Assembly (NCBI GenBank): GCA_903893485.1 | Contig: CAITMK010000012.1 | Location: 18,708 to 82,707, forward strand | Length of the DNA: 64,000 nt | From: Candidatus Magasanikiibacteriota bacterium | GTDB taxonomy: Bacteria; Patescibacteriota; Patescibacteriia; Magasanikbacterales; 2-02-FULL-50-9b | Direction of reading: 5' to 3' | Shown here: one piece after another, positions 1 to 64,000 of the stretch | Position numbering within the stretch: the stretch's first letter is position 1 | Layout: each line of letters begins with the position of its first letter | Translations under genes and position numbers: made by a program | The notes under the pieces: model-generated | Databases searched by the model: none | What the model was told of the DNA's origin: nothing | What the model saw: the letters and a program-made list of their open reading frames with translations, nothing else

Positions 1-2036
1 TCGGTCGCATCTTCTTCAACGAAATTTTGCACGAACAGCTTCCTTGGTACAACGAAATTATTACCGTGAAGAAATTGGGTGAAATTATCCGTTTTGTTCT
101 CGAAAAAGTTGGTGAAATCGGCGCTGCTCAACAGCTCGATCGCGTGAAAGATCTTGGTTTCCGTTACGTTACCAAATCTGGTTATTCACTTGGTATGGAC
201 GATTTTCCAAAGCTCATTCACAAGGCAGAAATGCTTTCTGGTGGTGATCGCCGCATCGCAGAAATTGAAGTTCAATACGCTGAAGGTTTGCTTACCCAGA
301 ATGAACGTCACAGCAAAATTATTGAAGTTTGGACAGATATTAAAGATCGTATCGTAGCAGGTAACCGCGATGTGCTCGACAAATTCGGTCCAGTGTACGC
401 GATGATTGAATCGGGTGCTCGTGGTTCATGGGGCCAGCTCGCGCAGGTTATCGGTATGAAAGGTTTGGTGCAGTCTCCATCGGGTGACATTATCGAACTT
501 CCAGTTAAGGGCTCATTTAAAGAAGGTTTCGATGTGCTTGAATTCTTTATCTCATCTCACGGTGTGCGTAAAGGTTTGTCTGATACTGCACTTCGTACCG
601 CGAATGCAGGTTACTTGACTCGTCGTTTGGTTGATGTTGCACAAGACGTGGTTGTTTTGGAAGATGATTGTGGAGAAACAGCCGGCGTACTTCTTACTCG
701 TGCAGATTCTGAACAGATCGGTGAAAAACTTACCGAACGTGTACTTGGTCGTTTCTCAATTGCGGATATCAAAGTTCCAGGAGAAAAAACAATTATTACT
801 AAAAAGGGTACCATTATCAACGAAGAAGCATGTCGCCAAATCGATGCACATAAGGTTGATAACATTCAGGTTCGCACCGTGCTCAAGTGTCGCATGCCAA
901 AGGGTATTTGTGTGAAATGTTACGGTTGGGATCTTGGCCACAACAAAGAAGTTCGTCTTGGTCAGGCAGTTGGTATTATCGCTGCACAATCAATCGGTGA
1001 ACCAGGTACACAGCTTACCATGCGTACTTTTCATACTGGTGGTGTGGCAGGTACTGATATCACCAAAGGTTTGCCACGTGTTGAAGAATTGTTTGAAGCT
1101 CGCGCTCCAAAGAAAAAAGCAATCGTTGCTGATGTTGCAGGTCAGGTTGAAGTGTTGTCAGCTGATGGCCGCGTAATCGAATCACCAACCGGACGCCGCA
1201 TTTTCGAAGGCCGTCGTGGTCAGAAGATTGTGAAATTGCGTTTTGAAGGTGTTGATGAAGAACGTTACCGTTTGGAAGAAGGTGACACCGCATACATCAA
1301 GGACGGCAAAAAAGTTAAAAAGGGTGCCAAGCTCATGAACCGCGCAAGTGGTGAAACAATCGAAGCGCAGCATGCGGGTATTGCCAAAGTTGATGACGCA
1401 GCAGTGCGCGTTGTGTTCGAAGGTGGCAACGAAAAAGAATATATCATTCCAATTGGTTACAAATTAACTGTTCGCGATGGCGACATGGTTAATGCCGGTG
1501 ATGCACTTACCGAAGGTCACATTGAACTTCACGAGTTGCACGAACTTAAGGGTAAAGAAGCTGTACAAACTTATATCCTTAAAGAAATTCAGGATATTTA
1601 TTCTTCACAAGGTCAGAAGCTTAACGATAAACACGTCGAAATTATCTTGCGCCAAATGTTTAGCCGTGTGTATGTCACGGAAGCTGGCGAAACAGACATG
1701 ATTCCAGGTGAAATCGTTGAAAAGGCTCAGATCTTTGATGCGAATGTGAAAGTTAAAAAAGGCGAAAAGAGTGCGTTGGGTCGCGAATTGTTCCTTGGTG
1801 TTTCTAAGGTTTCACTTTCAACTCAGTCATTCCTTTCAGCTGCGTCTTTCCAAGACACCGCACGTGTTTTGATCGGCGCTGCAATTACCGGTAAAACTGA
1901 TTTCCTTGAAGGTCTTAAGGAAAACGTAATTATCGGCCGCTTAATTCCAGCAGGTACTGGCTACGAAGAACGCGCCGCAGCAGCATTAGCGCTGGGTGAT
2001 GAAGAAGTCGTAGAAGCAGAAGTCGCTGCGGAATAA
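1..2036 (+). CDS. rpoC: DNA-directed RNA polymerase subunit beta' (RpoC), C-terminal portion; 5' end lies upstream of the window
   Basis: The ORF runs off the 5' edge. Conserved beta' segments are present (MRTFHTGGVAG, trigger-loop/jaw regions, GRLIPAGTG near the C-terminus). Stop at 2036. Confidence 0.9.
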   Translation, partial: GRIFFNEILHEQLPWYNEIITVKKLGEIIRFVLEKVGEIGAAQQLDRVKDLGFRYVTKSGYSLGMDDFPKLIHKAEMLSGGDRRIAEIEVQYAEGLLTQNERHSKIIEVWTDIKDRIVAGNRDVLDKFGPVYAMIESGARGSWGQLAQVIGMKGLVQSPSGDIIELPVKGSFKEGFDVLEFFISSHGVRKGLSDTALRTANAGYLTRRLVDVAQDVVVLEDDCGETAGVLLTRADSEQIGEKLTERVLGRFSIADIKVPGEKTIITKKGTIINEEACRQIDAHKVDNIQVRTVLKCRMPKGICVKCYGWDLGHNKEVRLGQAVGIIAAQSIGEPGTQLTMRTFHTGGVAGTDITKGLPRVEELFEARAPKKKAIVADVAGQVEVLSADGRVIESPTGRRIFEGRRGQKIVKLRFEGVDEERYRLEEGDTAYIKDGKKVKKGAKLMNRASGETIEAQHAGIAKVDDAAVRVVFEGGNEKEYIIPIGYKLTVRDGDMVNAGDALTEGHIELHELHELKGKEAVQTYILKEIQDIYSSQGQKLNDKHVEIILRQMFSRVYVTEAGETDMIPGEIVEKAQIFDANVKVKKGEKSALGRELFLGVSKVSLSTQSFLSAASFQDTARVLIGAAITGKTDFLEGLKENVIIGRLIPAGTGYEERAAAALALGDEEVVEAEVAAE

Positions 2037-2053
2037 TTTTCGCTCGAAATTAG

Positions 2054-2080
2054 AAAAAGCCCCGGAAACGGGGCTTTTTT
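2054..2080 (+). terminator. Rho-independent terminator after rpoC (aaaaagccccg-gaaa-cggggctttttt)
   Basis: GC-rich 6-bp stem with GAAA loop followed by a T6 run. An identical 27-mer recurs at 3653-3679. Confidence 0.8.
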
Positions 2081-2104
2081 GTATTATGATATACTGTAAA
2101 TAAT

Positions 2105-3640
2105 ATGAAAAAAGTTCTTTCAAAAATAATACTTCTAAGTATTTTAATAATGCCTGCGGCTGCGTATGCAGATACAACAGCTGCTAATCCTGGAATTGGG
2201 TATAATGATTTTACCCCAGCGGATAAGCAGGCGCTTACCACAGCATTACCAATGGCTGGTTTTGCTCAAAAAATGATAAGCCCTGCACAAGATGCAGCGC
2301 AGTTACGTGCATGGCATAATCCACAGATTTCAAATGGCCGCGTTGCAGTAGAGGAAACGGTTGTAAATGTTGTTGAAAGATCAAAACTGATTGATTCGAT
2401 TAAAGAAATGGTGCAGAAAGTTGCCGATCAATATCCAGATATGGCAGCCGCGACATCATCAAGTGAGATAGTTGCGGCACACCCAGAATTTGAATCTAAG
2501 TTTGCAGAAGTGTTGGCACACACATTTACGTTAGATGAATTGCAGCTTGAACAGGGAAGCGAAAAGATTCAAATTCATGTTTACAACTTACATAATCCAA
2601 AGGAAGAGTTTGTAATTCCAGCTCAAGATCATGAGTTACACTTGGGTATGATTAGGGCTCCGACGTGGTCACTCGGCCCAGCTGGATTAGCATGGATAGA
2701 TAATACCGTAAGTACCGATTCAAAAACGGTAACACAGAAAATTAATTATTTTGATTTTAAAACTAATAAGAATCGCATTCTTTTAACGCAACAGAATAAG
2801 AGTGATTCACGGATTAGTAATATCCAGGCTCAATATCAAACAATTGATCTGGCTTTTAACGGCGCAAAAGCTACAAGCGGAACCATTTTTGATCTTGTTC
2901 ACAATAAATCGATATTGGTAAATTTACCATTAAAACCAATTCAAGGCTTGTCTACAGAATCAGAATGGAATATCAAGTTATTGCGTGGTGTTATGAGTTT
3001 TGTCTCAGGCTCACATTATATTGCAAATATTGAAAAAATCGATAAAAATAGTTCGACCGTTCGACTGTTAAATATAACGACGGGTAAAACGAAAAAAATT
3101 ACAATTCCAGGCGCAATAAGTGCAGCACGTATTTATGGTGAAAATTTAGTTGCGACCGTATCCGATGGCCCAACCAATTTACTGACAAGTGTGTGGGAAT
3201 ATTCAATGCAAAAAAATAAAGCAAGAAAAATTTCTGTAACAGATCAGGGCGCAAAAATCACAGCACTTGAAGGTGATGAAATTATATTATTGCCAGCTAC
3301 TCGCACGGATAATTTTATTTTGCAGCTCATTGTAATGAATCGTTTGACAGGCAAAAACAAGGTGATGGCATATCCAAGTTCCACATATTCAATGTATAGT
3401 TATCGCGTTGAAACCGGTATTCAAAAAGCAACGGATGATTTGGCGAAACAATATGGCGTGGAAAATGTTTCGTTGAACGGTTATACAACAGGCGACTTTA
3501 TTGGTGTGCAAAAACCATCTTCAATTAAGACAAGTGATATTCAAGGTACATACTGGGCGCAACAGCTTGCAAGTCTTGAAAAAATGAAAATAGATTTGAT
3601 GAGTAGTATTTCAGCACTAACAATTTATTCAGCAAAATAA
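2105..3640 (+). CDS. hypothetical secreted protein (511 aa) with N-terminal signal peptide
   Basis: N-terminus MKKVLSKIILLSILIMPAAAYA looks like a Sec signal. No recognisable catalytic motifs. Preceded by TGaTATACTG at 2086-2095, 9 nt before the ATG. Confidence 0.6.
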   Translation: MKKVLSKIILLSILIMPAAAYADTTAANPGIGYNDFTPADKQALTTALPMAGFAQKMISPAQDAAQLRAWHNPQISNGRVAVEETVVNVVERSKLIDSIKEMVQKVADQYPDMAAATSSSEIVAAHPEFESKFAEVLAHTFTLDELQLEQGSEKIQIHVYNLHNPKEEFVIPAQDHELHLGMIRAPTWSLGPAGLAWIDNTVSTDSKTVTQKINYFDFKTNKNRILLTQQNKSDSRISNIQAQYQTIDLAFNGAKATSGTIFDLVHNKSILVNLPLKPIQGLSTESEWNIKLLRGVMSFVSGSHYIANIEKIDKNSSTVRLLNITTGKTKKITIPGAISAARIYGENLVATVSDGPTNLLTSVWEYSMQKNKARKISVTDQGAKITALEGDEIILLPATRTDNFILQLIVMNRLTGKNKVMAYPSSTYSMYSYRVETGIQKATDDLAKQYGVENVSLNGYTTGDFIGVQKPSSIKTSDIQGTYWAQQLASLEKMKIDLMSSISALTIYSAK

Positions 3641-3652
3641 TTTTTTGAAGGT

Positions 3653-3679
3653 AAAAAGCCCCGGAAACGGGGCTTTTTT
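3653..3679 (+). terminator. Rho-independent terminator, exact copy of the 2054-2080 terminator
   Basis: Same 27-nt sequence aaaaagccccggaaacggggctttttt. Confidence 0.8.
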
Positions 3680-3717
3680 GCATTGAACATTTTTTGTGTT
3701 CCTGGTATTATTATGCC

Positions 3718-4434
3718 ATGTCAGGGCATTCAAAATGGTCAACAATTCAAGCATCGAAAGGCGTTGCAGATAAGCGTCGTGCGGTTATTTTTGCAAAATA
3801 CGCGCGGCTAATTGCAATTGCTGCCAAAGAAGGTGGCGGGCCCGATCCTGTGAAAAATTTTAAATTACGCGTTGCGGTCGAAAAGGCGCGCGGCGTGAAC
3901 ATGCCAAAAGAAAACATTGATCGCGCAATCGCCAAAGGCGCGGGCACTGGCGGCGCCGATGATGTCGAGTCAGTTATGTACGATGGTTTAGGGCTTGGAG
4001 GCCGTCTTGCGATTTTAATCGAATGCGCAACAAACAACACAAATCGTTCTGTAGGAAATGTTAAAAATGCGCTGGTAAAGCAAGGCGCCGCAATGGGTGC
4101 ATCGGGCAGCGCAGCATGGATGTTTGATCGCCGCGGCGTGATTCGCGTTGACCAAAAAATTTCAGAAGATCAAGAACTGCAATTAATCGACGATGGCGCG
4201 GTTGATTTTATTGAAGAAGATGGCGGTACAACCATTTATACGCTCACTGAAAAATTTTGGATTGTGATGCAGCGGTTGGCAGAGTGGGGAATCGCAACGC
4301 AATATTCAGAACTTGATTGGGTTCCAAAAAATCCAGAACATTTTACCGAAGAAGAAAACGAAAAAATTCAAAAAATTATTGAAGCATTGGAAAGCACCGA
4401 AGACGTCGAAAGCGTTTACACAAATGCGGGATAA
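3718..4434 (+). CDS. yebC: YebC/PmpR family DNA-binding transcriptional regulator
   Basis: MSGHSKWSTIQ...KRRAVIFAKYARLI...GGGPDPVKNFKLRVAVEKARGVNMPKENIDRAI is the characteristic YebC N-terminus. Start chosen at the MSGHSKW Met. TGgTATTAT lies 6 nt upstream. Confidence 0.85.
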   Translation: MSGHSKWSTIQASKGVADKRRAVIFAKYARLIAIAAKEGGGPDPVKNFKLRVAVEKARGVNMPKENIDRAIAKGAGTGGADDVESVMYDGLGLGGRLAILIECATNNTNRSVGNVKNALVKQGAAMGASGSAAWMFDRRGVIRVDQKISEDQELQLIDDGAVDFIEEDGGTTIYTLTEKFWIVMQRLAEWGIATQYSELDWVPKNPEHFTEEENEKIQKIIEALESTEDVESVYTNAG

Positions 4435-4440
4435 AAAAAT

Positions 4441-4479
4441 ACCGGATGGCGCACGAGTTATGTGCGAACATCCGGGTTG
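4441..4479 (-). terminator. Rho-independent terminator for the minus-strand GC-rich cassette A gene
   Basis: accggatg...catccggt stem, followed by a T7 run when read on the minus strand. Confidence 0.6.
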
Positions 4480-4496
4480 TGGCCAAGGCCGATGGC

Positions 4497-4850
4497 TCAG
4501 GTGATGATCCGTTCGTTGGTGACCCAGTAGAGCACGCGCGCCCATTTGGACGACGCGTACATGAGGAAGAAACACAGCAACGCGATCGGCAGTTGCCAGA
4601 TCAAAGCGCAGCAGCCAACGGCCACGAGGAGCCAAATCGCCAACATGGCAAAGCCGTTGTTTTGCAGTTCGTGCATGATATTCCAGCCGCACATGATGCC
4701 GCCGAACAGCCCGACCGCTTTGCGCAGTTCCGGAATGTCGTCGACCGTCATGTGTTTGGTGGTCATCATGATCATGTACACAATCACGATGCCCGTAAGG
4801 CCAATAAATCCGTCCCGCAAAAAGCGGTCCACCTTCCGATACAATTGCAT
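4497..4850 (-). CDS. small integral membrane protein (118 aa, ~3 TM helices), GC-rich cassette A
   Basis: Start MQLYRK sits 5 nt behind a GGAGGAAGG Shine-Dalgarno. Hydrophobic stretches IGLTGIVIVYMIMM, AVGLFGGIMCGW and FAMLAIWLLVAVGCCALIWQLPIALLCFFL. Local GC is ~60% against a ~42% background. Confidence 0.55.
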   Translation of the reverse strand: MQLYRKVDRFLRDGFIGLTGIVIVYMIMMTTKHMTVDDIPELRKAVGLFGGIMCGWNIMHELQNNGFAMLAIWLLVAVGCCALIWQLPIALLCFFLMYASSKWARVLYWVTNERIIT

Positions 4851-4960
4851 GCCTTCCTCCCGAGGTTCCCGCCCAAAATGATTTAAGGGGGAAAGCCATT
4901 GTCTCACATCTGTGGGCGTTGTCAAGAGTGGTACTTTTTTGCTACTGTGTAAGTACAAAT

Positions 4961-5434
4961 ATGATTATTTTTGGAATTGACCCGGGCTATCATCGCGTTG
5001 GTTGGGGTGTGGTAGATCGCACAGGCCGAACGGTTACGGCGCAGGAATGGGGTTGTATTGAAACTAACCCAAAAGACGATTTGCCCGAGCGTCTTTTGCA
5101 AATTTATCAGGAAATTAAAGCGATTTTAAAAAAACATAAACCAGCGGCCGTGATTTTGGAAAAATTATATTTTGCGCAGAATACCACTACGGCACTTAAG
5201 GTTTCTGAGGCTCGCGGCGTGCTTTTGCTTGCAACTGCCGAGTTAAAAATCCCTGTTTTGGAGCTGACGAATTCTCAAATTAAGTCCGGTTTTACTGGGT
5301 TTGGCGGCGCTAAAAAATTTCAAATGCAAGAAATGGTTCGACTAGTTTTTGGTATGAAAGAAAAGATAACACCTGACGATGCGGCTGACGCGCTTGCCAT
5401 GGCATATGTGGGGGCTTGGCGTATTGGAAAATAG
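4961..5434 (+). CDS. ruvC: crossover junction endodeoxyribonuclease RuvC
   Basis: MIIFGIDPGYHRVGWGVVDR is the RuvC N-terminal motif; later acidic catalytic residues are present; ~157 aa. Confidence 0.85.
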   Translation: MIIFGIDPGYHRVGWGVVDRTGRTVTAQEWGCIETNPKDDLPERLLQIYQEIKAILKKHKPAAVILEKLYFAQNTTTALKVSEARGVLLLATAELKIPVLELTNSQIKSGFTGFGGAKKFQMQEMVRLVFGMKEKITPDDAADALAMAYVGAWRIGK

Positions 5435-5473
5435 ATTGACGGACGAGGTTTTCACCAGTAAGATACCCACAAT

Positions 5474-6883
5474 ATGAATAAGCCCGTAGTCATTATCGGT
5501 GCCGGCCCGGCTGGCCTTACTGCCGCCTCCGAGCTGGTGGATCGCGGCGTCCCTGTGATTATCCTGGAAAAAACTGGGCGTGTTGGCGGCATCGCCCGCA
5601 CTGACGAATACAAGGGATACCGCTTTGACATTGGCGGCCACCGTTTTTTTACGCGCGTGCCGTGGGTCATGGAATTTTGGAAAAAAATAATGGGCGACGA
5701 TTTTTTACGCCGTCCGCGCCAAAGCCACATTTATTATCGTCGCGAATTTTATACGTACCCAATTAAACCATTCGAAGCGCTCCGCAAATTTGGGTTCAAA
5801 GAATCGGTTATCGTAATGTGGAGTTTTGGTAAGGCACAATTGTTTAAGCGCCCAACCGAAGAAACATTTGAAGATTATATCGTTAATCATTTTGGCGAAC
5901 GATTATTTCATCATTTTTTTAAATCGTACACCGAAAAAGTGTGGGGAATTCCAACGAGCGAAATCCGCGCCGAGTGGGCAGCGCAGCGTATCAAAGGCAT
6001 GAGTATTTGGGGCATGTTAAAGTCCGCGCTTTTGCCAACAAGCAATAAATTTACATCGCTCATAGAAGAATTTTATTATCCACGGCTTGGTCCGGGCCAA
6101 ATGTGGGAAAAATTAGCGGCCAAACTTTTGGTCAGCGGTTTGGTTACATTGCATTACAATGCAGAGCCAACAATTTTGCATCACGAAAATGGTGAAGTCA
6201 CCAGTGTGACATATAAAATCGGAAAAATTTTACATACCACAGAATGTCGCGCGGTAATTTCAACCATGCCGCTGCGCGAATTGTTTCATATTTTTTCGCC
6301 AGCGTTGCCGCCAGATGCAATTACTGCCGCAGACCGATTGCATTACCGCGATTTTTTAACGGTTGCACTTATCATTAATAAGGCCGACATGTTTCCAGAC
6401 AATTGGATTTATATTCACGATCCAAATGTGCGCATGGGCCGCATTCAAAATTTTAAAAATTGGTCGCCAGAATTGGTGCCAGATCAAACTAAAACTTGTT
6501 TGGGTTTGGAATATTTTTTGTTCGATACCGAAAAAATGTGGCGTATGCCTGATCATGAATTGGTAAATATGGCCGCGCAGGAATTGGTGCGAATTGGTTT
6601 GGCAAAGCGGGCCGAAATTACGGATGGCTGCGTGGTGCGTATGCCAAAAGCATATCCAACCTACGATCCAGATTACGAAGCAGCAATGCCGCAAATTCGT
6701 GCGACGCTTGCAGAATTTAAAAACTTGTTTCCGGTAGGCCGCAACGGCATGCACAAATATAACAACCAGGATCATGCTATGGTTACGGCAAAATATGCCG
6801 TTGAAAATCTGTGCGATAATGCGGGCCACAACATTTGGGAAGTAAATGTTGAACGCGTATACCACGAACAGACAACGAAGTGA
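5474..6883 (+). CDS. FAD/NAD(P)-binding oxidoreductase (amine-oxidase/PPOX-like fold), 469 aa
   Basis: N-terminal dinucleotide-binding motif VVIIGAGPAGLTAA...ILEKTGRVGGIARTDEYKGYRFDIGGHRFF. Confidence 0.6.
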   Translation: MNKPVVIIGAGPAGLTAASELVDRGVPVIILEKTGRVGGIARTDEYKGYRFDIGGHRFFTRVPWVMEFWKKIMGDDFLRRPRQSHIYYRREFYTYPIKPFEALRKFGFKESVIVMWSFGKAQLFKRPTEETFEDYIVNHFGERLFHHFFKSYTEKVWGIPTSEIRAEWAAQRIKGMSIWGMLKSALLPTSNKFTSLIEEFYYPRLGPGQMWEKLAAKLLVSGLVTLHYNAEPTILHHENGEVTSVTYKIGKILHTTECRAVISTMPLRELFHIFSPALPPDAITAADRLHYRDFLTVALIINKADMFPDNWIYIHDPNVRMGRIQNFKNWSPELVPDQTKTCLGLEYFLFDTEKMWRMPDHELVNMAAQELVRIGLAKRAEITDGCVVRMPKAYPTYDPDYEAAMPQIRATLAEFKNLFPVGRNGMHKYNNQDHAMVTAKYAVENLCDNAGHNIWEVNVERVYHEQTTK

Positions 6884-6887
6884 TATA

Positions 6888-6916
6888 TTGACGCGCATTC
6901 ATAAAAATGCTAACGT
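6888..6916 (+). promoter_or_regulatory. sigma70-like promoter TTGACG-17-TAACGT for cassette B
   Basis: Hexamers sit 17 nt apart immediately after the stop of the upstream gene. GGAGG Shine-Dalgarno at ~6943-6947. Confidence 0.4.
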
Positions 6917-6952
6917 ATTCATCATGTGGCGCGACCACGATGGAGGTTTCTA

Positions 6953-7708
6953 ATGGATTTTGAACGGTCTCATCAAATTCGCCTTGCGCTCGAAGCTGCA
7001 TTTGTGGCAGCGCAAGGCAAACCTGTGGCAATGATCGTGGGTATCGGTGACGTCGGCAAGGGTGTTGCGGCAATGATTCGGCGCATGTCGCCCTTGCATC
7101 ATCTAGTCCTGGTGAACCGGGGCGCTCAGCGGCTTGCCGCGGTTCGTCTCGATCTGGATCTCAGCGACACGCCAGGCGGGCCAATCAGCACCATCGAGCT
7201 CGATCCGGGCAACCCGGCCGAACTTGATGTGCTCAAAGGCTGGCTGCAGCAGACGGTGAATCAAATTGATTTACTTGTATTGGCTGCGGGCTGCGCGGTG
7301 CCGGATGAGGGTAGCGAGCCAGCGTACGCGGCGAATCGCCCAAACTGGCAGCTCAAGACCAGCGTCATCGACGCGGTCGCGCAGTACGTCCACCACCTCG
7401 TTGTTGTGGGGTCCATGGTCACGCATTTGCCGGAGGCGGATGTACAGAGCCAGATCGGCTATCGCACGAGCATGCGGGAGCTTGAGACTCGCGTGAGTCA
7501 GCTGCAGGTTTGGATGCGTGGCGAGAATGTCAATCCATTCCTGGCTGAGCACGTGTTCGTCTGGCCGTGCCAGCTCGTCCAGGGCGCGACCGCCGAGAAG
7601 TACAAGGGTCTCGGTTTCGTGCATGAGAGTCAGGAAATTTGGACGCCTCAGGCGCATGCCGAGGCGACGCTCTGGCCTTTCATCCGTGGGTGGTGGCCGC
7701 TGCAGTAA
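6953..7708 (+). CDS. hypothetical NAD(P)-binding Rossmann-fold protein (SDR-like), GC-rich cassette B (251 aa)
   Basis: GGAGG Shine-Dalgarno 6 nt upstream of the ATG at 6953 (the ORF track starts at an in-frame GTG at 6926). Glycine-rich AMIVGIGDVGKGVA motif and an IDLLVLAAG (NNAG-like) segment. ~63% GC. Confidence 0.5.
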   Translation: MDFERSHQIRLALEAAFVAAQGKPVAMIVGIGDVGKGVAAMIRRMSPLHHLVLVNRGAQRLAAVRLDLDLSDTPGGPISTIELDPGNPAELDVLKGWLQQTVNQIDLLVLAAGCAVPDEGSEPAYAANRPNWQLKTSVIDAVAQYVHHLVVVGSMVTHLPEADVQSQIGYRTSMRELETRVSQLQVWMRGENVNPFLAEHVFVWPCQLVQGATAEKYKGLGFVHESQEIWTPQAHAEATLWPFIRGWWPLQ

Positions 7709-7736
7709 CGGACACCCTTTGTGTCCAACGTCCGTA

Positions 7737-7770
7737 TGTTGCCAGTTTGGCAGCGTGCGGCGTTTTTTTA
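7737..7770 (+). terminator. putative terminator closing cassette B
   Basis: Short gcca/tggc stem followed by gcgtgcggcgttttttt (T7). Confidence 0.35.
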
Positions 7771-7788
7771 TGCTACAATAAATCCACT

Positions 7789-8451
7789 ATGACAGAACAA
7801 AAATATGCAGTTGTAACGGGCGGCTCTGAAGGTGTTGGATTTGCCGTGGCGCAAATGCTCGCAGGCCATGGAATGCATGTAATCCTTTTAGCGCGCGACA
7901 AAGAAAAATTAGCTGCAGCTCATACGGCGCTCGGTGGCGGCGAAAATATTTCTGTTTTTAGCGTTGATGTTTCAAACGAGGGTGCGATTGCTGAGGTAAA
8001 AAATTATATCTCCGTTGTGACTGGCCAAATCGATGTATTAGTTAACGCAGCCGGTACGTTTCGTTGGGATCCGTCCGATATTAATTTAATGACACTGAAT
8101 GCTGATAGTAAAGAATTCATACTTCACGCGTTTCACGATTTGATTATTCCAGGAAGTTTTGTAATAAATATTAGTTCGCAAGCAGCGCTATTTGCGCCGG
8201 AAGATCCACGTCGCACGGGTGAAGAAGAATATGTTGCGTCAATGCAGCGCGTCGATGCTTTGTCAGCAGAATTTGCAGCGAAACATCCCGGAGTTCATGT
8301 GCATATTTCTCATCCACCACTGATGCGCGGTAAAATTGCGGAATCACAATTTCGCGGGCGTCCTGGCTTTGAAGATATAAATTTTGATACGCTTCCGGGT
8401 CCAGAAATTGTTGCCGATGAAATTGAAAAAGTCATTTTTGGAACGGTGTGA
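7789..8451 (+). CDS. SDR family short-chain dehydrogenase/reductase
   Basis: MTEQKYAVVTGGSEGVGFAVA is the TGxxxGxG cofactor motif; NAAG region; ~220 aa. Confidence 0.7.
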   Translation: MTEQKYAVVTGGSEGVGFAVAQMLAGHGMHVILLARDKEKLAAAHTALGGGENISVFSVDVSNEGAIAEVKNYISVVTGQIDVLVNAAGTFRWDPSDINLMTLNADSKEFILHAFHDLIIPGSFVINISSQAALFAPEDPRRTGEEEYVASMQRVDALSAEFAAKHPGVHVHISHPPLMRGKIAESQFRGRPGFEDINFDTLPGPEIVADEIEKVIFGTV

Positions 8452-9188
8452 TCGGTGTTTTCGATTCTGGCTCGGGCGGACTTTCTGTTTTAGTTGCAAT
8501 TAAAAAAGTCGCGCCAGAGCTAGATATTGTTTACTTTGGCGATCTTACAAACATGCCATATGGCGCAAAATCACCGCAAGAATTATTTGATTTAACGTTA
8601 CGGGGATTTAAAATATTACGCGCCGCCGGAGCTACACAATTGGTGAGCGCGTGTAATAGTATTTCCGCGTCAGTCATTCGGCCCCTCATGCCAGATGAAG
8701 GAATTATCGAAATGGTTGGCCCGGCGGTAAGGGAATTGCTTGCGCGCCAAGTTAAACGCGTTGCAATTGTCGCGACGCCCGCGACTGTTGAATCTGGCAT
8801 CTATGATAGTGCTTGCGCCGCCGTTGGAATTCAAGCGACAATGATTGCGTGTCCGAAATTAGCTTTCGCAATCGAATACGATAATGCTGAAATAATTAGG
8901 GAAGAAGTTTTTGCGGCGTGTGAAAAAATCAAGGCAGCACGAGCAGATGCAATTTTATTAGGGTGTACACACTATCCATTTGCGCGTGGCATATTTACAG
9001 AATTTTTGCCTACAAATTTTGAAATTATTGACCCAGCATTTGCAGTTGCAGCAGAAGTTATAGCTAAATGCGGTAGTGAGGGAAGTGGCAAATTAAAAAT
9101 TATCACTTCCAAAGAAAGTGATAATTTTGGTTCGCGTATTGAAAATTTATTTGGTACCAAGCCTATGCTGCTTGGCCAAAATCCCTAG
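8448..9188 (+). CDS. murI: glutamate racemase MurI
   Basis: IGVFDSGSGGLSVL, VYFGDLTNMPYG and GCTHYP motifs. GTG start overlaps the SDR stop by 4 nt. Confidence 0.85.
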   Translation: MIGVFDSGSGGLSVLVAIKKVAPELDIVYFGDLTNMPYGAKSPQELFDLTLRGFKILRAAGATQLVSACNSISASVIRPLMPDEGIIEMVGPAVRELLARQVKRVAIVATPATVESGIYDSACAAVGIQATMIACPKLAFAIEYDNAEIIREEVFAACEKIKAARADAILLGCTHYPFARGIFTEFLPTNFEIIDPAFAVAAEVIAKCGSEGSGKLKIITSKESDNFGSRIENLFGTKPMLLGQNP

Positions 9189-9603
9189 TCGGTTCAAAGG
9201 CATTTGTGATGCGCGCCATTCGCTGGCTATAAGTCTCAGGATCATATTTGGTCGGGGTTCGTATGAGCTCAGCATTGTGTGTTTCTACAAGCGCTTTTGT
9301 AGCAGCCTCTGCTGTTACGTCTGCAGCAACTTTTTCTGCAGCAACTTCAGCGGCAGGCTTTGTTGACTGCTCCGCCTTGGTTATATATGAAGCCAGCCGA
9401 CTCAACTCTTCGGCATCATGAGGATCTTTTGCATCAAGTTTTAATTCTCCCAAAAGTTTTTGGGCTCGTGCAATTGCTTCTGGAGCGCGTGATTTTAAAT
9501 TTGGATTATTCGAGACATCATCAAGTGTTTGACGCATGCGGTCAACACGCATAAAAATGGCGGAAGGTTTGTTTGATAAAGTTTTCGGCGAATCCATAGA
9601 CAT
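9163..9603 (-). CDS. hypothetical protein with Ala/Glu-rich low-complexity C-terminal half
   Basis: ORF on the minus strand convergent with murI; the 3' ends overlap by 26 nt. Start chosen at MSMDSPK. Confidence 0.45.
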   Translation of the reverse strand: MSMDSPKTLSNKPSAIFMRVDRMRQTLDDVSNNPNLKSRAPEAIARAQKLLGELKLDAKDPHDAEELSRLASYITKAEQSTKPAAEVAAEKVAADVTAEAATKALVETHNAELIRTPTKYDPETYSQRMARITNAFEPTRDFGQAA

Positions 9604-9637
9604 ATAGATAAGTATACCATGCACCGATTATCCACAT

Positions 9638-9666
9638 TTGACATTCGGTTTCTGTTCGGTCATACT
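9638..9666 (+). promoter_or_regulatory. lexA promoter TTGACA-17-CATACT with a TTCGGT direct repeat in the spacer
   Basis: Spacer reads TTCGGTttctgTTCGGT, a possible operator. ATG of lexA is 10 nt downstream of the -10. Confidence 0.45.
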
Positions 9667-9675
9667 AAAATCACT

Positions 9676-10296
9676 ATGAAATCTACCATGCTTACCAAAA
9701 AGCAGTCAGAGCTGCTTGCCAAAATGGTCAATTTTTATAAAATGAACGATCGCGTGCCAACATATCGCGAATTGGCCGAGGAATTAGGTATTTCCTCGCC
9801 GGCAACCATTGCAGAGCACGTGTCTGGTTTGGTTAGTAAGGGTTTTTTAAAAAAAGTTGGCCAACAGATTGAGCTGACCATTAAAGCCTTTCAGCGGGGT
9901 AGTGCGGTGCGGATCCCACTTATGGGCCTCATTACCGCTGGTGAGCCAATTGAGGCCCTAGAAAACAGAGAGACAATCGTGGTACCATCTAACCTCGTCA
10001 TGGACGGAATGAATTCCTACGCGCTTAAGGTGCGCGGCGACTCCATGATCGAAGAAGGCATTTTTGACGGTGACTTTGTAGTGGTAGAACGCACGAATCG
10101 CCCACACGATGGTGATGTGGTTGTTGCGCTTTTAGACAATACCTATGCCACGCTCAAAAAGTTTTACCGCGAGAAAAATCGTATTCGTTTGCAACCGGCA
10201 AATAAACGCCTTAAGCCTATTTTTGTTAAAGATTGTATTATCCAAGGGGTTGTTCGTGGCGTAATTCGCACATTCAGAACTGCCGGAACGTTTTAA
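9676..10296 (+). CDS. lexA: LexA repressor (S24 peptidase)
   Basis: N-terminal winged-HTH (LTKKQSELLAKMVNFY...PTYRELAEELGISSPATIAEHVSGLVSKGFL). C-terminal S24 domain with GDSMIEEGIFDGDFVVVE (Ser nucleophile) and a downstream Lys. Confidence 0.85.
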   Translation: MKSTMLTKKQSELLAKMVNFYKMNDRVPTYRELAEELGISSPATIAEHVSGLVSKGFLKKVGQQIELTIKAFQRGSAVRIPLMGLITAGEPIEALENRETIVVPSNLVMDGMNSYALKVRGDSMIEEGIFDGDFVVVERTNRPHDGDVVVALLDNTYATLKKFYREKNRIRLQPANKRLKPIFVKDCIIQGVVRGVIRTFRTAGTF

Positions 10297-10301
10297 TTGT
10301 A

Positions 10302-11489
10302 ATGGCTCAAATTCAATTATCAGAAGATCAGCAGCGTGCTTTTGACCAATTATTTGATTGGTCTATTAAGCCTGTCGGTGAATCGATTACGCTTGGAGGT
10401 TTTGCTGGCACGGGCAAAACAACACTCATCAGTATTTTACGCAAAGAAATTCGTCGTAAAAATGCGGGAACACGGGTTGCATTTGTTGCATTTACGGGCA
10501 AAGCGAGTCAAGTTTTGCGCGGCACTTTGGAGGCATCAAAATCGTTATACCCAGAAGATTCATGCGGCACAATTCATTCGCTGTTATACAAAGCGCATAC
10601 CGATAAAGACGGAAAATTAATGTATTGGAAGCGCGCCAAAACCGTGGAAGCCGAATTAATTATTGTGGACGAAGCCAGCATGGTCACCAGCGAAATCTGG
10701 GATGATTTATTGGCATGTGATATTCCAATTATTGCACTCGGGGACCACGGACAGCTGCCGCCGATCTCAGGAAAATTTAATTTAATGGAAAAGCCGCATA
10801 TCGTTTTAGAAAAAATCCATCGTCAGGCAGAAAATAATCCGATTATTCAGATTGCGCATGAAGCGCGACTTACTGGCACGGTGCGCGCCGGCACATATTC
10901 CAAAAGTGTGCGTAAATTTTCGCACGAAGTAAATGACCCAAGCGAAATTAATAATGTCATCGATCATTTATTCGAAAATTATCACGACGACATGATGATT
11001 TTGTGCGGCCGCAATAAAACGCGCACTCAAATTAACGCGGCAATCCGTACCAAAATGGGCCGCGAAGATGCAACTCCAGAAGTTGGCGACAAAGTTGTAT
11101 GTTTAAAAAATAATTACGATTTAGTGCATGCGCCAATTTACAACGGCATGACCGGTTACATTACGGAACTGACGCCACACAAAGAACATTGGTACGAAGC
11201 GAGCATTGATTTCCCAGAAGAGCGACGAACGTTTAATGGACTGATTATTAAGGATCAATTCGGTGCGCCAACACTGATCGATGAGATCAAAGGCGTTAAA
11301 TTCAAGGACTTGGGTGACAAATTTGATTTTGGTTATGCACTCACCGTTCACAAAGCGCAGGGCAGTCAGGCTAAAACCGTTGTGCTGTTTGAAGAACGTT
11401 TTCAAAAATCCGATGACGAACAATGGCGACGCTGGTTGTACACGGCCATCACGCGCGCACGCGAGAATCTTTACATTATTGGAGCTTAA
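10302..11489 (+). CDS. RecD/Dda-like SF1B ATP-dependent DNA helicase
   Basis: Walker A GFAGTGKTT, motif II IIVDEASMV, and C-terminal VHKAQGSQ...VVL motif. Starts 5 nt after the lexA stop. Confidence 0.75.
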   Translation: MAQIQLSEDQQRAFDQLFDWSIKPVGESITLGGFAGTGKTTLISILRKEIRRKNAGTRVAFVAFTGKASQVLRGTLEASKSLYPEDSCGTIHSLLYKAHTDKDGKLMYWKRAKTVEAELIIVDEASMVTSEIWDDLLACDIPIIALGDHGQLPPISGKFNLMEKPHIVLEKIHRQAENNPIIQIAHEARLTGTVRAGTYSKSVRKFSHEVNDPSEINNVIDHLFENYHDDMMILCGRNKTRTQINAAIRTKMGREDATPEVGDKVVCLKNNYDLVHAPIYNGMTGYITELTPHKEHWYEASIDFPEERRTFNGLIIKDQFGAPTLIDEIKGVKFKDLGDKFDFGYALTVHKAQGSQAKTVVLFEERFQKSDDEQWRRWLYTAITRARENLYIIGA

Positions 11490-11522
11490 TTGATTTGACA
11501 GTCCATTTCAGGGGGGGGTAAA
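11484..11522 (+). promoter_or_regulatory. promoter TTGACA-18-TAAAAT containing a G8 homopolymer in the spacer
   Basis: aTTGACAgtccatttcaGGGGGGGGTAAAATg lies upstream of the 11564 gene. Confidence 0.4.
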
Positions 11523-11563
11523 ATGCTCATATTAGTAATGTTGGAACATTTAATCATAATAAT

Positions 11564-11875
11564 ATGGCATTTGACGGAAAAAGAGCAGAGGATATTGCTG
11601 CGGTTGCAGAAGAGGCAAAAGTTGAAGGAGAAGGTATTTGGACAAATTCAGATGGTTCTGAAACTCCAAAGCAAAAGATTCTCAATTTGAAGCAGCATAT
11701 CATTTCATATGAAAAACAATATGCAGTGAATATGGATGCAGCAATTGCGGACCCAACAGATTCGGAAGCTCTAGAATTGGCGGAGTTGGCGACAAAGAAA
11801 CTTGCGAAACTTCATGAAGAATTAACGGCGTTAGAGGCAGCGCATGCAAATCGTGTTGAAGAGGCTTTAAAGTAG
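11564..11875 (+). CDS. hypothetical small acidic coiled-coil protein (103 aa)
   Basis: ORF with a downstream terminator; no recognisable motifs. Confidence 0.5.
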   Translation: MAFDGKRAEDIAAVAEEAKVEGEGIWTNSDGSETPKQKILNLKQHIISYEKQYAVNMDAAIADPTDSEALELAELATKKLAKLHEELTALEAAHANRVEEALK

Positions 11876-11890
11876 GTTTTAAAGCTTTAA

Positions 11891-11926
11891 AAAAGATACT
11901 CGTCACCGCGGCGAGTATCTTTTTGT
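11891..11926 (+). terminator. Rho-independent terminator
   Basis: aaaagatactcg-tcaccgcggc-gagtatcttttt. Confidence 0.75.
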
Positions 11927-11965
11927 TATATTGACCAAACCGTAAAAATAGCATAAGCTATTCCC

Positions 11966-13393
11966 ATGGAACACATCTCCCCATCAATTTTTTATCAGTA
12001 TTTTACGTGCCCGCACTGGCCGTGGTTTGAGCGTTTTGGCGACGAAACAAAACGGGGTGAATTTGGCGAGCTTCAAAAAAAGTTACTCGAACAGGGCGTG
12101 GCGAATGAAGAAAAATTCATGGCGGAGTTTACCAATGAAAAACAGGTGGTCACGATTGTGGCGGCAAATTGGCAGCAGGGATTGGAACAGACCAAAAAGG
12201 CTATGGCCGCTGGTGCAGACTTTATTTATCATGCGTATCTCCAGGATCGCACGTATCAGGGCATACCGGATTTGCTCATGCGTGTGGAAGGCAAAAGCAA
12301 ATTTGGCGCGTGGCAGTACGAACCTGTTGATATTAAATCTGGCTATGAATTGAAAGATGAATATAAATATCAGCTCGTGTTGTACGCGCTTTTGCTGGAA
12401 ATTGCGCTGGGTGTTCGCCCAAAGCAAGGGCATATCATCACCGCTTCACACGAATTTATTTCGTTCCCCGTTGATAATTTCATGGAGAAATTTTTTGATG
12501 TTTTAGAAAAAATCGAAGCAATTATTGGTGGCGAAAAGCCACCGCTGCAGCTCACCAAATCCTGCATGAACAGCCCATGGTATGCGTGTTGTGTTGAACA
12601 GGCTGAAGCGACCGACGACATCGCACTTTTGTATAAAGTCGATAAACGCGCCCTTGGAGCGCTGCACGAAGCGGGAATTAATACCGTCGAAGACGCCCGC
12701 CACATTGATCCAGAAATATTAGGCGACTCAATTCCATTTTTAAAAAAGGGTGGATTAGAGCGCATGAAAATGCAAGCAGAATCATTGAAAACAAAAAAAA
12801 TAATTTTGCGTAAACCTGTAAAAATGCCAACGGCCGCAAATATTGTGCATTTCGATATCGAAGGCGATCCACTTTTAGGACTTGAATATTTATTTGGATT
12901 TTTAATAGAAGGCAAAAATGGCGCGCCTGATGAATATAAGGCATTTGTTGCAGAAAAACCCGAAGACGAACGCAAAATGTGGCGTGAATTTTTAGATTGG
13001 CTCGCGGGCTTGCCAACAGATATGGTGATTTTTCATTATGCAACCTACGAAAAGTCGCGCCTGACCATGCTTGCACGCCGCTACGGTCGCGACATGTCGG
13101 AAATAGATCATGTAATCTTGGCCGCGTTCGCCGGCAAACTTTTTGATCTCAATGACATCGTAAAAGATAATTTTGTTTTCCCCTTATATTTTTACGGCCT
13201 CAAACAAATCGGAAAATTTCTTGGATTTCATTGGGATAGCGCCAAAGCTGGTGGCGCACAAAGTATTTTTTGGTATGAAGAATGGCTCAAAACAAATGAT
13301 CGTGAAATTCTAAATACGATTATTCAATACAACAAAGACGATGTGCGTGCGACAAAGTTTTTAAAGGATTGGATTGTGAATTATAAAGAATAA
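11966..13393 (+). CDS. RecB-family (Cas4-like PD-(D/E)XK) nuclease with a C-terminal RNase H-like 3'-5' exonuclease domain (TM0106-type)
   Basis: N-terminus YQYFTCPHWPW plus CMNSPWYACC give a Cas4-like 4-Cys cluster. PD-(D/E)XK elements GIPDLL / EPVDIKSG / YQLVLY. Later IVHFDIEGDPL...YLFG resembles a DnaQ-like exonuclease I motif. Confidence 0.55.
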   Translation: MEHISPSIFYQYFTCPHWPWFERFGDETKRGEFGELQKKLLEQGVANEEKFMAEFTNEKQVVTIVAANWQQGLEQTKKAMAAGADFIYHAYLQDRTYQGIPDLLMRVEGKSKFGAWQYEPVDIKSGYELKDEYKYQLVLYALLLEIALGVRPKQGHIITASHEFISFPVDNFMEKFFDVLEKIEAIIGGEKPPLQLTKSCMNSPWYACCVEQAEATDDIALLYKVDKRALGALHEAGINTVEDARHIDPEILGDSIPFLKKGGLERMKMQAESLKTKKIILRKPVKMPTAANIVHFDIEGDPLLGLEYLFGFLIEGKNGAPDEYKAFVAEKPEDERKMWREFLDWLAGLPTDMVIFHYATYEKSRLTMLARRYGRDMSEIDHVILAAFAGKLFDLNDIVKDNFVFPLYFYGLKQIGKFLGFHWDSAKAGGAQSIFWYEEWLKTNDREILNTIIQYNKDDVRATKFLKDWIVNYKE

Positions 13394-13394
13394 T

Positions 13395-14552
13395 TTATTT
13401 GGGACGGGCTTCCGTTTGAGTACCAATGGGTAGAGATGGGGAGGTGATTATTTTTGGTACGTGATTTTGTGTATTTAAAAGAGCGGCATGCACAATTTGA
13501 TCAGAGGCAACATAAAAATTATAAATATTTTTGGGATAATCCGGATTAATTTTTTTCCATCTACTTCCATTGTAAAATGTTGAAAAATTTTCTAGGCTTT
13601 TTTCAGTAAAAGGAAAATCTAGGGCTGGATCATGCGATGATTCCATCGTCTTTTCATATAAATATGCCACAAATAGTTTTACCGCATTTTGTGGGTGATA
13701 CGTTTGTCCCTCGGTAAGTCCTAAATTGCGGCGAGCGCTGATTCCGGGACCTGTCATGAGCACATGAAATATTGAAAATGAGTATTCATGATGGCCGTCA
13801 TGACCCTCCCAGCGAAAGACTTCGCTCGAACCAAGTGGCGCACCACCAGCTTCTTGTTTCGCGATTGCTAAAAGTGAGCGAATAAATAACTCTGGTGACA
13901 TGCCAGGTTGTTCCAATATGTGAGCGATCATCGTTCCATACAATGGATCCGTTTGAAGTTCTGCAAGTGCCGCACTTGCGTAGATGCAAAAATCTTCATC
14001 AGTTATATAACGATCTTTGTTTTCGTGGGGGAGTGGTATCCAAGCGTCTTTTTCAGTTTTAATTAATTCACGCAACTCGGTATCCGGGATATTTATGGAA
14101 ATTGTTTTTGCAAGCTGCTTATTAAAATAGGCAAACTCAGGATATTTCGAAAATTTTTCAATAATTTTTGCTCGTGTATCGCCATGCACTGCATGATAAA
14201 ACAATAACCCCGTATCCTCAAAAATAATTTCACCATTAGGTAATTTCTTAGTTTGGTCAGCGCGCTCTGCCTCGGTGAAATCGCCATTTTTATGAAACAC
14301 AAAAAATGGTGATTCGTCTGGTGAAATTTTACGTAAATTAAATTTTATTTCGTCATTTTCATCTTTGGTTTCACTGACCATGTGTTTTGCACGCACATCT
14401 TCCTTACAGGAGCTTGCGCCCATGAGTATGACAGCTGCACCAAGTGCCGTTCCAATCTTTCCCAAAAGTGCGTTTTGCACGCGATCATATGGTGTATTTG
14501 TGTGCGTCGGTGCTTCTGGCAAACCAGTATGCAGAAATTTATTTTGCTCCAT
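13395..14552 (-). CDS. hypothetical lipoprotein/secreted protein (~385 aa)
   Basis: Hydrophobic N-terminal segment ending in ...ILMGASSCKED. Divergent from the pfkB gene. Confidence 0.5.
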   Translation of the reverse strand: MEQNKFLHTGLPEAPTHTNTPYDRVQNALLGKIGTALGAAVILMGASSCKEDVRAKHMVSETKDENDEIKFNLRKISPDESPFFVFHKNGDFTEAERADQTKKLPNGEIIFEDTGLLFYHAVHGDTRAKIIEKFSKYPEFAYFNKQLAKTISINIPDTELRELIKTEKDAWIPLPHENKDRYITDEDFCIYASAALAELQTDPLYGTMIAHILEQPGMSPELFIRSLLAIAKQEAGGAPLGSSEVFRWEGHDGHHEYSFSIFHVLMTGPGISARRNLGLTEGQTYHPQNAVKLFVAYLYEKTMESSHDPALDFPFTEKSLENFSTFYNGSRWKKINPDYPKNIYNFYVASDQIVHAALLNTQNHVPKIITSPSLPIGTQTEARPK

Positions 14553-14593
14553 ATGCATTAGTATACCCGATTTTCTGATATAATGTCTTCACT

Positions 14594-15568
14594 ATGAAGT
14601 TCGACATTATTTCTATTGGCGATGCCACGATTGATACGTTTTTGTTTCTTCACGAAGCGCAGGTTAAATGTACCATTAAATCAGAAGAATGCGAACTGTG
14701 TTTTCCATACGGCGAAAAGTTGCCCGTTCAAAGTTTGCATCGCACAGTCGCCGGAAATGCATGCAACAATGCAATTGCAAATGCACGTTTTGGGTTTAAA
14801 AATGCATTTGTAGTTTCTGTGGGCGAGGACCCAAGTGGTAATTGGATCATTGATGCCTTAAAAAAAGAGGGAATTAATACCGCATTTGTAAAAAAAGATA
14901 AAAAAACACAGACAAACGCATCGACGGTATTGAGTTTTAAGGGTGAACGCACAATTTTTGTATATCATTCGCCACGTGTTTATGCATTGCCACCAAAAAT
15001 GCCAAAAGCAAAAGCGGTATATTACACCAGCGTAGGTTTAAATCATGAAAAATTAAATAATCAAGTAGCGGCATACGTTAAAAAAACGGGCGCGCGACTT
15101 GGATTTAATCCGGGCACGTACCAAATGAACGCTGGCCTTGAAAAAATGCGTTCAGTTTTGGCAGTTACGGAAATGCTTTTTATAAATAAACAGGAAGCTG
15201 CGCGCATCTTGGCAGTTCATGGGAGTATTGCAGAGCACGCACGCCTATTTCATAATCTTGGTGTTCGTACCGTAATTATTACGGATGGCGCTAATGGTGC
15301 ATTTGTCTCCGATAGTCAGCAAATGTATTTTTTGGGAGTACCAAAAACTAAGGTTGTAGAACGGACCGGTGCAGGTGATTCATTTGCAGCTGGTTTTATG
15401 GCAGCGCGGCTGCAAGGAAAATCTATTCCTGAGGCAATGCGCATTGGCTCCGCAAATGCTTCTTCGGTAATCATGCATATTGGTCCACAAACAGGGTTGC
15501 TGAGCATGGCGCAAATAAAAAATTTCATAAAAAAATATAAAATTGGTACCCCACATTTAGTAAAATAA
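14594..15568 (+). CDS. PfkB-family carbohydrate kinase (ribokinase-like)
   Basis: N-terminal DIISIGDATIDTF and C-terminal GAGDSFAAGFMAA PfkB signature. Confidence 0.75.
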   Translation: MKFDIISIGDATIDTFLFLHEAQVKCTIKSEECELCFPYGEKLPVQSLHRTVAGNACNNAIANARFGFKNAFVVSVGEDPSGNWIIDALKKEGINTAFVKKDKKTQTNASTVLSFKGERTIFVYHSPRVYALPPKMPKAKAVYYTSVGLNHEKLNNQVAAYVKKTGARLGFNPGTYQMNAGLEKMRSVLAVTEMLFINKQEAARILAVHGSIAEHARLFHNLGVRTVIITDGANGAFVSDSQQMYFLGVPKTKVVERTGAGDSFAAGFMAARLQGKSIPEAMRIGSANASSVIMHIGPQTGLLSMAQIKNFIKKYKIGTPHLVK

Positions 15569-15569
15569 T

Positions 15570-16505
15570 ATGTTAGTAAATTTAAATAAGGTATTACCCG
15601 CGGCGCGAAAAAATAAATATGCAGTTGGTGCATTTAATTTTTCCAATTTGGAATTAGCGCAGGCAATTGTGCAAGCTGCTGATGCGCTTGGTGCCCCAGT
15701 CGTAATTCAAACATCTGAAGGTGCAATTGAATACGGTGGCATGGAATATCTGGCAGCTATTGGGCATGTTGCCGCGCAAATACATGAAAAAATTCCCGTG
15801 GTTTTGCATTTAGATCATGGTCGTGATCCAGCGCTGGTTGAAAAAGCTATTAAGTCGGGTTGGTACACAAGTGTCATGATTGATGTTTCAAATTTGGCGT
15901 ATGCAGAAAATGTTCGCATCACATCACGCATTGTTGAAATGGCACATGAACGTGGCATGAGTGTGGAGTCAGAACTCGGCCCAATTTTGGGAGTTGAAGA
16001 TAAACTGCGCAGCACCGAAGCTGCATTTACCGATCCAAAACAAGTAAAACAATTTATTGCCGACACCAAATGCGACGCACTTGCTATTTCAGTTGGCACG
16101 GCGCATGGACTGATTAAATATCCTCGCGGTGTAACACCAAAAATTGATATTGCGCGCTTGGAAGAAATCGCCGCGATTTCTTCGATTCCGCTTGTGTTGC
16201 ATGGTGCAAGTTGTGTGCCACATGTGTTGCTCGAGCGCATCCACGAAAAATGTGAAACGCTTAATGATTGCAGTCGCGCACACGATGCGGTTGGCGTCCC
16301 CGAAGATCAAATTCAGCGCGCAATTGCAGCTGGTATTTCAAAAATAAATGTTGACTCAGATATTCGTTTGGCATTTACTGGCGCCGTACGCCAAGAGTTA
16401 ATGACCGATACCGATATTACGGACCCGCGCAAATTAATTGGTCCCGGCCGTGATGCAGTACAGCAAATGGTTTCCGACAGAATCAAACTTTTTGGCTGGA
16501 AATAA
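15570..16505 (+). CDS. fba: class II fructose/tagatose-bisphosphate aldolase
   Basis: AVGAFNFSNLE...VVIQTSEGAIEYGG...VLHLDHG; the Zn-binding His cluster is typical of class II aldolases. Confidence 0.8.
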   Translation: MLVNLNKVLPAARKNKYAVGAFNFSNLELAQAIVQAADALGAPVVIQTSEGAIEYGGMEYLAAIGHVAAQIHEKIPVVLHLDHGRDPALVEKAIKSGWYTSVMIDVSNLAYAENVRITSRIVEMAHERGMSVESELGPILGVEDKLRSTEAAFTDPKQVKQFIADTKCDALAISVGTAHGLIKYPRGVTPKIDIARLEEIAAISSIPLVLHGASCVPHVLLERIHEKCETLNDCSRAHDAVGVPEDQIQRAIAAGISKINVDSDIRLAFTGAVRQELMTDTDITDPRKLIGPGRDAVQQMVSDRIKLFGWK

Positions 16506-16510
16506 TTTAA

Positions 16511-16562
16511 ATAAAAAATGCCTCCAGTAACCTTCCGAAATTAAACGGCTGGTTTCTGGAGG
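16511..16562 (-). terminator. intrinsic terminator read on the minus strand, possibly bidirectional for fba
   Basis: cctccag...ctggagg stem followed by T6 on the minus strand. Confidence 0.6.
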
Positions 16563-16992
16563 TCTTGTGACTTGTTAGTCTTTGGTATCGTCAACCTATC
16601 GGCTGAAAATCCCATTAACACCCATTTCCGCTTTGTCAAAGGCGGATTTTCCCCATCTGTTATTATCACCACGGACGCAGCGATCTTTCTGTGGGAGGTG
16701 TGAGGACGCACACCATGCATCTCTGCTTCATTTTTTATTCCGCAGTAAGCGCGGAAAAGGAGTCGTCGGGTATTGTACCCGCTGACTATACCTGGTAACC
16801 CTCCGCTCCCTACTCTCCCTTGGTTGATACGCCAAGGTTTTCAGGTTAAGAAGTTGGGCTTTGGCATCAGCGTAGCGCTGACAAACTGTTGGCCAAGAGC
16901 TGCGGATATGGCGCTCAATCCGGCATTACGCCAGGTAACCCCACTATCGCACGCATGCGCGTGCAGTTAACGGCCCTAAGGCAGGTCAACTT
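16563..16992 (-). ncRNA. candidate ~480-nt structured non-coding RNA of unknown class
   Basis: No ORF >70 aa on either strand. A minus-strand TTGACAAAA-17-TATTTT promoter lies at plus 16999-17027 and the terminator at 16511-16562. Multiple perfect local hairpins (gcacgcgcatgcgtgc, cgggtattgtacccg). GC is elevated relative to flanks. Confidence 0.4.
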
Positions 16993-16998
16993 GTGTAT

Positions 16999-17027
16999 AA
17001 AATATCAAAAGACGGTGATTTTGTCAA
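16999..17027 (-). promoter_or_regulatory. sigma70-like promoter gggggTTGACAAAA-17-TATTTT driving the candidate ncRNA
   Basis: Reverse complement of 16999-17027. Same 'TTGACAAAA' -35 context as the cassette C, E and H promoters. Confidence 0.45.
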
Positions 17028-17044
17028 CCCCCGTCCATAGAAAT

Positions 17045-18028
17045 CTACTTTAAAGCCTTTTTTGTCGCTCTTACAATATCAGCCGCGGTCATCCCGTATT
17101 TTTCTAAAAGTTCTGTTGGAGTTCCGGATTCGCCAAAACAATTTGGCATACCAACCGGCTGAATTGGCACAGGAAATGTGCTGCGTGCACTGCATTCAGC
17201 AATGGCACCAAATAATCCACCACTAATTTGGTGCTCTTCAACGGTTACGGCCGCGCCAGTTTTTTTGAGCGATCCTAAAATAGTTTTTTCATCGAGTGGC
17301 GAGATGGTTGGACAGTTAATTACTTCGGCATCGATATTTTCTTTTTTCAAAAGTTCAGCGGCCTTTAGTGCTTCGTGTAAAAGTGGCCCGCATGCAATGA
17401 TTGAAATATTTTTCCCTGGGCGTACCACATATGCGCGGCCAATTTCAAATTCGGTTTCTGGCGTGGTGATGATTGGTGTTTTTTCGCGCGTTAAACGCAA
17501 ATATACGGGCCCATCATAGGTTGCCGCAGCGCGTGTTGCACGCTCGGCCTCAAGCGCATCGCAGGGAACAAGCACCACCATTCCTGGTAATACGCGCATA
17601 ATCGCAATGTCCTCGAGCGCTTGATGAGTTGCGCCATCAGGGCCAACAGAGATCCCTGCATGGGCGCCAACAATTTTTACATTCAAATTTGAATACGCAA
17701 CTGAAACACGAATTTGATCCCAATTGCGTCCTGGTGAAAATACCGCGTAACTCACGGCAAATGGAATTTTTCCCGTTGTAGCTAAACCAGCTGCAACGCC
17801 TGCCATATTTTGTTCGGACACGCCCATTTCAAAAAAACGATTTGGATATTTTTTTGCAAATGCTTCAACGCGGGTACTTTCAATTAAATCAGCGCAAAGG
17901 GCAACGATATGTTCATTTGCATCGCCAGCTGCAATAAGTCCGGTACCAAAACCGTCGCGCGTTGGTTTTGACGCGACATCGATATCAAAAATTTTTGGAT
18001 TTAGTGCAAACATATTATTGGTGTTCAC
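17045..18028 (-). CDS. transketolase, C-terminal (pyrimidine-binding) subunit
   Basis: Split-transketolase C-terminal half; overlaps the N-terminal subunit gene by 14 nt. Confidence 0.8.
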   Translation of the reverse strand: MNTNNMFALNPKIFDIDVASKPTRDGFGTGLIAAGDANEHIVALCADLIESTRVEAFAKKYPNRFFEMGVSEQNMAGVAAGLATTGKIPFAVSYAVFSPGRNWDQIRVSVAYSNLNVKIVGAHAGISVGPDGATHQALEDIAIMRVLPGMVVLVPCDALEAERATRAAATYDGPVYLRLTREKTPIITTPETEFEIGRAYVVRPGKNISIIACGPLLHEALKAAELLKKENIDAEVINCPTISPLDEKTILGSLKKTGAAVTVEEHQISGGLFGAIAECSARSTFPVPIQPVGMPNCFGESGTPTELLEKYGMTAADIVRATKKALK

Positions 18029-18872
18029 CAGTTATAACGCCGCCGAGCGTGCGTAGTTCATTCAATGCTTTTTTGGCCTCATCGCTTGTAGGTGGTTTGC
18101 CGTGCCACAAAAAATTATTTTCCATGAAGTCCACGCCTTTGCCTGGAATGGTATGCATCATGATTAATGTTGGGCGTTCATGAATTGCCGCAGCTTCTTC
18201 GCAGGCATCAATAATCGCACGCATATTGTGGCCATCGGCTTCAATCACATGCCAGTTAAAAGCCTCATATTTTTGGCGCAGTGGCTCGAGCGGCATGATG
18301 GATTCAGTGGTTCCGTCGATCTGAATATTATTACGATCCATGATCACGGTTAGATTTGATAAACGATATTTTGCTGCACACAAAATTGCTTCCCAGGTTT
18401 GGCCTTCTTCTTGTTCACCATCGGAAACCAAACAATATACGCGTGCCGTGGAATTATCCATGCGTAGGCCAAGCGCCGCACCAACTGCTTGCGAAATTCC
18501 TTGGGCTAGGGGACCACCGGTGTTTTCAATGCCAGGAAGTGAACCCAAATGAGGATGACCTTGTAATCGAGAATTTAATTTTCGTAATGTTTTAAGTTCA
18601 TCCGGTGGAAAAAATCCACGTCGTGCAAGTGTGGCATACCACACGGGGCAAATATGTCCGTTTGATAAAAAAATTCGGTCGCGCAGCGGATCTTGTGGCT
18701 TGCTTGGATTTACATTTGCAACCGCAAAATATAAAGCCGTAAAAACATCAGCCATGCCGAGTGGCCCAGCGCTGTGGCCAGAGCCAGCTTCAACCAACAT
18801 CGCAATAATATTTTGGCGAATTTGGTTTGCGTGCGATTCAAGTTCTGCAATTGCAGCATCGGTAAGGAGCAT
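18015..18872 (-). CDS. transketolase, N-terminal (TPP-binding) subunit
   Basis: SGHSAGPLGMADV TPP-binding motif. Start chosen at MLLTDAA; TGcTATACTG is 10 nt upstream. Confidence 0.8.
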   Translation of the reverse strand: MLLTDAAIAELESHANQIRQNIIAMLVEAGSGHSAGPLGMADVFTALYFAVANVNPSKPQDPLRDRIFLSNGHICPVWYATLARRGFFPPDELKTLRKLNSRLQGHPHLGSLPGIENTGGPLAQGISQAVGAALGLRMDNSTARVYCLVSDGEQEEGQTWEAILCAAKYRLSNLTVIMDRNNIQIDGTTESIMPLEPLRQKYEAFNWHVIEADGHNMRAIIDACEEAAAIHERPTLIMMHTIPGKGVDFMENNFLWHGKPPTSDEAKKALNELRTLGGVITGEHQ

Positions 18873-18911
18873 AGTCCTTACAGTATAGCAGTTTGTTGCG
18901 CGCTGCTCCAC

Positions 18912-19823
18912 TTACAAGCGGTTTAAGTATTCAATCGCGGCAAGTGCAGCGGTACAACCCATTCCGGCGGCAACAACAATTTGTTTGTATGGCGTATTGG
19001 TAACGTCGCCGGCTGCAAAAAGCCCTGGCATATTGGTGCGACAAAGCGCGTCCACCATAATTTGACCAAGCGGATCTTTTTCTGCGGGCACGAACGCTGA
19101 ATTTGCTTTGTTGCCAATATGAATCATAACACCTTGTGATTCCACGGTGCGCGGAACGCCATTTTGTGTAAAGGTGACGCCACTAACCGCGCCTTCGCCT
19201 TCAATTTTTTGCGTGAGAGCGTTATAAATAATTTCTACATTTGGCGTTGCAGCTAATTTATCAATTAAAATTTGATCGCCTTTGAATTTATCATTTTTAT
19301 TAATTACGTACACTTTTTTTGCAAGCATTGCCATCATGAGCGCCGATTCAAGCGCGCTATTACCGCCGCCAATAGTGGTAGTAATTTTATTTTTGAAAAG
19401 CGGTCCATCGCACGTGGTGCAATAGGTAACGCCATGATGATAATTTGCTTCTTCGCCGGGCGCGCCCAATTTTTTTGGTTTTACGCCGGTTGCAATAATT
19501 ACTGCGCGCGCTTCAAAAGTTTTAGTAACGCCAGAAAGGGAAGTTGCGGTTGCGCTCCAGCCGCCTGGAACCTGCTCTAATTTTTCAACGGTAAATCCTT
19601 CTTCGATGGTGACATTATTGTAAATGAGTTGCGCTTTGAGTTGATCCGCCATTTCAAAACCGGTTGTGCTATTCACGGTTGGCCAATTCTCAACCACGCC
19701 AGACAGTGCAACTTCGCCGCCTAAATCGCTGGCAAGTAACACAAAATCCAATTTACGGCGTGAAGCGTACACAGCTGCGGTTGTTCCGGCGATCGATCCG
19801 CCAATAATAATCAAATCCATCAT
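18912..19823 (-). CDS. trxB: thioredoxin-disulfide reductase
   Basis: N-terminal IIIGGSIAGTTAAVY FAD motif, redox-active CTTCDG motif, and a second GxGxxA NADPH motif. Confidence 0.85.
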   Translation of the reverse strand: MMDLIIIGGSIAGTTAAVYASRRKLDFVLLASDLGGEVALSGVVENWPTVNSTTGFEMADQLKAQLIYNNVTIEEGFTVEKLEQVPGGWSATATSLSGVTKTFEARAVIIATGVKPKKLGAPGEEANYHHGVTYCTTCDGPLFKNKITTTIGGGNSALESALMMAMLAKKVYVINKNDKFKGDQILIDKLAATPNVEIIYNALTQKIEGEGAVSGVTFTQNGVPRTVESQGVMIHIGNKANSAFVPAEKDPLGQIMVDALCRTNMPGLFAAGDVTNTPYKQIVVAAGMGCTAALAAIEYLNRL

Positions 19824-19835
19824 AGTGTATTGAGT

Positions 19836-20471
19836 TTAACTGAGCTGGGCGAGTGTTGCAAGGGCAGCGACTGGGTTTGGCGTGTTAAAGATCGCGCCAT
19901 TTACGATAAACCGAGTGGCGCCAGCTGTTTTTGCAGCTGGAATCGTTGCAGCGCTGAGCGCGCCATCAACCGTAATCGCTAATGTTGGGGTTGCAGTGCG
20001 GCATTCAGCAATTTTTTCGAGCACCGATTGCTCAAATGGACGTCCACTGGCGCCTGGATGCACGGTTAAAAACAAAATGTCATCAACATAGGGTAATAGA
20101 TGCGCGACGTCTGCTAGCGGCGTTTCTGGAGCCACCGCAATGCCAGCTTGCCACCCGTGAAATTTTATTGCCTCGATAACTTTTTTTGGGTCTTCAACAG
20201 GTTCAACATGAAAATAAACCATTTTGACCGCGGTTGTTTCGGTCCAGGCGTCTAAATGCTGCAATGGATTCGCGACCATTAAGTGCAGCTCAAAATGCGC
20301 AGGGGAAAGCATTTGGCCAATGAGTCCTGGATCCGCCCATGATTTTTCTGGCTGCCAGGTTCCATCTAAAACATCGATTTGAATGCGGGGCGCCTCGGCC
20401 TCAATGGTGCGCAATCGCGACTCAAATTCTGCCGCAGAATGTACAAGGATCGCAGGAATAATTTGTGTCAT
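19836..20471 (-). CDS. rpe: ribulose-phosphate 3-epimerase
   Basis: PAIL...DVLDG...HLMV motifs of Rpe; 211 aa. Confidence 0.8.
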   Translation of the reverse strand: MTQIIPAILVHSAAEFESRLRTIEAEAPRIQIDVLDGTWQPEKSWADPGLIGQMLSPAHFELHLMVANPLQHLDAWTETTAVKMVYFHVEPVEDPKKVIEAIKFHGWQAGIAVAPETPLADVAHLLPYVDDILFLTVHPGASGRPFEQSVLEKIAECRTATPTLAITVDGALSAATIPAAKTAGATRFIVNGAIFNTPNPVAALATLAQLS

Positions 20472-20908
20472 ACTTCGAGCTTTGCAACCATTTCTAGGCG
20501 GCGAATATGGCGTTCGTCATTGGAAAATTCAGTGTCTAAAAATTTGCGCACAATTGCACGCGCAAAATCAGGTTGCAAAACGCTGCCCGCAAGGCAAAGC
20601 ACGTTTGCGTTGTCATCGGTGCGCATGGTTTCGGCAGCAAGCAGGTTGTAGCCAATGCCCGCGCGGATCCCCGGATGTTTATTTGCAGCCATGCAAACAC
20701 CAACGCCGTTGGCACACAGCAAAACGCCACGGTTTGCAGGATCTGCAAGCACTTTGCGGCTTAGTTTTTCTGTTACCACTGGGTAATCGTCCCCGGGAAC
20801 CATTGGTCCAGCGCTTAAATCCTCAAAAGGAATTTCCTGAAGTTTTAAAAATTCTTTGATGGCTTCTTTGAGTTCAAAACCCGCGTGATCCGCGCCAAGA
20901 TAAAGCAT
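20468..20908 (-). CDS. rpiB: ribose-5-phosphate isomerase B
   Basis: LGADHAGFELK...CANGVGVCMAANK is the RpiB/LacAB signature. First gene of the minus-strand pentose-phosphate operon; TGcTATAAT extended -10 upstream. Confidence 0.85.
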   Translation of the reverse strand: MLYLGADHAGFELKEAIKEFLKLQEIPFEDLSAGPMVPGDDYPVVTEKLSRKVLADPANRGVLLCANGVGVCMAANKHPGIRAGIGYNLLAAETMRTDDNANVLCLAGSVLQPDFARAIVRKFLDTEFSNDERHIRRLEMVAKLEV

Positions 20909-20952
20909 ATTTTATAATTTATTGAGAAATTATAGCACAGGTGGGGCGGGTC

Positions 20953-20982
20953 TTGACAAAAAAGCCCAGATATGATTAAATA
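20953..20982 (+). promoter_or_regulatory. sigma70-like promoter gggtcTTGACAAAAaagccc ... TTAAAT for GC-rich cassette C
   Basis: Consensus -35 flanked by the gggc/gccc inverted repeat; the -10 match is weaker. Confidence 0.4.
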
Positions 20983-21093
20983 TTGAGGCTAGAGTGTTAT
21001 TTTAGGAGTAAGGCACACGGGCCCCAATCCAATTGTCCAGCAACCAGCGGTATTCCCCTCGATGGGTAACCCGCTTCAGCAAGGAGGTCAGTC

Positions 21094-21204
21094 ATGATCC
21101 AGTCCACCGCCAGCCCCGCGCGCAACCATGCGGGTGAGTTATCCTTCAAGCCATCGCTGCTGCAGTCCATCAACGGCCGCGCCGGGCGCCGCGCCAAGAA
21201 GTAG
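21094..21204 (+). CDS. hypothetical 36-aa peptide in GC-rich cassette C (MIQSTASPARNHAGELSFKPSLLQSINGRAGRRAKK)
   Basis: Perfect AAGGAGG Shine-Dalgarno 6 nt upstream of the ATG. ~68% GC island ending in a terminator at 21337-21373. The region could instead be a structured RNA. Confidence 0.35.
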   Translation: MIQSTASPARNHAGELSFKPSLLQSINGRAGRRAKK

Positions 21205-21336
21205 CCACGGCGACGCCGGCGGCTACTGACGCGCGGCGCCGACGAAGGAGATTCGCTTCTCCAACGCCGGCGCCTCGCAACCGCTGAAATCACCGTTTTC
21301 TTGCCGGCCAACGCCGACACGAGCACGAGTTTCGGC

Positions 21337-21373
21337 GCCACCAACCCACAGGGGCTCTGGTGGTCTTTTTTTA
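21337..21373 (+). terminator. terminator closing cassette C
   Basis: ccacc...ggtgg hairpin followed by T7. Confidence 0.45.
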
Positions 21374-21411
21374 TTTGCACGCAAATGCGATTTCCGCTAG
21401 GATACATAGAT

Positions 21412-22836
21412 ATGAAGAATCCACCAAAAAATCTACCATCAGCCGTTGTAATTACGCCTGTTTTTAAAAATCAAAAAAATTCGCCAAGCTTGCCGCACGC
21501 AACCGAAGCCGGCGAAACTATTTTTGCGGTTATCGAAGGGCAGCCAACGATTTTTGTGGGCCTTGGTGAGGAAAAAGAAATTACATTGCTTGGTGTTGCT
21601 ACGACATTTGCCACGGCAATTCGTTTGGCCGAAGACAAAAAATATATAAATGTTGTTGCAAATATTCCAGCGCAGCTTTTTAAAATTGCTGATGGAAAAA
21701 AAGTTGGTGAAACAATGTCGCGCCTTGCGGATATTGCAATTTATCGGTTCCACGATTACCACACCAACAAAGATCGTCATACAAACCCAATTGTTGATTT
21801 ACTTTGGCAGGGAATTCCAGTGCCGCAGCAAAAAGATTTTGCCATTGGCATGAGTACGGGCTCGGCGATCGCGCGTGCAACAAATTTTGCGCGCGATTTG
21901 GGAAATCATCCGCCTTCCTACATGAACCCAGAACAGCTTGCGAGGGAAGTTGAAGAGTTAGGCAAGCATATTCCAAAACTCGCCGTTACGGTTTTGCGTA
22001 AAAAAGAAATTGAAAAAGAAAAAATGGGTGGGTTACTTGGCGTTTCGTCCGGTAGCGCGCAGCCACCAACATTTATCATTATGGAATATGCTGGCGGCAA
22101 AAAGGGGGCGGCGCCAATTGCCTTGATGGGCAAGGGTGTTACGTTCGATGCTGGCGGTATTTCAATTAAACCATCCAGCAAAATGGATGAAATGAAATTC
22201 GATATGATGGGCGGCGCAACTGTTGTGGGCGCGGTTTTGGCCGCAGCTAAATTACAGCTGCCGATAAATGTAGTGGGGCTTATTCCTGCAACCGAAAATT
22301 TGCCATCTGGCACGGCAATGCGCCCGGGTGATATTTTGCACATGCATTCTGGTAAAACGGTTGAGGTTTTGGACACCGACGCGGAAGGCCGTTTGATTTT
22401 AGCAGACGCGTTGTCTTATGCGCGTCGATTTAAACCAGCCGCTGCAATTGACTTGGCAACGTTAACGGGTGCTTGTGTGGTGGCGCTCGGTGAATCTTAT
22501 GCGGGTCTCTGGTCAACCGACGAAAAATTAACGCGCCGCATCTCGGCCGCATCAGAACAAGTTGGTGAAAAAGTATGGCCAATGCCTTTGGGCGAAGATT
22601 TTTCATGCCAAATCAAATCAGAAGTTGCAGATATCAAAAATTTAACAGATCGCTGGGGCAGCGCAAATACCGCCGCGGCATTTTTGCAAGAATTTGCACC
22701 AACTAAAAATTGGGCACATTTGGATATCGCGGGTGTTGCCTATTCCGATCGCCTAAAGCCAGTGCGCACCAAGGGCGCAACAGGTTGGGGCGTTGCGCTG
22801 CTCGTGGACATGCTGCGCGGATTCAAGGTACAATAA
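21412..22836 (+). CDS. pepA: leucyl aminopeptidase (M17 family)
   Basis: VLDTDAEGRLILADAL matches the M17 NTDAEGRL motif, and the catalytic region KGVTFDAGGISIKP is present. Confidence 0.85.
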   Translation: MKNPPKNLPSAVVITPVFKNQKNSPSLPHATEAGETIFAVIEGQPTIFVGLGEEKEITLLGVATTFATAIRLAEDKKYINVVANIPAQLFKIADGKKVGETMSRLADIAIYRFHDYHTNKDRHTNPIVDLLWQGIPVPQQKDFAIGMSTGSAIARATNFARDLGNHPPSYMNPEQLAREVEELGKHIPKLAVTVLRKKEIEKEKMGGLLGVSSGSAQPPTFIIMEYAGGKKGAAPIALMGKGVTFDAGGISIKPSSKMDEMKFDMMGGATVVGAVLAAAKLQLPINVVGLIPATENLPSGTAMRPGDILHMHSGKTVEVLDTDAEGRLILADALSYARRFKPAAAIDLATLTGACVVALGESYAGLWSTDEKLTRRISAASEQVGEKVWPMPLGEDFSCQIKSEVADIKNLTDRWGSANTAAAFLQEFAPTKNWAHLDIAGVAYSDRLKPVRTKGATGWGVALLVDMLRGFKVQ

Positions 22837-22842
22837 AGACCT

Positions 22843-23235
22843 ATGGACGTCTCTGCAATCGAACCTCAAACTCCAGCGCCTCAGGCGCCAGCGGTATCTA
22901 ACGATGACATTGCTGATGTATTATTGGATCAAGTTGATGATACCATCACAAAAATCGAAGTTGAAAAATCAAACTTATTGCCTTTGGAGCACGCGCTTGA
23001 TTTGGCAATGGCAGATCTGGCAAATGTTCAAGCTGCAAAAAAAGCAAGCACCAAACCAGAATTGCTTGATGTGTATGGTCGTGCGGAAGCCGTGGCGCAA
23101 GAAATTGTGAATACTACGCGAAGTGCTGCAATCGAACGATCTAAAAAAATCGAAGAATTGCAAAATGCGCTGCGCACCATTTTACAGGAACTTAAAAAAA
23201 TGGATCCAGAAAATCCATTAGTACAAAAAATTTGA
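22843..23235 (+). CDS. hypothetical coiled-coil protein (130 aa)
   Basis: ORF only. Confidence 0.45.
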   Translation: MDVSAIEPQTPAPQAPAVSNDDIADVLLDQVDDTITKIEVEKSNLLPLEHALDLAMADLANVQAAKKASTKPELLDVYGRAEAVAQEIVNTTRSAAIERSKKIEELQNALRTILQELKKMDPENPLVQKI

Positions 23236-23236
23236 T

Positions 23237-23479
23237 ATGAGTTTTTTGGGAAACCTTTTTGGTAAAAAAAGTGTCGTTGCAAAATTATCTGAATCAGAAA
23301 TGATTTCCAGAACAATTGAAGTTACCGAAGGAGAATTGCATGATGCTGAGGACCGTTTGCTTGCCGCAACAGATAACAAAATCAAGGAATCACTAGAATT
23401 TTTGGTATCACGAAAGACGCAGGCAATTGCGGATTTAAAAGATAAATTGCGCGCCGCACAAGTACGCGAAAACACATGA
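23237..23479 (+). CDS. hypothetical small protein (80 aa)
   Basis: ORF only; directly follows the previous gene. Confidence 0.4.
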   Translation: MSFLGNLFGKKSVVAKLSESEMISRTIEVTEGELHDAEDRLLAATDNKIKESLEFLVSRKTQAIADLKDKLRAAQVRENT

Positions 23480-24042
23480 TCGGATTTTTGTCAGGAATTA
23501 TTCGGCAGGTTAAAGGCACACGCGTTTTAGTAGATGTGCATGGTGTTGGGTATGAAGTTGACATGTCAGTAGCCGACGCAGCGCGTGCGCGAACCGGCGA
23601 CGCAGTAGAGATTTATTGCCACACGCATGTTCGCGAAGATGCGCTGCTGTTGTTTGGTTTTTTTACACCAAGCGCCAAAGATTTTTTTGAAATATTAATT
23701 GGCGTGAGTGGCGTTGGTCCAAAATCTGCATTGCAAATTTTATCGATTGGCACCGTTGATGAAATCCGTTCCGCGGTTTTGCGTGCTGACATTGATTTTT
23801 TAACGCGCGTCCCAGGAGTTGGAAAAAAAATTGCTGAACGCATGGTACTTGATTTGCGTGGTAAAATTTCTGATGTGCTGCTTGCCGATGTAGGTGACGT
23901 AAATACGCGCGATGCGGTTGAAGCATTGGTCCAACTCGGATTTAAAAAAGATGATGCTGCGAAAGTTCTGCAGGGTGAAACAGGTACTGCAGAAGAACTC
24001 ATTCGCAAGGGACTCAAACAATTACATGGCAAAAAAATTTAG
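23476..24042 (+). CDS. ruvA: Holliday junction DNA helicase subunit RuvA
   Basis: MIGFLSGII...VDVHGVGYEV...GVGPKSALQILS gives the RuvA OB domain and HhH motifs. Confidence 0.85.
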   Translation: MIGFLSGIIRQVKGTRVLVDVHGVGYEVDMSVADAARARTGDAVEIYCHTHVREDALLLFGFFTPSAKDFFEILIGVSGVGPKSALQILSIGTVDEIRSAVLRADIDFLTRVPGVGKKIAERMVLDLRGKISDVLLADVGDVNTRDAVEALVQLGFKKDDAAKVLQGETGTAEELIRKGLKQLHGKKI

Positions 24043-24997
24043 CGGCACAAACGAAGAATGGGATGCGTTAGTTCTGAACGCTGGCGCGCAAAATAATGCG
24101 TGGGGTTTTGTGTTACAAAGCAGTAAATGGGCTGATGTATTGGTCGCGCGTGGCGCGCGTGTGGTGCGAATCGTCGATGAATCAAATCAGCCGTCGCTGT
24201 GGACATTGTTAAAAATTACGCACGGTATTTGGGTGTGGTATTGTCCAAAAGGGCCGATTGTATTGCCCGAACATGCAAATGAATGGCGCGCTCTTATTTC
24301 AGTTTTGCAGCACGAACGTCATGCCACGGTGCTTCGCATTGAGCCAACAATTGCTGCGCCAGAAAATTTTAAAAAAAGAAAATCAATTTCACCAACGCAT
24401 TCATTGATTACATTACTCGGAAATAATTTTGAATCTTTATTCAAAAGTTTTCACGAAAAAACACGATACAATATTCGTGTTGCAGAAAAACACGGCGTGC
24501 GCGCAGTACGATTGACCGGCGAGATGCTTCATCAGCAGCTCCATCGCATTTTGAGTTTGTATACGGCAACGGGCGAGCGCCATGGAATTTCTTCTATGCC
24601 TGCAGCGGAGCTTCGTGCGCTCGTTGCAACAGCGGACGTTTGGGTTGCCTGGTACGAAAATCGTATTATCGCGACTTCGTTTCATGTTGGATTTGGTGAC
24701 ACATATACGTATTTGCACGGAGCTTCATCGTACGATGACCGCGCACTCATGGGGCCGTACGCGTTACATGCGGCGGCAATGCAGTACGCAATTGAACAGA
24801 GTTTTGCACGGTATGATTGGTGGGGCGTTGCACCAGAAAACGATGAAACGCACCCACTCGCGGGCGTTACACGGTTTAAATTGGGTTTTGGTGGCAGCAT
24901 GGTAAGTGCGCCAGGAACATTCGATTTGGGCATTGACCGACTACGCTATTCTTTGTACACTTGGGGAGTTCGAGCGGCTAAACGCATGCGCTCGTAG
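24026..24997 (+). CDS. FemAB-family peptidoglycan interpeptide-bridge aminoacyltransferase-like protein (GNAT fold)
   Basis: C-terminal YLHGASSYDDRALMGPYALHAAAMQYAIEQSFARYDWWGV resembles the FemABX signature. Overlaps the ruvA 3' end in another frame. Confidence 0.5.
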   Translation: MAKKFSGTNEEWDALVLNAGAQNNAWGFVLQSSKWADVLVARGARVVRIVDESNQPSLWTLLKITHGIWVWYCPKGPIVLPEHANEWRALISVLQHERHATVLRIEPTIAAPENFKKRKSISPTHSLITLLGNNFESLFKSFHEKTRYNIRVAEKHGVRAVRLTGEMLHQQLHRILSLYTATGERHGISSMPAAELRALVATADVWVAWYENRIIATSFHVGFGDTYTYLHGASSYDDRALMGPYALHAAAMQYAIEQSFARYDWWGVAPENDETHPLAGVTRFKLGFGGSMVSAPGTFDLGIDRLRYSLYTWGVRAAKRMRS

Positions 24998-25059
24998 TAC
25001 AGTGGATAGTACGCTGGCCTCCGAAGCTGGAAACACAGGTTCGACTCCTGTCGGGCGCA
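24988..25059 (+). tRNA. tRNA-Arg (anticodon CCG)
   Basis: Cloverleaf by eye: acceptor GCGCTCG/CGGGCGC (one T·G pair), D-arm GTAC..GTAC, anticodon loop CTCCGAA, T-arm ACAGGTTCGACTCCTGT. The 5' end overlaps the last codons of the upstream CDS. Confidence 0.75.
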
Positions 25060-25062
25060 AAT

Positions 25063-25092
25063 AAAAAATCCTACGTTGGTAGGATTTTTTAT
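25063..25092. terminator. bidirectional intrinsic terminator aaaaaatcctac-gttg-gtaggatttttt
   Basis: Perfect stem with A-run 5' and T-run 3'. Confidence 0.8.
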
Positions 25093-25105
25093 TTGAAGTA
25101 AATTT

Positions 25106-26527
25106 TTACTGCGCGCCAAAAGTCATTTGTACCGGAGTTCCTGACTGACTAAATCCATCACCCGTAATTGCTGCAACAAATGAAGCATTAAGACCTGCTG
25201 GAAATGGGGAATAGCTGCCAGCGTCTTTTACACCTACTGTGAACAAAACAGATACGCTTGCGCCCGGCGCAATTTCTGCCAAATCAGGTACATCTTTTGC
25301 AAGCCAGGTAATTGTTGCGGCGCGACGATCCGGAGTGAGTTGATTTCCCATCACGAGTGGATCACCCGTTGATTGTAGATTTAAGAAGTCAAAAATACTT
25401 TTATTTTTGCTAGATGGCGCTTCAACAGAAACGGCAAATTTTGCATTTTTAATAGGCGCGCTCGTACCATTGGTAAAGTGAATGGTAAATGGAATTGCAT
25501 CACCAGCTTTAAGCGCCATGGGATGATCGATCGACGAGGTTAAAGAAAACCCAGCGGTTTTTGAAGCCGTTGCAGGTGTTGATGTTGTGGTTGAAGTCGC
25601 AGAACCAAAATCTGTTTGCGCGAAAATAATTGGAGTATCGCCATTTGCACGTTGAAGCGAAACTGATTTTGGCGCCGCAAAAGGAGCAGCCGCACTACCT
25701 GTTTTTGGCGTGGTAATAATAATTAACGTGCTTGTTGATTGTCCTTTAATTTCAGCAAAAGGAAGTGTGATTTCGCCTCCCGAAATCTGAGCAGCTGGAG
25801 TTGTCTTTGAAATTGTTACATCGCTGCCTAATTCAGCCACTAGCTGTGTGTTTAGAATTGAAGTACTCGCCGTATTCGCAAGCAAAATCGTGTGAGTTGT
25901 GTTTTTATCTGTCGTAACACTGGTAACGCCAAGCACGATCGCCGTTGATTCAACTGAAATTTTTTGATCCGCAACTTTTTCGAAATCAGCATTAAAATTT
26001 GATGGACGATAGGAAACTAATGCACGCAGTACATCCTCAGCACCAGGTTTACCCAAATACAATGCCTTAATATGCACCACCTTTTCACCACCACTTGAAA
26101 TGCCGCCAAGCGTCCAGCGTTCATTTTTGGTTGTCACGGCAACAGGGTCAGCGCTTACAATGATAAAGCCTTGCGGTGCATGCAAATTCATTTCAGCGGC
26201 AGCAATTTCACGTGCGCTTGTGTTTTGAACCGTAACGGAATAATCATCTTCAATGCCGGCAATAATATGTTCAGGAGCGCTCACGGTAACCACGACTTGT
26301 TCCTCAGAAAAGTTACCACGTGATGGATTAAACATAAAGTAGCCAAGCCATGCCGCGCCCGTTGCTGCTGCCAAGAACAAACACACGACAAAAGTTACAA
26401 AAAATCCACCGCGAGAATTTCGTTGTTCAATATGACGCATGTCCGGCATAGCACCGTCTTCATCTTTGTAGATCGCGGTTACACGGTCCTCGAGTTCATT
26501 TTTAGTTTTGCGAATTTGTTTTGGCAT
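25106..26527 (-). CDS. hypothetical membrane-anchored protein (473 aa), last gene of the polysaccharide-locus operon
   Basis: Cytoplasmic N-terminus, then TM segment FFVTFVVCLFLAAATGAAWLGYFMF, then a long Thr/Ser-rich extracellular part. Confidence 0.5.
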   Translation of the reverse strand: MPKQIRKTKNELEDRVTAIYKDEDGAMPDMRHIEQRNSRGGFFVTFVVCLFLAAATGAAWLGYFMFNPSRGNFSEEQVVVTVSAPEHIIAGIEDDYSVTVQNTSAREIAAAEMNLHAPQGFIIVSADPVAVTTKNERWTLGGISSGGEKVVHIKALYLGKPGAEDVLRALVSYRPSNFNADFEKVADQKISVESTAIVLGVTSVTTDKNTTHTILLANTASTSILNTQLVAELGSDVTISKTTPAAQISGGEITLPFAEIKGQSTSTLIIITTPKTGSAAAPFAAPKSVSLQRANGDTPIIFAQTDFGSATSTTTSTPATASKTAGFSLTSSIDHPMALKAGDAIPFTIHFTNGTSAPIKNAKFAVSVEAPSSKNKSIFDFLNLQSTGDPLVMGNQLTPDRRAATITWLAKDVPDLAEIAPGASVSVLFTVGVKDAGSYSPFPAGLNASFVAAITGDGFSQSGTPVQMTFGAQ

Positions 26528-28817
26528 AGGATGTTATTGCGTAAGAAATATCATGATCAAAGGGAACTGAAATAAGCGCACCATTTTCTGCAAGTGTAGC
26601 ACGGGTGTCTGTAATGGCACCAACCTGCCAGTTGTCTGGCAAAATTACGCGCGAAGAAAATCGCGTGTTCTGCGTACCACTTTGGCGTTGTACGTAAAGT
26701 GAATAACTCGCAACCTGCGTTGAATCACCAAATGCGCCGGCGATTTTACTCATGAGATTTGGTGCCTGCGGTGTCATTTTGAATGGCAATTTATAAGTAA
26801 GCATTGCCTCTGCGCTTCCGCCAGGCTGTGTGATCATCCAATTACCAAATACCATGTGCCCAAACTCACGCGTGATGCGTGTGCCTGATTTTTCATCGGT
26901 GCCTACAAGTTGCTCAATGGTTTCCAAATCCGTATCTGGTTTTTCCCAGGTTGCAGCGCCTTGAAAAAGTGAATCATCGGGAAAGGTAAAACCGTCGGCA
27001 GAAACCAGCGTGCTATTGTCTGGCACGTAAAAGCGCAAATATGAAATATTAGGCGCATCTTCGAGTACGCGATCACTTTTAAGTTGGGTGCGTGACACAC
27101 GAACAGAAACTTCGATACTTCCATCGTCTGCAATTTTTGCTTGGTGATCGATGGTTTGAGAAATTACGGCATCAGTTTTTTGGCCGCCAATATTTGTGGT
27201 GATCATTTGCAAATAATCGCCATTTGGATTATCGCGTACCGCACCGTCCCATCCAAAAGAAGCGATTTGAACCTCAGTATCTGTATCCGAGGTATACAAT
27301 TGAATCTCACGGGTTTCTAGCGCCTTAAGTAACGTCGTAATGACTGGTAAAAAATGTTCAGCCTTGCCCGCTTTCAACGTGTTAATCAATGCCGGCGCCG
27401 CATCGGTGATAATTGATTTCGGTTTTGTATTATGATCGAGCGCCTTTTCAGTGATTGAATCTCGCAAGGTGCTGAGCGCGCTATTTGCATCAAGCGTTTG
27501 ATCGGATCCATCCACGTGAATCGGGCCAACCACTGCAAGTAATTCCGGCAACACCGTTGCGTTAATTGCAATCACACCATCAACACTTGGGCCTTGGGAT
27601 TTTTCCAAAAACCACATGAGTTTTTTAGCTGATGTTGGAAAATCAGGGAACCAATTACCATCTTGAAATTCCCAACGTGGATTTACTATATGAAGCGGCA
27701 GTGGCGCATAAATTTGATTTTTGAGCGAACCTTGCAAATCATATGAGCCACCTGGTGGAACTTCCATTTTGGTGATCTCGCCATTTTTGATATCGATAAG
27801 TGCAAATGAACCAATAAAACCGCCGGTTGGGCGCATTTCCGTTGGATTTTGGAACACGATTAAATAGCGACGTGGCTGCGTGGTGCCAAGCGTGGATAAA
27901 ATTACCGGGCCGGCAGATGCTAAATAAGTTGCATCGTTATCGAGTGCTAAAATTGCATCGCGTGCGGTTGAAACTAATTTTTGCTGTGAGTCGGGCAGCC
28001 CAGAAACATCGATTGGACGAACTAAATCAGCTGCTTGATCCAAATCAGAAACAACGGCGCGATTGCCATCAAAAAATAAATTTAAACGCTCAATGAGTGG
28101 CGCATCTGAACGTTCTTTGAGTGTGCGGAAAAGCTGCATGTATGACGCGGCTGCCAAAGAAACATGTTCGCCAGCGTTCACGAGGCGCGTGGCCACACCA
28201 AATTTTTCTCCGAGAACAGGAATGTGTTGCAGAACAAAATCTTCGGTGGAGTCGATGCCTGAAAGGGAAGTTTGGGCAGCGTGAAATTGACGGAGCGCAT
28301 CATCAATGACACTTGAAGCCTGGCTAAAATTTGATAAATCATGGGCGCTGGCAGCGGTCGAAGCTTTTAAATCCTCGACAGATGTTTCTGCCGCGCGCAG
28401 TTGTTCAAAGGTGGTGAGTGCTTTGAGCGGCGTAACTAAAACAAATGCAATGAGCACAAACATGGCGCTTGCACGATGCAATGATTTTACCGCATGCGTT
28501 TTTTTTGCTTTTGTTTTTTGCTTTTGTTTCTGTTTTGGCTCAGGAATTGGTGTTGGCGCGGCTGGTGCAAATGATGGATTTAATGCGGCGCGAACAATTG
28601 GCGCTGGTTTCGCATTTTCTTTGTGCAAACCTTTTAATAAATCCACCTCGACATGCGCGGCAGTATTTTTCTGTTGCGCGGGCACATGCTTTGGAGTATT
28701 TTGTGAAAAATCAAAAATATCATCGACTTCGGTTGGCCGAAGTGATGCAAAGTGCGGAGAAAATTCGTGCTCTCCGCGTGAAATGGGAATAAACTTTGGA
28801 GGCTTACTCGAGGCCAT
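26502..28817 (-). CDS. hypothetical large membrane-anchored protein (771 aa) with Pro/Ala/Lys-rich N-terminal low-complexity region
   Basis: TM segment AMFVLIAFVLVTPL after a basic low-complexity N-terminus. No catalytic motifs recognised. Confidence 0.5.
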   Translation of the reverse strand: MASSKPPKFIPISRGEHEFSPHFASLRPTEVDDIFDFSQNTPKHVPAQQKNTAAHVEVDLLKGLHKENAKPAPIVRAALNPSFAPAAPTPIPEPKQKQKQKTKAKKTHAVKSLHRASAMFVLIAFVLVTPLKALTTFEQLRAAETSVEDLKASTAASAHDLSNFSQASSVIDDALRQFHAAQTSLSGIDSTEDFVLQHIPVLGEKFGVATRLVNAGEHVSLAAASYMQLFRTLKERSDAPLIERLNLFFDGNRAVVSDLDQAADLVRPIDVSGLPDSQQKLVSTARDAILALDNDATYLASAGPVILSTLGTTQPRRYLIVFQNPTEMRPTGGFIGSFALIDIKNGEITKMEVPPGGSYDLQGSLKNQIYAPLPLHIVNPRWEFQDGNWFPDFPTSAKKLMWFLEKSQGPSVDGVIAINATVLPELLAVVGPIHVDGSDQTLDANSALSTLRDSITEKALDHNTKPKSIITDAAPALINTLKAGKAEHFLPVITTLLKALETREIQLYTSDTDTEVQIASFGWDGAVRDNPNGDYLQMITTNIGGQKTDAVISQTIDHQAKIADDGSIEVSVRVSRTQLKSDRVLEDAPNISYLRFYVPDNSTLVSADGFTFPDDSLFQGAATWEKPDTDLETIEQLVGTDEKSGTRITREFGHMVFGNWMITQPGGSAEAMLTYKLPFKMTPQAPNLMSKIAGAFGDSTQVASYSLYVQRQSGTQNTRFSSRVILPDNWQVGAITDTRATLAENGALISVPFDHDISYAITSYAKTNSQN

Positions 28818-28839
28818 GTAAATGAAAGCTTAACCTTCA

Positions 28840-29904
28840 TTAGTATAGCACCTTTTGCAGAAAATTTCGTGTGGATAGTGCGGCATTTTTCCATTGAAAT
28901 GTTGCAGCAAACTTTTTTCCAGCATCGCCAGGTTTTGGAAGCGTCAAAATACGTTTCATGGCAGCAAATAATTCTTCAGAATCGTCGGGTGAAACCCAGG
29001 TAACATTGTCTTTTAAAATTTCTGGCATGACCGAGGTGTGCGCAACAATTGCAGGTGTGCCATATGAAAGTGCTTCGAGCGGCGGAAAGCCAAAACCTTC
29101 GGCGCGCGATGGAAAAATAAGCGCTGCAGCCGCTGCATAATGTGCGCAAATAATTTCATCGGGTGCATCGAATACAATTTTGATTCGGCTGTCGGTGTTG
29201 CGTGCCGCAAGCTGCTCTGAAAATCGATCTTGATGTGTAAAAATGATAGTCTCCGTAGTAAATTCTGGGTGCGCGGCGTATGCGGCAAAAAGCAGCGTCT
29301 GATTTTTATGCGGATAGCTGTTGCCAACCATCATAAAAAAAGGCGCAGCTGGAGTTGACGCGTTTGATGGCAGCGGCGCCGAAACGCCAGGATAAATCGC
29401 AACCGTTTTTGATGCGGCCCAGGGAAAACGTTCGATCACACCCTTTTTTACAAATTCAGAAACCGTAATAATGCCTTTGGTACGCTGCACATTCCAGCCC
29501 AAAAGCATGCGCCAAATTCCCCATTTGATAAAAAAATTAATTTTATTCCAGCGGCCTGGTGAATATGTTGGAAATTCTTCAAAAATAAAATCGTGAATCG
29601 TAAAAACAAACGGCTGAAACAAAAAAAGCGGCACATTCCAATGAGGAATAAACCAAGTTTCAACACGCGTCATGCGATTCATGATGAGGCCAAGTTTGAT
29701 TTGCTCGGCAATGCCATACCAGGGAATGGCAACCTCGATATATTCAACGTTGCGCATGGTCGGTAGATTTGGCGTTTCAGGAAGCACTAAAACCGTAAAA
29801 TGATCCTGCGGACTTTGCCCCGCAAGATGTGTGATGAGTTCGCGCGTGTAGCGGCCAAGCCCGCCAGGCACACGCATAAAGCGTCCGTCGATTCCTAAAA
29901 ACAT
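28840..29904 (-). CDS. glycosyltransferase family 1 (GT4-like)
   Basis: EGFGFPPLEALSYGTPAI matches the GT1 E-x7-E motif region. Confidence 0.75.
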   Translation of the reverse strand: MFLGIDGRFMRVPGGLGRYTRELITHLAGQSPQDHFTVLVLPETPNLPTMRNVEYIEVAIPWYGIAEQIKLGLIMNRMTRVETWFIPHWNVPLFLFQPFVFTIHDFIFEEFPTYSPGRWNKINFFIKWGIWRMLLGWNVQRTKGIITVSEFVKKGVIERFPWAASKTVAIYPGVSAPLPSNASTPAAPFFMMVGNSYPHKNQTLLFAAYAAHPEFTTETIIFTHQDRFSEQLAARNTDSRIKIVFDAPDEIICAHYAAAAALIFPSRAEGFGFPPLEALSYGTPAIVAHTSVMPEILKDNVTWVSPDDSEELFAAMKRILTLPKPGDAGKKFAATFQWKNAALSTRNFLQKVLY

Positions 29905-29908
29905 ACTC

Positions 29909-30949
29909 TTATCCTACGGCTTCCAAGACTTTTTGTAAACTTGCTCGAGTTTTAGCTGCGGAAAATTCTGCCGCTCGGGCAAACGCGCGGGCGGAAAGTT
30001 CTGCATGAAGTTTGTCGTTTGTCGCGAGTGTTTCAATTCCCAGCGCAATTTCACGCGCATCATACGGATTCACCAAAAGCGCAGCCGCGCCCATGGTTTC
30101 TTTTGGCGCTGTGACATCGGCAATTAAACTTGGCGTGCCAACGGCGCCGGCTTCGAGCGGTGGCAAACCAAATCCTTCATAAAAAGATGGATACAAAAGC
30201 GCGCGCGCATTTTTTAACAGCCACCATTTTTCTTCGGGCGTGCAATAGGTAATTGATTGCGCATTTTTTGGCGCGCCATATCCACTGCGACCAACAAATA
30301 ATAATTCTTCACCGCAGTATGACGCAGACTTTTTAAAAATTTCAAACGCGCGCAAAATTCCTGCTGAATTTTTTCGCCACTCGCGCGTGCCAAGCGCTAA
30401 AAAATATGTAGTGTTTGGTGAAAAAGGCAACTGCGGCATTTTTTGTTCAATCGGCGCGGGTGTAAATGGCGGCGTAATAAAAATTTTGTGAGCCGGAATT
30501 TGCAATTCTTCTTGCAAGCGTTGCGCGGTAAAATCAGAAACCGCGCACAAAATATCTGCGCGTAATAAATTTTGTTTTGCACGTGCTGCCACATGCCACG
30601 CACGCACGCGCGGGGAATACCACCACGGCGAATCCAAAAAAGAAATGTCGTGCACAAGCTGAACAACTTTTGTATTCGACCTTGTATTTACAAAATGAAT
30701 GTTTGGCAAAAAAACGGTGTGAGCCTCATTTTTCGGCGCGCTTACTAGCGATTCGATGGTTGTGGCACGCGTGGTAAGCGCAAGATTCGTGAGCGAATTT
30801 GAGCGGCCAGCGCGCGGTTCCAAAAAAATAGTTTCAGGGCGGAGCTCTTTTATAATTTCCAAAAACTGACGTGCAACTTCCGTGACGCCGGTTGGTTGCG
30901 GCTCAAATAAACTGCGTGCGTCAGCGATCAGCATGTTCATGTGCGGCAA
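29909..30949 (-). CDS. glycosyltransferase family 1
   Basis: YEGFGLPPLEAGAVGTPSL motif. Start ambiguous (30949, 30940 or 30934). Confidence 0.7.
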   Translation of the reverse strand: MPHMNMLIADARSLFEPQPTGVTEVARQFLEIIKELRPETIFLEPRAGRSNSLTNLALTTRATTIESLVSAPKNEAHTVFLPNIHFVNTRSNTKVVQLVHDISFLDSPWWYSPRVRAWHVAARAKQNLLRADILCAVSDFTAQRLQEELQIPAHKIFITPPFTPAPIEQKMPQLPFSPNTTYFLALGTREWRKNSAGILRAFEIFKKSASYCGEELLFVGRSGYGAPKNAQSITYCTPEEKWWLLKNARALLYPSFYEGFGLPPLEAGAVGTPSLIADVTAPKETMGAAALLVNPYDAREIALGIETLATNDKLHAELSARAFARAAEFSAAKTRASLQKVLEAVG

Positions 30950-32012
30950 TTATTTCTGCAATTTTTTTAGCAAAAACTTCGTGACTAAATTGTGCTGCGT
31001 GGTTTTGAATTACGCTACTATTAAAATTGAATGTATCAAAGCGAAGCAGTGCATCGAGCACGCCTTCAACGCCTGGATAGCGCATAAAAATACCAGTTAC
31101 GCCATCGACAATCGTTTCAGTGGATCCGCCTTCTGGCAGCGCAATTACTGGGCGTCCCGCGGCCATGGCTTCAACTGCGGTCATACCAAAATCTTCAACT
31201 TGCGGTTGCATATATGCGCGGCAATTTGCATATAATTTTTTTTGTTCGTCTGCGGAAACGCGCCCTAAAAATTCAATAGTTGGCCCGGCAATTTTGCGTA
31301 AATTTTTTTCTGCAATTCCTTCACCAAAAATTTTGAGTGGTAATTGCAAACGGTTGCAAGCTTTAATAATCCAATCAAATTTTTTGTAAGCAACTAAGCG
31401 GCCACCCGCTAAAAAATAGTTTTCTGGTGTGCCCGCGCTAAATGCAGCAACATTAACGGGCGGATAAATAATCACACTGTCGCGGCGATAATATTTTTTA
31501 ATGCGCGCTTCAACTGTTTTTGAATTTGCGATAAAAAAATCCACGCGGTCTGCGGCCAACCGATCCCACAAACGCATGCGACCTAAAAATTTTTGCACCA
31601 ATAATTCCACGGCGCGGCCAAGTTTTAAATGGCCAACATATGAATGCGTGTCACTCCACAAATAACGCGTTGGCGTGTGGCAATAACAAATGTGCACCGT
31701 GTTTGGGCTCGTGATAATTCCTTTTGCAAATGCCGAAACCGAAGAAATTACTACATCAAATTCCGACAAATCATACTGCTCGGTTGCAAACGGCATGAGC
31801 GGCAAAAACCATTGGTAGTGTGATTTGATAAAAGGGAATCCAGCCAAAACGGATCCACGAATATCAGCGCCCGCAAACATATCACCAAATTTTTTTGGAT
31901 CGTAAAAAAGCGTATAGATTGGTGCGTCAGGATATAAATCATGTAGCACCTTGAGCACCTGTTCGGCGCCGCCATTTTGAGAGAGGTAGTCGTGGACGAG
32001 GGCGATTTTCAT
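30921..32012 (-). CDS. glycosyltransferase family 1
   Basis: MKIALVHDYL N-terminus and EDFGMTAVEAMAAGRPVIA motif. Confidence 0.75.
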   Translation of the reverse strand: MKIALVHDYLSQNGGAEQVLKVLHDLYPDAPIYTLFYDPKKFGDMFAGADIRGSVLAGFPFIKSHYQWFLPLMPFATEQYDLSEFDVVISSVSAFAKGIITSPNTVHICYCHTPTRYLWSDTHSYVGHLKLGRAVELLVQKFLGRMRLWDRLAADRVDFFIANSKTVEARIKKYYRRDSVIIYPPVNVAAFSAGTPENYFLAGGRLVAYKKFDWIIKACNRLQLPLKIFGEGIAEKNLRKIAGPTIEFLGRVSADEQKKLYANCRAYMQPQVEDFGMTAVEAMAAGRPVIALPEGGSTETIVDGVTGIFMRYPGVEGVLDALLRFDTFNFNSSVIQNHAAQFSHEVFAKKIAEIIAAHEHADR

Positions 32013-33436
32013 ACAACAGTTCGGCGACGAATAACCGCAAACGGCGTTTTAACTAAAATAAAAATATCCATCACCAGCGACCAATTTTCCAAGTAAAACA
32101 TGTCCAAGCGAATTTCATCTTCAAAAGTTAAATCGCTGCGACCGGAAATTTGTGCCAGACCTGTCATGCCTGGTTTTACGGCATGCACGCGGCGATCTTC
32201 GGGTGAATATTTTGCAACCTCGCGTGGCTGATGTGGGCGAGGCCCAACTAAACTCATGGTGCCGGTAAGTACGTTAAATAATTGTGGCAACTCATCGATG
32301 GACCAACGGCGGATCACCGCGCCAACTGGCGTCACGCGCGGGTCTGCCATGATTTTGTAAATCGGCCCTTCTTTGCTGTTTTGTTCCACGATTAATTTTT
32401 CTTCAACTTCAAGTGCAGCAGGGTTCGTTGCAGCGCCCCATTCGGTGCAATATTTTTGATACATCGAACGAAACTTTAATGTGCGAAATAGTTTTCCACG
32501 AAAACCAACGCGCGTGTTCTTGAAAAAAATTGGGCGGCCAGTTTCGCTGGCAACTGCAATAGCGCCGCCGATCAAAAACGGCGACGTGAGAATAATTAAA
32601 ATCAAACTTCCTAAAATATCAAACAAACGTTTTGAAACTTTCCCCCAACCATCCAGGCGCGCGCGGCGAAATTCAATGAGTGGAATTTCTTGGATGGCGG
32701 ATACACGCATGTTTGGCGCAAGTGTCGAAAATAAATCCGCCGAATATTTTAATGTAAAATGATTTTCTTCTGCGAACGCTAAAATCGTGAGTGTTTCTTC
32801 GCGACTTGCTTTTGGATTTGATAATAAAATTTCATCAACTTCATTGGCGCCATCGAGCGCTAAAATTTCTTCGCGCACCTTTTCGTTGAAAATAGGGTAG
32901 CGAGCAACAATGGTATAGCCCAAAGATTTTTGATGGTTCATGATTTCTGCCAAGCGATCCGTGATTGGGCCGGATCCCAAAATAACAATGCGGCGTGCGC
33001 CAACACCACGCGTGTAGCAATATAATTTAATTAAGCGCATGAACAAATGCACGGCAGTAACGTAAACCATGCCGACGATCCACGCAGCTAAAACAATAAA
33101 GCGCGAGTTAAAAAATTCACCGCGGAAAAAAATATAAACCGTAATTGCGGCAAGTCCAACGGTACATGCAAAAAAAATGCGAGAAATTTCGTTGGCAAAT
33201 TTGCGATTGGAATCCATGGTGTACAGGCCGTTGGTCGCAAGCACCAAAATCCACACCGGCACAACGGTAATGAGCACGCGCACAAAATCGTGGCTCGTCA
33301 TGGTGAACAAAACCGGGCGAATGCCCGTTGCCAAATGTGTAAAACGCAGCGCGTACGCCGTGATACCCGCCGCAAATAAAACCACAGCATCGAGAGGAAC
33401 TTGAATGGCGTTCAGCATGAGCTCAAATTTCTTCAT
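32009..33436 (-). CDS. undecaprenyl-phosphate sugar phosphotransferase (WbaP/bacterial sugar transferase family)
   Basis: N-terminal TM helices. C-terminal PGMTGLAQISGRSDLTFEDEIRLDMFYLENWS sugar-transferase signature. Promoter TTGACG-17-TACAAT at 33441-33470. Confidence 0.8.
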   Translation of the reverse strand: MKKFELMLNAIQVPLDAVVLFAAGITAYALRFTHLATGIRPVLFTMTSHDFVRVLITVVPVWILVLATNGLYTMDSNRKFANEISRIFFACTVGLAAITVYIFFRGEFFNSRFIVLAAWIVGMVYVTAVHLFMRLIKLYCYTRGVGARRIVILGSGPITDRLAEIMNHQKSLGYTIVARYPIFNEKVREEILALDGANEVDEILLSNPKASREETLTILAFAEENHFTLKYSADLFSTLAPNMRVSAIQEIPLIEFRRARLDGWGKVSKRLFDILGSLILIILTSPFLIGGAIAVASETGRPIFFKNTRVGFRGKLFRTLKFRSMYQKYCTEWGAATNPAALEVEEKLIVEQNSKEGPIYKIMADPRVTPVGAVIRRWSIDELPQLFNVLTGTMSLVGPRPHQPREVAKYSPEDRRVHAVKPGMTGLAQISGRSDLTFEDEIRLDMFYLENWSLVMDIFILVKTPFAVIRRRTVV

Positions 33437-33472
33437 AGGTTGAAGGAATTGTAGCTAAAATGCGGGGTTTCG

Positions 33473-33754
33473 TCAATTTTTTTGCGCCAATCTTACGATT
33501 TCTGGGATATCCTGTTCGGTAACGCCGCCAAGCCACAAATTTTCCGGCATGATGACCACGGTTGGACCAGTTGAACAGTGGTCAAGGCAGCCAGTTTTGG
33601 ACACGCGCACAGTTGGCGCAACGGCTTTTACCGCGGCTTTAATTTGCGCGTGCAGGTCCACGCCACCACGGGCGCCGCAACATTCGCGGCCGCCATCTTT
33701 AATATTCGTGCAGACTAAAATTAATTTGGTGAAATTTGCGGGAACGGTTTGCAT
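33473..33754 (-). CDS. thioredoxin-like [2Fe-2S] ferredoxin domain protein (93 aa)
   Basis: Cys pattern C-x9-CC ... C-x3-C in a ~90-aa protein. Confidence 0.45.
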   Translation of the reverse strand: MQTVPANFTKLILVCTNIKDGGRECCGARGGVDLHAQIKAAVKAVAPTVRVSKTGCLDHCSTGPTVVIMPENLWLGGVTEQDIPEIVRLAQKN

Positions 33755-33813
33755 ATCAAAATCAGGATTGATGAATTGTATTACAGTGTATTACAAAATG
33801 TTAGGACTGTATA

Positions 33814-34254
33814 CCACATTGACAAAACCCATTTTTTCTGGTGTAATGCGCGGGCTACGAAACCAGGACGAGTGCCCTACGGGGAGGAAAGTCCGGACAC
33901 CCTTTGCGGGGCAACCCGCATCGTCGTGGTGCTGGCTAACGGCCAGGCATTCTGCGGGGTATAAACGACGCGTCGCAAGACGCCCGCGAAAACCTTCTGA
34001 CGGAAAGTGCCACAGAGACAATTAAAGTTTTGACCTCGGTCAATTCCAAAGGTGAAAAGTGAGGTGGTGTACGGGCGCAAGCTCATGCTACACCTCTTTG
34101 CCCGGGCGCGAGTCCGTGGCAGTGGCAAACCCCACCTGGTGCAAGTGCGTATGCACGCATCGAGCGACGTAGTAATACGGCGCCAAGACAGATACTCGTC
34201 ACCGCGCGCCTCAAAACGCACGGGACAAAATCCGGCTTATATGGTTTTGTAGTG
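33814..34254 (+). ncRNA. rnpB: RNase P RNA (bacterial type A-like)
   Basis: Universally conserved P4 segments GGGAGGAAAGTCCGGAC (33883-33899) and ACAAAATCCGGCTTAT near the 3' end. 5'/3' termini can pair as P1 (ccacattgacaaaacccat / atggttttgtagtg). TGtATACC box upstream. Confidence 0.8.
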
Positions 34255-34282
34255 AAATCCGCCTTCGGGCGGATTTTGATTT
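34255..34282 (+). terminator. terminator after rnpB (aaatccgcc-ttcg-ggcggatttt)
   Basis: Perfect 8-bp stem with tetraloop and T-run. Confidence 0.75.
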
Positions 34283-34379
34283 TCCATAAAATAAAAAAAT
34301 CGCCGAGACGATTCCCGCGTGAGTCAAGCTCTCGCGAAAACCGTCCCGGACGATGGCGTGGTTGCACGCCTTGTGCGCG

Positions 34380-34832
34380 TCAGCGGTCGATGACTTGCTT
34401 CCAGCCCGGGTGCGAATTCGCCGCCGCGTCTTGGATGCTGTTGTCAGAGGCACTGTCGTGTGCCGGACCGTTGGTCTTGTTCACGATGATTTGCGGCGTA
34501 TCCGGCGGCGGGCCCTGGTTGGCCGTCAGCGCATGGTTGTTGCTCACGGGGTTGTTGACGGCGATGTGCACGCCGAGGTCGTCGCGCAGCAGCCGCGCCT
34601 TGTGGATGAACTGCGCTTCCGTCGCGCCGTCCGTGGTGATGCACGCCAGGCTTTCCGCCAGCTTCCCGCCGTGGTCCAGGTTGACCAACGCAATCGGGAT
34701 GTCGGCGACGACGCCAAGCTCCTTGTCCGAAGACGGCGGCGACTGGGCGAGCGGCGCGGCAATGGCCGTCATGGCGAGCAGGGCGCTCGTCGCGATGGTC
34801 ATCTGCAAGAAACGAATGAGCTTGTGGCCCAT
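34380..34832 (-). CDS. hypothetical secreted protein (150 aa), GC-rich cassette D
   Basis: GGAGGT Shine-Dalgarno 5 nt before the ATG. Signal peptide MGHKLIRFLQMTIATSALLAMTAIAAPLAQ. ~62% GC. Overlapping plus-strand ORFs look like GC-driven artefacts. Confidence 0.5.
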   Translation of the reverse strand: MGHKLIRFLQMTIATSALLAMTAIAAPLAQSPPSSDKELGVVADIPIALVNLDHGGKLAESLACITTDGATEAQFIHKARLLRDDLGVHIAVNNPVSNNHALTANQGPPPDTPQIIVNKTNGPAHDSASDNSIQDAAANSHPGWKQVIDR

Positions 34833-34970
34833 GGGTACCTCCAGGAAAGTTGTCACTGAGTACTCCTTAAACCGCAAAGGGCCGGGTTAAGGTTGCGGCA
34901 ACGCACCGCATGAAAGACAATATATCAGTCTGCGGGGTAGTCGTCAAGTATGTTATACTGTGGAATATTT

Positions 34971-35477
34971 ATGAAGGAGCTCTTTGACAAAAATAATCCA
35001 AGCACACTTGTGAGCGAAAATTTTTCGTGGGATGAATTCGAAGCCCGGCATGTTGATTCTGTTCGGCCGCCTGTAAAACTTTCAAAACACGAGCTTGCCG
35101 ATCTTGAAGCGCAATCCGAGAGCTTAGAAACTGAAGAAGCAAAATTAGTTGCTCAAATTAAGGATCCACATTTTGTGCAAAACATGGTGGAACGTGAAAT
35201 TGAATCAGCCACCAAAGAAATTGCAGTCGTGGTCGCTGAAATGGAAAAAATAAAAAAGCAGCAATCAATTTTAGGACGTTTATTAAAACGTGATTTGCCA
35301 CCAGAATATGAACGCCTCGAGGAACATTTTTTTCATTTGCAAAGTAAACTTATTTTGCTAGATGGCAAACGATTACACCCCGATGTGGTGCATGTGGGAA
35401 CCATGCGCGCACTTAAATCGGTACGCGAAAAAATCGCACGTATTGCGCTGCTCAAAAAAGAAATCGAACACTTTTAG
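34971..35477 (+). CDS. hypothetical coiled-coil protein (168 aa)
   Basis: TGtTATACTG box 10 nt upstream of the ATG, so likely leaderless. Confidence 0.5.
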   Translation: MKELFDKNNPSTLVSENFSWDEFEARHVDSVRPPVKLSKHELADLEAQSESLETEEAKLVAQIKDPHFVQNMVEREIESATKEIAVVVAEMEKIKKQQSILGRLLKRDLPPEYERLEEHFFHLQSKLILLDGKRLHPDVVHVGTMRALKSVREKIARIALLKKEIEHF

Positions 35478-36430
35478 ATAAGTCCCAATGCGCCGCGAAC
35501 CTCGGACATTGTTTTTTGTGCGCGAGCACTTGCAGCGGCGCGGCCCATTTCCAAAACTTCGGTAATGCGCGCGTCGGTAATTTCTTCGCGGCGAGCGCGA
35601 AAATCTGCAAAATAATTTGCAATCAAATCAGCGAGCGTATCTTTCAGATCTACATTTTTTAACGTGCCGGCTGCAAATTCTGCAGACAATTTTTGGTGCG
35701 TACCATTGGCATCAAAAAGTTGTGCGAGTCCTAACAAATTTTGTACGCCAACTTCGTCGGTCACGGCTTTGCGCATTTTATCGTGAATCGAATCTGAGTC
35801 GTCGGTCAAATAAATACATGATTTGTCGCCATGTGATTTTGACATTTTTTTTGTTGGTTCAGCGAGCGACATAACGCGTGGCGTTTGGGTGAGCAGCGCT
35901 TGTGGTTCGGGGAAGAGTACACTAAATTTATTGTTAAACTTTTTTGCAATCACGCGTGCAAGTTCCACATGCTGCACCTGATCTTCGCCAACAGGAATTT
36001 GATGTGGTTTGTATAATAAAATATCCGCGGCCATGAGCACTGGATATGTGTACAAGCCGGCGTTAATATTTTCTGCGTGGCGCGCTGCCTTATCTTTAAA
36101 TTGCGTCATTTTATCGAGCTCGGCCAGGGGAGTCAGCGTTAAGAAAATCCAACAAAGTTCGGAATGTTCTGGCACATGCGACTGCACAAATAAATTTGAT
36201 TTTGTAGGATCAATGCCAAGCGCCAAAAGATCGCGTACCAAATTGCGAACCATTTTTTGTTTTTGTGCCGGGTCAAAATCAACCGTAAGCGAATGCAAAT
36301 CTGGAATAAAATAAAAACGTTCAAGGCCTGGATCGGCTTGCATGTCCACCCAATTTTTAACCGCGCCCAAATAATTACCAATATGCATGCTGCCGGTTGG
36401 CTGGATTCCAGAAATGATGACGTTTTTCAT
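35474..36430 (-). CDS. trpS: tryptophan--tRNA ligase
   Basis: GIQPTGSMHIGNY HIGH motif and KMSKS motif. The ORF-track 620-aa reading is an upstream extension antisense to cassette E. Confidence 0.85.
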   Translation of the reverse strand: MKNVIISGIQPTGSMHIGNYLGAVKNWVDMQADPGLERFYFIPDLHSLTVDFDPAQKQKMVRNLVRDLLALGIDPTKSNLFVQSHVPEHSELCWIFLTLTPLAELDKMTQFKDKAARHAENINAGLYTYPVLMAADILLYKPHQIPVGEDQVQHVELARVIAKKFNNKFSVLFPEPQALLTQTPRVMSLAEPTKKMSKSHGDKSCIYLTDDSDSIHDKMRKAVTDEVGVQNLLGLAQLFDANGTHQKLSAEFAAGTLKNVDLKDTLADLIANYFADFRARREEITDARITEVLEMGRAAASARAQKTMSEVRGALGLI

Positions 36431-36461
36431 AGTAGGAGGATTATAGCGGATGCGGCGGATC

Positions 36462-36490
36462 TTGACAAAACCGCTAAAACATGGTATGCT
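36462..36490 (+). promoter_or_regulatory. strong sigma70-like promoter gatcTTGACAAAA-17-TGgTATGCT for cassette E
   Basis: Consensus -35, 17-nt spacer, extended -10, followed by a ~95-nt leader with a hairpin. Confidence 0.55.
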
Positions 36491-36583
36491 GCTCGGTCTA
36501 GTTGAAAAGGGCTTTCCTAGCGGAAAGATTAGGCTTGTGGCAGATAAGTATTTGCTGCAAAACCCTCGTGATCGGAGGACAAG

Positions 36584-37291
36584 ATGAATGAGAAAAACTC
36601 GGAAAAGCGGTACGTTGTCGCGGCTTTGTTGCGGCAGGTTTTGGGCCTCGGGCCGAATGACCTGACGGCAAAAATGCTGCTGGCGACGGCCATGACGCAG
36701 ACGCAAGCCGCAGTGTTCGCCGAGGCGGTGCATCCGAATTTCCCGCGTTGGGCTGGCCGCTCGACCCGCGATTTCGCGGACTCGTGTGGTCCGGACGCGC
36801 ATTTCAAGGGCGAGACGGACCTGATGAAGGTCCTGGTCTCGGAGGACCTGAATAAGGCCATGCTGATCGACATCGGCTGGCGGCTGGGCACGGTGATCGT
36901 TCCGATGCCGGGCAAGCGCGAGCGGGAGAGCCTGCACGACCTGTTCAAGCACTTCATGGTCACGGACGAAGAGCTCGATCGGCCGAACATCGCTGCGATG
37001 GCGGCGGCTGGTGCTCAGGTTCCCCGCGATCGTGCGACTCCGCCGGCGCCGACCAAGGCGAGCCAAGTGGCACGCGCCAATCAGGCGGTCGTGCGCAAGG
37101 ACATTCTCGCGGGCAAGCACATGCCGTCGGGCGATGCTGGCTTTGGCGGTGCGTCCAACGAGCCGCGCGGCGATCATCGCGGTCGGCGTGCGCGTCTCGA
37201 AGAAGAGCAGCGCATGCGTCAGCGCGGCAAGCCGGCTGAAGGCACGGGCAAGCACTCGGCGAAGCGCAAGCAGGGCGGCGGTCGCGGTTAG
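36584..37291 (+). CDS. hypothetical protein (235 aa) with basic disordered C-terminal tail, GC-rich cassette E
   Basis: GGAGGA Shine-Dalgarno 5 nt upstream. ~66% GC. C-terminal ~70 aa are Arg/Lys/Gly-rich. Confidence 0.5.
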   Translation: MNEKNSEKRYVVAALLRQVLGLGPNDLTAKMLLATAMTQTQAAVFAEAVHPNFPRWAGRSTRDFADSCGPDAHFKGETDLMKVLVSEDLNKAMLIDIGWRLGTVIVPMPGKRERESLHDLFKHFMVTDEELDRPNIAAMAAAGAQVPRDRATPPAPTKASQVARANQAVVRKDILAGKHMPSGDAGFGGASNEPRGDHRGRRARLEEEQRMRQRGKPAEGTGKHSAKRKQGGGRG

Positions 37292-37312
37292 CGCAAACGT
37301 GCGCGGCCAATC

Positions 37313-37378
37313 GGCGTACAACATAGAGACTCGCACAGAAATTTCGTGCTTGAGACTCTGGTTGTACGCTGTTTTTTA
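37313..37378 (+). terminator. long-hairpin intrinsic terminator after cassette E
   Basis: gtacaacatagagactc...gagactctggttgtac stem followed by gctgtttttt. Confidence 0.6.
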
Positions 37379-37439
37379 TTTGACTGAAAAATGTAATTAC
37401 ACTAGGATTGATGAGGTTTCGCAACTTTTGGAGGATGTG

Positions 37440-38249
37440 ATGAAACAAGCTCAGATTAGGGATGATTTGCAACAAGCGTATTTGGAAACAATTGTGCTGG
37501 CACAACTGCTCGATGAAGGGTTTATTGGGCCGGCGAACTTGCTTCTTCGAGTTTTTGGTGCGTGCAAGGTGCCGCACAAAAACGCGTGGAGTGGTACGTT
37601 CGGAAATTCGCAGCTCTTTCAATTTGGTACAAATGGCCGTGCCCTGCGTTTGACCTTTACCACTACAATAACTGAAGCCAGTCTGATTCTGGACTGGACT
37701 TCAGATTATCAGGCGACAGAGCAGGACGTGGACCTGTGGTCACAGCGCGTGGAGCTCGGTTACGTCAGGTCTCGTGGTAAGTGGTTTTTTGAGACGAACC
37801 TCTCTGCCGACGGCTTTGGGGAATGGTTCGGTCGTCATGGTTCGCGCCTTCCAATTCCGGATTGGCATCACGACGATCCCATGCCCTGGCTTGCAATCAA
37901 CGCGGTCACACGTGGTTTCTTGCCCAAGAGGCCGGAAAGATTTGCACGCGCAATGGTCATGATTTTTTTGGAGGGAAATCAGACTGCGGATCGGTATCAA
38001 GCTGATCCGCTTACGGTGAGCGAGGCTACTGTTCTGAAGTCCATCGCGCATGCAGTCATGAATGGTAATCGGTGGATGGTTGTTCGGACGCGCGCCGGCA
38101 GACGTCTGGATTCGCAAGACGCACGGGATGCCCTTGATGTAATTATGGGGATCAAACCGCCTTTGGAGTGCTCCAGAGATTTGCTCGAATTCGTCAAGAT
38201 GATCTGTGGCGCTGCTGGCGACGCAAGCTTCGGCGGCCGCATTGTTTGA
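37440..38249 (+). CDS. hypothetical protein (270 aa), cassette F, tandem with E
   Basis: TTGACT-17-TAGGAT promoter at ~37380-37410. GGAGGA Shine-Dalgarno 5 nt before the ATG at 37440. ~53% GC. No recognisable motifs. Confidence 0.5.
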   Translation: MKQAQIRDDLQQAYLETIVLAQLLDEGFIGPANLLLRVFGACKVPHKNAWSGTFGNSQLFQFGTNGRALRLTFTTTITEASLILDWTSDYQATEQDVDLWSQRVELGYVRSRGKWFFETNLSADGFGEWFGRHGSRLPIPDWHHDDPMPWLAINAVTRGFLPKRPERFARAMVMIFLEGNQTADRYQADPLTVSEATVLKSIAHAVMNGNRWMVVRTRAGRRLDSQDARDALDVIMGIKPPLECSRDLLEFVKMICGAAGDASFGGRIV

Positions 38250-38336
38250 GGAAAACCAAAAACGCACCCCCGTTTGAGTCGGCCAAAATTTCTGGCGATT
38301 CGCGGGCGGTGCGTCTTTTATTTTGCAATTATTTTT

Positions 38337-40439
38337 TTAGACCTCAATGATTACGGGCAACACCATTGGGCGTCGCTTGGTTTGATTGAACAAGAATTGT
38401 CCAACATCATTGCGGATGCGTGTTTTGATGTATTCATCAAACGCAGGGGATTTGTGATCCGATTCGTCCATGATTTTTTGAACGAGCGCGCGTGTTTTGT
38501 CCAAAATTTCCTGGTTATCTTTGATAAGAATAAACCCACGAGAAATAATGTCCGGTGCGCCGATGAGCGCGCCCGATGATTCTTCGATGGTTGCAATAAC
38601 CACGAGCATACCGTCTTGCGACATTTCCATGCGATCGCGCAGAATTACTTCTGACACATCGCCAACGCCAAGGCCATCAACCATAACATATTCTGCAGGA
38701 TGACGTTCTTCGGTAAGGCGGCCGCCGCTTACATCGAATTGCACGACTTGGCCGTTATCGGCAATGAAAATATTTTCTTTTTCAACACCAACCGCTGCAG
38801 CAAGACGGCCGTGAGCCGCAAGCATAAAGCGGTTGCCATGAATTGGCATGAAATGTTTTGGCTTGGTAAGGCGCAACATTAATTTGAGATCTTCTTGTTT
38901 TGCGTGACCGCCGGCGTGCACATCCATGTGCACCGAATGCACCACGTTTGCACCATGGCGAACCAACGTGTCTTTGAGGCGTTGAACACTGCGTTCATTA
39001 CCTGGAACAACTGATGAAGAGAAAATCACGGTGTCATTGTCTTCCAATTTAAGGAAACGATGTTCGCCGGTTGCAATGCGCATGAGCGCCGCTTTTTCTT
39101 CGCCTTGTGCGCCAGTACACAAAATAAGTAAGTTTTCTGGGCGATATTTGTTGTAATCGTTTTCATCGATGATGGTGCCTGGTTTGAACTGCAAGTAGCC
39201 AAGTTCATGAGCAAGATCAACGTTTTTTTGCATTGAACGACCCTGAATTAAAACCTTGCGGCCATACTTTTCGGCAAGCGCCAAAATGATTTGCACGCGA
39301 GTTAAAAGGGAAGAGAAAGTACCAACAATAATGCGGCTTTCTGCGTTGCCGATTACGCGATCAAGTTCGTTATACACAACTTGTTCTGAAATTTGGTGAC
39401 CTGGAATGTCTGCGGCGGTTGAATCTGACAAAAGTGCCAAAACACCTTTTGAGCCATACATTGCAATGCGGCCAAGATCTGCTGGCTCTTCGTTCACTGG
39501 GGTGAAATCGAATTTGAAGTCACCGGTAATAAGAACTGGGCCAAATGGTGTGTGAATTGCAACACCAAACGCATCGGAAATGGTGTGGTTAATGTGGAAC
39601 GGTTCAAAGATAAAGTTTTTACCCAAATGAAAACGTTCGTCGGCGTGCTGCACAATTACCATGTTTAATTTTGGCAAATGTGGATATTCTTCGTGGCGTG
39701 CGCGAACGATACCGGCGGTTAATGGCGCGGTATAAATTGGCGGATTGCCAATTTTTGGGAGCACGTGTGAAATTGCACCAACGTGGTCCAAATGGCCGTG
39801 AGTGATAATGACACCGCGAATATTTTTTTCGCGACCCTTAAAGGTTGCAACATTTGGAATAATGTAGTCGATGCCTGGCATGCCTTCTTCGGGGAACATA
39901 AGGCCGACGTCAACGATAATAATATCGTCGCCGCATTCCAAAACGGTACAGTTGCGGCCAATTTCTTCCAAGCCGCCAAGTGCGTAAATTTTAAGTTTCA
40001 AATCTGAGTCTGCGGTTGGGGCAACGAGTGGTTCAAAATAAACCGCTTCACGGTCGCCACGTTGAACATCATAACCCGCTGGAATTGGGGTGTTGAAATC
40101 TGGAGCGTTGCGTGGGCGCATAACGCCAGCTGCTGCATGAAATGCTGAACGTTTTTGGATAATTGGTAAGCCTCCAACGCGTGCGGTTGGACCGCTTTGC
40201 TGCTGATTGCCATAAGCTGGGCGTGAAGCAGCACCGCCACGCATAGGTGGGCGGTTTGAACGCTGAAACGGTGGGCGTCCACCAATCATTGGAGGGCGAC
40301 CATCGGGGCGCGCTGGTGTGGCAGGCATGCCTGAATTATTGAAGCGGCGAGGGCCACCCATAGGTGGACGTCCCTGGTTTGGGCCACGACGAAGTGGCGG
40401 CGGTGCCATGTTTGGCGACGCTGATACTGGATCTGTCAT
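38337..40439 (-). CDS. rnj: ribonuclease J (beta-CASP metallo-beta-lactamase RNase) with ~180-aa Arg/Gly/Pro-rich N-terminal extension
   Basis: HGHLDHVGA zinc motif, beta-CASP and C-terminal domains. N-terminus is rich in RPPMGGPRR / GGRPPF repeats. Confidence 0.8.
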   Translation of the reverse strand: MTDPVSASPNMAPPPLRRGPNQGRPPMGGPRRFNNSGMPATPARPDGRPPMIGGRPPFQRSNRPPMRGGAASRPAYGNQQQSGPTARVGGLPIIQKRSAFHAAAGVMRPRNAPDFNTPIPAGYDVQRGDREAVYFEPLVAPTADSDLKLKIYALGGLEEIGRNCTVLECGDDIIIVDVGLMFPEEGMPGIDYIIPNVATFKGREKNIRGVIITHGHLDHVGAISHVLPKIGNPPIYTAPLTAGIVRARHEEYPHLPKLNMVIVQHADERFHLGKNFIFEPFHINHTISDAFGVAIHTPFGPVLITGDFKFDFTPVNEEPADLGRIAMYGSKGVLALLSDSTAADIPGHQISEQVVYNELDRVIGNAESRIIVGTFSSLLTRVQIILALAEKYGRKVLIQGRSMQKNVDLAHELGYLQFKPGTIIDENDYNKYRPENLLILCTGAQGEEKAALMRIATGEHRFLKLEDNDTVIFSSSVVPGNERSVQRLKDTLVRHGANVVHSVHMDVHAGGHAKQEDLKLMLRLTKPKHFMPIHGNRFMLAAHGRLAAAVGVEKENIFIADNGQVVQFDVSGGRLTEERHPAEYVMVDGLGVGDVSEVILRDRMEMSQDGMLVVIATIEESSGALIGAPDIISRGFILIKDNQEILDKTRALVQKIMDESDHKSPAFDEYIKTRIRNDVGQFLFNQTKRRPMVLPVIIEV

Positions 40440-40816
40440 AGGAGTGTTAAATTGATTTCTTTCTCTTTTCGTGGACACGCGTCGCATTCTCCTGCGAGAA
40501 TGCGCGCTCGGCCCCGGTTCGCCAGTTTTGCTTCGCAAAACACCATGCTGGCTCACCTGCGGATGGTCCACTAAAACAGAAAGAAATCGATTTTAGTGAG
40601 TATGAGTGATTAAATTTTTGAAATAGTGCTGAACTGGTCAAGTAAAAAAGGTGTGTCGCAAGGTTTATAAAAATCTATTGTGAGGGACCATCCGCAGCCT
40701 GAGCGGGCCGGAGTTTTGGCACGTAGGGCCAAAACGAGCGAGGGCGAGGCTGAGTGCAAATTCCCGCCGGGGAATTTGCCACGTGTCCTGAACATTAGAT
40801 TTTTATAAACCGGCTT
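40440..40816 (-). promoter_or_regulatory. long structured leader/spacer between tRNA-Leu and rnj, with interleaved inverted repeats
   Basis: IR1 ggtttataaaaatct / agatttttataaacc and IR2 ctgcggatggtcc / ggaccatccgcag are arranged 1a-2a-1b-2b. Several perfect local hairpins are also present. Confidence 0.4.
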
Positions 40817-40903
40817 TGGTGCCGCGGGCGGGACTTGAACCCGCACACTCTTGCGAGCGCTAGCACCTGAAGCTAGTGTGTCTGCCAATTTCACCACCGC
40901 GGC
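40817..40903 (-). tRNA. tRNA-Leu (anticodon CAG), long variable arm
   Basis: Acceptor GCCGCGG/CCGCGGC, anticodon stem CTAGC/GCTAG with loop TTCAGGT, T-arm GCGGGTTCAAGTCCCGC, encoded CCA. Confidence 0.8.
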
Positions 40904-40967
40904 AGGGAGTGGATAGGAAACAAAAGTAGACCAAACTATAGCATACCAAGGTCGGATTTGTCAATTA

Positions 40968-42683
40968 TCACTTCTTAACCTGTTTGGTCGAAATAAACCA
41001 ACTGGTGATATTTTGAAAACGTTCGTCAGCGTTAACACCTGGGGGAACCGTAACGCCTTGGACTTTTTGGGCCACAAAATATTCGTATACTGGTTGGTAC
41101 AAAAATATAGCTGGGGTATCGGCAACAATGCGGTTCGAAATTTTCTTTAATAAAGTGGCGCGTGTGGCGGGGGCGGGCTCAGAAAGTAATGATTGGAGCC
41201 ATGCGTCAACTTCGCTCATTTGGTAACGCGCATAGTTTACGCCATCATCGGCGCTGCCCGTGGAATTCCAGTAAGGATAGGCGCTATTTGGCGTTTCGTA
41301 GGATTGGCCAGCAAGTAGCATATCCTGAGTGGCTGCGTCTTGTGGCGCATTTTCTAAATCAACGGTGCGTGTGGCAACGGGCAATCCAATTGCTTTTAAA
41401 TTTTCAACAATTTGATTCGCTGCATTTACAAGCGCAGCTGAACTTGGAACGCCCAAAGACAGCGGCGTTGTGGGTAGTTTAACATTAGCTTTTTTTAGCA
41501 GCGCCAACGCATTGGCGGTGTTCATATCCGGAAGTGCTGCTAAGTCGCCACCAATAATTGAAGCCGGAAAAGGTTCACGCGCTGGCACACCATTACTTTT
41601 TAAAGCATTTTTAACAATTGCGGTGCGATCGATGGCAAGTGCAATTGCATCGCGCAAATCCGGGTTTTTAAATAATGGATTTTTTGATGGATTGAAAAAT
41701 AAACTTACAACGGTTGGTGGCGTAATTTCGTAGCGTTTTACGTCGTGCTTAAAAATGGTGTCATCAGCGCTTGGATCGAAAGCGGTAAATGCGTCCACGG
41801 TGCGACTGCGAAATAAATCCGCGGCAGTATCAGCGTCGGGCGCAAAACGAAACGTAAGCTCTTCAATGTACGCCGGTTTTGGTTTGAAATCCGAAAACAC
41901 ATCAAACGTCATGCTTTGTAAAAAGCCACCCGCATCCGCAGTTGCGCTTTCGAATTGAAACGGTCCAGATCCAACGGGTTTAAGATTTAATGAATCGGTT
42001 CGCATGTGCGTTGGGTCAACATTTTTCCAAATATGTTCTGGGATGATGCCTACATGCAAAAGCGCAGGTAAATCTGGCATGCTATGCGCGACTGAAATTT
42101 GTACGGTACCATCGGCAGCGGCAACCGCGGTAATTTTTTGCGCCGCGGGCTGCCATGGGCTGCCAACCGCGGTGTTTTGCATTGCTTGAATGGTAAATAA
42201 AACATCTTGCGCCGTAATTGCAGCACCATCGTGCCATTCATGATCGCCAAGCGTAATAGTTGCGCGCGTTAAGGTGCTATTAAATTTGCACGTTGCAAGC
42301 GCAGGGCCAGCATCGGCGCACAAAGGCAAAAATAAAACGTTGGTGAGCGACAGGTCAATGTCTGTTGCGGCAAAAAGAGGATTAATATTTTGCGGCTCGC
42401 CAACGAGCGCTTCTTTAAAAGTGCCGCCAGTGGTTGGCACCGTAACCATATTAAATCGTTGAAATGACCAAAAAAGGCCAATCACTGAAATAATGGCAAG
42501 TGCTGATGCGCCGGAAAAAACTAGTCGCTCCCATTTGCTGAGAAACATGTCCAAATGGGCAAGCTGTTGGCGCGAAGGGAAAAATTTTTCATGGCGCGCA
42601 TGAAAAACAGAGCGGTCAAGACGCGTCATACGCTGCCGCACAAAGGTATCGTAAATTCGTCGTCCTTCTGAAAGAAGGCTCAT
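40968..42683 (-). CDS. ABC transporter substrate-binding protein, family 5 (Opp/Dpp-like), membrane-anchored
   Basis: N-terminal TM anchor LVFSGASALAIISVIGLFW followed by an SBP_bac_5-like domain. Start uncertain (42716, 42683 or 42629). Confidence 0.55.
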   Translation of the reverse strand: MSLLSEGRRIYDTFVRQRMTRLDRSVFHARHEKFFPSRQQLAHLDMFLSKWERLVFSGASALAIISVIGLFWSFQRFNMVTVPTTGGTFKEALVGEPQNINPLFAATDIDLSLTNVLFLPLCADAGPALATCKFNSTLTRATITLGDHEWHDGAAITAQDVLFTIQAMQNTAVGSPWQPAAQKITAVAAADGTVQISVAHSMPDLPALLHVGIIPEHIWKNVDPTHMRTDSLNLKPVGSGPFQFESATADAGGFLQSMTFDVFSDFKPKPAYIEELTFRFAPDADTAADLFRSRTVDAFTAFDPSADDTIFKHDVKRYEITPPTVVSLFFNPSKNPLFKNPDLRDAIALAIDRTAIVKNALKSNGVPAREPFPASIIGGDLAALPDMNTANALALLKKANVKLPTTPLSLGVPSSAALVNAANQIVENLKAIGLPVATRTVDLENAPQDAATQDMLLAGQSYETPNSAYPYWNSTGSADDGVNYARYQMSEVDAWLQSLLSEPAPATRATLLKKISNRIVADTPAIFLYQPVYEYFVAQKVQGVTVPPGVNADERFQNITSWFISTKQVKK

Positions 42684-42693
42684 ACGAAAAAAA

Positions 42694-42912
42694 TTACTTG
42701 ATAATGAAGTTTGCAACCGCGGTTACAAAGTACAAAACAGCGATTACAATAGTTGCGCGGAACAAAATTTTGTCCACACCACGCTTGGTTGAGTACACAT
42801 TACTTGAGCCACCAAAAGCAGCCCCAAGACCAGTGCCTTTCTGCTGAAGCAAAATTACTGCAATCAGCGCAATCGAAATAAGAATTTGGATGATGTTTAA
42901 TGCGAGTTTCAT
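42694..42912 (-). CDS. secG: preprotein translocase subunit SecG
   Basis: 72 aa with two TM helices and the LLQQKGTGLGAAFGG signature. Promoter TTGACA-18-TACAGT upstream. Confidence 0.8.
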   Translation of the reverse strand: MKLALNIIQILISIALIAVILLQQKGTGLGAAFGGSSNVYSTKRGVDKILFRATIVIAVLYFVTAVANFIIK

Positions 42913-42984
42913 AGCCCATACTGTATCAAAAGGGTCCCGCGTATGTCAAGCATGTGATATACTGAGCGCAACATTCTTTGACCT

Positions 42985-43725
42985 ATGCAAGAAACTGTTT
43001 TAGTACAAATTCCCGGGCAGCCATGGTGGAAACGCTGGTGGGGAATTCTTATCATTTTGATTTTAGGCACCGGCACGATCTTTACTTTGTGGTTCGGGGC
43101 ACTTGTTTATTCAAACGTAAAGATGATTCGCTCCGGCGCACTCAAACCGCTGAGTAGTTATAATTCAGATTTTACCGGCAGCGGCGCGGCAGCTGGTACG
43201 GCAAGCAAAGGCGCACAATTAATTCGCCCAGAAAATGCAACCATGGGCAAGGGCGATCATACCATTGTTGAATTTGGTGATTTTGAATGTCCATTTACTG
43301 CCAAAGAATTTCCAGTTATCCGTCCGCTCATGGAAAAGGTGTTGGGAGTGAAATTTGTATTTCGAAATTTTCCGCTCACCACGATTCATACACACGCATA
43401 TAATGTAGCGCTTGCAGGCACCTGTGCCAAAGCGCAAGGGAAATTTTGGGAATATCATGATCAGGTTTTTTTGAATCAAACTGATTTGACTGATACGGCG
43501 CTCGCACATTATGCGCAAACCGCGGGTTTGGATACTGATAAATTTGCAACGTGTTTTAGTGACAAAACTTATAAAGACGAAGTTGCACGTGACGCGCAAG
43601 ATGGCTATGCGCTTGGGGTTCGTGGCACGCCAACATTTTTCATTGATGGTTTCAAAGTTGAAGGCGCAATTCCAACCGATGCGTGGACCGTAATTTTGGG
43701 CAAACTTGGAATCTCGGTTAATTAA
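42985..43725 (+). CDS. DsbA-like thioredoxin-fold protein with N-terminal membrane anchor; active-site motif reads CPFT
   Basis: TM segment ILIILILGTGTIFTLWFGALV. FGDFECPFTAKEF sits at the position of the DsbA CxxC motif. TGaTATACTG box upstream. Confidence 0.5.
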   Translation: MQETVLVQIPGQPWWKRWWGILIILILGTGTIFTLWFGALVYSNVKMIRSGALKPLSSYNSDFTGSGAAAGTASKGAQLIRPENATMGKGDHTIVEFGDFECPFTAKEFPVIRPLMEKVLGVKFVFRNFPLTTIHTHAYNVALAGTCAKAQGKFWEYHDQVFLNQTDLTDTALAHYAQTAGLDTDKFATCFSDKTYKDEVARDAQDGYALGVRGTPTFFIDGFKVEGAIPTDAWTVILGKLGISVN

Positions 43726-43726
43726 T

Positions 43727-46318
43727 ATGAAACAGCTGCTGCAAAAACTTGGGATCATGGTAAGTTTTGCAGCGGCAGTTTTTTTTCCGGTTGCACGGCC
43801 GGTGTTTGCTGCAACATCTAATTGTTGTTTATATCAACCAAATACTGCGGCACCACAATGGTTAAATGATTTGGGTGCAAGTGCAAATGTGGTGACGAAA
43901 CTTCCAGCATCAGGAAAGTGTGACGCACCATCCGAGGTCGTATCAATTTCAGCGTTGAAAGAATTTTATACGGGGGACGTTTTAACCAATGACGCGGCAA
44001 CTTGCTCAAGTGCCAGCGGTAACGAAGTCAAATTGTCTCAGGCAAGTAATGCGCCAATCCAATGTTGCATGCTGCAGAGTAGTGATTCAAAAACAGTGGC
44101 ATGCGTTCCAAAAAAAGCAGGGGATGGTGCGACAAGTTGTCTTACTGCCACGGTTTCGCAAATTAAATCTGGCATGTCAATTGTTCAGACCACAAATACT
44201 TGTGACTCTCAAGTGCCATGTCAAAATTTAACACTTGCGCAAACGGCGCAAACCTTGAATAGTGGTGCACAAAATCCTGCGCCTGCTGCGGGTGCTGCAG
44301 CAGATGGGGCAAATGCGCCAACACCTCCCTGGACCAAAACGGATTGTTTGTTAGAAAAAGATGCGGGCGGCGCAACACATAACATGTGGTTGCCACCAGC
44401 AAATGATGCAACTGCGACAACAGGAAATTATTGTTACGTAAAACCAATCCCGGTTAATTTGGAAATTCCATTTGGCGGGCAGATTTCAACAGCAACGGGG
44501 CTTCCACAATATATTAACGCGGCATACAAATATGCAATCGGTATTGCGGTCATGGCAGCGGTGCTCATGTTTATGTACGGGGGGTTTTTGTGGATGTTTT
44601 CTGGTGTTTCAAGTCAGATAAGTCAGGCTAAGACGGTGATGCTAACTTCTATTACTGGATTAACATTGGTTTTTGGTGCATATATTATTTTAAATACCAT
44701 TGATCCGTCGCTCATTAATTTGCAAGCGCCGCCGATTCATGCAATTAGGCCAGATGTTTTAGTGACCGCAGATAAATTAGCGACCTGTGATCCAAGTGCA
44801 GAAAATAGCTGCGGGCCTTCTAAGTATTGCGAGCCAACCATGACGGGTGTGGAAAATGCTTGTAACCGACAGATGATGGCTTTTGGTGGCGCGGTGTTCG
44901 GAAGTGCGGCGATTGCTGCTGCAGCTCCATTTGCGCTCGCTGCAGGCGCAACAGCACTTGCAAATGCTGGTGAAAAAATAGCTGCAGATGGGATGGGTTT
45001 GATAATAAAAAATGCCGCCAAAAGCGCCGCGGTTAATTATTTTAAGGGGCAAGCCGTTGAAACAGTGGGAAGTAAAATTACCGATGCCATTGGGCCGGCT
45101 GTTTTTGTAACACTTGGGTTGGCGTACGTAAATTATGAAATGGCACCAAAAGATGTGGAAGGATATTGCGTTGATTTAAATCACGATAAAATCGTGGGAC
45201 AAATTTGCGCGGGCGATGCTGATTGTCAATCAAATAAATGTCTGCAAACCTCAAAAAGTTCATGCTCAACCGTAAAAAGAGGTATTTGTGTGAACGGCGA
45301 TTTACGTGATCCGTGTCCGATTGAAGTGACTGAACAAACTAAAAAGTATGCTTGCCTAAATGGCGTCACTTGCGTCGATAACGAACATGGATCAAGTAGA
45401 TTCGGAATTGGATTTTGTTCCGACGGATCTCATTTAGGAATGCCATGCAACGATAAAGTTGCGTGTAAATCATTTGCTGATGGATTGAATTTGATGTGTG
45501 CTGGCGGATATTGTCGACAAAAAGAGTATTATGAGAAAGACGGAACTCTTACTGATGTAGCCGGAGGTAATCCGCGTTGTATTATTCCGTCAGATTGTAC
45601 CGGTGATGATTATACTAAGCTTAATGCGTCTCAGCATTTGGGGCAGGCACTGGCCAGCGGTAGAACAACTTACGCCGGTTGTTTAAAAAAAGGTGATCCT
45701 GAATCTGGGCTGCCAGCACGTTTTTTGGTGCCAGTTATGAATTATGAAGTACGTGCTGCATATCTTGCAGAACTCAGTTCTTCAGGGATCTGCACAACCG
45801 CGGCACCCTTTTTTGTTAATGCGGCTGGGAAAAAAACAGCAAACGTGTGCTACGTTAATATTTATCAAAGCAAAAAAACAGCAAGTCCTCCAGCCAAGGC
45901 TGAAGCGGAAAATAAAACAGTTTTAGACGCAATAAGTGCAAAATATGGAGCAAATAGTATGGGCTCTGATTTTGCAGCGGGTATTGTTTTTAATAAAGTT
46001 GGTTGTGGAATTGATAAAGATCAAATTAACCACGCGGTTATTAATGGTACACCTATTTTTGATACATCAGGTGATTGTGTCATTGATGCTGGTTCGGTTC
46101 TCTCGCAAAATTTGGCATTAGTAAATGGCGTGGGAGTCGTCAGGGGATATTGTTCGGATCAAGTCGGCGGAAAAAATGGTGAAAGTTATGTTTGGACGCA
46201 GACAGAACTTGGACAATACCTTATGTATGTACACGCTGATGATGCAAATTCTGGATGGGTAAAGACGCCAGATCTGACCAATTTAAGCAACACATACGCA
46301 GGCACCGTGACGCAGTAA
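43727..46318 (+). CDS. large secreted cysteine-rich protein (~865 aa) with a central pair of TM helices (VirB2/TrbC-pilin-like hairpin?)
   Basis: Signal peptide, then >50 Cys in both extracytoplasmic halves. The central hydrophobic hairpin is YAIGIAVMAAVLMFMYGGFLWMFSG...TGLTLVFGAYIILN. Confidence 0.5.
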   Translation: MKQLLQKLGIMVSFAAAVFFPVARPVFAATSNCCLYQPNTAAPQWLNDLGASANVVTKLPASGKCDAPSEVVSISALKEFYTGDVLTNDAATCSSASGNEVKLSQASNAPIQCCMLQSSDSKTVACVPKKAGDGATSCLTATVSQIKSGMSIVQTTNTCDSQVPCQNLTLAQTAQTLNSGAQNPAPAAGAAADGANAPTPPWTKTDCLLEKDAGGATHNMWLPPANDATATTGNYCYVKPIPVNLEIPFGGQISTATGLPQYINAAYKYAIGIAVMAAVLMFMYGGFLWMFSGVSSQISQAKTVMLTSITGLTLVFGAYIILNTIDPSLINLQAPPIHAIRPDVLVTADKLATCDPSAENSCGPSKYCEPTMTGVENACNRQMMAFGGAVFGSAAIAAAAPFALAAGATALANAGEKIAADGMGLIIKNAAKSAAVNYFKGQAVETVGSKITDAIGPAVFVTLGLAYVNYEMAPKDVEGYCVDLNHDKIVGQICAGDADCQSNKCLQTSKSSCSTVKRGICVNGDLRDPCPIEVTEQTKKYACLNGVTCVDNEHGSSRFGIGFCSDGSHLGMPCNDKVACKSFADGLNLMCAGGYCRQKEYYEKDGTLTDVAGGNPRCIIPSDCTGDDYTKLNASQHLGQALASGRTTYAGCLKKGDPESGLPARFLVPVMNYEVRAAYLAELSSSGICTTAAPFFVNAAGKKTANVCYVNIYQSKKTASPPAKAEAENKTVLDAISAKYGANSMGSDFAAGIVFNKVGCGIDKDQINHAVINGTPIFDTSGDCVIDAGSVLSQNLALVNGVGVVRGYCSDQVGGKNGESYVWTQTELGQYLMYVHADDANSGWVKTPDLTNLSNTYAGTVTQ

Positions 46319-46339
46319 TTAACTAGCTGCAGCGCGCTC

Positions 46340-46368
46340 TTGAACAATATTGACATCCGTGGTATCCT
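46340..46368 (+). promoter_or_regulatory. uvrA promoter TTGAAC-17-TGgTATCCT flanked by TTGAACAA / TTGTTCAA inverted repeats
   Basis: CTTGAACAATATT at 46339-46351 and CTTGTTCAAAATATT at 46384-46398 bracket the promoter and start codon. Confidence 0.4.
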
Positions 46369-46399
46369 CTGAGGCATTGTATTTCTTGTTCAAAATATT

Positions 46400-49237
46400 A
46401 TGCCACGACCTAAAGAAACCGGGGGAGAAAAGCTCATCGTTCGCGGATGCCGCGTGCACAATTTAAAAAATGTTTCCGTTGAAATTCCAAAAAATTCTTT
46501 AACCGTAATTACGGGTTTATCTGGTTCGGGCAAGTCATCGCTCGCGTTCGATACAATTTATGCCGAAGGCCAACGTCGTTACGCCGAAAGTTTGTCGAGC
46601 TATGCGCGTCAATTCATGGGCATGCAAGACAAGCCAGACGTTGATGAAATGAAAGGCTTGTCTCCAACGATTGCGATTGATCAAAAAACCGCAGCGCTGA
46701 ATCCACGTTCAACCGTTGGTACGGTTGCTGAAATTTATGACCACTTGCGTTTGCTTTTTGCACGCATCGGCAAGCAACATTGCCCGGAATGTGGTGGCGC
46801 CTCACGCGAATTTTCGCGCGGCCAAATCGTCGAAGAAATGCGTCGCATGGCGCGCGATGGGGAATTATATATTTTGGCGCCCGTATATAAGGATGAAGCA
46901 ATCACTGATCATGTTTTGTACTCAGCCATGGAAAAGGCAGAGGTTGAAATGGTGCGCGTTGACGGCATGTTTATTCGCAAAGGTGAAGTGATGCAATTGC
47001 ATTTATCACCAGAAACACCACACACGATTGAATTTATTTGTGGCCGCATTGAAGATGTTAAAAAAGCAGATATTTCTGGCGCAGTTACCAAAGCACTTGA
47101 ATGGGGAAATGGTTTTTTGATTGCCGTGTCACTCGAAACTGGCGCGGAAGAAATTTTTTCAACGGAACGTTTGTGTTCAAATTGTGGAAAACGGTTGCCG
47201 CAACTTGAGCCTGGATTTTTTAGTTTTAATTCGCCACACGGCGCATGTCCACGATGTACTGGTCTTGGTATCACGCTCGATGTTGATCCGGATTTGGTAA
47301 TTCCAAACAATCGTTTGACGCTTGCCGAAGGTGCGATTCAACCATGGACGCGCATTACGGGCAATCAGCAGTACTACCAAAAACTATTGTCAGCTGTTGC
47401 AGCGGTGCACGGATTTTCAACCGAAGAAGCGGTTGCAAACTTGCCAAAAAAAGCACTCGATATTTTGTTATACGGCACAGGCCAACAAATTTATTCAGTT
47501 GAAGACAAGCCGGTTGTGTTTGAGGGTATCGTTGCAAATTTAACGCAACGTCACACCGAAACTACCTCAGATTATATCCGTAAAGAAATCGAAGGCTACA
47601 TGCGTGAACGCATTTGTCCGGTGTGTACGGGCCGTCGTTTGCGCGCAGAAGCGCTTGCGGTTACAATTTTGGACAAAACGATTGCCGAATACACCGCATT
47701 TTCGATCGAAGAAGCGATTGATGTGTTTGGCGCACTTGCCGCAGATAAAAAATCACCATTCACCGAACGCGAACAATTAATTGCAGCGCCCGTGGTGCGC
47801 GAAATTATTAAACGCTTGCAAGATTTGGCACGCGTTGGTTTGGAATATATCACCATCGATCGCTCAATGAATACGTTGTCTGGTGGTGAAGCGCAGCGTG
47901 TACGTTTATCAACGCAGCTTTCATCGGCGCTCACCGGCGTGATTTATATTTTGGATGAACCTTCGATCGGTTTACATCCAACTGACACACAAAAATTAAT
48001 CGACACATTAAAATCACTTCGCGACATTGGTAACACGGTTATCGTTGTTGAACACGACGAAGCAATGATGCAGCAAGCAGATTATGTGATTGATGTTGGC
48101 CCAGGCGCGGGCCGTTACGGCGGCGAAATTATGGCAGCAGGTACATTAAAAGATGTTTTGAAATGCAAAGATTCTTTGACCGCACAATATTTGTCCGGCA
48201 AGCGCAGCATTGAAGTGCCAAAAAAATTGCACAAAGGCACGGGCAAAAATATTACCATCAAAGGTGCAACCGCATTTAATTTGCGCAACATCGATGTCTC
48301 AATTCCACTTGGTAAATTTGTTTGTGTGACCGGTGTTTCAGGTTCGGGTAAATCAACACTTATCATCGACATTTTGGGCAAGGCTTTGGCGAAACATTTT
48401 TTCCGCGCAAAAGATGAACCAGGTGCACACAAATCAATCACTGGTTTGGAACACATCGACAAAGTTATTACGATTGATCAATCACCAATTGGTCGCACAC
48501 CGCGTTCAAATCCTGCAACATACACCAGCGTGTTCACCGCGATCCGCGATTTGTACACCGAGCAGCCAGAAGCAAAAATGCGTGGCTACGATGCGGGTAA
48601 ATTTTCTTTCAACGTGAAAGGCGGCGGCCGTTGTGAAGCATGTAGCGGTGAAGGGTACGTGCGCATCCCAATGCAATTTTTGGCGGACGTATATGTTGAA
48701 TGTGATGAATGTCACGGCAAACGTTATAACGCAGAAGCGCTCGACATTCATTATCGTGGTAAACATATCGCCGACGTTTTGGCGATGACGGTTGATGAAG
48801 CGCGTCAGTTTTTTCACGACGTTCCAGGCATTGCAGATAAGCTCGAAATTTTGTTTGATGTGGGTTTAGGTTATTTGCAACTTGGCCAGCCAGCGACAAC
48901 GCTTTCAGGTGGTGAAGCGCAGCGTGTGAAACTTGCAACAGAACTTTCGCGTCGCGCAACGGGTAAAACGTTATACATTTTGGATGAACCAACAACGGGT
49001 TTGCACTTCGAAGATATCAAACGCCTCCTTCACGTTCTTCAAAAATTAGTTGAAAAAGGAAATTCACTCTTGGTAATTGAGCATAATACTGATATCATTA
49101 AGTCATCAGATTGGGTAATTGATTTGGGCCCTGGTGGCGGCAAACATGGCGGCCAGGTAGTTGCAGAGGGCGCACCAAAAGATGTTGCCAAAATTAAAGG
49201 CAGCCCAACAGGATTACAATTAAAAGCGGTTTTATGA
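46400..49237 (+). CDS. uvrA: excinuclease ABC subunit A
   Basis: Two ABC modules ([10 protein letters not shown] and [10 protein letters not shown]) with zinc-finger Cys pairs; 945 aa. Confidence 0.9.
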
Positions 49238-49953
49238 GCACACTCACCCCACAGGTAATTGCAGAAACTCCGGACTACGTGGTGGTGTTAAAACCAGCAG
49301 GTCTTTTGGTTCACGAAGCAGATAGCGCGCCAGGCGAAAAAACATTGGTTGACTGGCTCATCAAAAAATATCCAGAAGTAAAAAAAGTTGGTGACGATCC
49401 AAAAACTCGCCCGGGCATTGTGCATCGCCTTGATCGCGAAGCGTCGGGTCTTTTGGTGGTGGCTCGAACACAAAAAATGTTCGAGATGTTAAAAATACAA
49501 TTTCAGGAACACACAATCGATAAACGATACATGGTTTTGGTGCACGGCAAAGTGATTAACTCACATGGCGACATCAAATTGCCAATCGGGCGTGCCGGCC
49601 GCGGTGGCCGCATGGCAGCGCACAACACCGGCGTTGAAGACGCGCGCGAAGCACACACGTTTTATGAAGTTAAAGCGCGCTACGGTGGCGTTACGCTCCT
49701 TGAGGTAACCATCACCACGGGTCGCACGCACCAAATCCGCGTGCACATGTTTGCGCTCCAGCATCCAGTTGTTGGCGACACCTTGTATCCGGTTAAAAAA
49801 GTTGGCAAAGCGTTTCCAATTTTGGATCGGTTGTTTTTGCACGCAACACATTTGGCATTCACGGATTTAGCAGGGCAGCGCGTTGAATTCGATGCCCCGC
49901 TTCCAACAGAACTCGATCGATACCTTACGTACTTTAAACCAGTGACCGTATGA
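49234..49953 (+). CDS. RluA-family pseudouridine synthase
   Basis: HRLDREASGLLVVA catalytic-Asp motif; overlaps uvrA by 4 nt. Confidence 0.8.
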   Translation: MSTLTPQVIAETPDYVVVLKPAGLLVHEADSAPGEKTLVDWLIKKYPEVKKVGDDPKTRPGIVHRLDREASGLLVVARTQKMFEMLKIQFQEHTIDKRYMVLVHGKVINSHGDIKLPIGRAGRGGRMAAHNTGVEDAREAHTFYEVKARYGGVTLLEVTITTGRTHQIRVHMFALQHPVVGDTLYPVKKVGKAFPILDRLFLHATHLAFTDLAGQRVEFDAPLPTELDRYLTYFKPVTV

Positions 49954-50528
49954 ACCAGAAGCCACCGATTTTTATTATCACGGGCCCTAGCGGCGTTGGA
50001 AAAACAACCATCGCTCATGCACTCCTGCGACGATTTAAGTGGCTCCAAAAAGTGACCACGCACACCACGCGCACGCCACGCCCCGGTGAGATCGATGGGC
50101 GCGATTATCATTTTGTTACGCCCGTGGAATTTGAAAAAAAGATAAAGGCCAATGAATTTTTGGAACATGCAACCGTGTATGGCGACAGCTATGGCACCGC
50201 ATGGAAAGACGTTGATGCAGTTGCAAACGCTGGCCACGCCGCACTTTTTGTGGTTGACGTGCAAGGCGCGAAAACCTTAAAACGAAAATTAAAAACCGCG
50301 TCACTAATTTTTTTGGCGCCAGATAGTTTGCAATCTTTGCGCACCCGCATCGGCCGCCGCCGCAGCAACGAAACGCCGGAGCAACTCGAGCGCCGCATGA
50401 AAACCGCAACCGACGAAATGGCATCACAGGGAAACGCGGACCACATTATTTTAAATCGACAAGGTGAGCGCCCACTGGCAATTCGGGCAGTGGCACATGT
50501 TTTGAAGAGTAAAATGCAGGGGCGCTAG
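49950..50528 (+). CDS. gmk: guanylate kinase
   Basis: ITGPSGVGKTT P-loop with typical Gmk length and downstream motifs. Confidence 0.8.
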   Translation: MNQKPPIFIITGPSGVGKTTIAHALLRRFKWLQKVTTHTTRTPRPGEIDGRDYHFVTPVEFEKKIKANEFLEHATVYGDSYGTAWKDVDAVANAGHAALFVVDVQGAKTLKRKLKTASLIFLAPDSLQSLRTRIGRRRSNETPEQLERRMKTATDEMASQGNADHIILNRQGERPLAIRAVAHVLKSKMQGR

Positions 50529-50583
50529 GTTCCCATCTATCGCTCTTGACGAAAAACCCCCACTTTGCTAAACTAGTCCCACT

Positions 50584-50943
50584 ATGGAACTTCACCCAGA
50601 AATCCGCCCGGGCGCTTTCATCCGCGTACACCAGGCGATCAAAGAAACAACGCCAAAAGGCGAAGTAAAAGAACGTATTCAGATTTTCGAAGGTTTGGTG
50701 CTTAAGCGCTCACACCGCAAGGAAATTGGTGCGACTATTATTGTGTACAAAAAATCAGGCACTGTTGGTGTGGAAAAAATCTTTCCACTCAACTCTCCAA
50801 CTATCAAAAAGTTTGAGTTTGTACGCCAGTACAAAGTAGCCCGTGCAGATATCTCATTTGCAAAGGACACTCACAAGAAATTGAAAGAATTGCGCGCTCC
50901 AGGAACCGCTAAGCCAAAAGCTAAGGTTGCAAAAGCAAAATAA
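50584..50943 (+). CDS. rplS: 50S ribosomal protein L19
   Basis: IQIFEGLVLKRSHRKEIGATIIVYKKSGTVGVEKIFPLNSP matches the conserved L19 core. Confidence 0.85.
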   Translation: MELHPEIRPGAFIRVHQAIKETTPKGEVKERIQIFEGLVLKRSHRKEIGATIIVYKKSGTVGVEKIFPLNSPTIKKFEFVRQYKVARADISFAKDTHKKLKELRAPGTAKPKAKVAKAK

Positions 50944-50956
50944 TTTTTCTAGAAGA

Positions 50957-50990
50957 AAAAGCCCTGGTGAAAGCCGGGGCTTTTTTGTAT
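50957..50990 (+). terminator. intrinsic terminator agccctgg-tgaaag-ccggggc + T6
   Basis: Stem-loop followed by a T-run. A related copy with compensatory base changes is at 51764-51800. Confidence 0.75.
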
Positions 50991-51002
50991 ACTGATCAAC
51001 AT

Positions 51003-51752
51003 ATGATTTGGGATCCGATCACTCTAAAACAAGAAGATGAGCTGCGCGCTGCGACAAACAGCTGTCTAGCTGCAAATAAAAAAACGCCAACGATTGCATT
51101 GCGCGTTGCAGGAGTAGACATTGTCCTATTTGCGATATTTCTTTTTTGGGCTCACACAAGTACACTCACCTCTGATGTAATTTGGGATATAAGCATTTTT
51201 TTATTATTTATCCCCATCATGTGTTTGGCTGCTTGGGTGCAATCAAATGATAATGTGACTTTTATGACCGTGCGTCTTGCCCACGGTTGGGATGTCATCA
51301 CCAATCCAGATAAACAGCGATTCCGTGATTTAAATGCTAAATATAATTTTTTGATACCACGTGATACTCTAAAAAGAGGTGAGGGGGCTTACGTATGCCG
51401 TAATGAAATTTGGGGTAAGGCATCGCAAACAAGTTTCTTTTCGTGCCAAATTGATTATGCATGCGGTGGTAACAGAATCACAGCTGCTGAATCTCGACAA
51501 TTACTTTTTGTAAAATTACCTGCGCCACAAAAATCAATAAAAACAGATGGTGATTTTGACATTTCAATCCTGAGTTCTGCAGCTCAGGCGGCATGGAATG
51601 ATTTGACTGCACAATGTGGTAAGACCAAATTTATTATTGAAAATGACCTTGCGGCAATTAGCACGTTAACGGGATTCCTAAAGTTAGGGACACCGGAAAA
51701 AATTGAAGAAGTGTGTGTTAAAATTTTGGCATTAGCTGCTGCGCTTGTATAA
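51003..51752 (+). CDS. hypothetical membrane protein (249 aa)
   Basis: TGTATACTG box 9 nt upstream of the ATG. Two TM segments near the N-terminus. Confidence 0.5.
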   Translation: MIWDPITLKQEDELRAATNSCLAANKKTPTIALRVAGVDIVLFAIFLFWAHTSTLTSDVIWDISIFLLFIPIMCLAAWVQSNDNVTFMTVRLAHGWDVITNPDKQRFRDLNAKYNFLIPRDTLKRGEGAYVCRNEIWGKASQTSFFSCQIDYACGGNRITAAESRQLLFVKLPAPQKSIKTDGDFDISILSSAAQAAWNDLTAQCGKTKFIIENDLAAISTLTGFLKLGTPEKIEEVCVKILALAAALV

Positions 51753-51763
51753 AGATCTGATTC

Positions 51764-51800
51764 AAAAAAGCCTTGGTGAAAACCAAGGCTTTTGCTTTTG
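51764..51800. terminator. bidirectional terminator agccttgg-tgaaaa-ccaaggc
   Basis: Perfect stem between convergent genes with flanking A/T runs. Confidence 0.7.
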
Positions 51801-51820
51801 AAATGTTCTCTTATTGCGGA

Positions 51821-54193
51821 CTAAAATTTATACATTGAAATCTTAGCCACATTAATAAGTCCTTTCATAAAGTCTGACTTATACTGCTGAAGCGTTTTAA
51901 TTGCGCGCGCAATTTCAAGTGGATCATTTTTTTGAACAGGCGCTTCGGTCATAGTTACTTTGTCATCTTTCACTTTGGTAACAATTTGATTTCCCGCAAC
52001 GCCGATGTAAGTCGAAGACTTGAAATCAATTGCGTATTGCAATGGATCGCCGCCAGCAAGCGGAAGAATTACTAAAGAATCTGGTTGACTAATCTTAAAG
52101 ACTAAACGGGCACCATCAAATGAAAGCAGCTCTCGCTCAGAATGCTTTTGAAGAATTGGCGGTAATGGAATTTCAGTGGTTACGAAATTTTTTAGGTCAA
52201 CTTGTGCATAGGTATTGCCATCACTCATGACTGCGGTATCCCCATATAGTTTAATTGTTCTGATCTGTCCGTAAAAAGGGTACCCCAGTTCTTTGCCCGT
52301 ATTCATGTCGAGCACATGCAGCGCCGGTGCGTTTGTGGTGGTATCAAAAAGTGCCCACGCAATATAATGAGAACCGCCCACCACTGTTGTCAGCATTTGA
52401 TTTTCTCCTACATTATCCGATTGTAGCTGCTTAACGAGCTTACCGGTTTTTGTATTCCAAGCGCTATATGCCGTAATGCCACTTTTTGAATGAGTTTCTA
52501 ATATTAATGATTGATATTCGGCATGCACGGTAAAGCTTAAAAGATCTGCCATGTTGGCTGCGGTGATTTTTTGTACGACCGTATCTTTTTTTGTGGCAAA
52601 ATCGTACCAATGTACCTCGCCGGTTGTTATTTTTTTAGCGGTTACCACACGAAACCATGCGAGGCCGGTTGGACCAACACTCCAAGGTTTCGTGGAATTA
52701 AGTTGCGGCATCCCGATTGTTGGAATTGTAAAATTCTTACCGGTACTTATTTTATGTACAATGATTGATTGAGTGGAAGTTACTCCGCCAAAGGCATTCG
52801 CTATGAGCGCGCCACCTGCACTAGCGACTGTCCCCATTAGTTTATTAAAAACATCGGGATGGGTTTTCAAGTAATCATTTGCGGCCGCTTGAGTTTTAAT
52901 ACTTTTTGGAACCGTTGCACTAAGTTTTTGTAAGCCGCTGGTAAGCGTATTAAAAAACTTTGTAGTATCTTTTGCCGAGACCAGTGGTACGTTTGCAGCG
53001 ATCACATCATTGGCTACATCAAAATCCCCGTACTCTGCGATTGTCCCTTTGGGACCTGGTGGAACAGTCCACAATGAAACAGGTAAACTTGAAGCCCCGG
53101 GAATATCGCTGGTCTGCTGAAGTTTTTGTAGCGTCGCATCATCAATGCTGTTGTCACATTGAATCGTTTTGTATCGAAGGCCATTTGAGTCTGCCCAATA
53201 GATATATGGACCGGTTAGAACCGCATGACTTGCATTTTCAATGCCATCAGCCTTAGTAAAATTTGTAGGACAAGACATCTGCGTTGACTCGTTGAAGAAA
53301 TTATATACAGAACCTTGTTTCCATAGCAGGCCAGAATCACCTGAAAGAAAATATGAAGCTTTCGCGTCATTAATTACAACAGGAGCAATGGTTTTGGTAT
53401 CCATGGCGACTCGGTAATAACCATTATTCAAGTACAATGGATTTTCGACGTAGAATGATGACTTATCTGCCATGGATAAGAATTTTAAAACACCCTCTGT
53501 CTGTATGAATGCCGTATAATCAATTGTGGTCGCTGCGGTATCGACAAATCGGCGAAATACGATTGTGTGATTATTTATATCGCTCGCTGCGATATAATCA
53601 GGCCCGATAACAAAATTTGTATTGCCCGCTTGATCTACCACGTCAACATCAGGATCTTGTAGAAAATCAGCAACACTTTGCGTCTTATTTTGCGCAACAT
53701 CAAGGACTTCATACGTTTGGGTGTCCGTACTATAGACTGCAAACTTTCCATCTACGGATGCAGCAACCTCACCCAAAAGAGTATCTGATGATTTTGCGAT
53801 AAGTTGCGAGACTTTTTTACTTGTAAAATCGTATTGATATATGCCGGATGTTGCATCTTTGCTTCCCCAAATGACGGTGTTGTTTGTAATCGCTGCGTTT
53901 GAGAGCTCGTATAGCGGATCTGAAATTGGCGCAAAACTACCGGTGCCTACATCGGTCATCATGAGTTGGCCATCTGGATGAGTTGAAACAAATGGGGATT
54001 GGCCGCTAGGACTTGTGAACCAAACAACATGTGAACCAAATGCAGCCCAATCGTTTGCAGGGTCCTGTTGAAATCCACTTTGCGTTCCGTAGCCAGCAAC
54101 CGGAGTTGCAGTAGTTGCGGCAATTGCGGATGCCGTTGGCAATAATAATGAAATAACGGTGAAGAGCGAAACGAAAGAGCTTTTTTTAAACAT
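51821..54193 (-). CDS. hypothetical large secreted protein (790 aa)
   Basis: Signal peptide MFKKSSFVSLFTVISLLLPTASAIAA. Repetitive beta-rich composition. Confidence 0.5.
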   Translation of the reverse strand: MFKKSSFVSLFTVISLLLPTASAIAATTATPVAGYGTQSGFQQDPANDWAAFGSHVVWFTSPSGQSPFVSTHPDGQLMMTDVGTGSFAPISDPLYELSNAAITNNTVIWGSKDATSGIYQYDFTSKKVSQLIAKSSDTLLGEVAASVDGKFAVYSTDTQTYEVLDVAQNKTQSVADFLQDPDVDVVDQAGNTNFVIGPDYIAASDINNHTIVFRRFVDTAATTIDYTAFIQTEGVLKFLSMADKSSFYVENPLYLNNGYYRVAMDTKTIAPVVINDAKASYFLSGDSGLLWKQGSVYNFFNESTQMSCPTNFTKADGIENASHAVLTGPYIYWADSNGLRYKTIQCDNSIDDATLQKLQQTSDIPGASSLPVSLWTVPPGPKGTIAEYGDFDVANDVIAANVPLVSAKDTTKFFNTLTSGLQKLSATVPKSIKTQAAANDYLKTHPDVFNKLMGTVASAGGALIANAFGGVTSTQSIIVHKISTGKNFTIPTIGMPQLNSTKPWSVGPTGLAWFRVVTAKKITTGEVHWYDFATKKDTVVQKITAANMADLLSFTVHAEYQSLILETHSKSGITAYSAWNTKTGKLVKQLQSDNVGENQMLTTVVGGSHYIAWALFDTTTNAPALHVLDMNTGKELGYPFYGQIRTIKLYGDTAVMSDGNTYAQVDLKNFVTTEIPLPPILQKHSERELLSFDGARLVFKISQPDSLVILPLAGGDPLQYAIDFKSSTYIGVAGNQIVTKVKDDKVTMTEAPVQKNDPLEIARAIKTLQQYKSDFMKGLINVAKISMYKF

Positions 54194-54273
54194 AATACCG
54201 CCAGTATACTAGAGCTAAATAAAAATAAATAGCCATTGTTGGTTTATGATATTATTTGTATACTGATCGACAT

Positions 54274-55038
54274 ATGAAAAAACTCATCGCCTTATTGAGC
54301 ATTATTTCAGCATTTACATTTTGTTCAACCGCGCTTGCCTCTAATGGATATCCTGCACATACCTATACGTATGTGAATGATTTTGCCAAAGTGCTCACAC
54401 CAGATGACATTAATACATTGCAATCGCAGCTTTCAAAATTTGATACTGATAATGATGTTTCAATTATTGTGGCGACCGTGAATTCAATTCAAGATTATCC
54501 AACGGGCGACCAAACAATTGAATCATTTGGAATGAATTTGTTTAATAACTGGGGCGTCGGCAGCGCAAAAAAAAATAATGGCGTACTTATGTTGGTTGCG
54601 GTTAAAGATCGTAAAATTCGCATTCAACTTGGTTCGGGATACGGATCATCGTATGATGCTACGATGACGAAAATTATTGCGAGTGACATGTCGCCATCTT
54701 TTAAAGCGGGGCAGTTTGGTGCAGGCTTCAGACTCGGCGCTGCATCGGTTATGAATGTGGTGGGGGTTGCAAATCGTGTGCTAACACCAGAAGAGAAAAA
54801 AGCGGCAATGGTAAAAACTTATGTAGTCATGGGCGGTATCGCAATCTTATTGATTGTGCTTATTGCCGCGGCGATCTCCGCCTTTCGTTCGGGCAAAACA
54901 GGTTGGGGTTGGATATTTTTGGCAGCTATTGGCGCGATAATTTGGTTTTTATTTCGATTAATGCCAAACGGACGTGGTGGCGGTGGCGGATATGGCGGTG
55001 GCTCGTCATCGGGTGGTGGTGGATCAGGTAGTTTTTAA
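54274..55038 (+). CDS. TPM-domain (YgcG-like) protein with C-terminal TM helix and Gly-rich tail
   Basis: TPM-like core YVNDFAKVLTP...VSIIVATVNSI...GVLMLVAVKDRKIRIQLGSGYG, then a TM helix and GGGGGYGGGSSSGGGGSGSF tail. TGTATACTG box upstream. Confidence 0.55.
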   Translation: MKKLIALLSIISAFTFCSTALASNGYPAHTYTYVNDFAKVLTPDDINTLQSQLSKFDTDNDVSIIVATVNSIQDYPTGDQTIESFGMNLFNNWGVGSAKKNNGVLMLVAVKDRKIRIQLGSGYGSSYDATMTKIIASDMSPSFKAGQFGAGFRLGAASVMNVVGVANRVLTPEEKKAAMVKTYVVMGGIAILLIVLIAAAISAFRSGKTGWGWIFLAAIGAIIWFLFRLMPNGRGGGGGYGGGSSSGGGGSGSF

Positions 55039-55076
55039 AAAAACAGCCGACCTTGCGTTTCCACAAAATCGGCGGG

Positions 55077-55700
55077 TTAGGGGTTTGGCACTTCCGGCCG
55101 GCCCAAAATAATGTCTGAGTGTGCCCAATCGATGCGCCAGCCGCGTAGATAAACAGCTCCGAGAATTCGTTGCAGAATTTCCTTTGCTCGTTGATCTTTT
55201 GGATGTCTGAGCGAAGTAATCCGAATCACGAAATGTTCGCGCCGCGATGGTTTGCTTAGGGTCTCTACGGTAATTTGGGCGCAACCGATCTTTGCCCACT
55301 GAGGTTGGAGTTCTGGGGCGGCGTAACGGACGCTCACCGGTATGCGGTTAGCCACAGCCTCGACATCGGCAAGACTTGGCATAGGGAAACGCGTCGTATC
55401 GGCCTGTGCAAAATGGTACACGTCGGTGTTTACTTTTTTGAGGATGGCAATTTCTACCGGGACTGATCCTGGAAGAAGGATGATTTCGTCAGAGAAGTCT
55501 TGTGACTCAACATCGCTTGGCAGGCCAACCTCGACACACTTTGCAAAGCCGGCCCTAATAAATGGAGCCTGCAGGTGCGGCGGAATTGCCGAGAGCAACT
55601 TTGAGTTGTCGCCTGGTGCGCATGGTTCGCGCGTTGCAAAAAATTGCTTTAAAGGCACCTCGCTTGAAGCGGGCACCACGAAATAGGTACGCCAGTTCAT
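55077..55700 (-). CDS. hypothetical protein (207 aa), GC-elevated cassette G
   Basis: AGGAGGTG Shine-Dalgarno 5 nt before the ATG, with TAACGT immediately after the cca stop. ~54% GC. No recognisable motifs. Confidence 0.45.
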   Translation of the reverse strand: MNWRTYFVVPASSEVPLKQFFATREPCAPGDNSKLLSAIPPHLQAPFIRAGFAKCVEVGLPSDVESQDFSDEIILLPGSVPVEIAILKKVNTDVYHFAQADTTRFPMPSLADVEAVANRIPVSVRYAAPELQPQWAKIGCAQITVETLSKPSRREHFVIRITSLRHPKDQRAKEILQRILGAVYLRGWRIDWAHSDIILGRPEVPNP

Positions 55701-55725
55701 GAGACACCTCCTGAACGCAACGTTA

Positions 55726-57204
55726 CTACTGTTTTTTCAAAAAGTCAATCGCCTGGAGTTTAGTTGAAAGTTTGCCACTGAGCTGCGCTTCGCGAAGTAA
55801 TTCCAAAAGTTCACCAACGCGTGGGCCCGGTGCGATTTTAAGAGCCGACATAATTTCAGTGCCGTCTAAAAGTGGCTCAATTACTTTTTGCATGGGACCG
55901 CGGCCACGCAGTAATTTTTTGACGCGCGCCAAAACAGCATGCACATGTTTTTTCTTTGGAAAACCAGCAGATGGAATGGTTGCGGAGCCATCGCTAAAAA
56001 GCATGGTCAATAATTCGCGGCCCGCATTTAGGTCACGCACAAAATATTTTTCAATCGTAGTTTCTTTTAAATCTGCAACATCAGCTTGCACCGCGAGTAG
56101 GTGATGATCGATGAGCCACACGGCCAAATCAACATCAACATTACAACCTTCCACGGATGATAGTTTTAAGCGTTCCATGATTTGCCGACCAACGCGCCCG
56201 CCAACAACATCGTGGCCGGTGAATCGAATGCGATCGACACCGTCTTTTTTTGGTGTTTGAATGGTTAATGGTTTTGCGACGTCGTGCAAAAGTGTTGCAA
56301 TGTACTGTGTTGGCGTTGCTTTGAGCGGCGCTTTATAAATGCGCGGCAGCAATTTAATAAAGCGGCGATATGGCGTGCCATGCAAATTTGAAACTGCAAC
56401 AACGGTATGTTTCCACACGTCGCCTTCGCTATGATAATTTTTTGGCTGTGGGCATTTGTGCATTGTCAAAAGTTCTGGTGCTACTGTGGCGAATGCACCA
56501 AACTTATCCCAGAGTTCCATGAATCGCGCCGGATTTGCAATCAACGATTTCATAAATTCACGACCAACTAATTCGTATGGCACCAAGCGTTCACCGTTTT
56601 TGGTAACGTCATTTACGCGTGGCATTAATTTTTTCATGGCAGCGGCAGTTTTTGGTTCAATTGCAAAATTCAGCTGGCACGCAAAGCGCAACCCACGTAA
56701 AATGCGCGTGTAATCTTCTTGAAAACGTTCGGCCGGCTTGCCGACCGCGCGCAATTTTTTGGCGCGCAAATCAGCGCGGCCGCCAAAGGGGTCGATGAGT
56801 TTATCGGTTGCCAAATCAAGTGCAATTGCATTAATGGTAAAATCTCGACGTGCTAAATCTTTTTCGATTGGTAGGGTGTGTGCGGCATAAACTTCAACAT
56901 CGCGATAGGCGCCCGTGCCACCTGGAACTTCGGTGCGGGGAAGCGCGATATCGATTTGCGCGCCGCCTTTTTGCGGCGCAAATTTAATTACACCAAACGT
57001 TTTGCCAACCACATCAACGGATCCATAAGTTTCCAAAAAAGAAATCAAATCTTCGAGTGGTACGCCGCGCACCACTAAATCAACATCCTTACTTGGGCGA
57101 CGCAGCAAAATATCGCGCACCATGCCGCCAACCAAAAAAATCTGCGCATCAGGATATGCGCGCAGCAGCGGTTTTGCCCATGAAAATTTAAGTCCATGTT
57201 TCAT
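55726..57204 (-). CDS. cca: CCA tRNA nucleotidyltransferase / poly(A) polymerase family with HD domain
   Basis: Pol-beta-like motif IFLVGGMVRDILLRRPSKDVDLVV, followed by a head domain and an HD-like C-terminal region. Confidence 0.75.
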   Translation of the reverse strand: MKHGLKFSWAKPLLRAYPDAQIFLVGGMVRDILLRRPSKDVDLVVRGVPLEDLISFLETYGSVDVVGKTFGVIKFAPQKGGAQIDIALPRTEVPGGTGAYRDVEVYAAHTLPIEKDLARRDFTINAIALDLATDKLIDPFGGRADLRAKKLRAVGKPAERFQEDYTRILRGLRFACQLNFAIEPKTAAAMKKLMPRVNDVTKNGERLVPYELVGREFMKSLIANPARFMELWDKFGAFATVAPELLTMHKCPQPKNYHSEGDVWKHTVVAVSNLHGTPYRRFIKLLPRIYKAPLKATPTQYIATLLHDVAKPLTIQTPKKDGVDRIRFTGHDVVGGRVGRQIMERLKLSSVEGCNVDVDLAVWLIDHHLLAVQADVADLKETTIEKYFVRDLNAGRELLTMLFSDGSATIPSAGFPKKKHVHAVLARVKKLLRGRGPMQKVIEPLLDGTEIMSALKIAPGPRVGELLELLREAQLSGKLSTKLQAIDFLKKQ

Positions 57205-57273
57205 GGCTCTATCGTAGCGCAAAAGTACTTGATTGTCCACCCCACGGACGTGGTATACTACGCGCAACTTTTT

Positions 57274-58179
57274 ATGCAGAATTTGTCTTTTAAAAAACAA
57301 GGACGCCAATATCATATTTTTTTGAATGATACCGAAATTGCGGTTGCACCAGAATTTGTATTTCCAGATTCAGAAGCAGCTGACCCCACAATTGAATTGC
57401 AATCAAATCAAGAAGGTTTTGTTGTGGGCAATGAGGCGATTTACCTAATTGAGCCAAAAGCAACGGTGACGTTTTTGTACAATGGCGTTCCCGCAGCGCA
57501 CATGCCGCTTTCGCAGTTTATGATGCCGGGAAATTATACGTTTTCAGATGCGGGGCATCATTCTGCCGCGATTGAAAAAGGTTTTGATAAATTATTGGAT
57601 CGAATGTATGCGCTCGCGGAGCGCGCCGGCGCAGATCCTTCGGTGGTTGAACTTTTTGATGCAGAGACGGGGCCGGTTGATTTACAAAACGCTGCCGAAG
57701 AGATCGGGCAGCGAATGTTGGTTGCTGAAAAAGATGAAGCGCTGAAAAATAAAATTACGCAGGCTTTTGCAAAATTAGGTAAAATTAAATTTTTGCCAAA
57801 ATCGTTAGGCATGGATCAAACGCAGGACAATCGTGAAATTATAAATCGCTATGCTGAGACGTTTAAAATATTTCGAGAAATAAAAGAAGATTCTGCTGCA
57901 GAAGCGGTAAAAGCATATCCACATAAAAATGAACTGTACGTTATTTTTGAACGCGCGCCAGAACTGCTGGAAACGCATGTGCGTGTAGCTGTCGCCGAAA
58001 ATTACAAAGAGTATCGACACCAAGAAGAATTGCTTACAGGAATTGATTTGGCAGCACTTAAAGAAATTAGAGCGGATCAAAAGGGAATGGCCACCGCAGA
58101 AAAAACGGAATTACTTAGGGGTGCAACGGAGCCTCAGAAGGTGAATGAAATTGAGGCGTCCCTTGGTTCAAGAAAGTGA
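57274..58179 (+). CDS. hypothetical protein (301 aa)
   Basis: TGgTATACT box 14 nt upstream; divergent from cca. Confidence 0.45.
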   Translation: MQNLSFKKQGRQYHIFLNDTEIAVAPEFVFPDSEAADPTIELQSNQEGFVVGNEAIYLIEPKATVTFLYNGVPAAHMPLSQFMMPGNYTFSDAGHHSAAIEKGFDKLLDRMYALAERAGADPSVVELFDAETGPVDLQNAAEEIGQRMLVAEKDEALKNKITQAFAKLGKIKFLPKSLGMDQTQDNREIINRYAETFKIFREIKEDSAAEAVKAYPHKNELYVIFERAPELLETHVRVAVAENYKEYRHQEELLTGIDLAALKEIRADQKGMATAEKTELLRGATEPQKVNEIEASLGSRK

Positions 58180-58336
58180 TCTTGAAGGTTTGAGGGGTAA
58201 CGTGGTAAAGTGCAGGCGTTCAAAAACGTATTCTCTTCGGGCCGTAGATACTTCGCGCACGTTGTGCGCTCGTCGCTACTGGCCCTCCAGTCGAAGACAA
58301 CTTCAAATGCACGCATTTGAATTGTCGTCTCCTTAC

Positions 58337-58410
58337 GGGCCAGTAGCTCAGTTGGTGAGAGCACGGTGCTTATAACGCCGGGGTCCTGGGTTCGAGTCCC
58401 AGCTGGCCTA
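58337..58410 (+). tRNA. tRNA-Ile (anticodon UAU)
   Basis: Acceptor GGGCCAG/CTGGCCT (G1·U72), D-arm GCTCAGTTGGTGAGAGC, anticodon stem CGGTG/CGCCG with loop CTTATAA, T-arm CTGGGTTCGAGTCCCAG. CCA not encoded. Confidence 0.7.
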
Positions 58411-58412
58411 TA

Positions 58413-58446
58413 TAAAAATACCACCCATTTGGGTGGTATTTTTATA
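58413..58446. terminator. bidirectional terminator aaaataccaccc-attt-gggtggtatttt
   Basis: Perfect 8-bp stem flanked by A- and T-runs. Confidence 0.8.
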
Positions 58447-58514
58447 TTTGTTTAAGGCTGGGATTCGAAGGGTTGTCGCGCCTCCGCGCGAAGCGAATCC
58501 CAGCAACCACAAAA

Positions 58515-59186
58515 TTATTTAACCCCTCTAACTACAAACGATTGCAACAGCTGCTCAAACATCATTTGGGTTGCCGTATCATCGGATCCAGAATAATTTT
58601 CTGTAATCAGAATCGCGTGATCTTTATTTGGAGTGATATAAACGCTCACACGTGCGCCATAGATATCATCTGTATTGTATCGAATACCAGGGGCCGCTAC
58701 ATCGAGATTGGATTTTATCGTTGGCGCCACTTCAGATTTACCCGTCATTAAATTGTACGATGAAATATCTGAATTTTTTTGGGCCCATGTAAGTGCATCG
58801 TACGCATCCGGATTGCCATATACGGTAAACGTTATAAATGGCGGAGGAGTTTCACCTTCAAAAACGCCAAGCAGTGTTTCGTATGTTTTTTCTGGATATA
58901 CAGTCATGCCGGTTTCGTAATGATTCTTTTTGTAGTTTTCGTCAAAGGATTGCGCAGCTGCAACAAGTCCTTGCGGCATTAAAAAATATCCGGAAAGCCC
59001 CAAACCAATTTTAGTAGGCTGCGGCGCTGGCACCGGTGCAATATTTGAAGGCCCTGGCTGTACAATAGTTGAAGGTGGTACCGCAACAGGCTCGGCAACT
59101 GGTCGAACGGGTTGAGCTAAATCTGGCGCACACCCAGCACCCGCAAGTATTAATACCAGAGGAATCGCAAAATAGGAAAGTTTCAT
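58515..59186 (-). CDS. hypothetical lipoprotein (223 aa)
   Basis: Signal plus lipobox LILAGAGC, then a Pro-rich linker. Confidence 0.5.
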   Translation of the reverse strand: MKLSYFAIPLVLILAGAGCAPDLAQPVRPVAEPVAVPPSTIVQPGPSNIAPVPAPQPTKIGLGLSGYFLMPQGLVAAAQSFDENYKKNHYETGMTVYPEKTYETLLGVFEGETPPPFITFTVYGNPDAYDALTWAQKNSDISSYNLMTGKSEVAPTIKSNLDVAAPGIRYNTDDIYGARVSVYITPNKDHAILITENYSGSDDTATQMMFEQLLQSFVVRGVK

Positions 59187-59266
59187 AGATTTTTTTAAGG
59201 AATTTATAGTATAGCATCGCGGGTTGCATCATCCAACAAAAAAAGCTAGAATACATTCATATTTGT

Positions 59267-60283
59267 ATGAAAGAAATCCTTGAAGACCTTCTTACCCGCG
59301 CTACCGCAGCAGTCGCTGCGACCACAACATTAGACGAACTTGAAGCGGTTGATACCGCATTTTTAGGTCGCAAACAAGGCGAGCTCACGAATATTTTGCG
59401 TGGGGTGAAGGATTTGTCCGTCGAGGAAAAACGCATAGCTGGTAGCCGCGCAAATGAAATTAAAATCGAGTTGGAAACTGCGCTCGCGGCACGTCGCGAA
59501 TTATTGCAGGAGCAATCCGAGGACACAACATTTGATATTTCAGAACCAGTTTTACCACGTGCATCGCATGGCACGCTTCATCCGATTACACAGATTTCAG
59601 AAATTTTGGAAAAGTTTTTTGCCGGCCTTGGATTCACGACATTGTCAGGTCCAGAACTTGAACATGATTATTTTAATTTTGAAGCGCTGCACATTGCGCC
59701 AGATCATCCAGCGCGCGACATGCAAGATACATTTTATATTAAGGATCATCCAGAGTGGCTCATGCGTACACACACGTCATCCATGCAGGTGCGTGCGCTT
59801 CGCGAATATGGTGCGCCGCTCGCTGCAATAATGCCAGGCCGCTGCTATCGCAACGAAGCAACGGATGTTCGCCACGAACACACCTTTCATCAGATGGATG
59901 GTTTTATGGTGGGTCCAAAAATTTCTTTTGCCGAACTTAAAGGCGTATTACTTGCTCTTGCGCAACATCTGTACGGTCCTGATACCGAAGTTCGTCTTCG
60001 CCCAAAGTTTTATCCATTCGTTGAGCCTGGTGTGAACGGCGAGGTGACGTGCGTATTTTGTAAAGGCAAGGGCTGCAAACTCTGCAAGCACACTGGTTTT
60101 TTGGAAGTCTTTGGTGCAGGCATGATCCATCCAGAAGTTTTGCGCGCTGCAAATTTAAATCCCGAAGAATTTTCTGGTTTTGCATTTGGGCTTGGTCTTA
60201 CACGGCTCGCGATGCTTAAATACGGGGTGAGCGATGTGCGCCTTCTGCAAAATTCCAGCGTAAATTTCCTTGAACAATTTTGA
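59267..60283 (+). CDS. pheS: phenylalanine--tRNA ligase alpha subunit
   Basis: FNFEALHIAPDHPARDMQDTFY and class II motifs 2/3. Confidence 0.9.
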   Translation: MKEILEDLLTRATAAVAATTTLDELEAVDTAFLGRKQGELTNILRGVKDLSVEEKRIAGSRANEIKIELETALAARRELLQEQSEDTTFDISEPVLPRASHGTLHPITQISEILEKFFAGLGFTTLSGPELEHDYFNFEALHIAPDHPARDMQDTFYIKDHPEWLMRTHTSSMQVRALREYGAPLAAIMPGRCYRNEATDVRHEHTFHQMDGFMVGPKISFAELKGVLLALAQHLYGPDTEVRLRPKFYPFVEPGVNGEVTCVFCKGKGCKLCKHTGFLEVFGAGMIHPEVLRAANLNPEEFSGFAFGLGLTRLAMLKYGVSDVRLLQNSSVNFLEQF

Positions 60284-60284
60284 T

Positions 60285-62735
60285 ATGTTAATTTCCAAAG
60301 AATGGCTTTCTGAATACGTCGCATTGCCCGCCGAAATTTCCGCGGCAGAATTAGCATTTCGATTTTCTTTGGCCACTGCCGAAATCGAAGGTGTGGTTGA
60401 TGCGGGTGCTGCATTTGAAAATATTGTTGTCGGCGTTATCGAATCCGTTGGCCCGCATCCAGGCGCTGATAAATTACGCATTTGCAAAGTTGATGTTGGC
60501 ATGGATACGCCGGTACAAATTGTATGCGGCGGATCAAATTTGGTGCCGGAACAAAAAGTTGTTGTCGCGCTTCCGGGCGCACGCGTGCGCTGGCACGGGG
60601 AAGGTAATTTAGTCACACTCGAAAAAACAAAAATTCGCGGCGAGGAAAGTATCGGTATGATTTGTGGCGCAGATGAAGTCGGTCTCTCGTCAGAATTTCC
60701 ATCCAGCGGCGAAAAAGAAATTGTCGATTGTTCATCATGGAACGTGCCAGCGGGTACGCCACTTGCCGAAGCGCTTGGCCGCACCGGTGTGGTTTTTGAA
60801 ATCGATAATAAATCACTTTCAAACCGCCCAGATTTATGGGGCCATATTGGTGTTGCGCGCGAATTTGCTGCACTGCTTAAAACCTTTACCATGTTACCGC
60901 AGCCTCCAGTACTTGCGGCGGGCGATTCAATTTATTTAGACGTGACTGTTGCAGATTCGGTGCGCGTACCACGATATACCGCAGCGGTAGTAACCGGTGT
61001 TGCCGCGCTTCCGGCAGCAGATTTTATTCAAAAACGTTTGACCGCTTGTGGCGTCGCCTGCGTGAATGCTATTGTTGATACACTGAATTACGTCATGCTC
61101 GAAACCGGTCAACCTATGCACGCATTTGATTACGACAACGTAAAAAATGCGGATGGATCAGTAACGCTCGAGGTTCGCCCGCATGGCAGCGACGGAAAAT
61201 TCACGACATTTGCAGGCACACAAATTGCGCCGGCAGCAGATGCGCTCATGATTACAAATCCTGCGGGGCCGCTTGTGGTTGCGGGTATTATTGGTGGCGC
61301 CGCATCGGGCGTGAATGCACAAACGCACACCGTTGTTTTGGAATCCGCTGTTTTTAATGCGCAGCAAATTCGTCGCACTTCAAATGCGCTTGGTATTCGT
61401 ACCGAAAGTTCAACGCGTTTTGAAAAGGGATTAGATCCAGCAGGCGCATCATTTGCATTGGCACGCGCCATTGAATTACTCCAAAAACAATTTCCAAATT
61501 TGCAGGTCGCAAGTAATTTAGTTGATTTGCAAACAACGGCTGCTCACGAACGTGTACTCAGTGTTTCAGAAGAGTATATTCACAACATGCTTGGTATTTC
61601 ATTACCAACAGAAGTCGTGCTGCACATTTTAAATAGTTTAGGTTTTGGTGTGGCACACGAAGGCACGGCATATATTATTACCGTGCCAAGTTTCCGTGCG
61701 AAAGATATTGTGGGGCCTGAAGATATTGTAGAGGAATTGGTGCGCCTCTATGGTTATGAGCATATTCCGGCTCGCTTGCCGCATATCACGGGTCGCGTAA
61801 TCGAACCAAATGGCGCGGATATTTTGGGCAAAAAAATAAAATTGCATACCGCACTTGCATCGCGTTTTCACGAAATAAATTGTTACGCATTTATTCGCGG
61901 TGAGTCTGCAGCGGCGCTTGGTTTGCAGTCAGAAAATTTATTGCAGCTTGCAAATCCACTTTCAACCGAACGTCCATTTATTACGCCAATGTTGAAAATT
62001 AATTTAATGGAATCAGCGAGCGCCGCGGAGCACACGCGCGATACCGTTGCACTGTTTGAAATCGCACGCGTATTTGCGCCACACACGGCCGCGCCATTTA
62101 TTGGCGGCGAAGTTGCAAAATCGATTCCGATGCAGCCACTGCACGCGGGATTTATTTTTGCTGATCGCGCGCAGAAAAATTCTTTCGGCGTTTTGCGCGA
62201 TGTAATTTTTGCAGCCGCGCACAGTGCTGGCTATACACTTACGCTGCGCACACCGGACGCACCATATAACTGGCACAAAAAACAGGTAAGCGCGAATATT
62301 TTTTGTGGTACCCAGCATGTTGGATCCATTGGTGCTGCAAATAGCCGCACGGCGCGCGCTTTTGGATTCGTCTACGAAACAATTGTTGCTGAAATTGATT
62401 TGGAATTATTAGCGGCATGTCCTGCTACGCCACGCGTTTTGGCCGAAGTAAATAATTTCCCCATGTCAGTTCGTGATATTGCATGTGTCGTAGATGAAAA
62501 AATAAAATATGAACAACTTGCCGCAGCTGCACGCACTGCCGCGCCAGAAGTTGTATTAGTTGAAGCAGTAGATTTATATCGCAGCGCTACAACGGTTGGT
62601 GAAAATAAAAAAAGTATCGCCATTCGCGTGGGATACCAAAGTGAAACGCACACACTTACGAGTGAAGAAATCGAAACCGCTCATGCAAAAGTTTTGGGAG
62701 CGCTGCAAACAAATGTTCAGGCGCAGATTCGATAA
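60285..62735 (+). CDS. pheT: phenylalanine--tRNA ligase beta subunit
   Basis: MLISKEWLSEY N-terminus, tRNA-binding, B3/4 and B5 domains. An alternative ATG at 60270 overlaps pheS. Confidence 0.9.
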   Translation: MLISKEWLSEYVALPAEISAAELAFRFSLATAEIEGVVDAGAAFENIVVGVIESVGPHPGADKLRICKVDVGMDTPVQIVCGGSNLVPEQKVVVALPGARVRWHGEGNLVTLEKTKIRGEESIGMICGADEVGLSSEFPSSGEKEIVDCSSWNVPAGTPLAEALGRTGVVFEIDNKSLSNRPDLWGHIGVAREFAALLKTFTMLPQPPVLAAGDSIYLDVTVADSVRVPRYTAAVVTGVAALPAADFIQKRLTACGVACVNAIVDTLNYVMLETGQPMHAFDYDNVKNADGSVTLEVRPHGSDGKFTTFAGTQIAPAADALMITNPAGPLVVAGIIGGAASGVNAQTHTVVLESAVFNAQQIRRTSNALGIRTESSTRFEKGLDPAGASFALARAIELLQKQFPNLQVASNLVDLQTTAAHERVLSVSEEYIHNMLGISLPTEVVLHILNSLGFGVAHEGTAYIITVPSFRAKDIVGPEDIVEELVRLYGYEHIPARLPHITGRVIEPNGADILGKKIKLHTALASRFHEINCYAFIRGESAAALGLQSENLLQLANPLSTERPFITPMLKINLMESASAAEHTRDTVALFEIARVFAPHTAAPFIGGEVAKSIPMQPLHAGFIFADRAQKNSFGVLRDVIFAAAHSAGYTLTLRTPDAPYNWHKKQVSANIFCGTQHVGSIGAANSRTARAFGFVYETIVAEIDLELLAACPATPRVLAEVNNFPMSVRDIACVVDEKIKYEQLAAAARTAAPEVVLVEAVDLYRSATTVGENKKSIAIRVGYQSETHTLTSEEIETAHAKVLGALQTNVQAQIR

Positions 62736-63878
62736 TTATCCGCGCATTCTTGCACGCAAAACATTTGTAACTTTTTGTACCGCGTCGCCAAGTGAATAGC
62801 CGGGCATTGGAGAAACCATGCGGCTCGCGCTGCCACTGCCACCTGAAAAACCAGATGAAAGCCCTGCTGCATTGTAGGGCTTTTGAGTATCAATCAAAAC
62901 ACGCACCTCATGTGGCGCAACAGGCGATTCATAAACCAACGCAAAAACTTTGGCATGAGGCGCAGTAGAAATTAATTCTTCAACCAGCGCATCCATCGCG
63001 TGCTCACCGGCGCCGGCGCGCGCAAAATCTTCACGTGTCAAAGTACTCCACAGTAAAGGCTGTTGTGGGTCGGATTGTAAATTCGTGAGCGCGGCACCCC
63101 ATAATTTTAATGTTGCAACGCTGCGCTGACGATATAGTGCATGTACAATTTTTTCACGATCAGCGCCGGAGCCAATAAGCGCGCTTGCAGTTTGTAAAGT
63201 CCGCGCATTTACATTTGCTGTTTTAAAACTTTGTGTTGCCGCGATCATGCCGGTTAAAAGTAAATTTGCAATTGGGCCGGTCATAGTTGCGCCCGCTTCG
63301 GTCAAAAAATCATTAACCACTTCACATACACTGGTGGCGGTGATGCGCACATAATTTACATGCCCAAAAAATTCATGGGCCGGATCAGAGTTGATTGCTA
63401 AAATTGGCGCAGTATTAAAAAGTGCCGTGTTGCCCATGTACACACTACCAAGCGATGCCAAATCCGGTGCGCCAACTGCAATAATTGCATCATAGCGGAA
63501 TGCCGACGAAATGGTAGTAAGACCAGCCGGATCAATCACCCCATGCTGCGGCGTTACATATACGGTGAGCTGGCCGTTGTGATATTCGTGGCGCACGTGG
63601 CCTAAATTTTCCTCGCCAAGGGGCAGGGAAATCATGAATTCGTGCAAATTGCCGATTGCGCCTTTGACACTGGCGATTTCAGGCAAAAAGCTAAGATTCT
63701 CTGGGGCACTAAAGCTGGTGCTGACCACATCTACCGTTTTGCCCAGTTGCTTAATGTAGGCACCAACCGCCAAAGCAGCAGAAATCTGGTCAACCGTGGG
63801 ATTTTTTCGGGTCACCACAAGCACCGCATGGGCGGCGTCGATTTGCTGCTTTAATTGCTCGTGGGGCAGAAGGGCCAT
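62736..63878 (-). CDS. DHH/DHHA1-like (NrnA-like) protein with degenerate catalytic motifs
   Basis: Overall NrnA-like length and a C-terminal Gly-rich GFSGGSGS segment, but no clear DHH or DxD motifs. Confidence 0.3.
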   Translation of the reverse strand: MALLPHEQLKQQIDAAHAVLVVTRKNPTVDQISAALAVGAYIKQLGKTVDVVSTSFSAPENLSFLPEIASVKGAIGNLHEFMISLPLGEENLGHVRHEYHNGQLTVYVTPQHGVIDPAGLTTISSAFRYDAIIAVGAPDLASLGSVYMGNTALFNTAPILAINSDPAHEFFGHVNYVRITATSVCEVVNDFLTEAGATMTGPIANLLLTGMIAATQSFKTANVNARTLQTASALIGSGADREKIVHALYRQRSVATLKLWGAALTNLQSDPQQPLLWSTLTREDFARAGAGEHAMDALVEELISTAPHAKVFALVYESPVAPHEVRVLIDTQKPYNAAGLSSGFSGGSGSASRMVSPMPGYSLGDAVQKVTNVLRARMRG

Positions 63879-63926
63879 AATTTGGGTGATAGAGCATCTT
63901 ACCGAAATCGCTTAGATTGGTCAAGG

Positions 63927-63958
63927 GATTGACAAAATGAGCAAAAATCGATACAGTT
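63927..63958 (+). promoter_or_regulatory. promoter gggaTTGACAAAA-17-TACAGT followed by GGGAGG Shine-Dalgarno at 63984-63989; gene body lies beyond the window
   Basis: Same TTGACAAAA -35 context as cassettes C and E. GC rises toward the window edge. Confidence 0.4.
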
Positions 63959-64000
63959 CCGGCCGTCAGAGCAGTTAACTCGGGAGGCGAGCTGCAAAAA

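Follow-up and report, generated by a model that had tools for sequence, protein, structure and literature searches.

A membrane-anchored DsbA-like protein with a CPFT active site and its cysteine-rich, hairpin-bearing neighbor: a candidate surface-protein folding module in a Magasanikbacteria-type CPR bacterium

Introduction

In Actinomyces, membrane-bound MdbA is needed for the folding of pilins before the pilus is assembled (PMC5478893). In F-type T4SSs, the isomerase TrbB occurs alongside the Cys-rich proteins TraN, TraU, and TraH, of which TraN has 22 cysteines (PMC11315126). Elton et al. (2005), cited there, regard TrbB and TraF as putative DsbC homologs. Many Patescibacteria encode VirB2-like pilins and VirB4, and the pilin family is CPR-wide, often arranged in arrays and highly variable (PMC12102498).

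CPR bacteria cannot do without host-cell contact, and few of their surface proteins have been characterized. Here, we describe a gene pair whose second gene encodes one of a very large class of CPR proteins that join a membrane hairpin of the conjugative pilin type to disulfide-rich ectodomains. This protein is a conserved representative of the class and is accompanied by a DsbA-like enzyme in which, in several branches, Ser or Thr stands in for the resolving cysteine. In the literature searched, no description was found of the Cys-rich hairpin fusion class or of its link to DsbA.

Results

The window, i.e., the whole 64 kb stretch of DNA that was analyzed, contains two real genes that abut on the forward strand. 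ORF A (42985..43725) encodes a DsbA-like (BdbD/MdbA-type) thioredoxin-fold protein of 246 aa with a predicted membrane anchor, and ORF B (43727..46318) a Cys-rich protein of 863 aa that is predicted to be exported and carries a VirB2-like hairpin. The co-oriented layout given in the first-pass annotation was borne out, with two figures adjusted. The TAA stop codon of ORF A occupies 43723-43725 and the likely start of ORF B is the ATG at 43727, which leaves a gap of 1 nt instead of the 2 nt stated before; the former length of 870 aa belongs to a mechanical ORF starting at TTG 43706, which overlaps ORF A, and public gene calls likewise give 863 aa. The pair is bordered by the divergent secG (42694..42912, reverse strand; PF03840 on identical public contigs) and the co-oriented uvrA (46400..49237, forward strand; UvrA Pfam domains in orthologous loci and phmmer block mapping), which form the left and right edges of a conserved block. 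Genes for T4SS components or pilus ATPases, which had been proposed as something to look for nearby, were not found in the 64 kb window by a Pfam sweep of the remaining long ORFs, nor was an oxidase (VKOR, DsbB, or a CxxC DsbA) found there.

ORF A matches the Pfam families PF13462 (Thioredoxin_4, E 5e-20) and PF01323 (DSBA, E 6.6e-20) and, with 72.8 and 72.1 bits, scores well above the cut-offs of the DsbA-family profiles (23.2 and 25.6). The solved structures nearest to it by profile are 3gyk, the "DsbA" chains 4pwo/4pwp, which we take to be C. diphtheriae MdbA, and BdbD (3eu3); structures of the BdbD/MdbA type were matched with E values of 1e-18 to 3e-26 and DsbC weakly (E about 1e-6). A protein identical to ORF A is encoded on eight public contigs. 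Assignment to the Rcas_1661 thioredoxin-like (seleno)lipoproteins (NCBIfam NF041057) was rejected at 73.3 bits against a cut-off of 190, with only the C-terminal half covered; the Sec or Cys expected in the active site of that family is also missing, the codon at position 105 being ACT and not TGA.

Near its N-terminus, the protein has a predicted signal-anchor helix (aa 17-42, after K16 R17; 43033..43110, forward strand; Kyte-Doolittle hydropathy 2.15), which by the positive-inside rule would put the thioredoxin domain outside the cell. With this single N-terminal hydrophobic anchor and the DSBA/Thioredoxin_4 domain, the earlier description as a membrane-anchored DsbA-like protein stands. Its premise that minimal-genome anaerobes usually lack oxidative folding machinery fails for CPR, where DsbA-like proteins are abundant: 6965 of 8000 scored candidates passed E<=1e-3, many of them named as CPR.

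Over 68 homologs with 33-61% identity to ORF A, Cys102, Cys147, Cys190, T215, and P216 are invariant. Cys147 (43423-43425) and Cys190 (43552-43554), which delimit a span in the helical insert (43423..43554, forward strand), are kept in all 68 aligned sequences, CxxC and CxxS/T forms alike, and probably form a structural disulfide. The cis-Pro loop opposite the active site, G214-T-P-T-F218 (43624..43638, forward strand), can be recognized from the sequence across the 68 homologs; T215, P216, and T217 do not vary in alignment A3, and the linked loci carry the motif GTPT[FWY].

In the active-site tetrapeptide C102-P-F-T105 (TGT CCA TTT ACT; 43288..43299, forward strand), a Thr stands in place of the resolving cysteine, and ORF A thus lacks the catalytic CxxC dithiol of the DsbA family. 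It was asked in the first-pass annotation whether homologs share this variant or whether it reflects a sequencing error. A sequencing error is ruled out because the Thr codon ACT is two substitutions away from Cys (TGY) and because CPx[S/T] is found in 12 of the 17 closest homologs, the others being P0009 (CPFC) and four longer, non-orthologous proteins (CPFC). At the position-105 codon, homologs have TCN (Ser) or ACN (Thr), which fits a path TGY>TCN>ACN. Among the 120 best homologs, 51 of the 52 non-Cys residues at this position are Ser or Thr, and the single exception is a Gly in a protein that also lacks the first cysteine. Together with the invariant C102, this places ORF A with the monothiol CxxS/T proteins. 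The second cysteine was lost in several branches of the block DsbA, and the apparent selection for a hydroxyl at position 105 speaks for a functional monothiol site of the kind known from other CxxS/T thioredoxin-fold enzymes (PMC2757866). Since the resolving cysteine is a Thr, ORF A cannot cycle as a DsbA-type oxidase, and the earlier suggestion of an isomerase or holdase rather than an oxidase is a sensible one.

ORF B has 38 cysteines, fewer than the more than 50 counted at first, in its 863 aa. This corresponds to 4.4% compared with 0.89% over the 48 further ORFs listed for the window (two spurious ones included). A predicted signal peptide (aa 1-29, ending in PVFA before ATS; 43727..43813, forward strand; from hydropathy over aa 4-29 and composition) is followed by an N-terminal ectodomain (aa 30-256; 43814..44494, forward strand) with 12 cysteines including two CC pairs (alignments A1 and A4), which ends in a conserved PWTKxEC...WxPP...GNYC motif. 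The structure models are of moderate confidence only, with AF2 pLDDT values of 74-88 for most 10-residue blocks of aa 31-170 and of 50-54 for aa 81-100. As this ectodomain is missing from a 637-aa ortholog (L003/P0125), it is an accessory part. Next comes the VirB2/TrbC-type two-helix membrane hairpin (aa 257-325; 44495..44701, forward strand), which is free of Cys and has the short loop SGVSSQISQAK, and then a predicted outside segment (aa 326-385; 44702..44881, forward strand) with the pattern CDP..C..C..C, whose cysteines C354, C362, C368, and C379 are invariant in alignments A1 and A4. Four cysteines likewise follow the hairpin in the consensus of 63 diverse relatives (A5), and the corresponding profile positions are also covered by superfamily members further away. 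An Ala/Gly-rich hydrophobic segment without Cys (aa 386-475; 44882..45151, forward strand; hydropathy peaks at aa 386-412, AF2 pLDDT <50) may form another membrane hairpin whose loop lies in the cytoplasm; that it is a duplicate of the pilin hairpin was rejected (hhalign probability 0.05). The remainder is a C-terminal ectodomain (aa 476-863; 45152..46315, forward strand) with 22 cysteines.

Each predicted outside segment has an even number of cysteines (12+4+22), and the signal peptide, hairpin, and hydrophobic segment contain none. Together with the signal peptide, this points to export and agrees with the extracellular, not cytoplasmic, location assigned earlier. Over five orthologs with 32-37% identity (about 30-37%), 28 Cys columns are invariant. 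The cysteines are likelier to form disulfides than to bind metal, as CxxC and CxxCH motifs are absent from ORF B. The positional orthologs measure 637-918 aa, and the 863-aa architecture is limited to about 12 clusters, which belong to Magasanikbacteria where named.

The first-pass annotation had found the hairpin reminiscent of VirB2/TrbC, and profile comparisons support this. ORF B alone falls just short of the PF18895 (T4SS_pilin) cut-off (26.5 vs 26.6 bits), its positional orthologs pass it with 26.9-47.4 bits, and all 63 diverse relatives match the family at E<=0.01, 11 of them also PF04956 (TrbC/VirB2). The same hairpin is present in more than 20,000 CPR proteins (cluster representatives). 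Most of the best matches are Cys-rich, and at least 3% Cys was found in 136 of the 151 hairpin-family sequences examined.

Proposed function of the gene pair

We propose that ORF A and ORF B form a co-transcribed extracytoplasmic module in which a monothiol isomerase serves a hairpin-anchored Cys-rich surface protein, a reading that we derive from sequence comparison and to which we assign a probability of roughly one half. The Cys richness of ORF B, its invariant and even-numbered cysteines, and the linkage of the genes count in favor of an enzyme-substrate relation. In such a module, both genes would be co-transcribed in a Magasanikbacteria-type CPR bacterium, ORF B would be exported by Sec with removal of its signal peptide, and the VirB2-like helical hairpin, possibly with the second hydrophobic hairpin, would keep it in the cytoplasmic membrane. 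Three outside segments held by about 19 disulfides would then be displayed, most likely as a surface adhesin or host-contact protein and not as the subunit of a classical thin pilus. ORF A would be tethered on the same face of the membrane and, having kept the nucleophilic Cys102, the cis-Pro loop, and the probable structural disulfide, would most likely act as a monothiol disulfide isomerase or proof-reader. The thiolate of Cys102 would attack wrongly paired disulfides of the emerging ORF B to give a transient mixed disulfide, which a substrate cysteine would subsequently resolve. Such chemistry would require no DsbD-like recycling system. PDI mutants with a CxxS site keep isomerase activity and lose oxidase activity.

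Conservation of the pair and alternative explanations

The pair lies within a block, RNaseJ-SBP-SecG/DsbA-pilin-UvrA, that is conserved in Magasanikbacteria, Uhrbacteria, and relatives. SecG precedes the DsbA gene in most related loci, and the pilin gene overlaps the DsbA gene or starts at most 49 nt behind it in 12 of 14; of the other two, L012 has a gap of 85 nt and L088 three POR genes in between. The pair is thus kept together in many related genomes. Whether it is a dedicated pair, as the first-pass annotation suggested, is less certain: nearly all linked loci represent one orthologous, vertically inherited block and not independent observations, and for this reason adjacency speaks only moderately for a functional link. 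Moreover, the functionally unrelated uvrA is packed as tightly downstream as the pilin gene, and CxxC forms of the same DsbA also precede pilin genes (L008, L010, L037, L093, L108, and L114), which shows that the one-Cys state is no prerequisite for the pairing.

These observations suit the explanation that the adjacency is merely inherited gene order, with ORF A a general extracytoplasmic housekeeping protein of the lineage, thioredoxin-like in fold and placed beside secG, and ORF B at most one client among many or unrelated. We regard this as unlikely, even though the block as a whole is conserved across lineages, survives without the pilin gene in three loci (L092, L016, and L032), and 41 of 49 sampled pilin-domain loci (about 84%) have no adjacent DsbA. 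These 49 are the metagenome loci with enough upstream sequence, and the other eight of them do have a DsbA-like gene directly upstream; as a CPR genome presumably has some 1-3 DsbA-like genes among roughly 800-1000, this is far above chance on that rough estimate. In the unrelated neighborhood of L102/L106, the gene for a different DsbA, with a CDSC site, overlaps that for a Cys-rich pilin-domain protein. Furthermore, the S/T variants are concentrated in pilin-linked copies, with 10 of 14 compared with 1 of 18 unlinked CPR DsbAs (Fisher p=1.4e-4, for loci that are not phylogenetically independent). The three block copies without a pilin gene all have CxxC, and with one exception, the S/T variants observed share their block with a pilin gene; the CPFT paralog L090 has no pilin neighbor. 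A general oxidase, finally, could not afford to lose its resolving cysteine.

The proposed isomerase could instead be a covalent holdase or assembly chaperone, forming a long-lived mixed disulfide through Cys102 as ERp44 does or binding without redox chemistry like F-plasmid TraF; this we consider distinctly unlikely. E. coli DsbA mutants without the resolving cysteine accumulate mixed disulfides, and both proteins would be anchored on the same membrane face. There is also a precedent in the F-type T4SS, where TraF, with a thioredoxin fold and no CxxC, acts in pilus extension (PMC11315126). However, the even cysteine number of each outside segment and the 28 paired invariant cysteines leave no obvious spare cysteine for a lasting bond, and a purely non-redox role would hardly explain why Cys102 and the S/T hydroxyl are so strictly kept.

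Alternatively, ORF B might be a true polymerizing pilus or tip subunit of a T4SS whose VirB4-type machine is encoded elsewhere in the genome, with ORF A as its maturation factor. The membership of the hairpin in PF18895/PF04956, the wide occurrence of VirB2-like pilins and VirB4 in Patescibacteria (PMC12102498), and the fusion of the hairpin to VirB1-like wall hydrolases in relatives (SLT in 6/63; Peptidase_M15_4 in L102) would agree with this, yet we find it improbable. ORF B is no small hairpin-only pilin: with 227 aa from the signal peptide to the hairpin and 538 aa behind it, the protein could hardly be accommodated in a VirB2-type helical filament, and the second hydrophobic segment suggests that it stays permanently embedded in the membrane. 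Nor does it keep the company of T4SS genes, which are missing from the 64 kb window; in all lineages, it is flanked by secG and uvrA in a housekeeping block. It is highly improbable that ORF A still introduces disulfides by non-classical chemistry, for example by way of a sulfenic acid at Cys102 or by handing on to substrates a mixed disulfide formed with a small thiol compound. In favor of this, the window shows no further oxidase, and such intermediates occur in monothiol thioredoxin-fold enzymes such as Grx and GPx (PMC2757866). Against it, genes for a partner or cofactor are missing from the neighborhood. To judge by record names, most of the relatives were sampled from groundwater and sediment, settings that are presumably poor in oxygen and would offer little oxidant.

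In the Magasanikbacteria/Uhrbacteria group, one could tentatively imagine an undescribed surface system, which we think more doubtful than the module itself, in which VirB2-like hairpins no longer build thin pili and instead hold in place large ectodomains that evolve fast and are knotted by disulfides (adhesins or wall hydrolases), and in which a dedicated, membrane-tethered monothiol DsbA repeatedly gave up its resolving cysteine to become a recycling-free extracytoplasmic isomerase. If true, a natural one-Cys DsbA would for the first time have a defined client, and monoderm cells would have a way of proof-reading disulfides that is independent of DsbC/DsbD. If the link between the two genes is real, it would show how proteins with many disulfides are proof-read in organisms without a periplasm or a DsbC/DsbD system, provide a natural substrate-trapping DsbA for experiments, and advise caution against reading every PF18895 match as a T4SS pilus subunit.

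Comparison with known systems

The BdbD/MdbA proteins (B. subtilis BdbD 3eu3, 4pwo/4pwp, and A. oris MdbA) belong to the same fold family as ORF A, face outward from the cytoplasmic membrane, as ORF A would through its predicted anchor, and share the Thr-cisPro loop. They have CxxC and are re-oxidized by VKOR or BdbC, whereas the Thr of ORF A (Ser in relatives) makes an oxidase cycle impossible. Furthermore, the client of MdbA is a sortase pilin, and that proposed for ORF A is a VirB2-hairpin protein.

The F-type T4SS, with the CxxC isomerase TrbB and with TraF, which has no CxxC, resembles the present locus in combining a thioredoxin-fold helper with Cys-rich components of the T4SS type. As putative DsbC homologs (Elton et al. 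2005, cited in PMC11315126), TrbB and TraF are not homologous at the subfamily level to the BdbD/MdbA-like ORF A. TraF has lost both cysteines, while ORF A keeps the nucleophile, and the window of ORF A has no T4SS cluster.

With the patescibacterial VirB2-like pilins (PF18895; PMC12102498), ORF B has the hairpin domain in common. It differs from them in its 863 aa with three predicted disulfide-rich ectodomains and extra hydrophobic helices, and in lying in a housekeeping block and not near virB4.

Lastly, monothiol glutaredoxins, GPx, yeast Eug1p, and ERp44 resemble ORF A in keeping the N-terminal Cys with a hydroxyl at the resolving position (PMC2757866). Compared with these natural CxxS/T proteins, ORF A has a DsbA-type scaffold with a helical insert and is bacterial, extracytoplasmic, and membrane-tethered by prediction, with no glutathione system implicated. 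Taken together, the gene pair is probably a surface-protein folding module that represents a variation on known themes and not a new kind of system.

Active site of the DsbA-like protein

ORF A (42985-43725, + strand; 246 aa), which lies in the same orientation as the Cys-rich ORF B, carries a DSBA / Thioredoxin_4 domain (Pfam; E = 6.6e-20 and 5e-20, respectively). A single strongly hydrophobic segment is found near its N-terminus (aa 17-42, with Lys-Arg just before it), which fits a signal anchor that would place the catalytic domain outside the cell. By profile, the nearest solved relatives of the ORF A family are DsbA-like proteins of the BdbD/MdbA/ScsC type (3gyk, 4pwo/4pwp, and 3eu3), of which the 4pwo/4pwp chains, deposited as 'DsbA', are what we take to be C. 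diphtheriae MdbA; the profile match to DsbC is weak. The active site reads C102-P-F-T105 (TGT CCA TTT ACT, 43288-43299). ORF A has the DsbA-family fold, lacks the CxxC site, and fits the monothiol CxxS/T class, in which the first active-site Cys is kept and the resolving Cys (position 105) is replaced by Ser or Thr.

The first-pass annotation had singled out this replacement of the second Cys, and it is real. A sequencing error can be ruled out because ACT is two changes away from TGY, eight public contigs encode a protein identical to ORF A, and the orthologues carry Ser or Thr. ORF A as a selenoprotein was likewise ruled out, since it has no TGA codon and its score against the NCBIfam (seleno)lipoprotein family Rcas_1661 (73 bits) is far below the family cut-off (190 bits). 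Among the 120 best ORF A homologues, the active-site counts are 68 CxxC, 41 xxxS, 11 CxxT, and one Gly, the latter in a protein that is also without the first Cys. Of the 17 closest homologues, 12 have CPx[S/T] (several being named Candidatus Magasanikbacteria), and the remaining five, namely P0009 and four longer non-orthologous proteins, have CPFC. The Ser at position 105 is always encoded by TCN and the Thr always by ACN, which fits a path TGY>TCN>ACN, and an error of a single base in the window is thereby excluded.

In an alignment of 68 sequences, no variation is seen at Cys102, Cys147, Cys190, His135, or the T215-P216-T217 loop, whether the form is CxxC or CxxS/T. Both forms thus retain the nucleophile, the cis-Pro loop, and what is probably a structural disulfide, while position 105 takes only Cys, Ser, or Thr. 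Such a pattern speaks for selection that favours a functional monothiol site and not for decay. In 74% of the monothiol forms, versus 17% of the CxxC forms, the third residue past the active-site Ser/Thr is Glu (C-P-[FY]-[ST]-x-x-E; window 43297-43311, ORF A aa 105-109), which may be a co-adapted residue.

The Cys-rich protein and its VirB2-type hairpin

The mechanical ORF for ORF B has a TTG start (43706) and accounts for the 870 aa given at first; the ATG at 43727 yields 863 aa (43727-46318, + strand), in agreement with public gene calls, and lies one base past the TAA stop of ORF A, which replaces the 2-nt gap of the earlier description. ORF B contains 38 Cys instead of the >50 initially stated, corresponding to 4.4% of its residues versus 0.89% in the remaining 48 ORFs listed for the window. 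They are located in aa 30-256 (12), aa 326-385 (4), and aa 476-863 (22), whereas no Cys occurs in the predicted signal peptide (aa 1-29), in the hairpin (aa 257-325), or in an Ala/Gly-rich hydrophobic segment (aa 386-475). Two other large proteins of the window with signal-peptide-like N-termini, encoded at 2105-3640 (+) and 51821-54193 (-), have 0 Cys in 511 aa and 2 Cys in 790 aa, so the Cys-richness is a peculiarity of ORF B, not a common trait of the proteins that this organism exports. Metal or haem binding is unlikely since ORF B has neither CxxC nor CxxCH motifs. In five ORF B orthologues at 32-37% identity, 28 Cys columns are invariant, and the C-terminal domain has 22 or 24 Cys in all 13 family representatives. 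The AF2 model of full-length ORF B is mediocre (pLDDT 61.6, with low confidence at aa 382-475) and places the hairpin helices at aa 259-291 and 296-325; that of the C-terminal domain is better (pLDDT 71.6, pTM 0.74). Foldseek searches with both models gave no solved structure below E = 1.

The hairpin of ORF B itself (aa 257-325) scores 26.5 bits against PF18895 (T4SS_pilin, Pfam), just below the cut-off of 26.6. In 63 diverse family members, however, PF18895 was found in every sequence (best E 9.8e-28), PF04956 (TrbC/VirB2) in 11, and an SLT lytic transglycosylase domain in 6, which makes the hairpin a genuine VirB2-superfamily domain and upholds the likeness to VirB2/TrbC pilins originally proposed. 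The segment at aa 386-475 was ruled out as a second pilin hairpin (hhalign probability 0.05). Some relatives have the hairpin fused to cell-wall hydrolase domains, such as P0134 with four tandem hairpins and an SLT lytic transglycosylase domain. The VirB2-like hairpin appears to serve generally as an anchor, membrane-bound or T4SS-associated, on which domains that face outward are carried.

A word-index search with ORF B returned one relative only in both runs and did not return ORF B itself because a 42-aa fragment stands as the representative of its cluster. An exhaustive HMMER profile search yielded 20,560 representatives at E<=1e-3, 5,064 at E<=1e-10, and only 16 at E<=1e-30. The full architecture of 814-907 aa is limited to about 12 clusters (P0121-P0132), one of them a 637-aa form without the N-terminal domain, and the remaining matches share only a core consisting of a short Cys motif, the hairpin, and a four-Cys CDP..C..C..C motif. 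As 136 of 151 pilin-domain sequences (the best 150 representatives and P0121) have at least 3% Cys (median 5.6%), Cys-rich pilin-domain proteins constitute a CPR class of very large size. Patescibacterial VirB2-like pilins have been described (PMC12102498), and, as far as the literature searched reaches, no description was found of Cys-rich fusion proteins or pilins or of DsbA and disulfides in CPR.

Gene order and association of the two genes

ORF A and ORF B are flanked by secG (divergent) and uvrA (co-oriented). Related loci in Magasanikbacteria, Uhrbacteria, and other Patescibacteria have one conserved block, RNaseJ <- SBP_bac_5 <- SecG / DsbA -> pilin-domain protein -> UvrA (-> RluD -> Gmk), in which the pilin-domain protein is very variable (259-918 aa, 12-48 Cys, unrelated C-terminal domains) and in the related loci always contains Cys and passes the PF18895 cut-off. 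In 12 of 14 loci, the pilin gene overlaps DsbA by up to 11 nt or follows it at a distance of no more than 49 nt, the two exceptions being L012 with an 85-nt gap and L088 with three pyruvate:ferredoxin oxidoreductase (POR) genes in between. POR subunit genes stand between the SecG-linked DsbA and uvrA in L088 (5001-10762; here the genes for the POR alpha and beta subunits stand on either side of the pilin gene), L016 (5956-12661), and L032 (292-7026). Near an Uhrbacteria copy of the block, L093 (1-1566) encodes the end of a protein of 1417 aa in which VWA and SpaA-type (Gram-positive pilin) domains occur. A promoter and terminator scan of 42600-46500 gave the same counts as shuffled sequence.

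In the first sample, the DsbA proteins with a pilin gene in the block comprised 10 CxxS/T and 4 CxxC forms, and 18 other CPR DsbA-like genes comprised 17 CxxC and one CxxT (L090); Fisher's exact test of CxxS/T against pilin linkage gives p=1.4e-4, a value that overstates the association because the loci are related by descent. All three block copies without a pilin gene have CxxC: in L092 uvrA directly follows DsbA, and in L016 and L032 (DsbA with CPVC) POR genes take the place of the pilin gene. A crude neighbour-joining tree divides the S/T forms into no fewer than three or four clusters, among which CxxC forms are nested, and this suggests that the resolving Cys was lost repeatedly. L090 (1879-7755) has three tandem DsbA-like paralogues (CPAC, CPFT, CPYC) within 6 kb and no pilin neighbour; here CxxT occurs in a different context, and several DsbA paralogues can thus coexist in one CPR genome.

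A survey from the pilin side covered 102 pilin-domain ORFs, many of them in tandem arrays, in 79 metagenome loci. Where 800 bp or more of upstream sequence was available (49 loci), a DsbA-like gene directly precedes the pilin-domain gene in 8. L102 and L106, which belong to these eight, have another neighbourhood, between a beta-propeller protein and YibE/F, in which a CDSC DsbA overlaps a 733-770-aa protein with a Cys-rich domain, hairpin, and Peptidase_M15_4 (2702-5014 in L102). This second context is the best evidence for a functional association beyond inherited order alone. That the adjacency of ORF A and ORF B is merely inherited, with no specific link between them, appears improbable. 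Because uvrA is packed equally tightly, the closeness of the DsbA and pilin genes does not in itself point to a functional link. Of the first-pass annotation, the observation holds for the most part, save for the Cys count, the start codon, and the gap, and the interpretation is borne out in part.

Other features of the window

A full-length bacterial RNase P RNA of class A (125.5 bits) is located at 33856-34255 (+), and the mechanical ORFs 33549-34025 and 34252-34890 (about 4% Cys), which overlap or abut it, are probably spurious. The tRNA genes include tRNA-Ile with anticodon UAU (58337-58410, +), an uncommon means of reading AUA, tRNA-Arg(CCG) (24987-25060), and tRNA-Leu(CAG) (40817-40903, -). 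A surface-glycan/envelope cluster (25106-33436, -) encodes a DUF11 protein, a DUF4012 protein, three GT4 glycosyltransferases, and a Bac_transf priming transferase. The 620-aa GTG-start ORF at 35474-37336 (-) has a class I (Trp/Tyr) tRNA synthetase domain only at aa 305-569; it overlaps several ORFs and is located where the GC content of the window is highest (0.51-0.54), and its long N-terminal extension may stem from an over-extended start.

Proposed chemistry and alternatives

Without the resolving Cys, ORF A cannot free a substrate by its own disulfide, which makes an oxidase cycle impossible. Since the nucleophile and a Ser/Thr hydroxyl are retained, isomerisation is the chemistry available to it: Cys102 would attack a substrate disulfide, a mixed disulfide between ORF A and the substrate would form, and a substrate thiol would resolve it, with isomerisation as the net result. 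CxxS mutants of PDI perform isomerisation by the same route. Isomerase chemistry is also consistent with how Cxx[S/T] thioredoxin-fold enzymes are described in general (PMC2757866). A monothiol isomerase would not need a DsbD-like reductant supply, and ORF B, with about 19 predicted disulfides, would be a natural client for such proof-reading. We assign a probability of about 0.5 to ORF A being a monothiol isomerase that acts on ORF B. No second DsbA, VKOR, or DsbB is encoded in the 64-kb window. In another CPR genome (GCA_043806935.1; L094 4248-5753), a CxxC DsbA-like gene is directly preceded by a gene for a CcdA/DsbD_TM membrane protein, a possible partner of CPR DsbA proteins in electron transfer.

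Alternatively, ORF A might act, in the manner of ERp44 or TraF, as a covalent holdase or as a non-redox chaperone. We regard this as rather unlikely, and each predicted outside segment of ORF B has an even number of Cys, which argues against a permanent disulfide between the two proteins. There is little to recommend ORF B as a true T4SS pilus subunit: it holds a VirB2-type domain but is neither small nor part of a T4SS cluster, and T4SS or pilus genes (VirB4, VirD4, PilB, and others) are absent from the 64-kb window, whose gene content is ordinary housekeeping. Finally, a non-classical oxidase chemistry of ORF A is very improbable.

Comparison with known systems

The comparative signal is clear and apparently undescribed, but both the functional link and the isomerase chemistry are inferred. 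A monothiol DsbA coupled to a Cys-rich protein that is anchored by a pilin-type hairpin is a variation on known kinds, conserved in one group of CPR lineages. The ORF A-ORF B pair bears a functional likeness to TrbB/TraF with the Cys-rich TraN, TraU, and TraH in F-type T4SS (PMC11315126) as well as to actinobacterial MdbA with pilins (PMC5478893).
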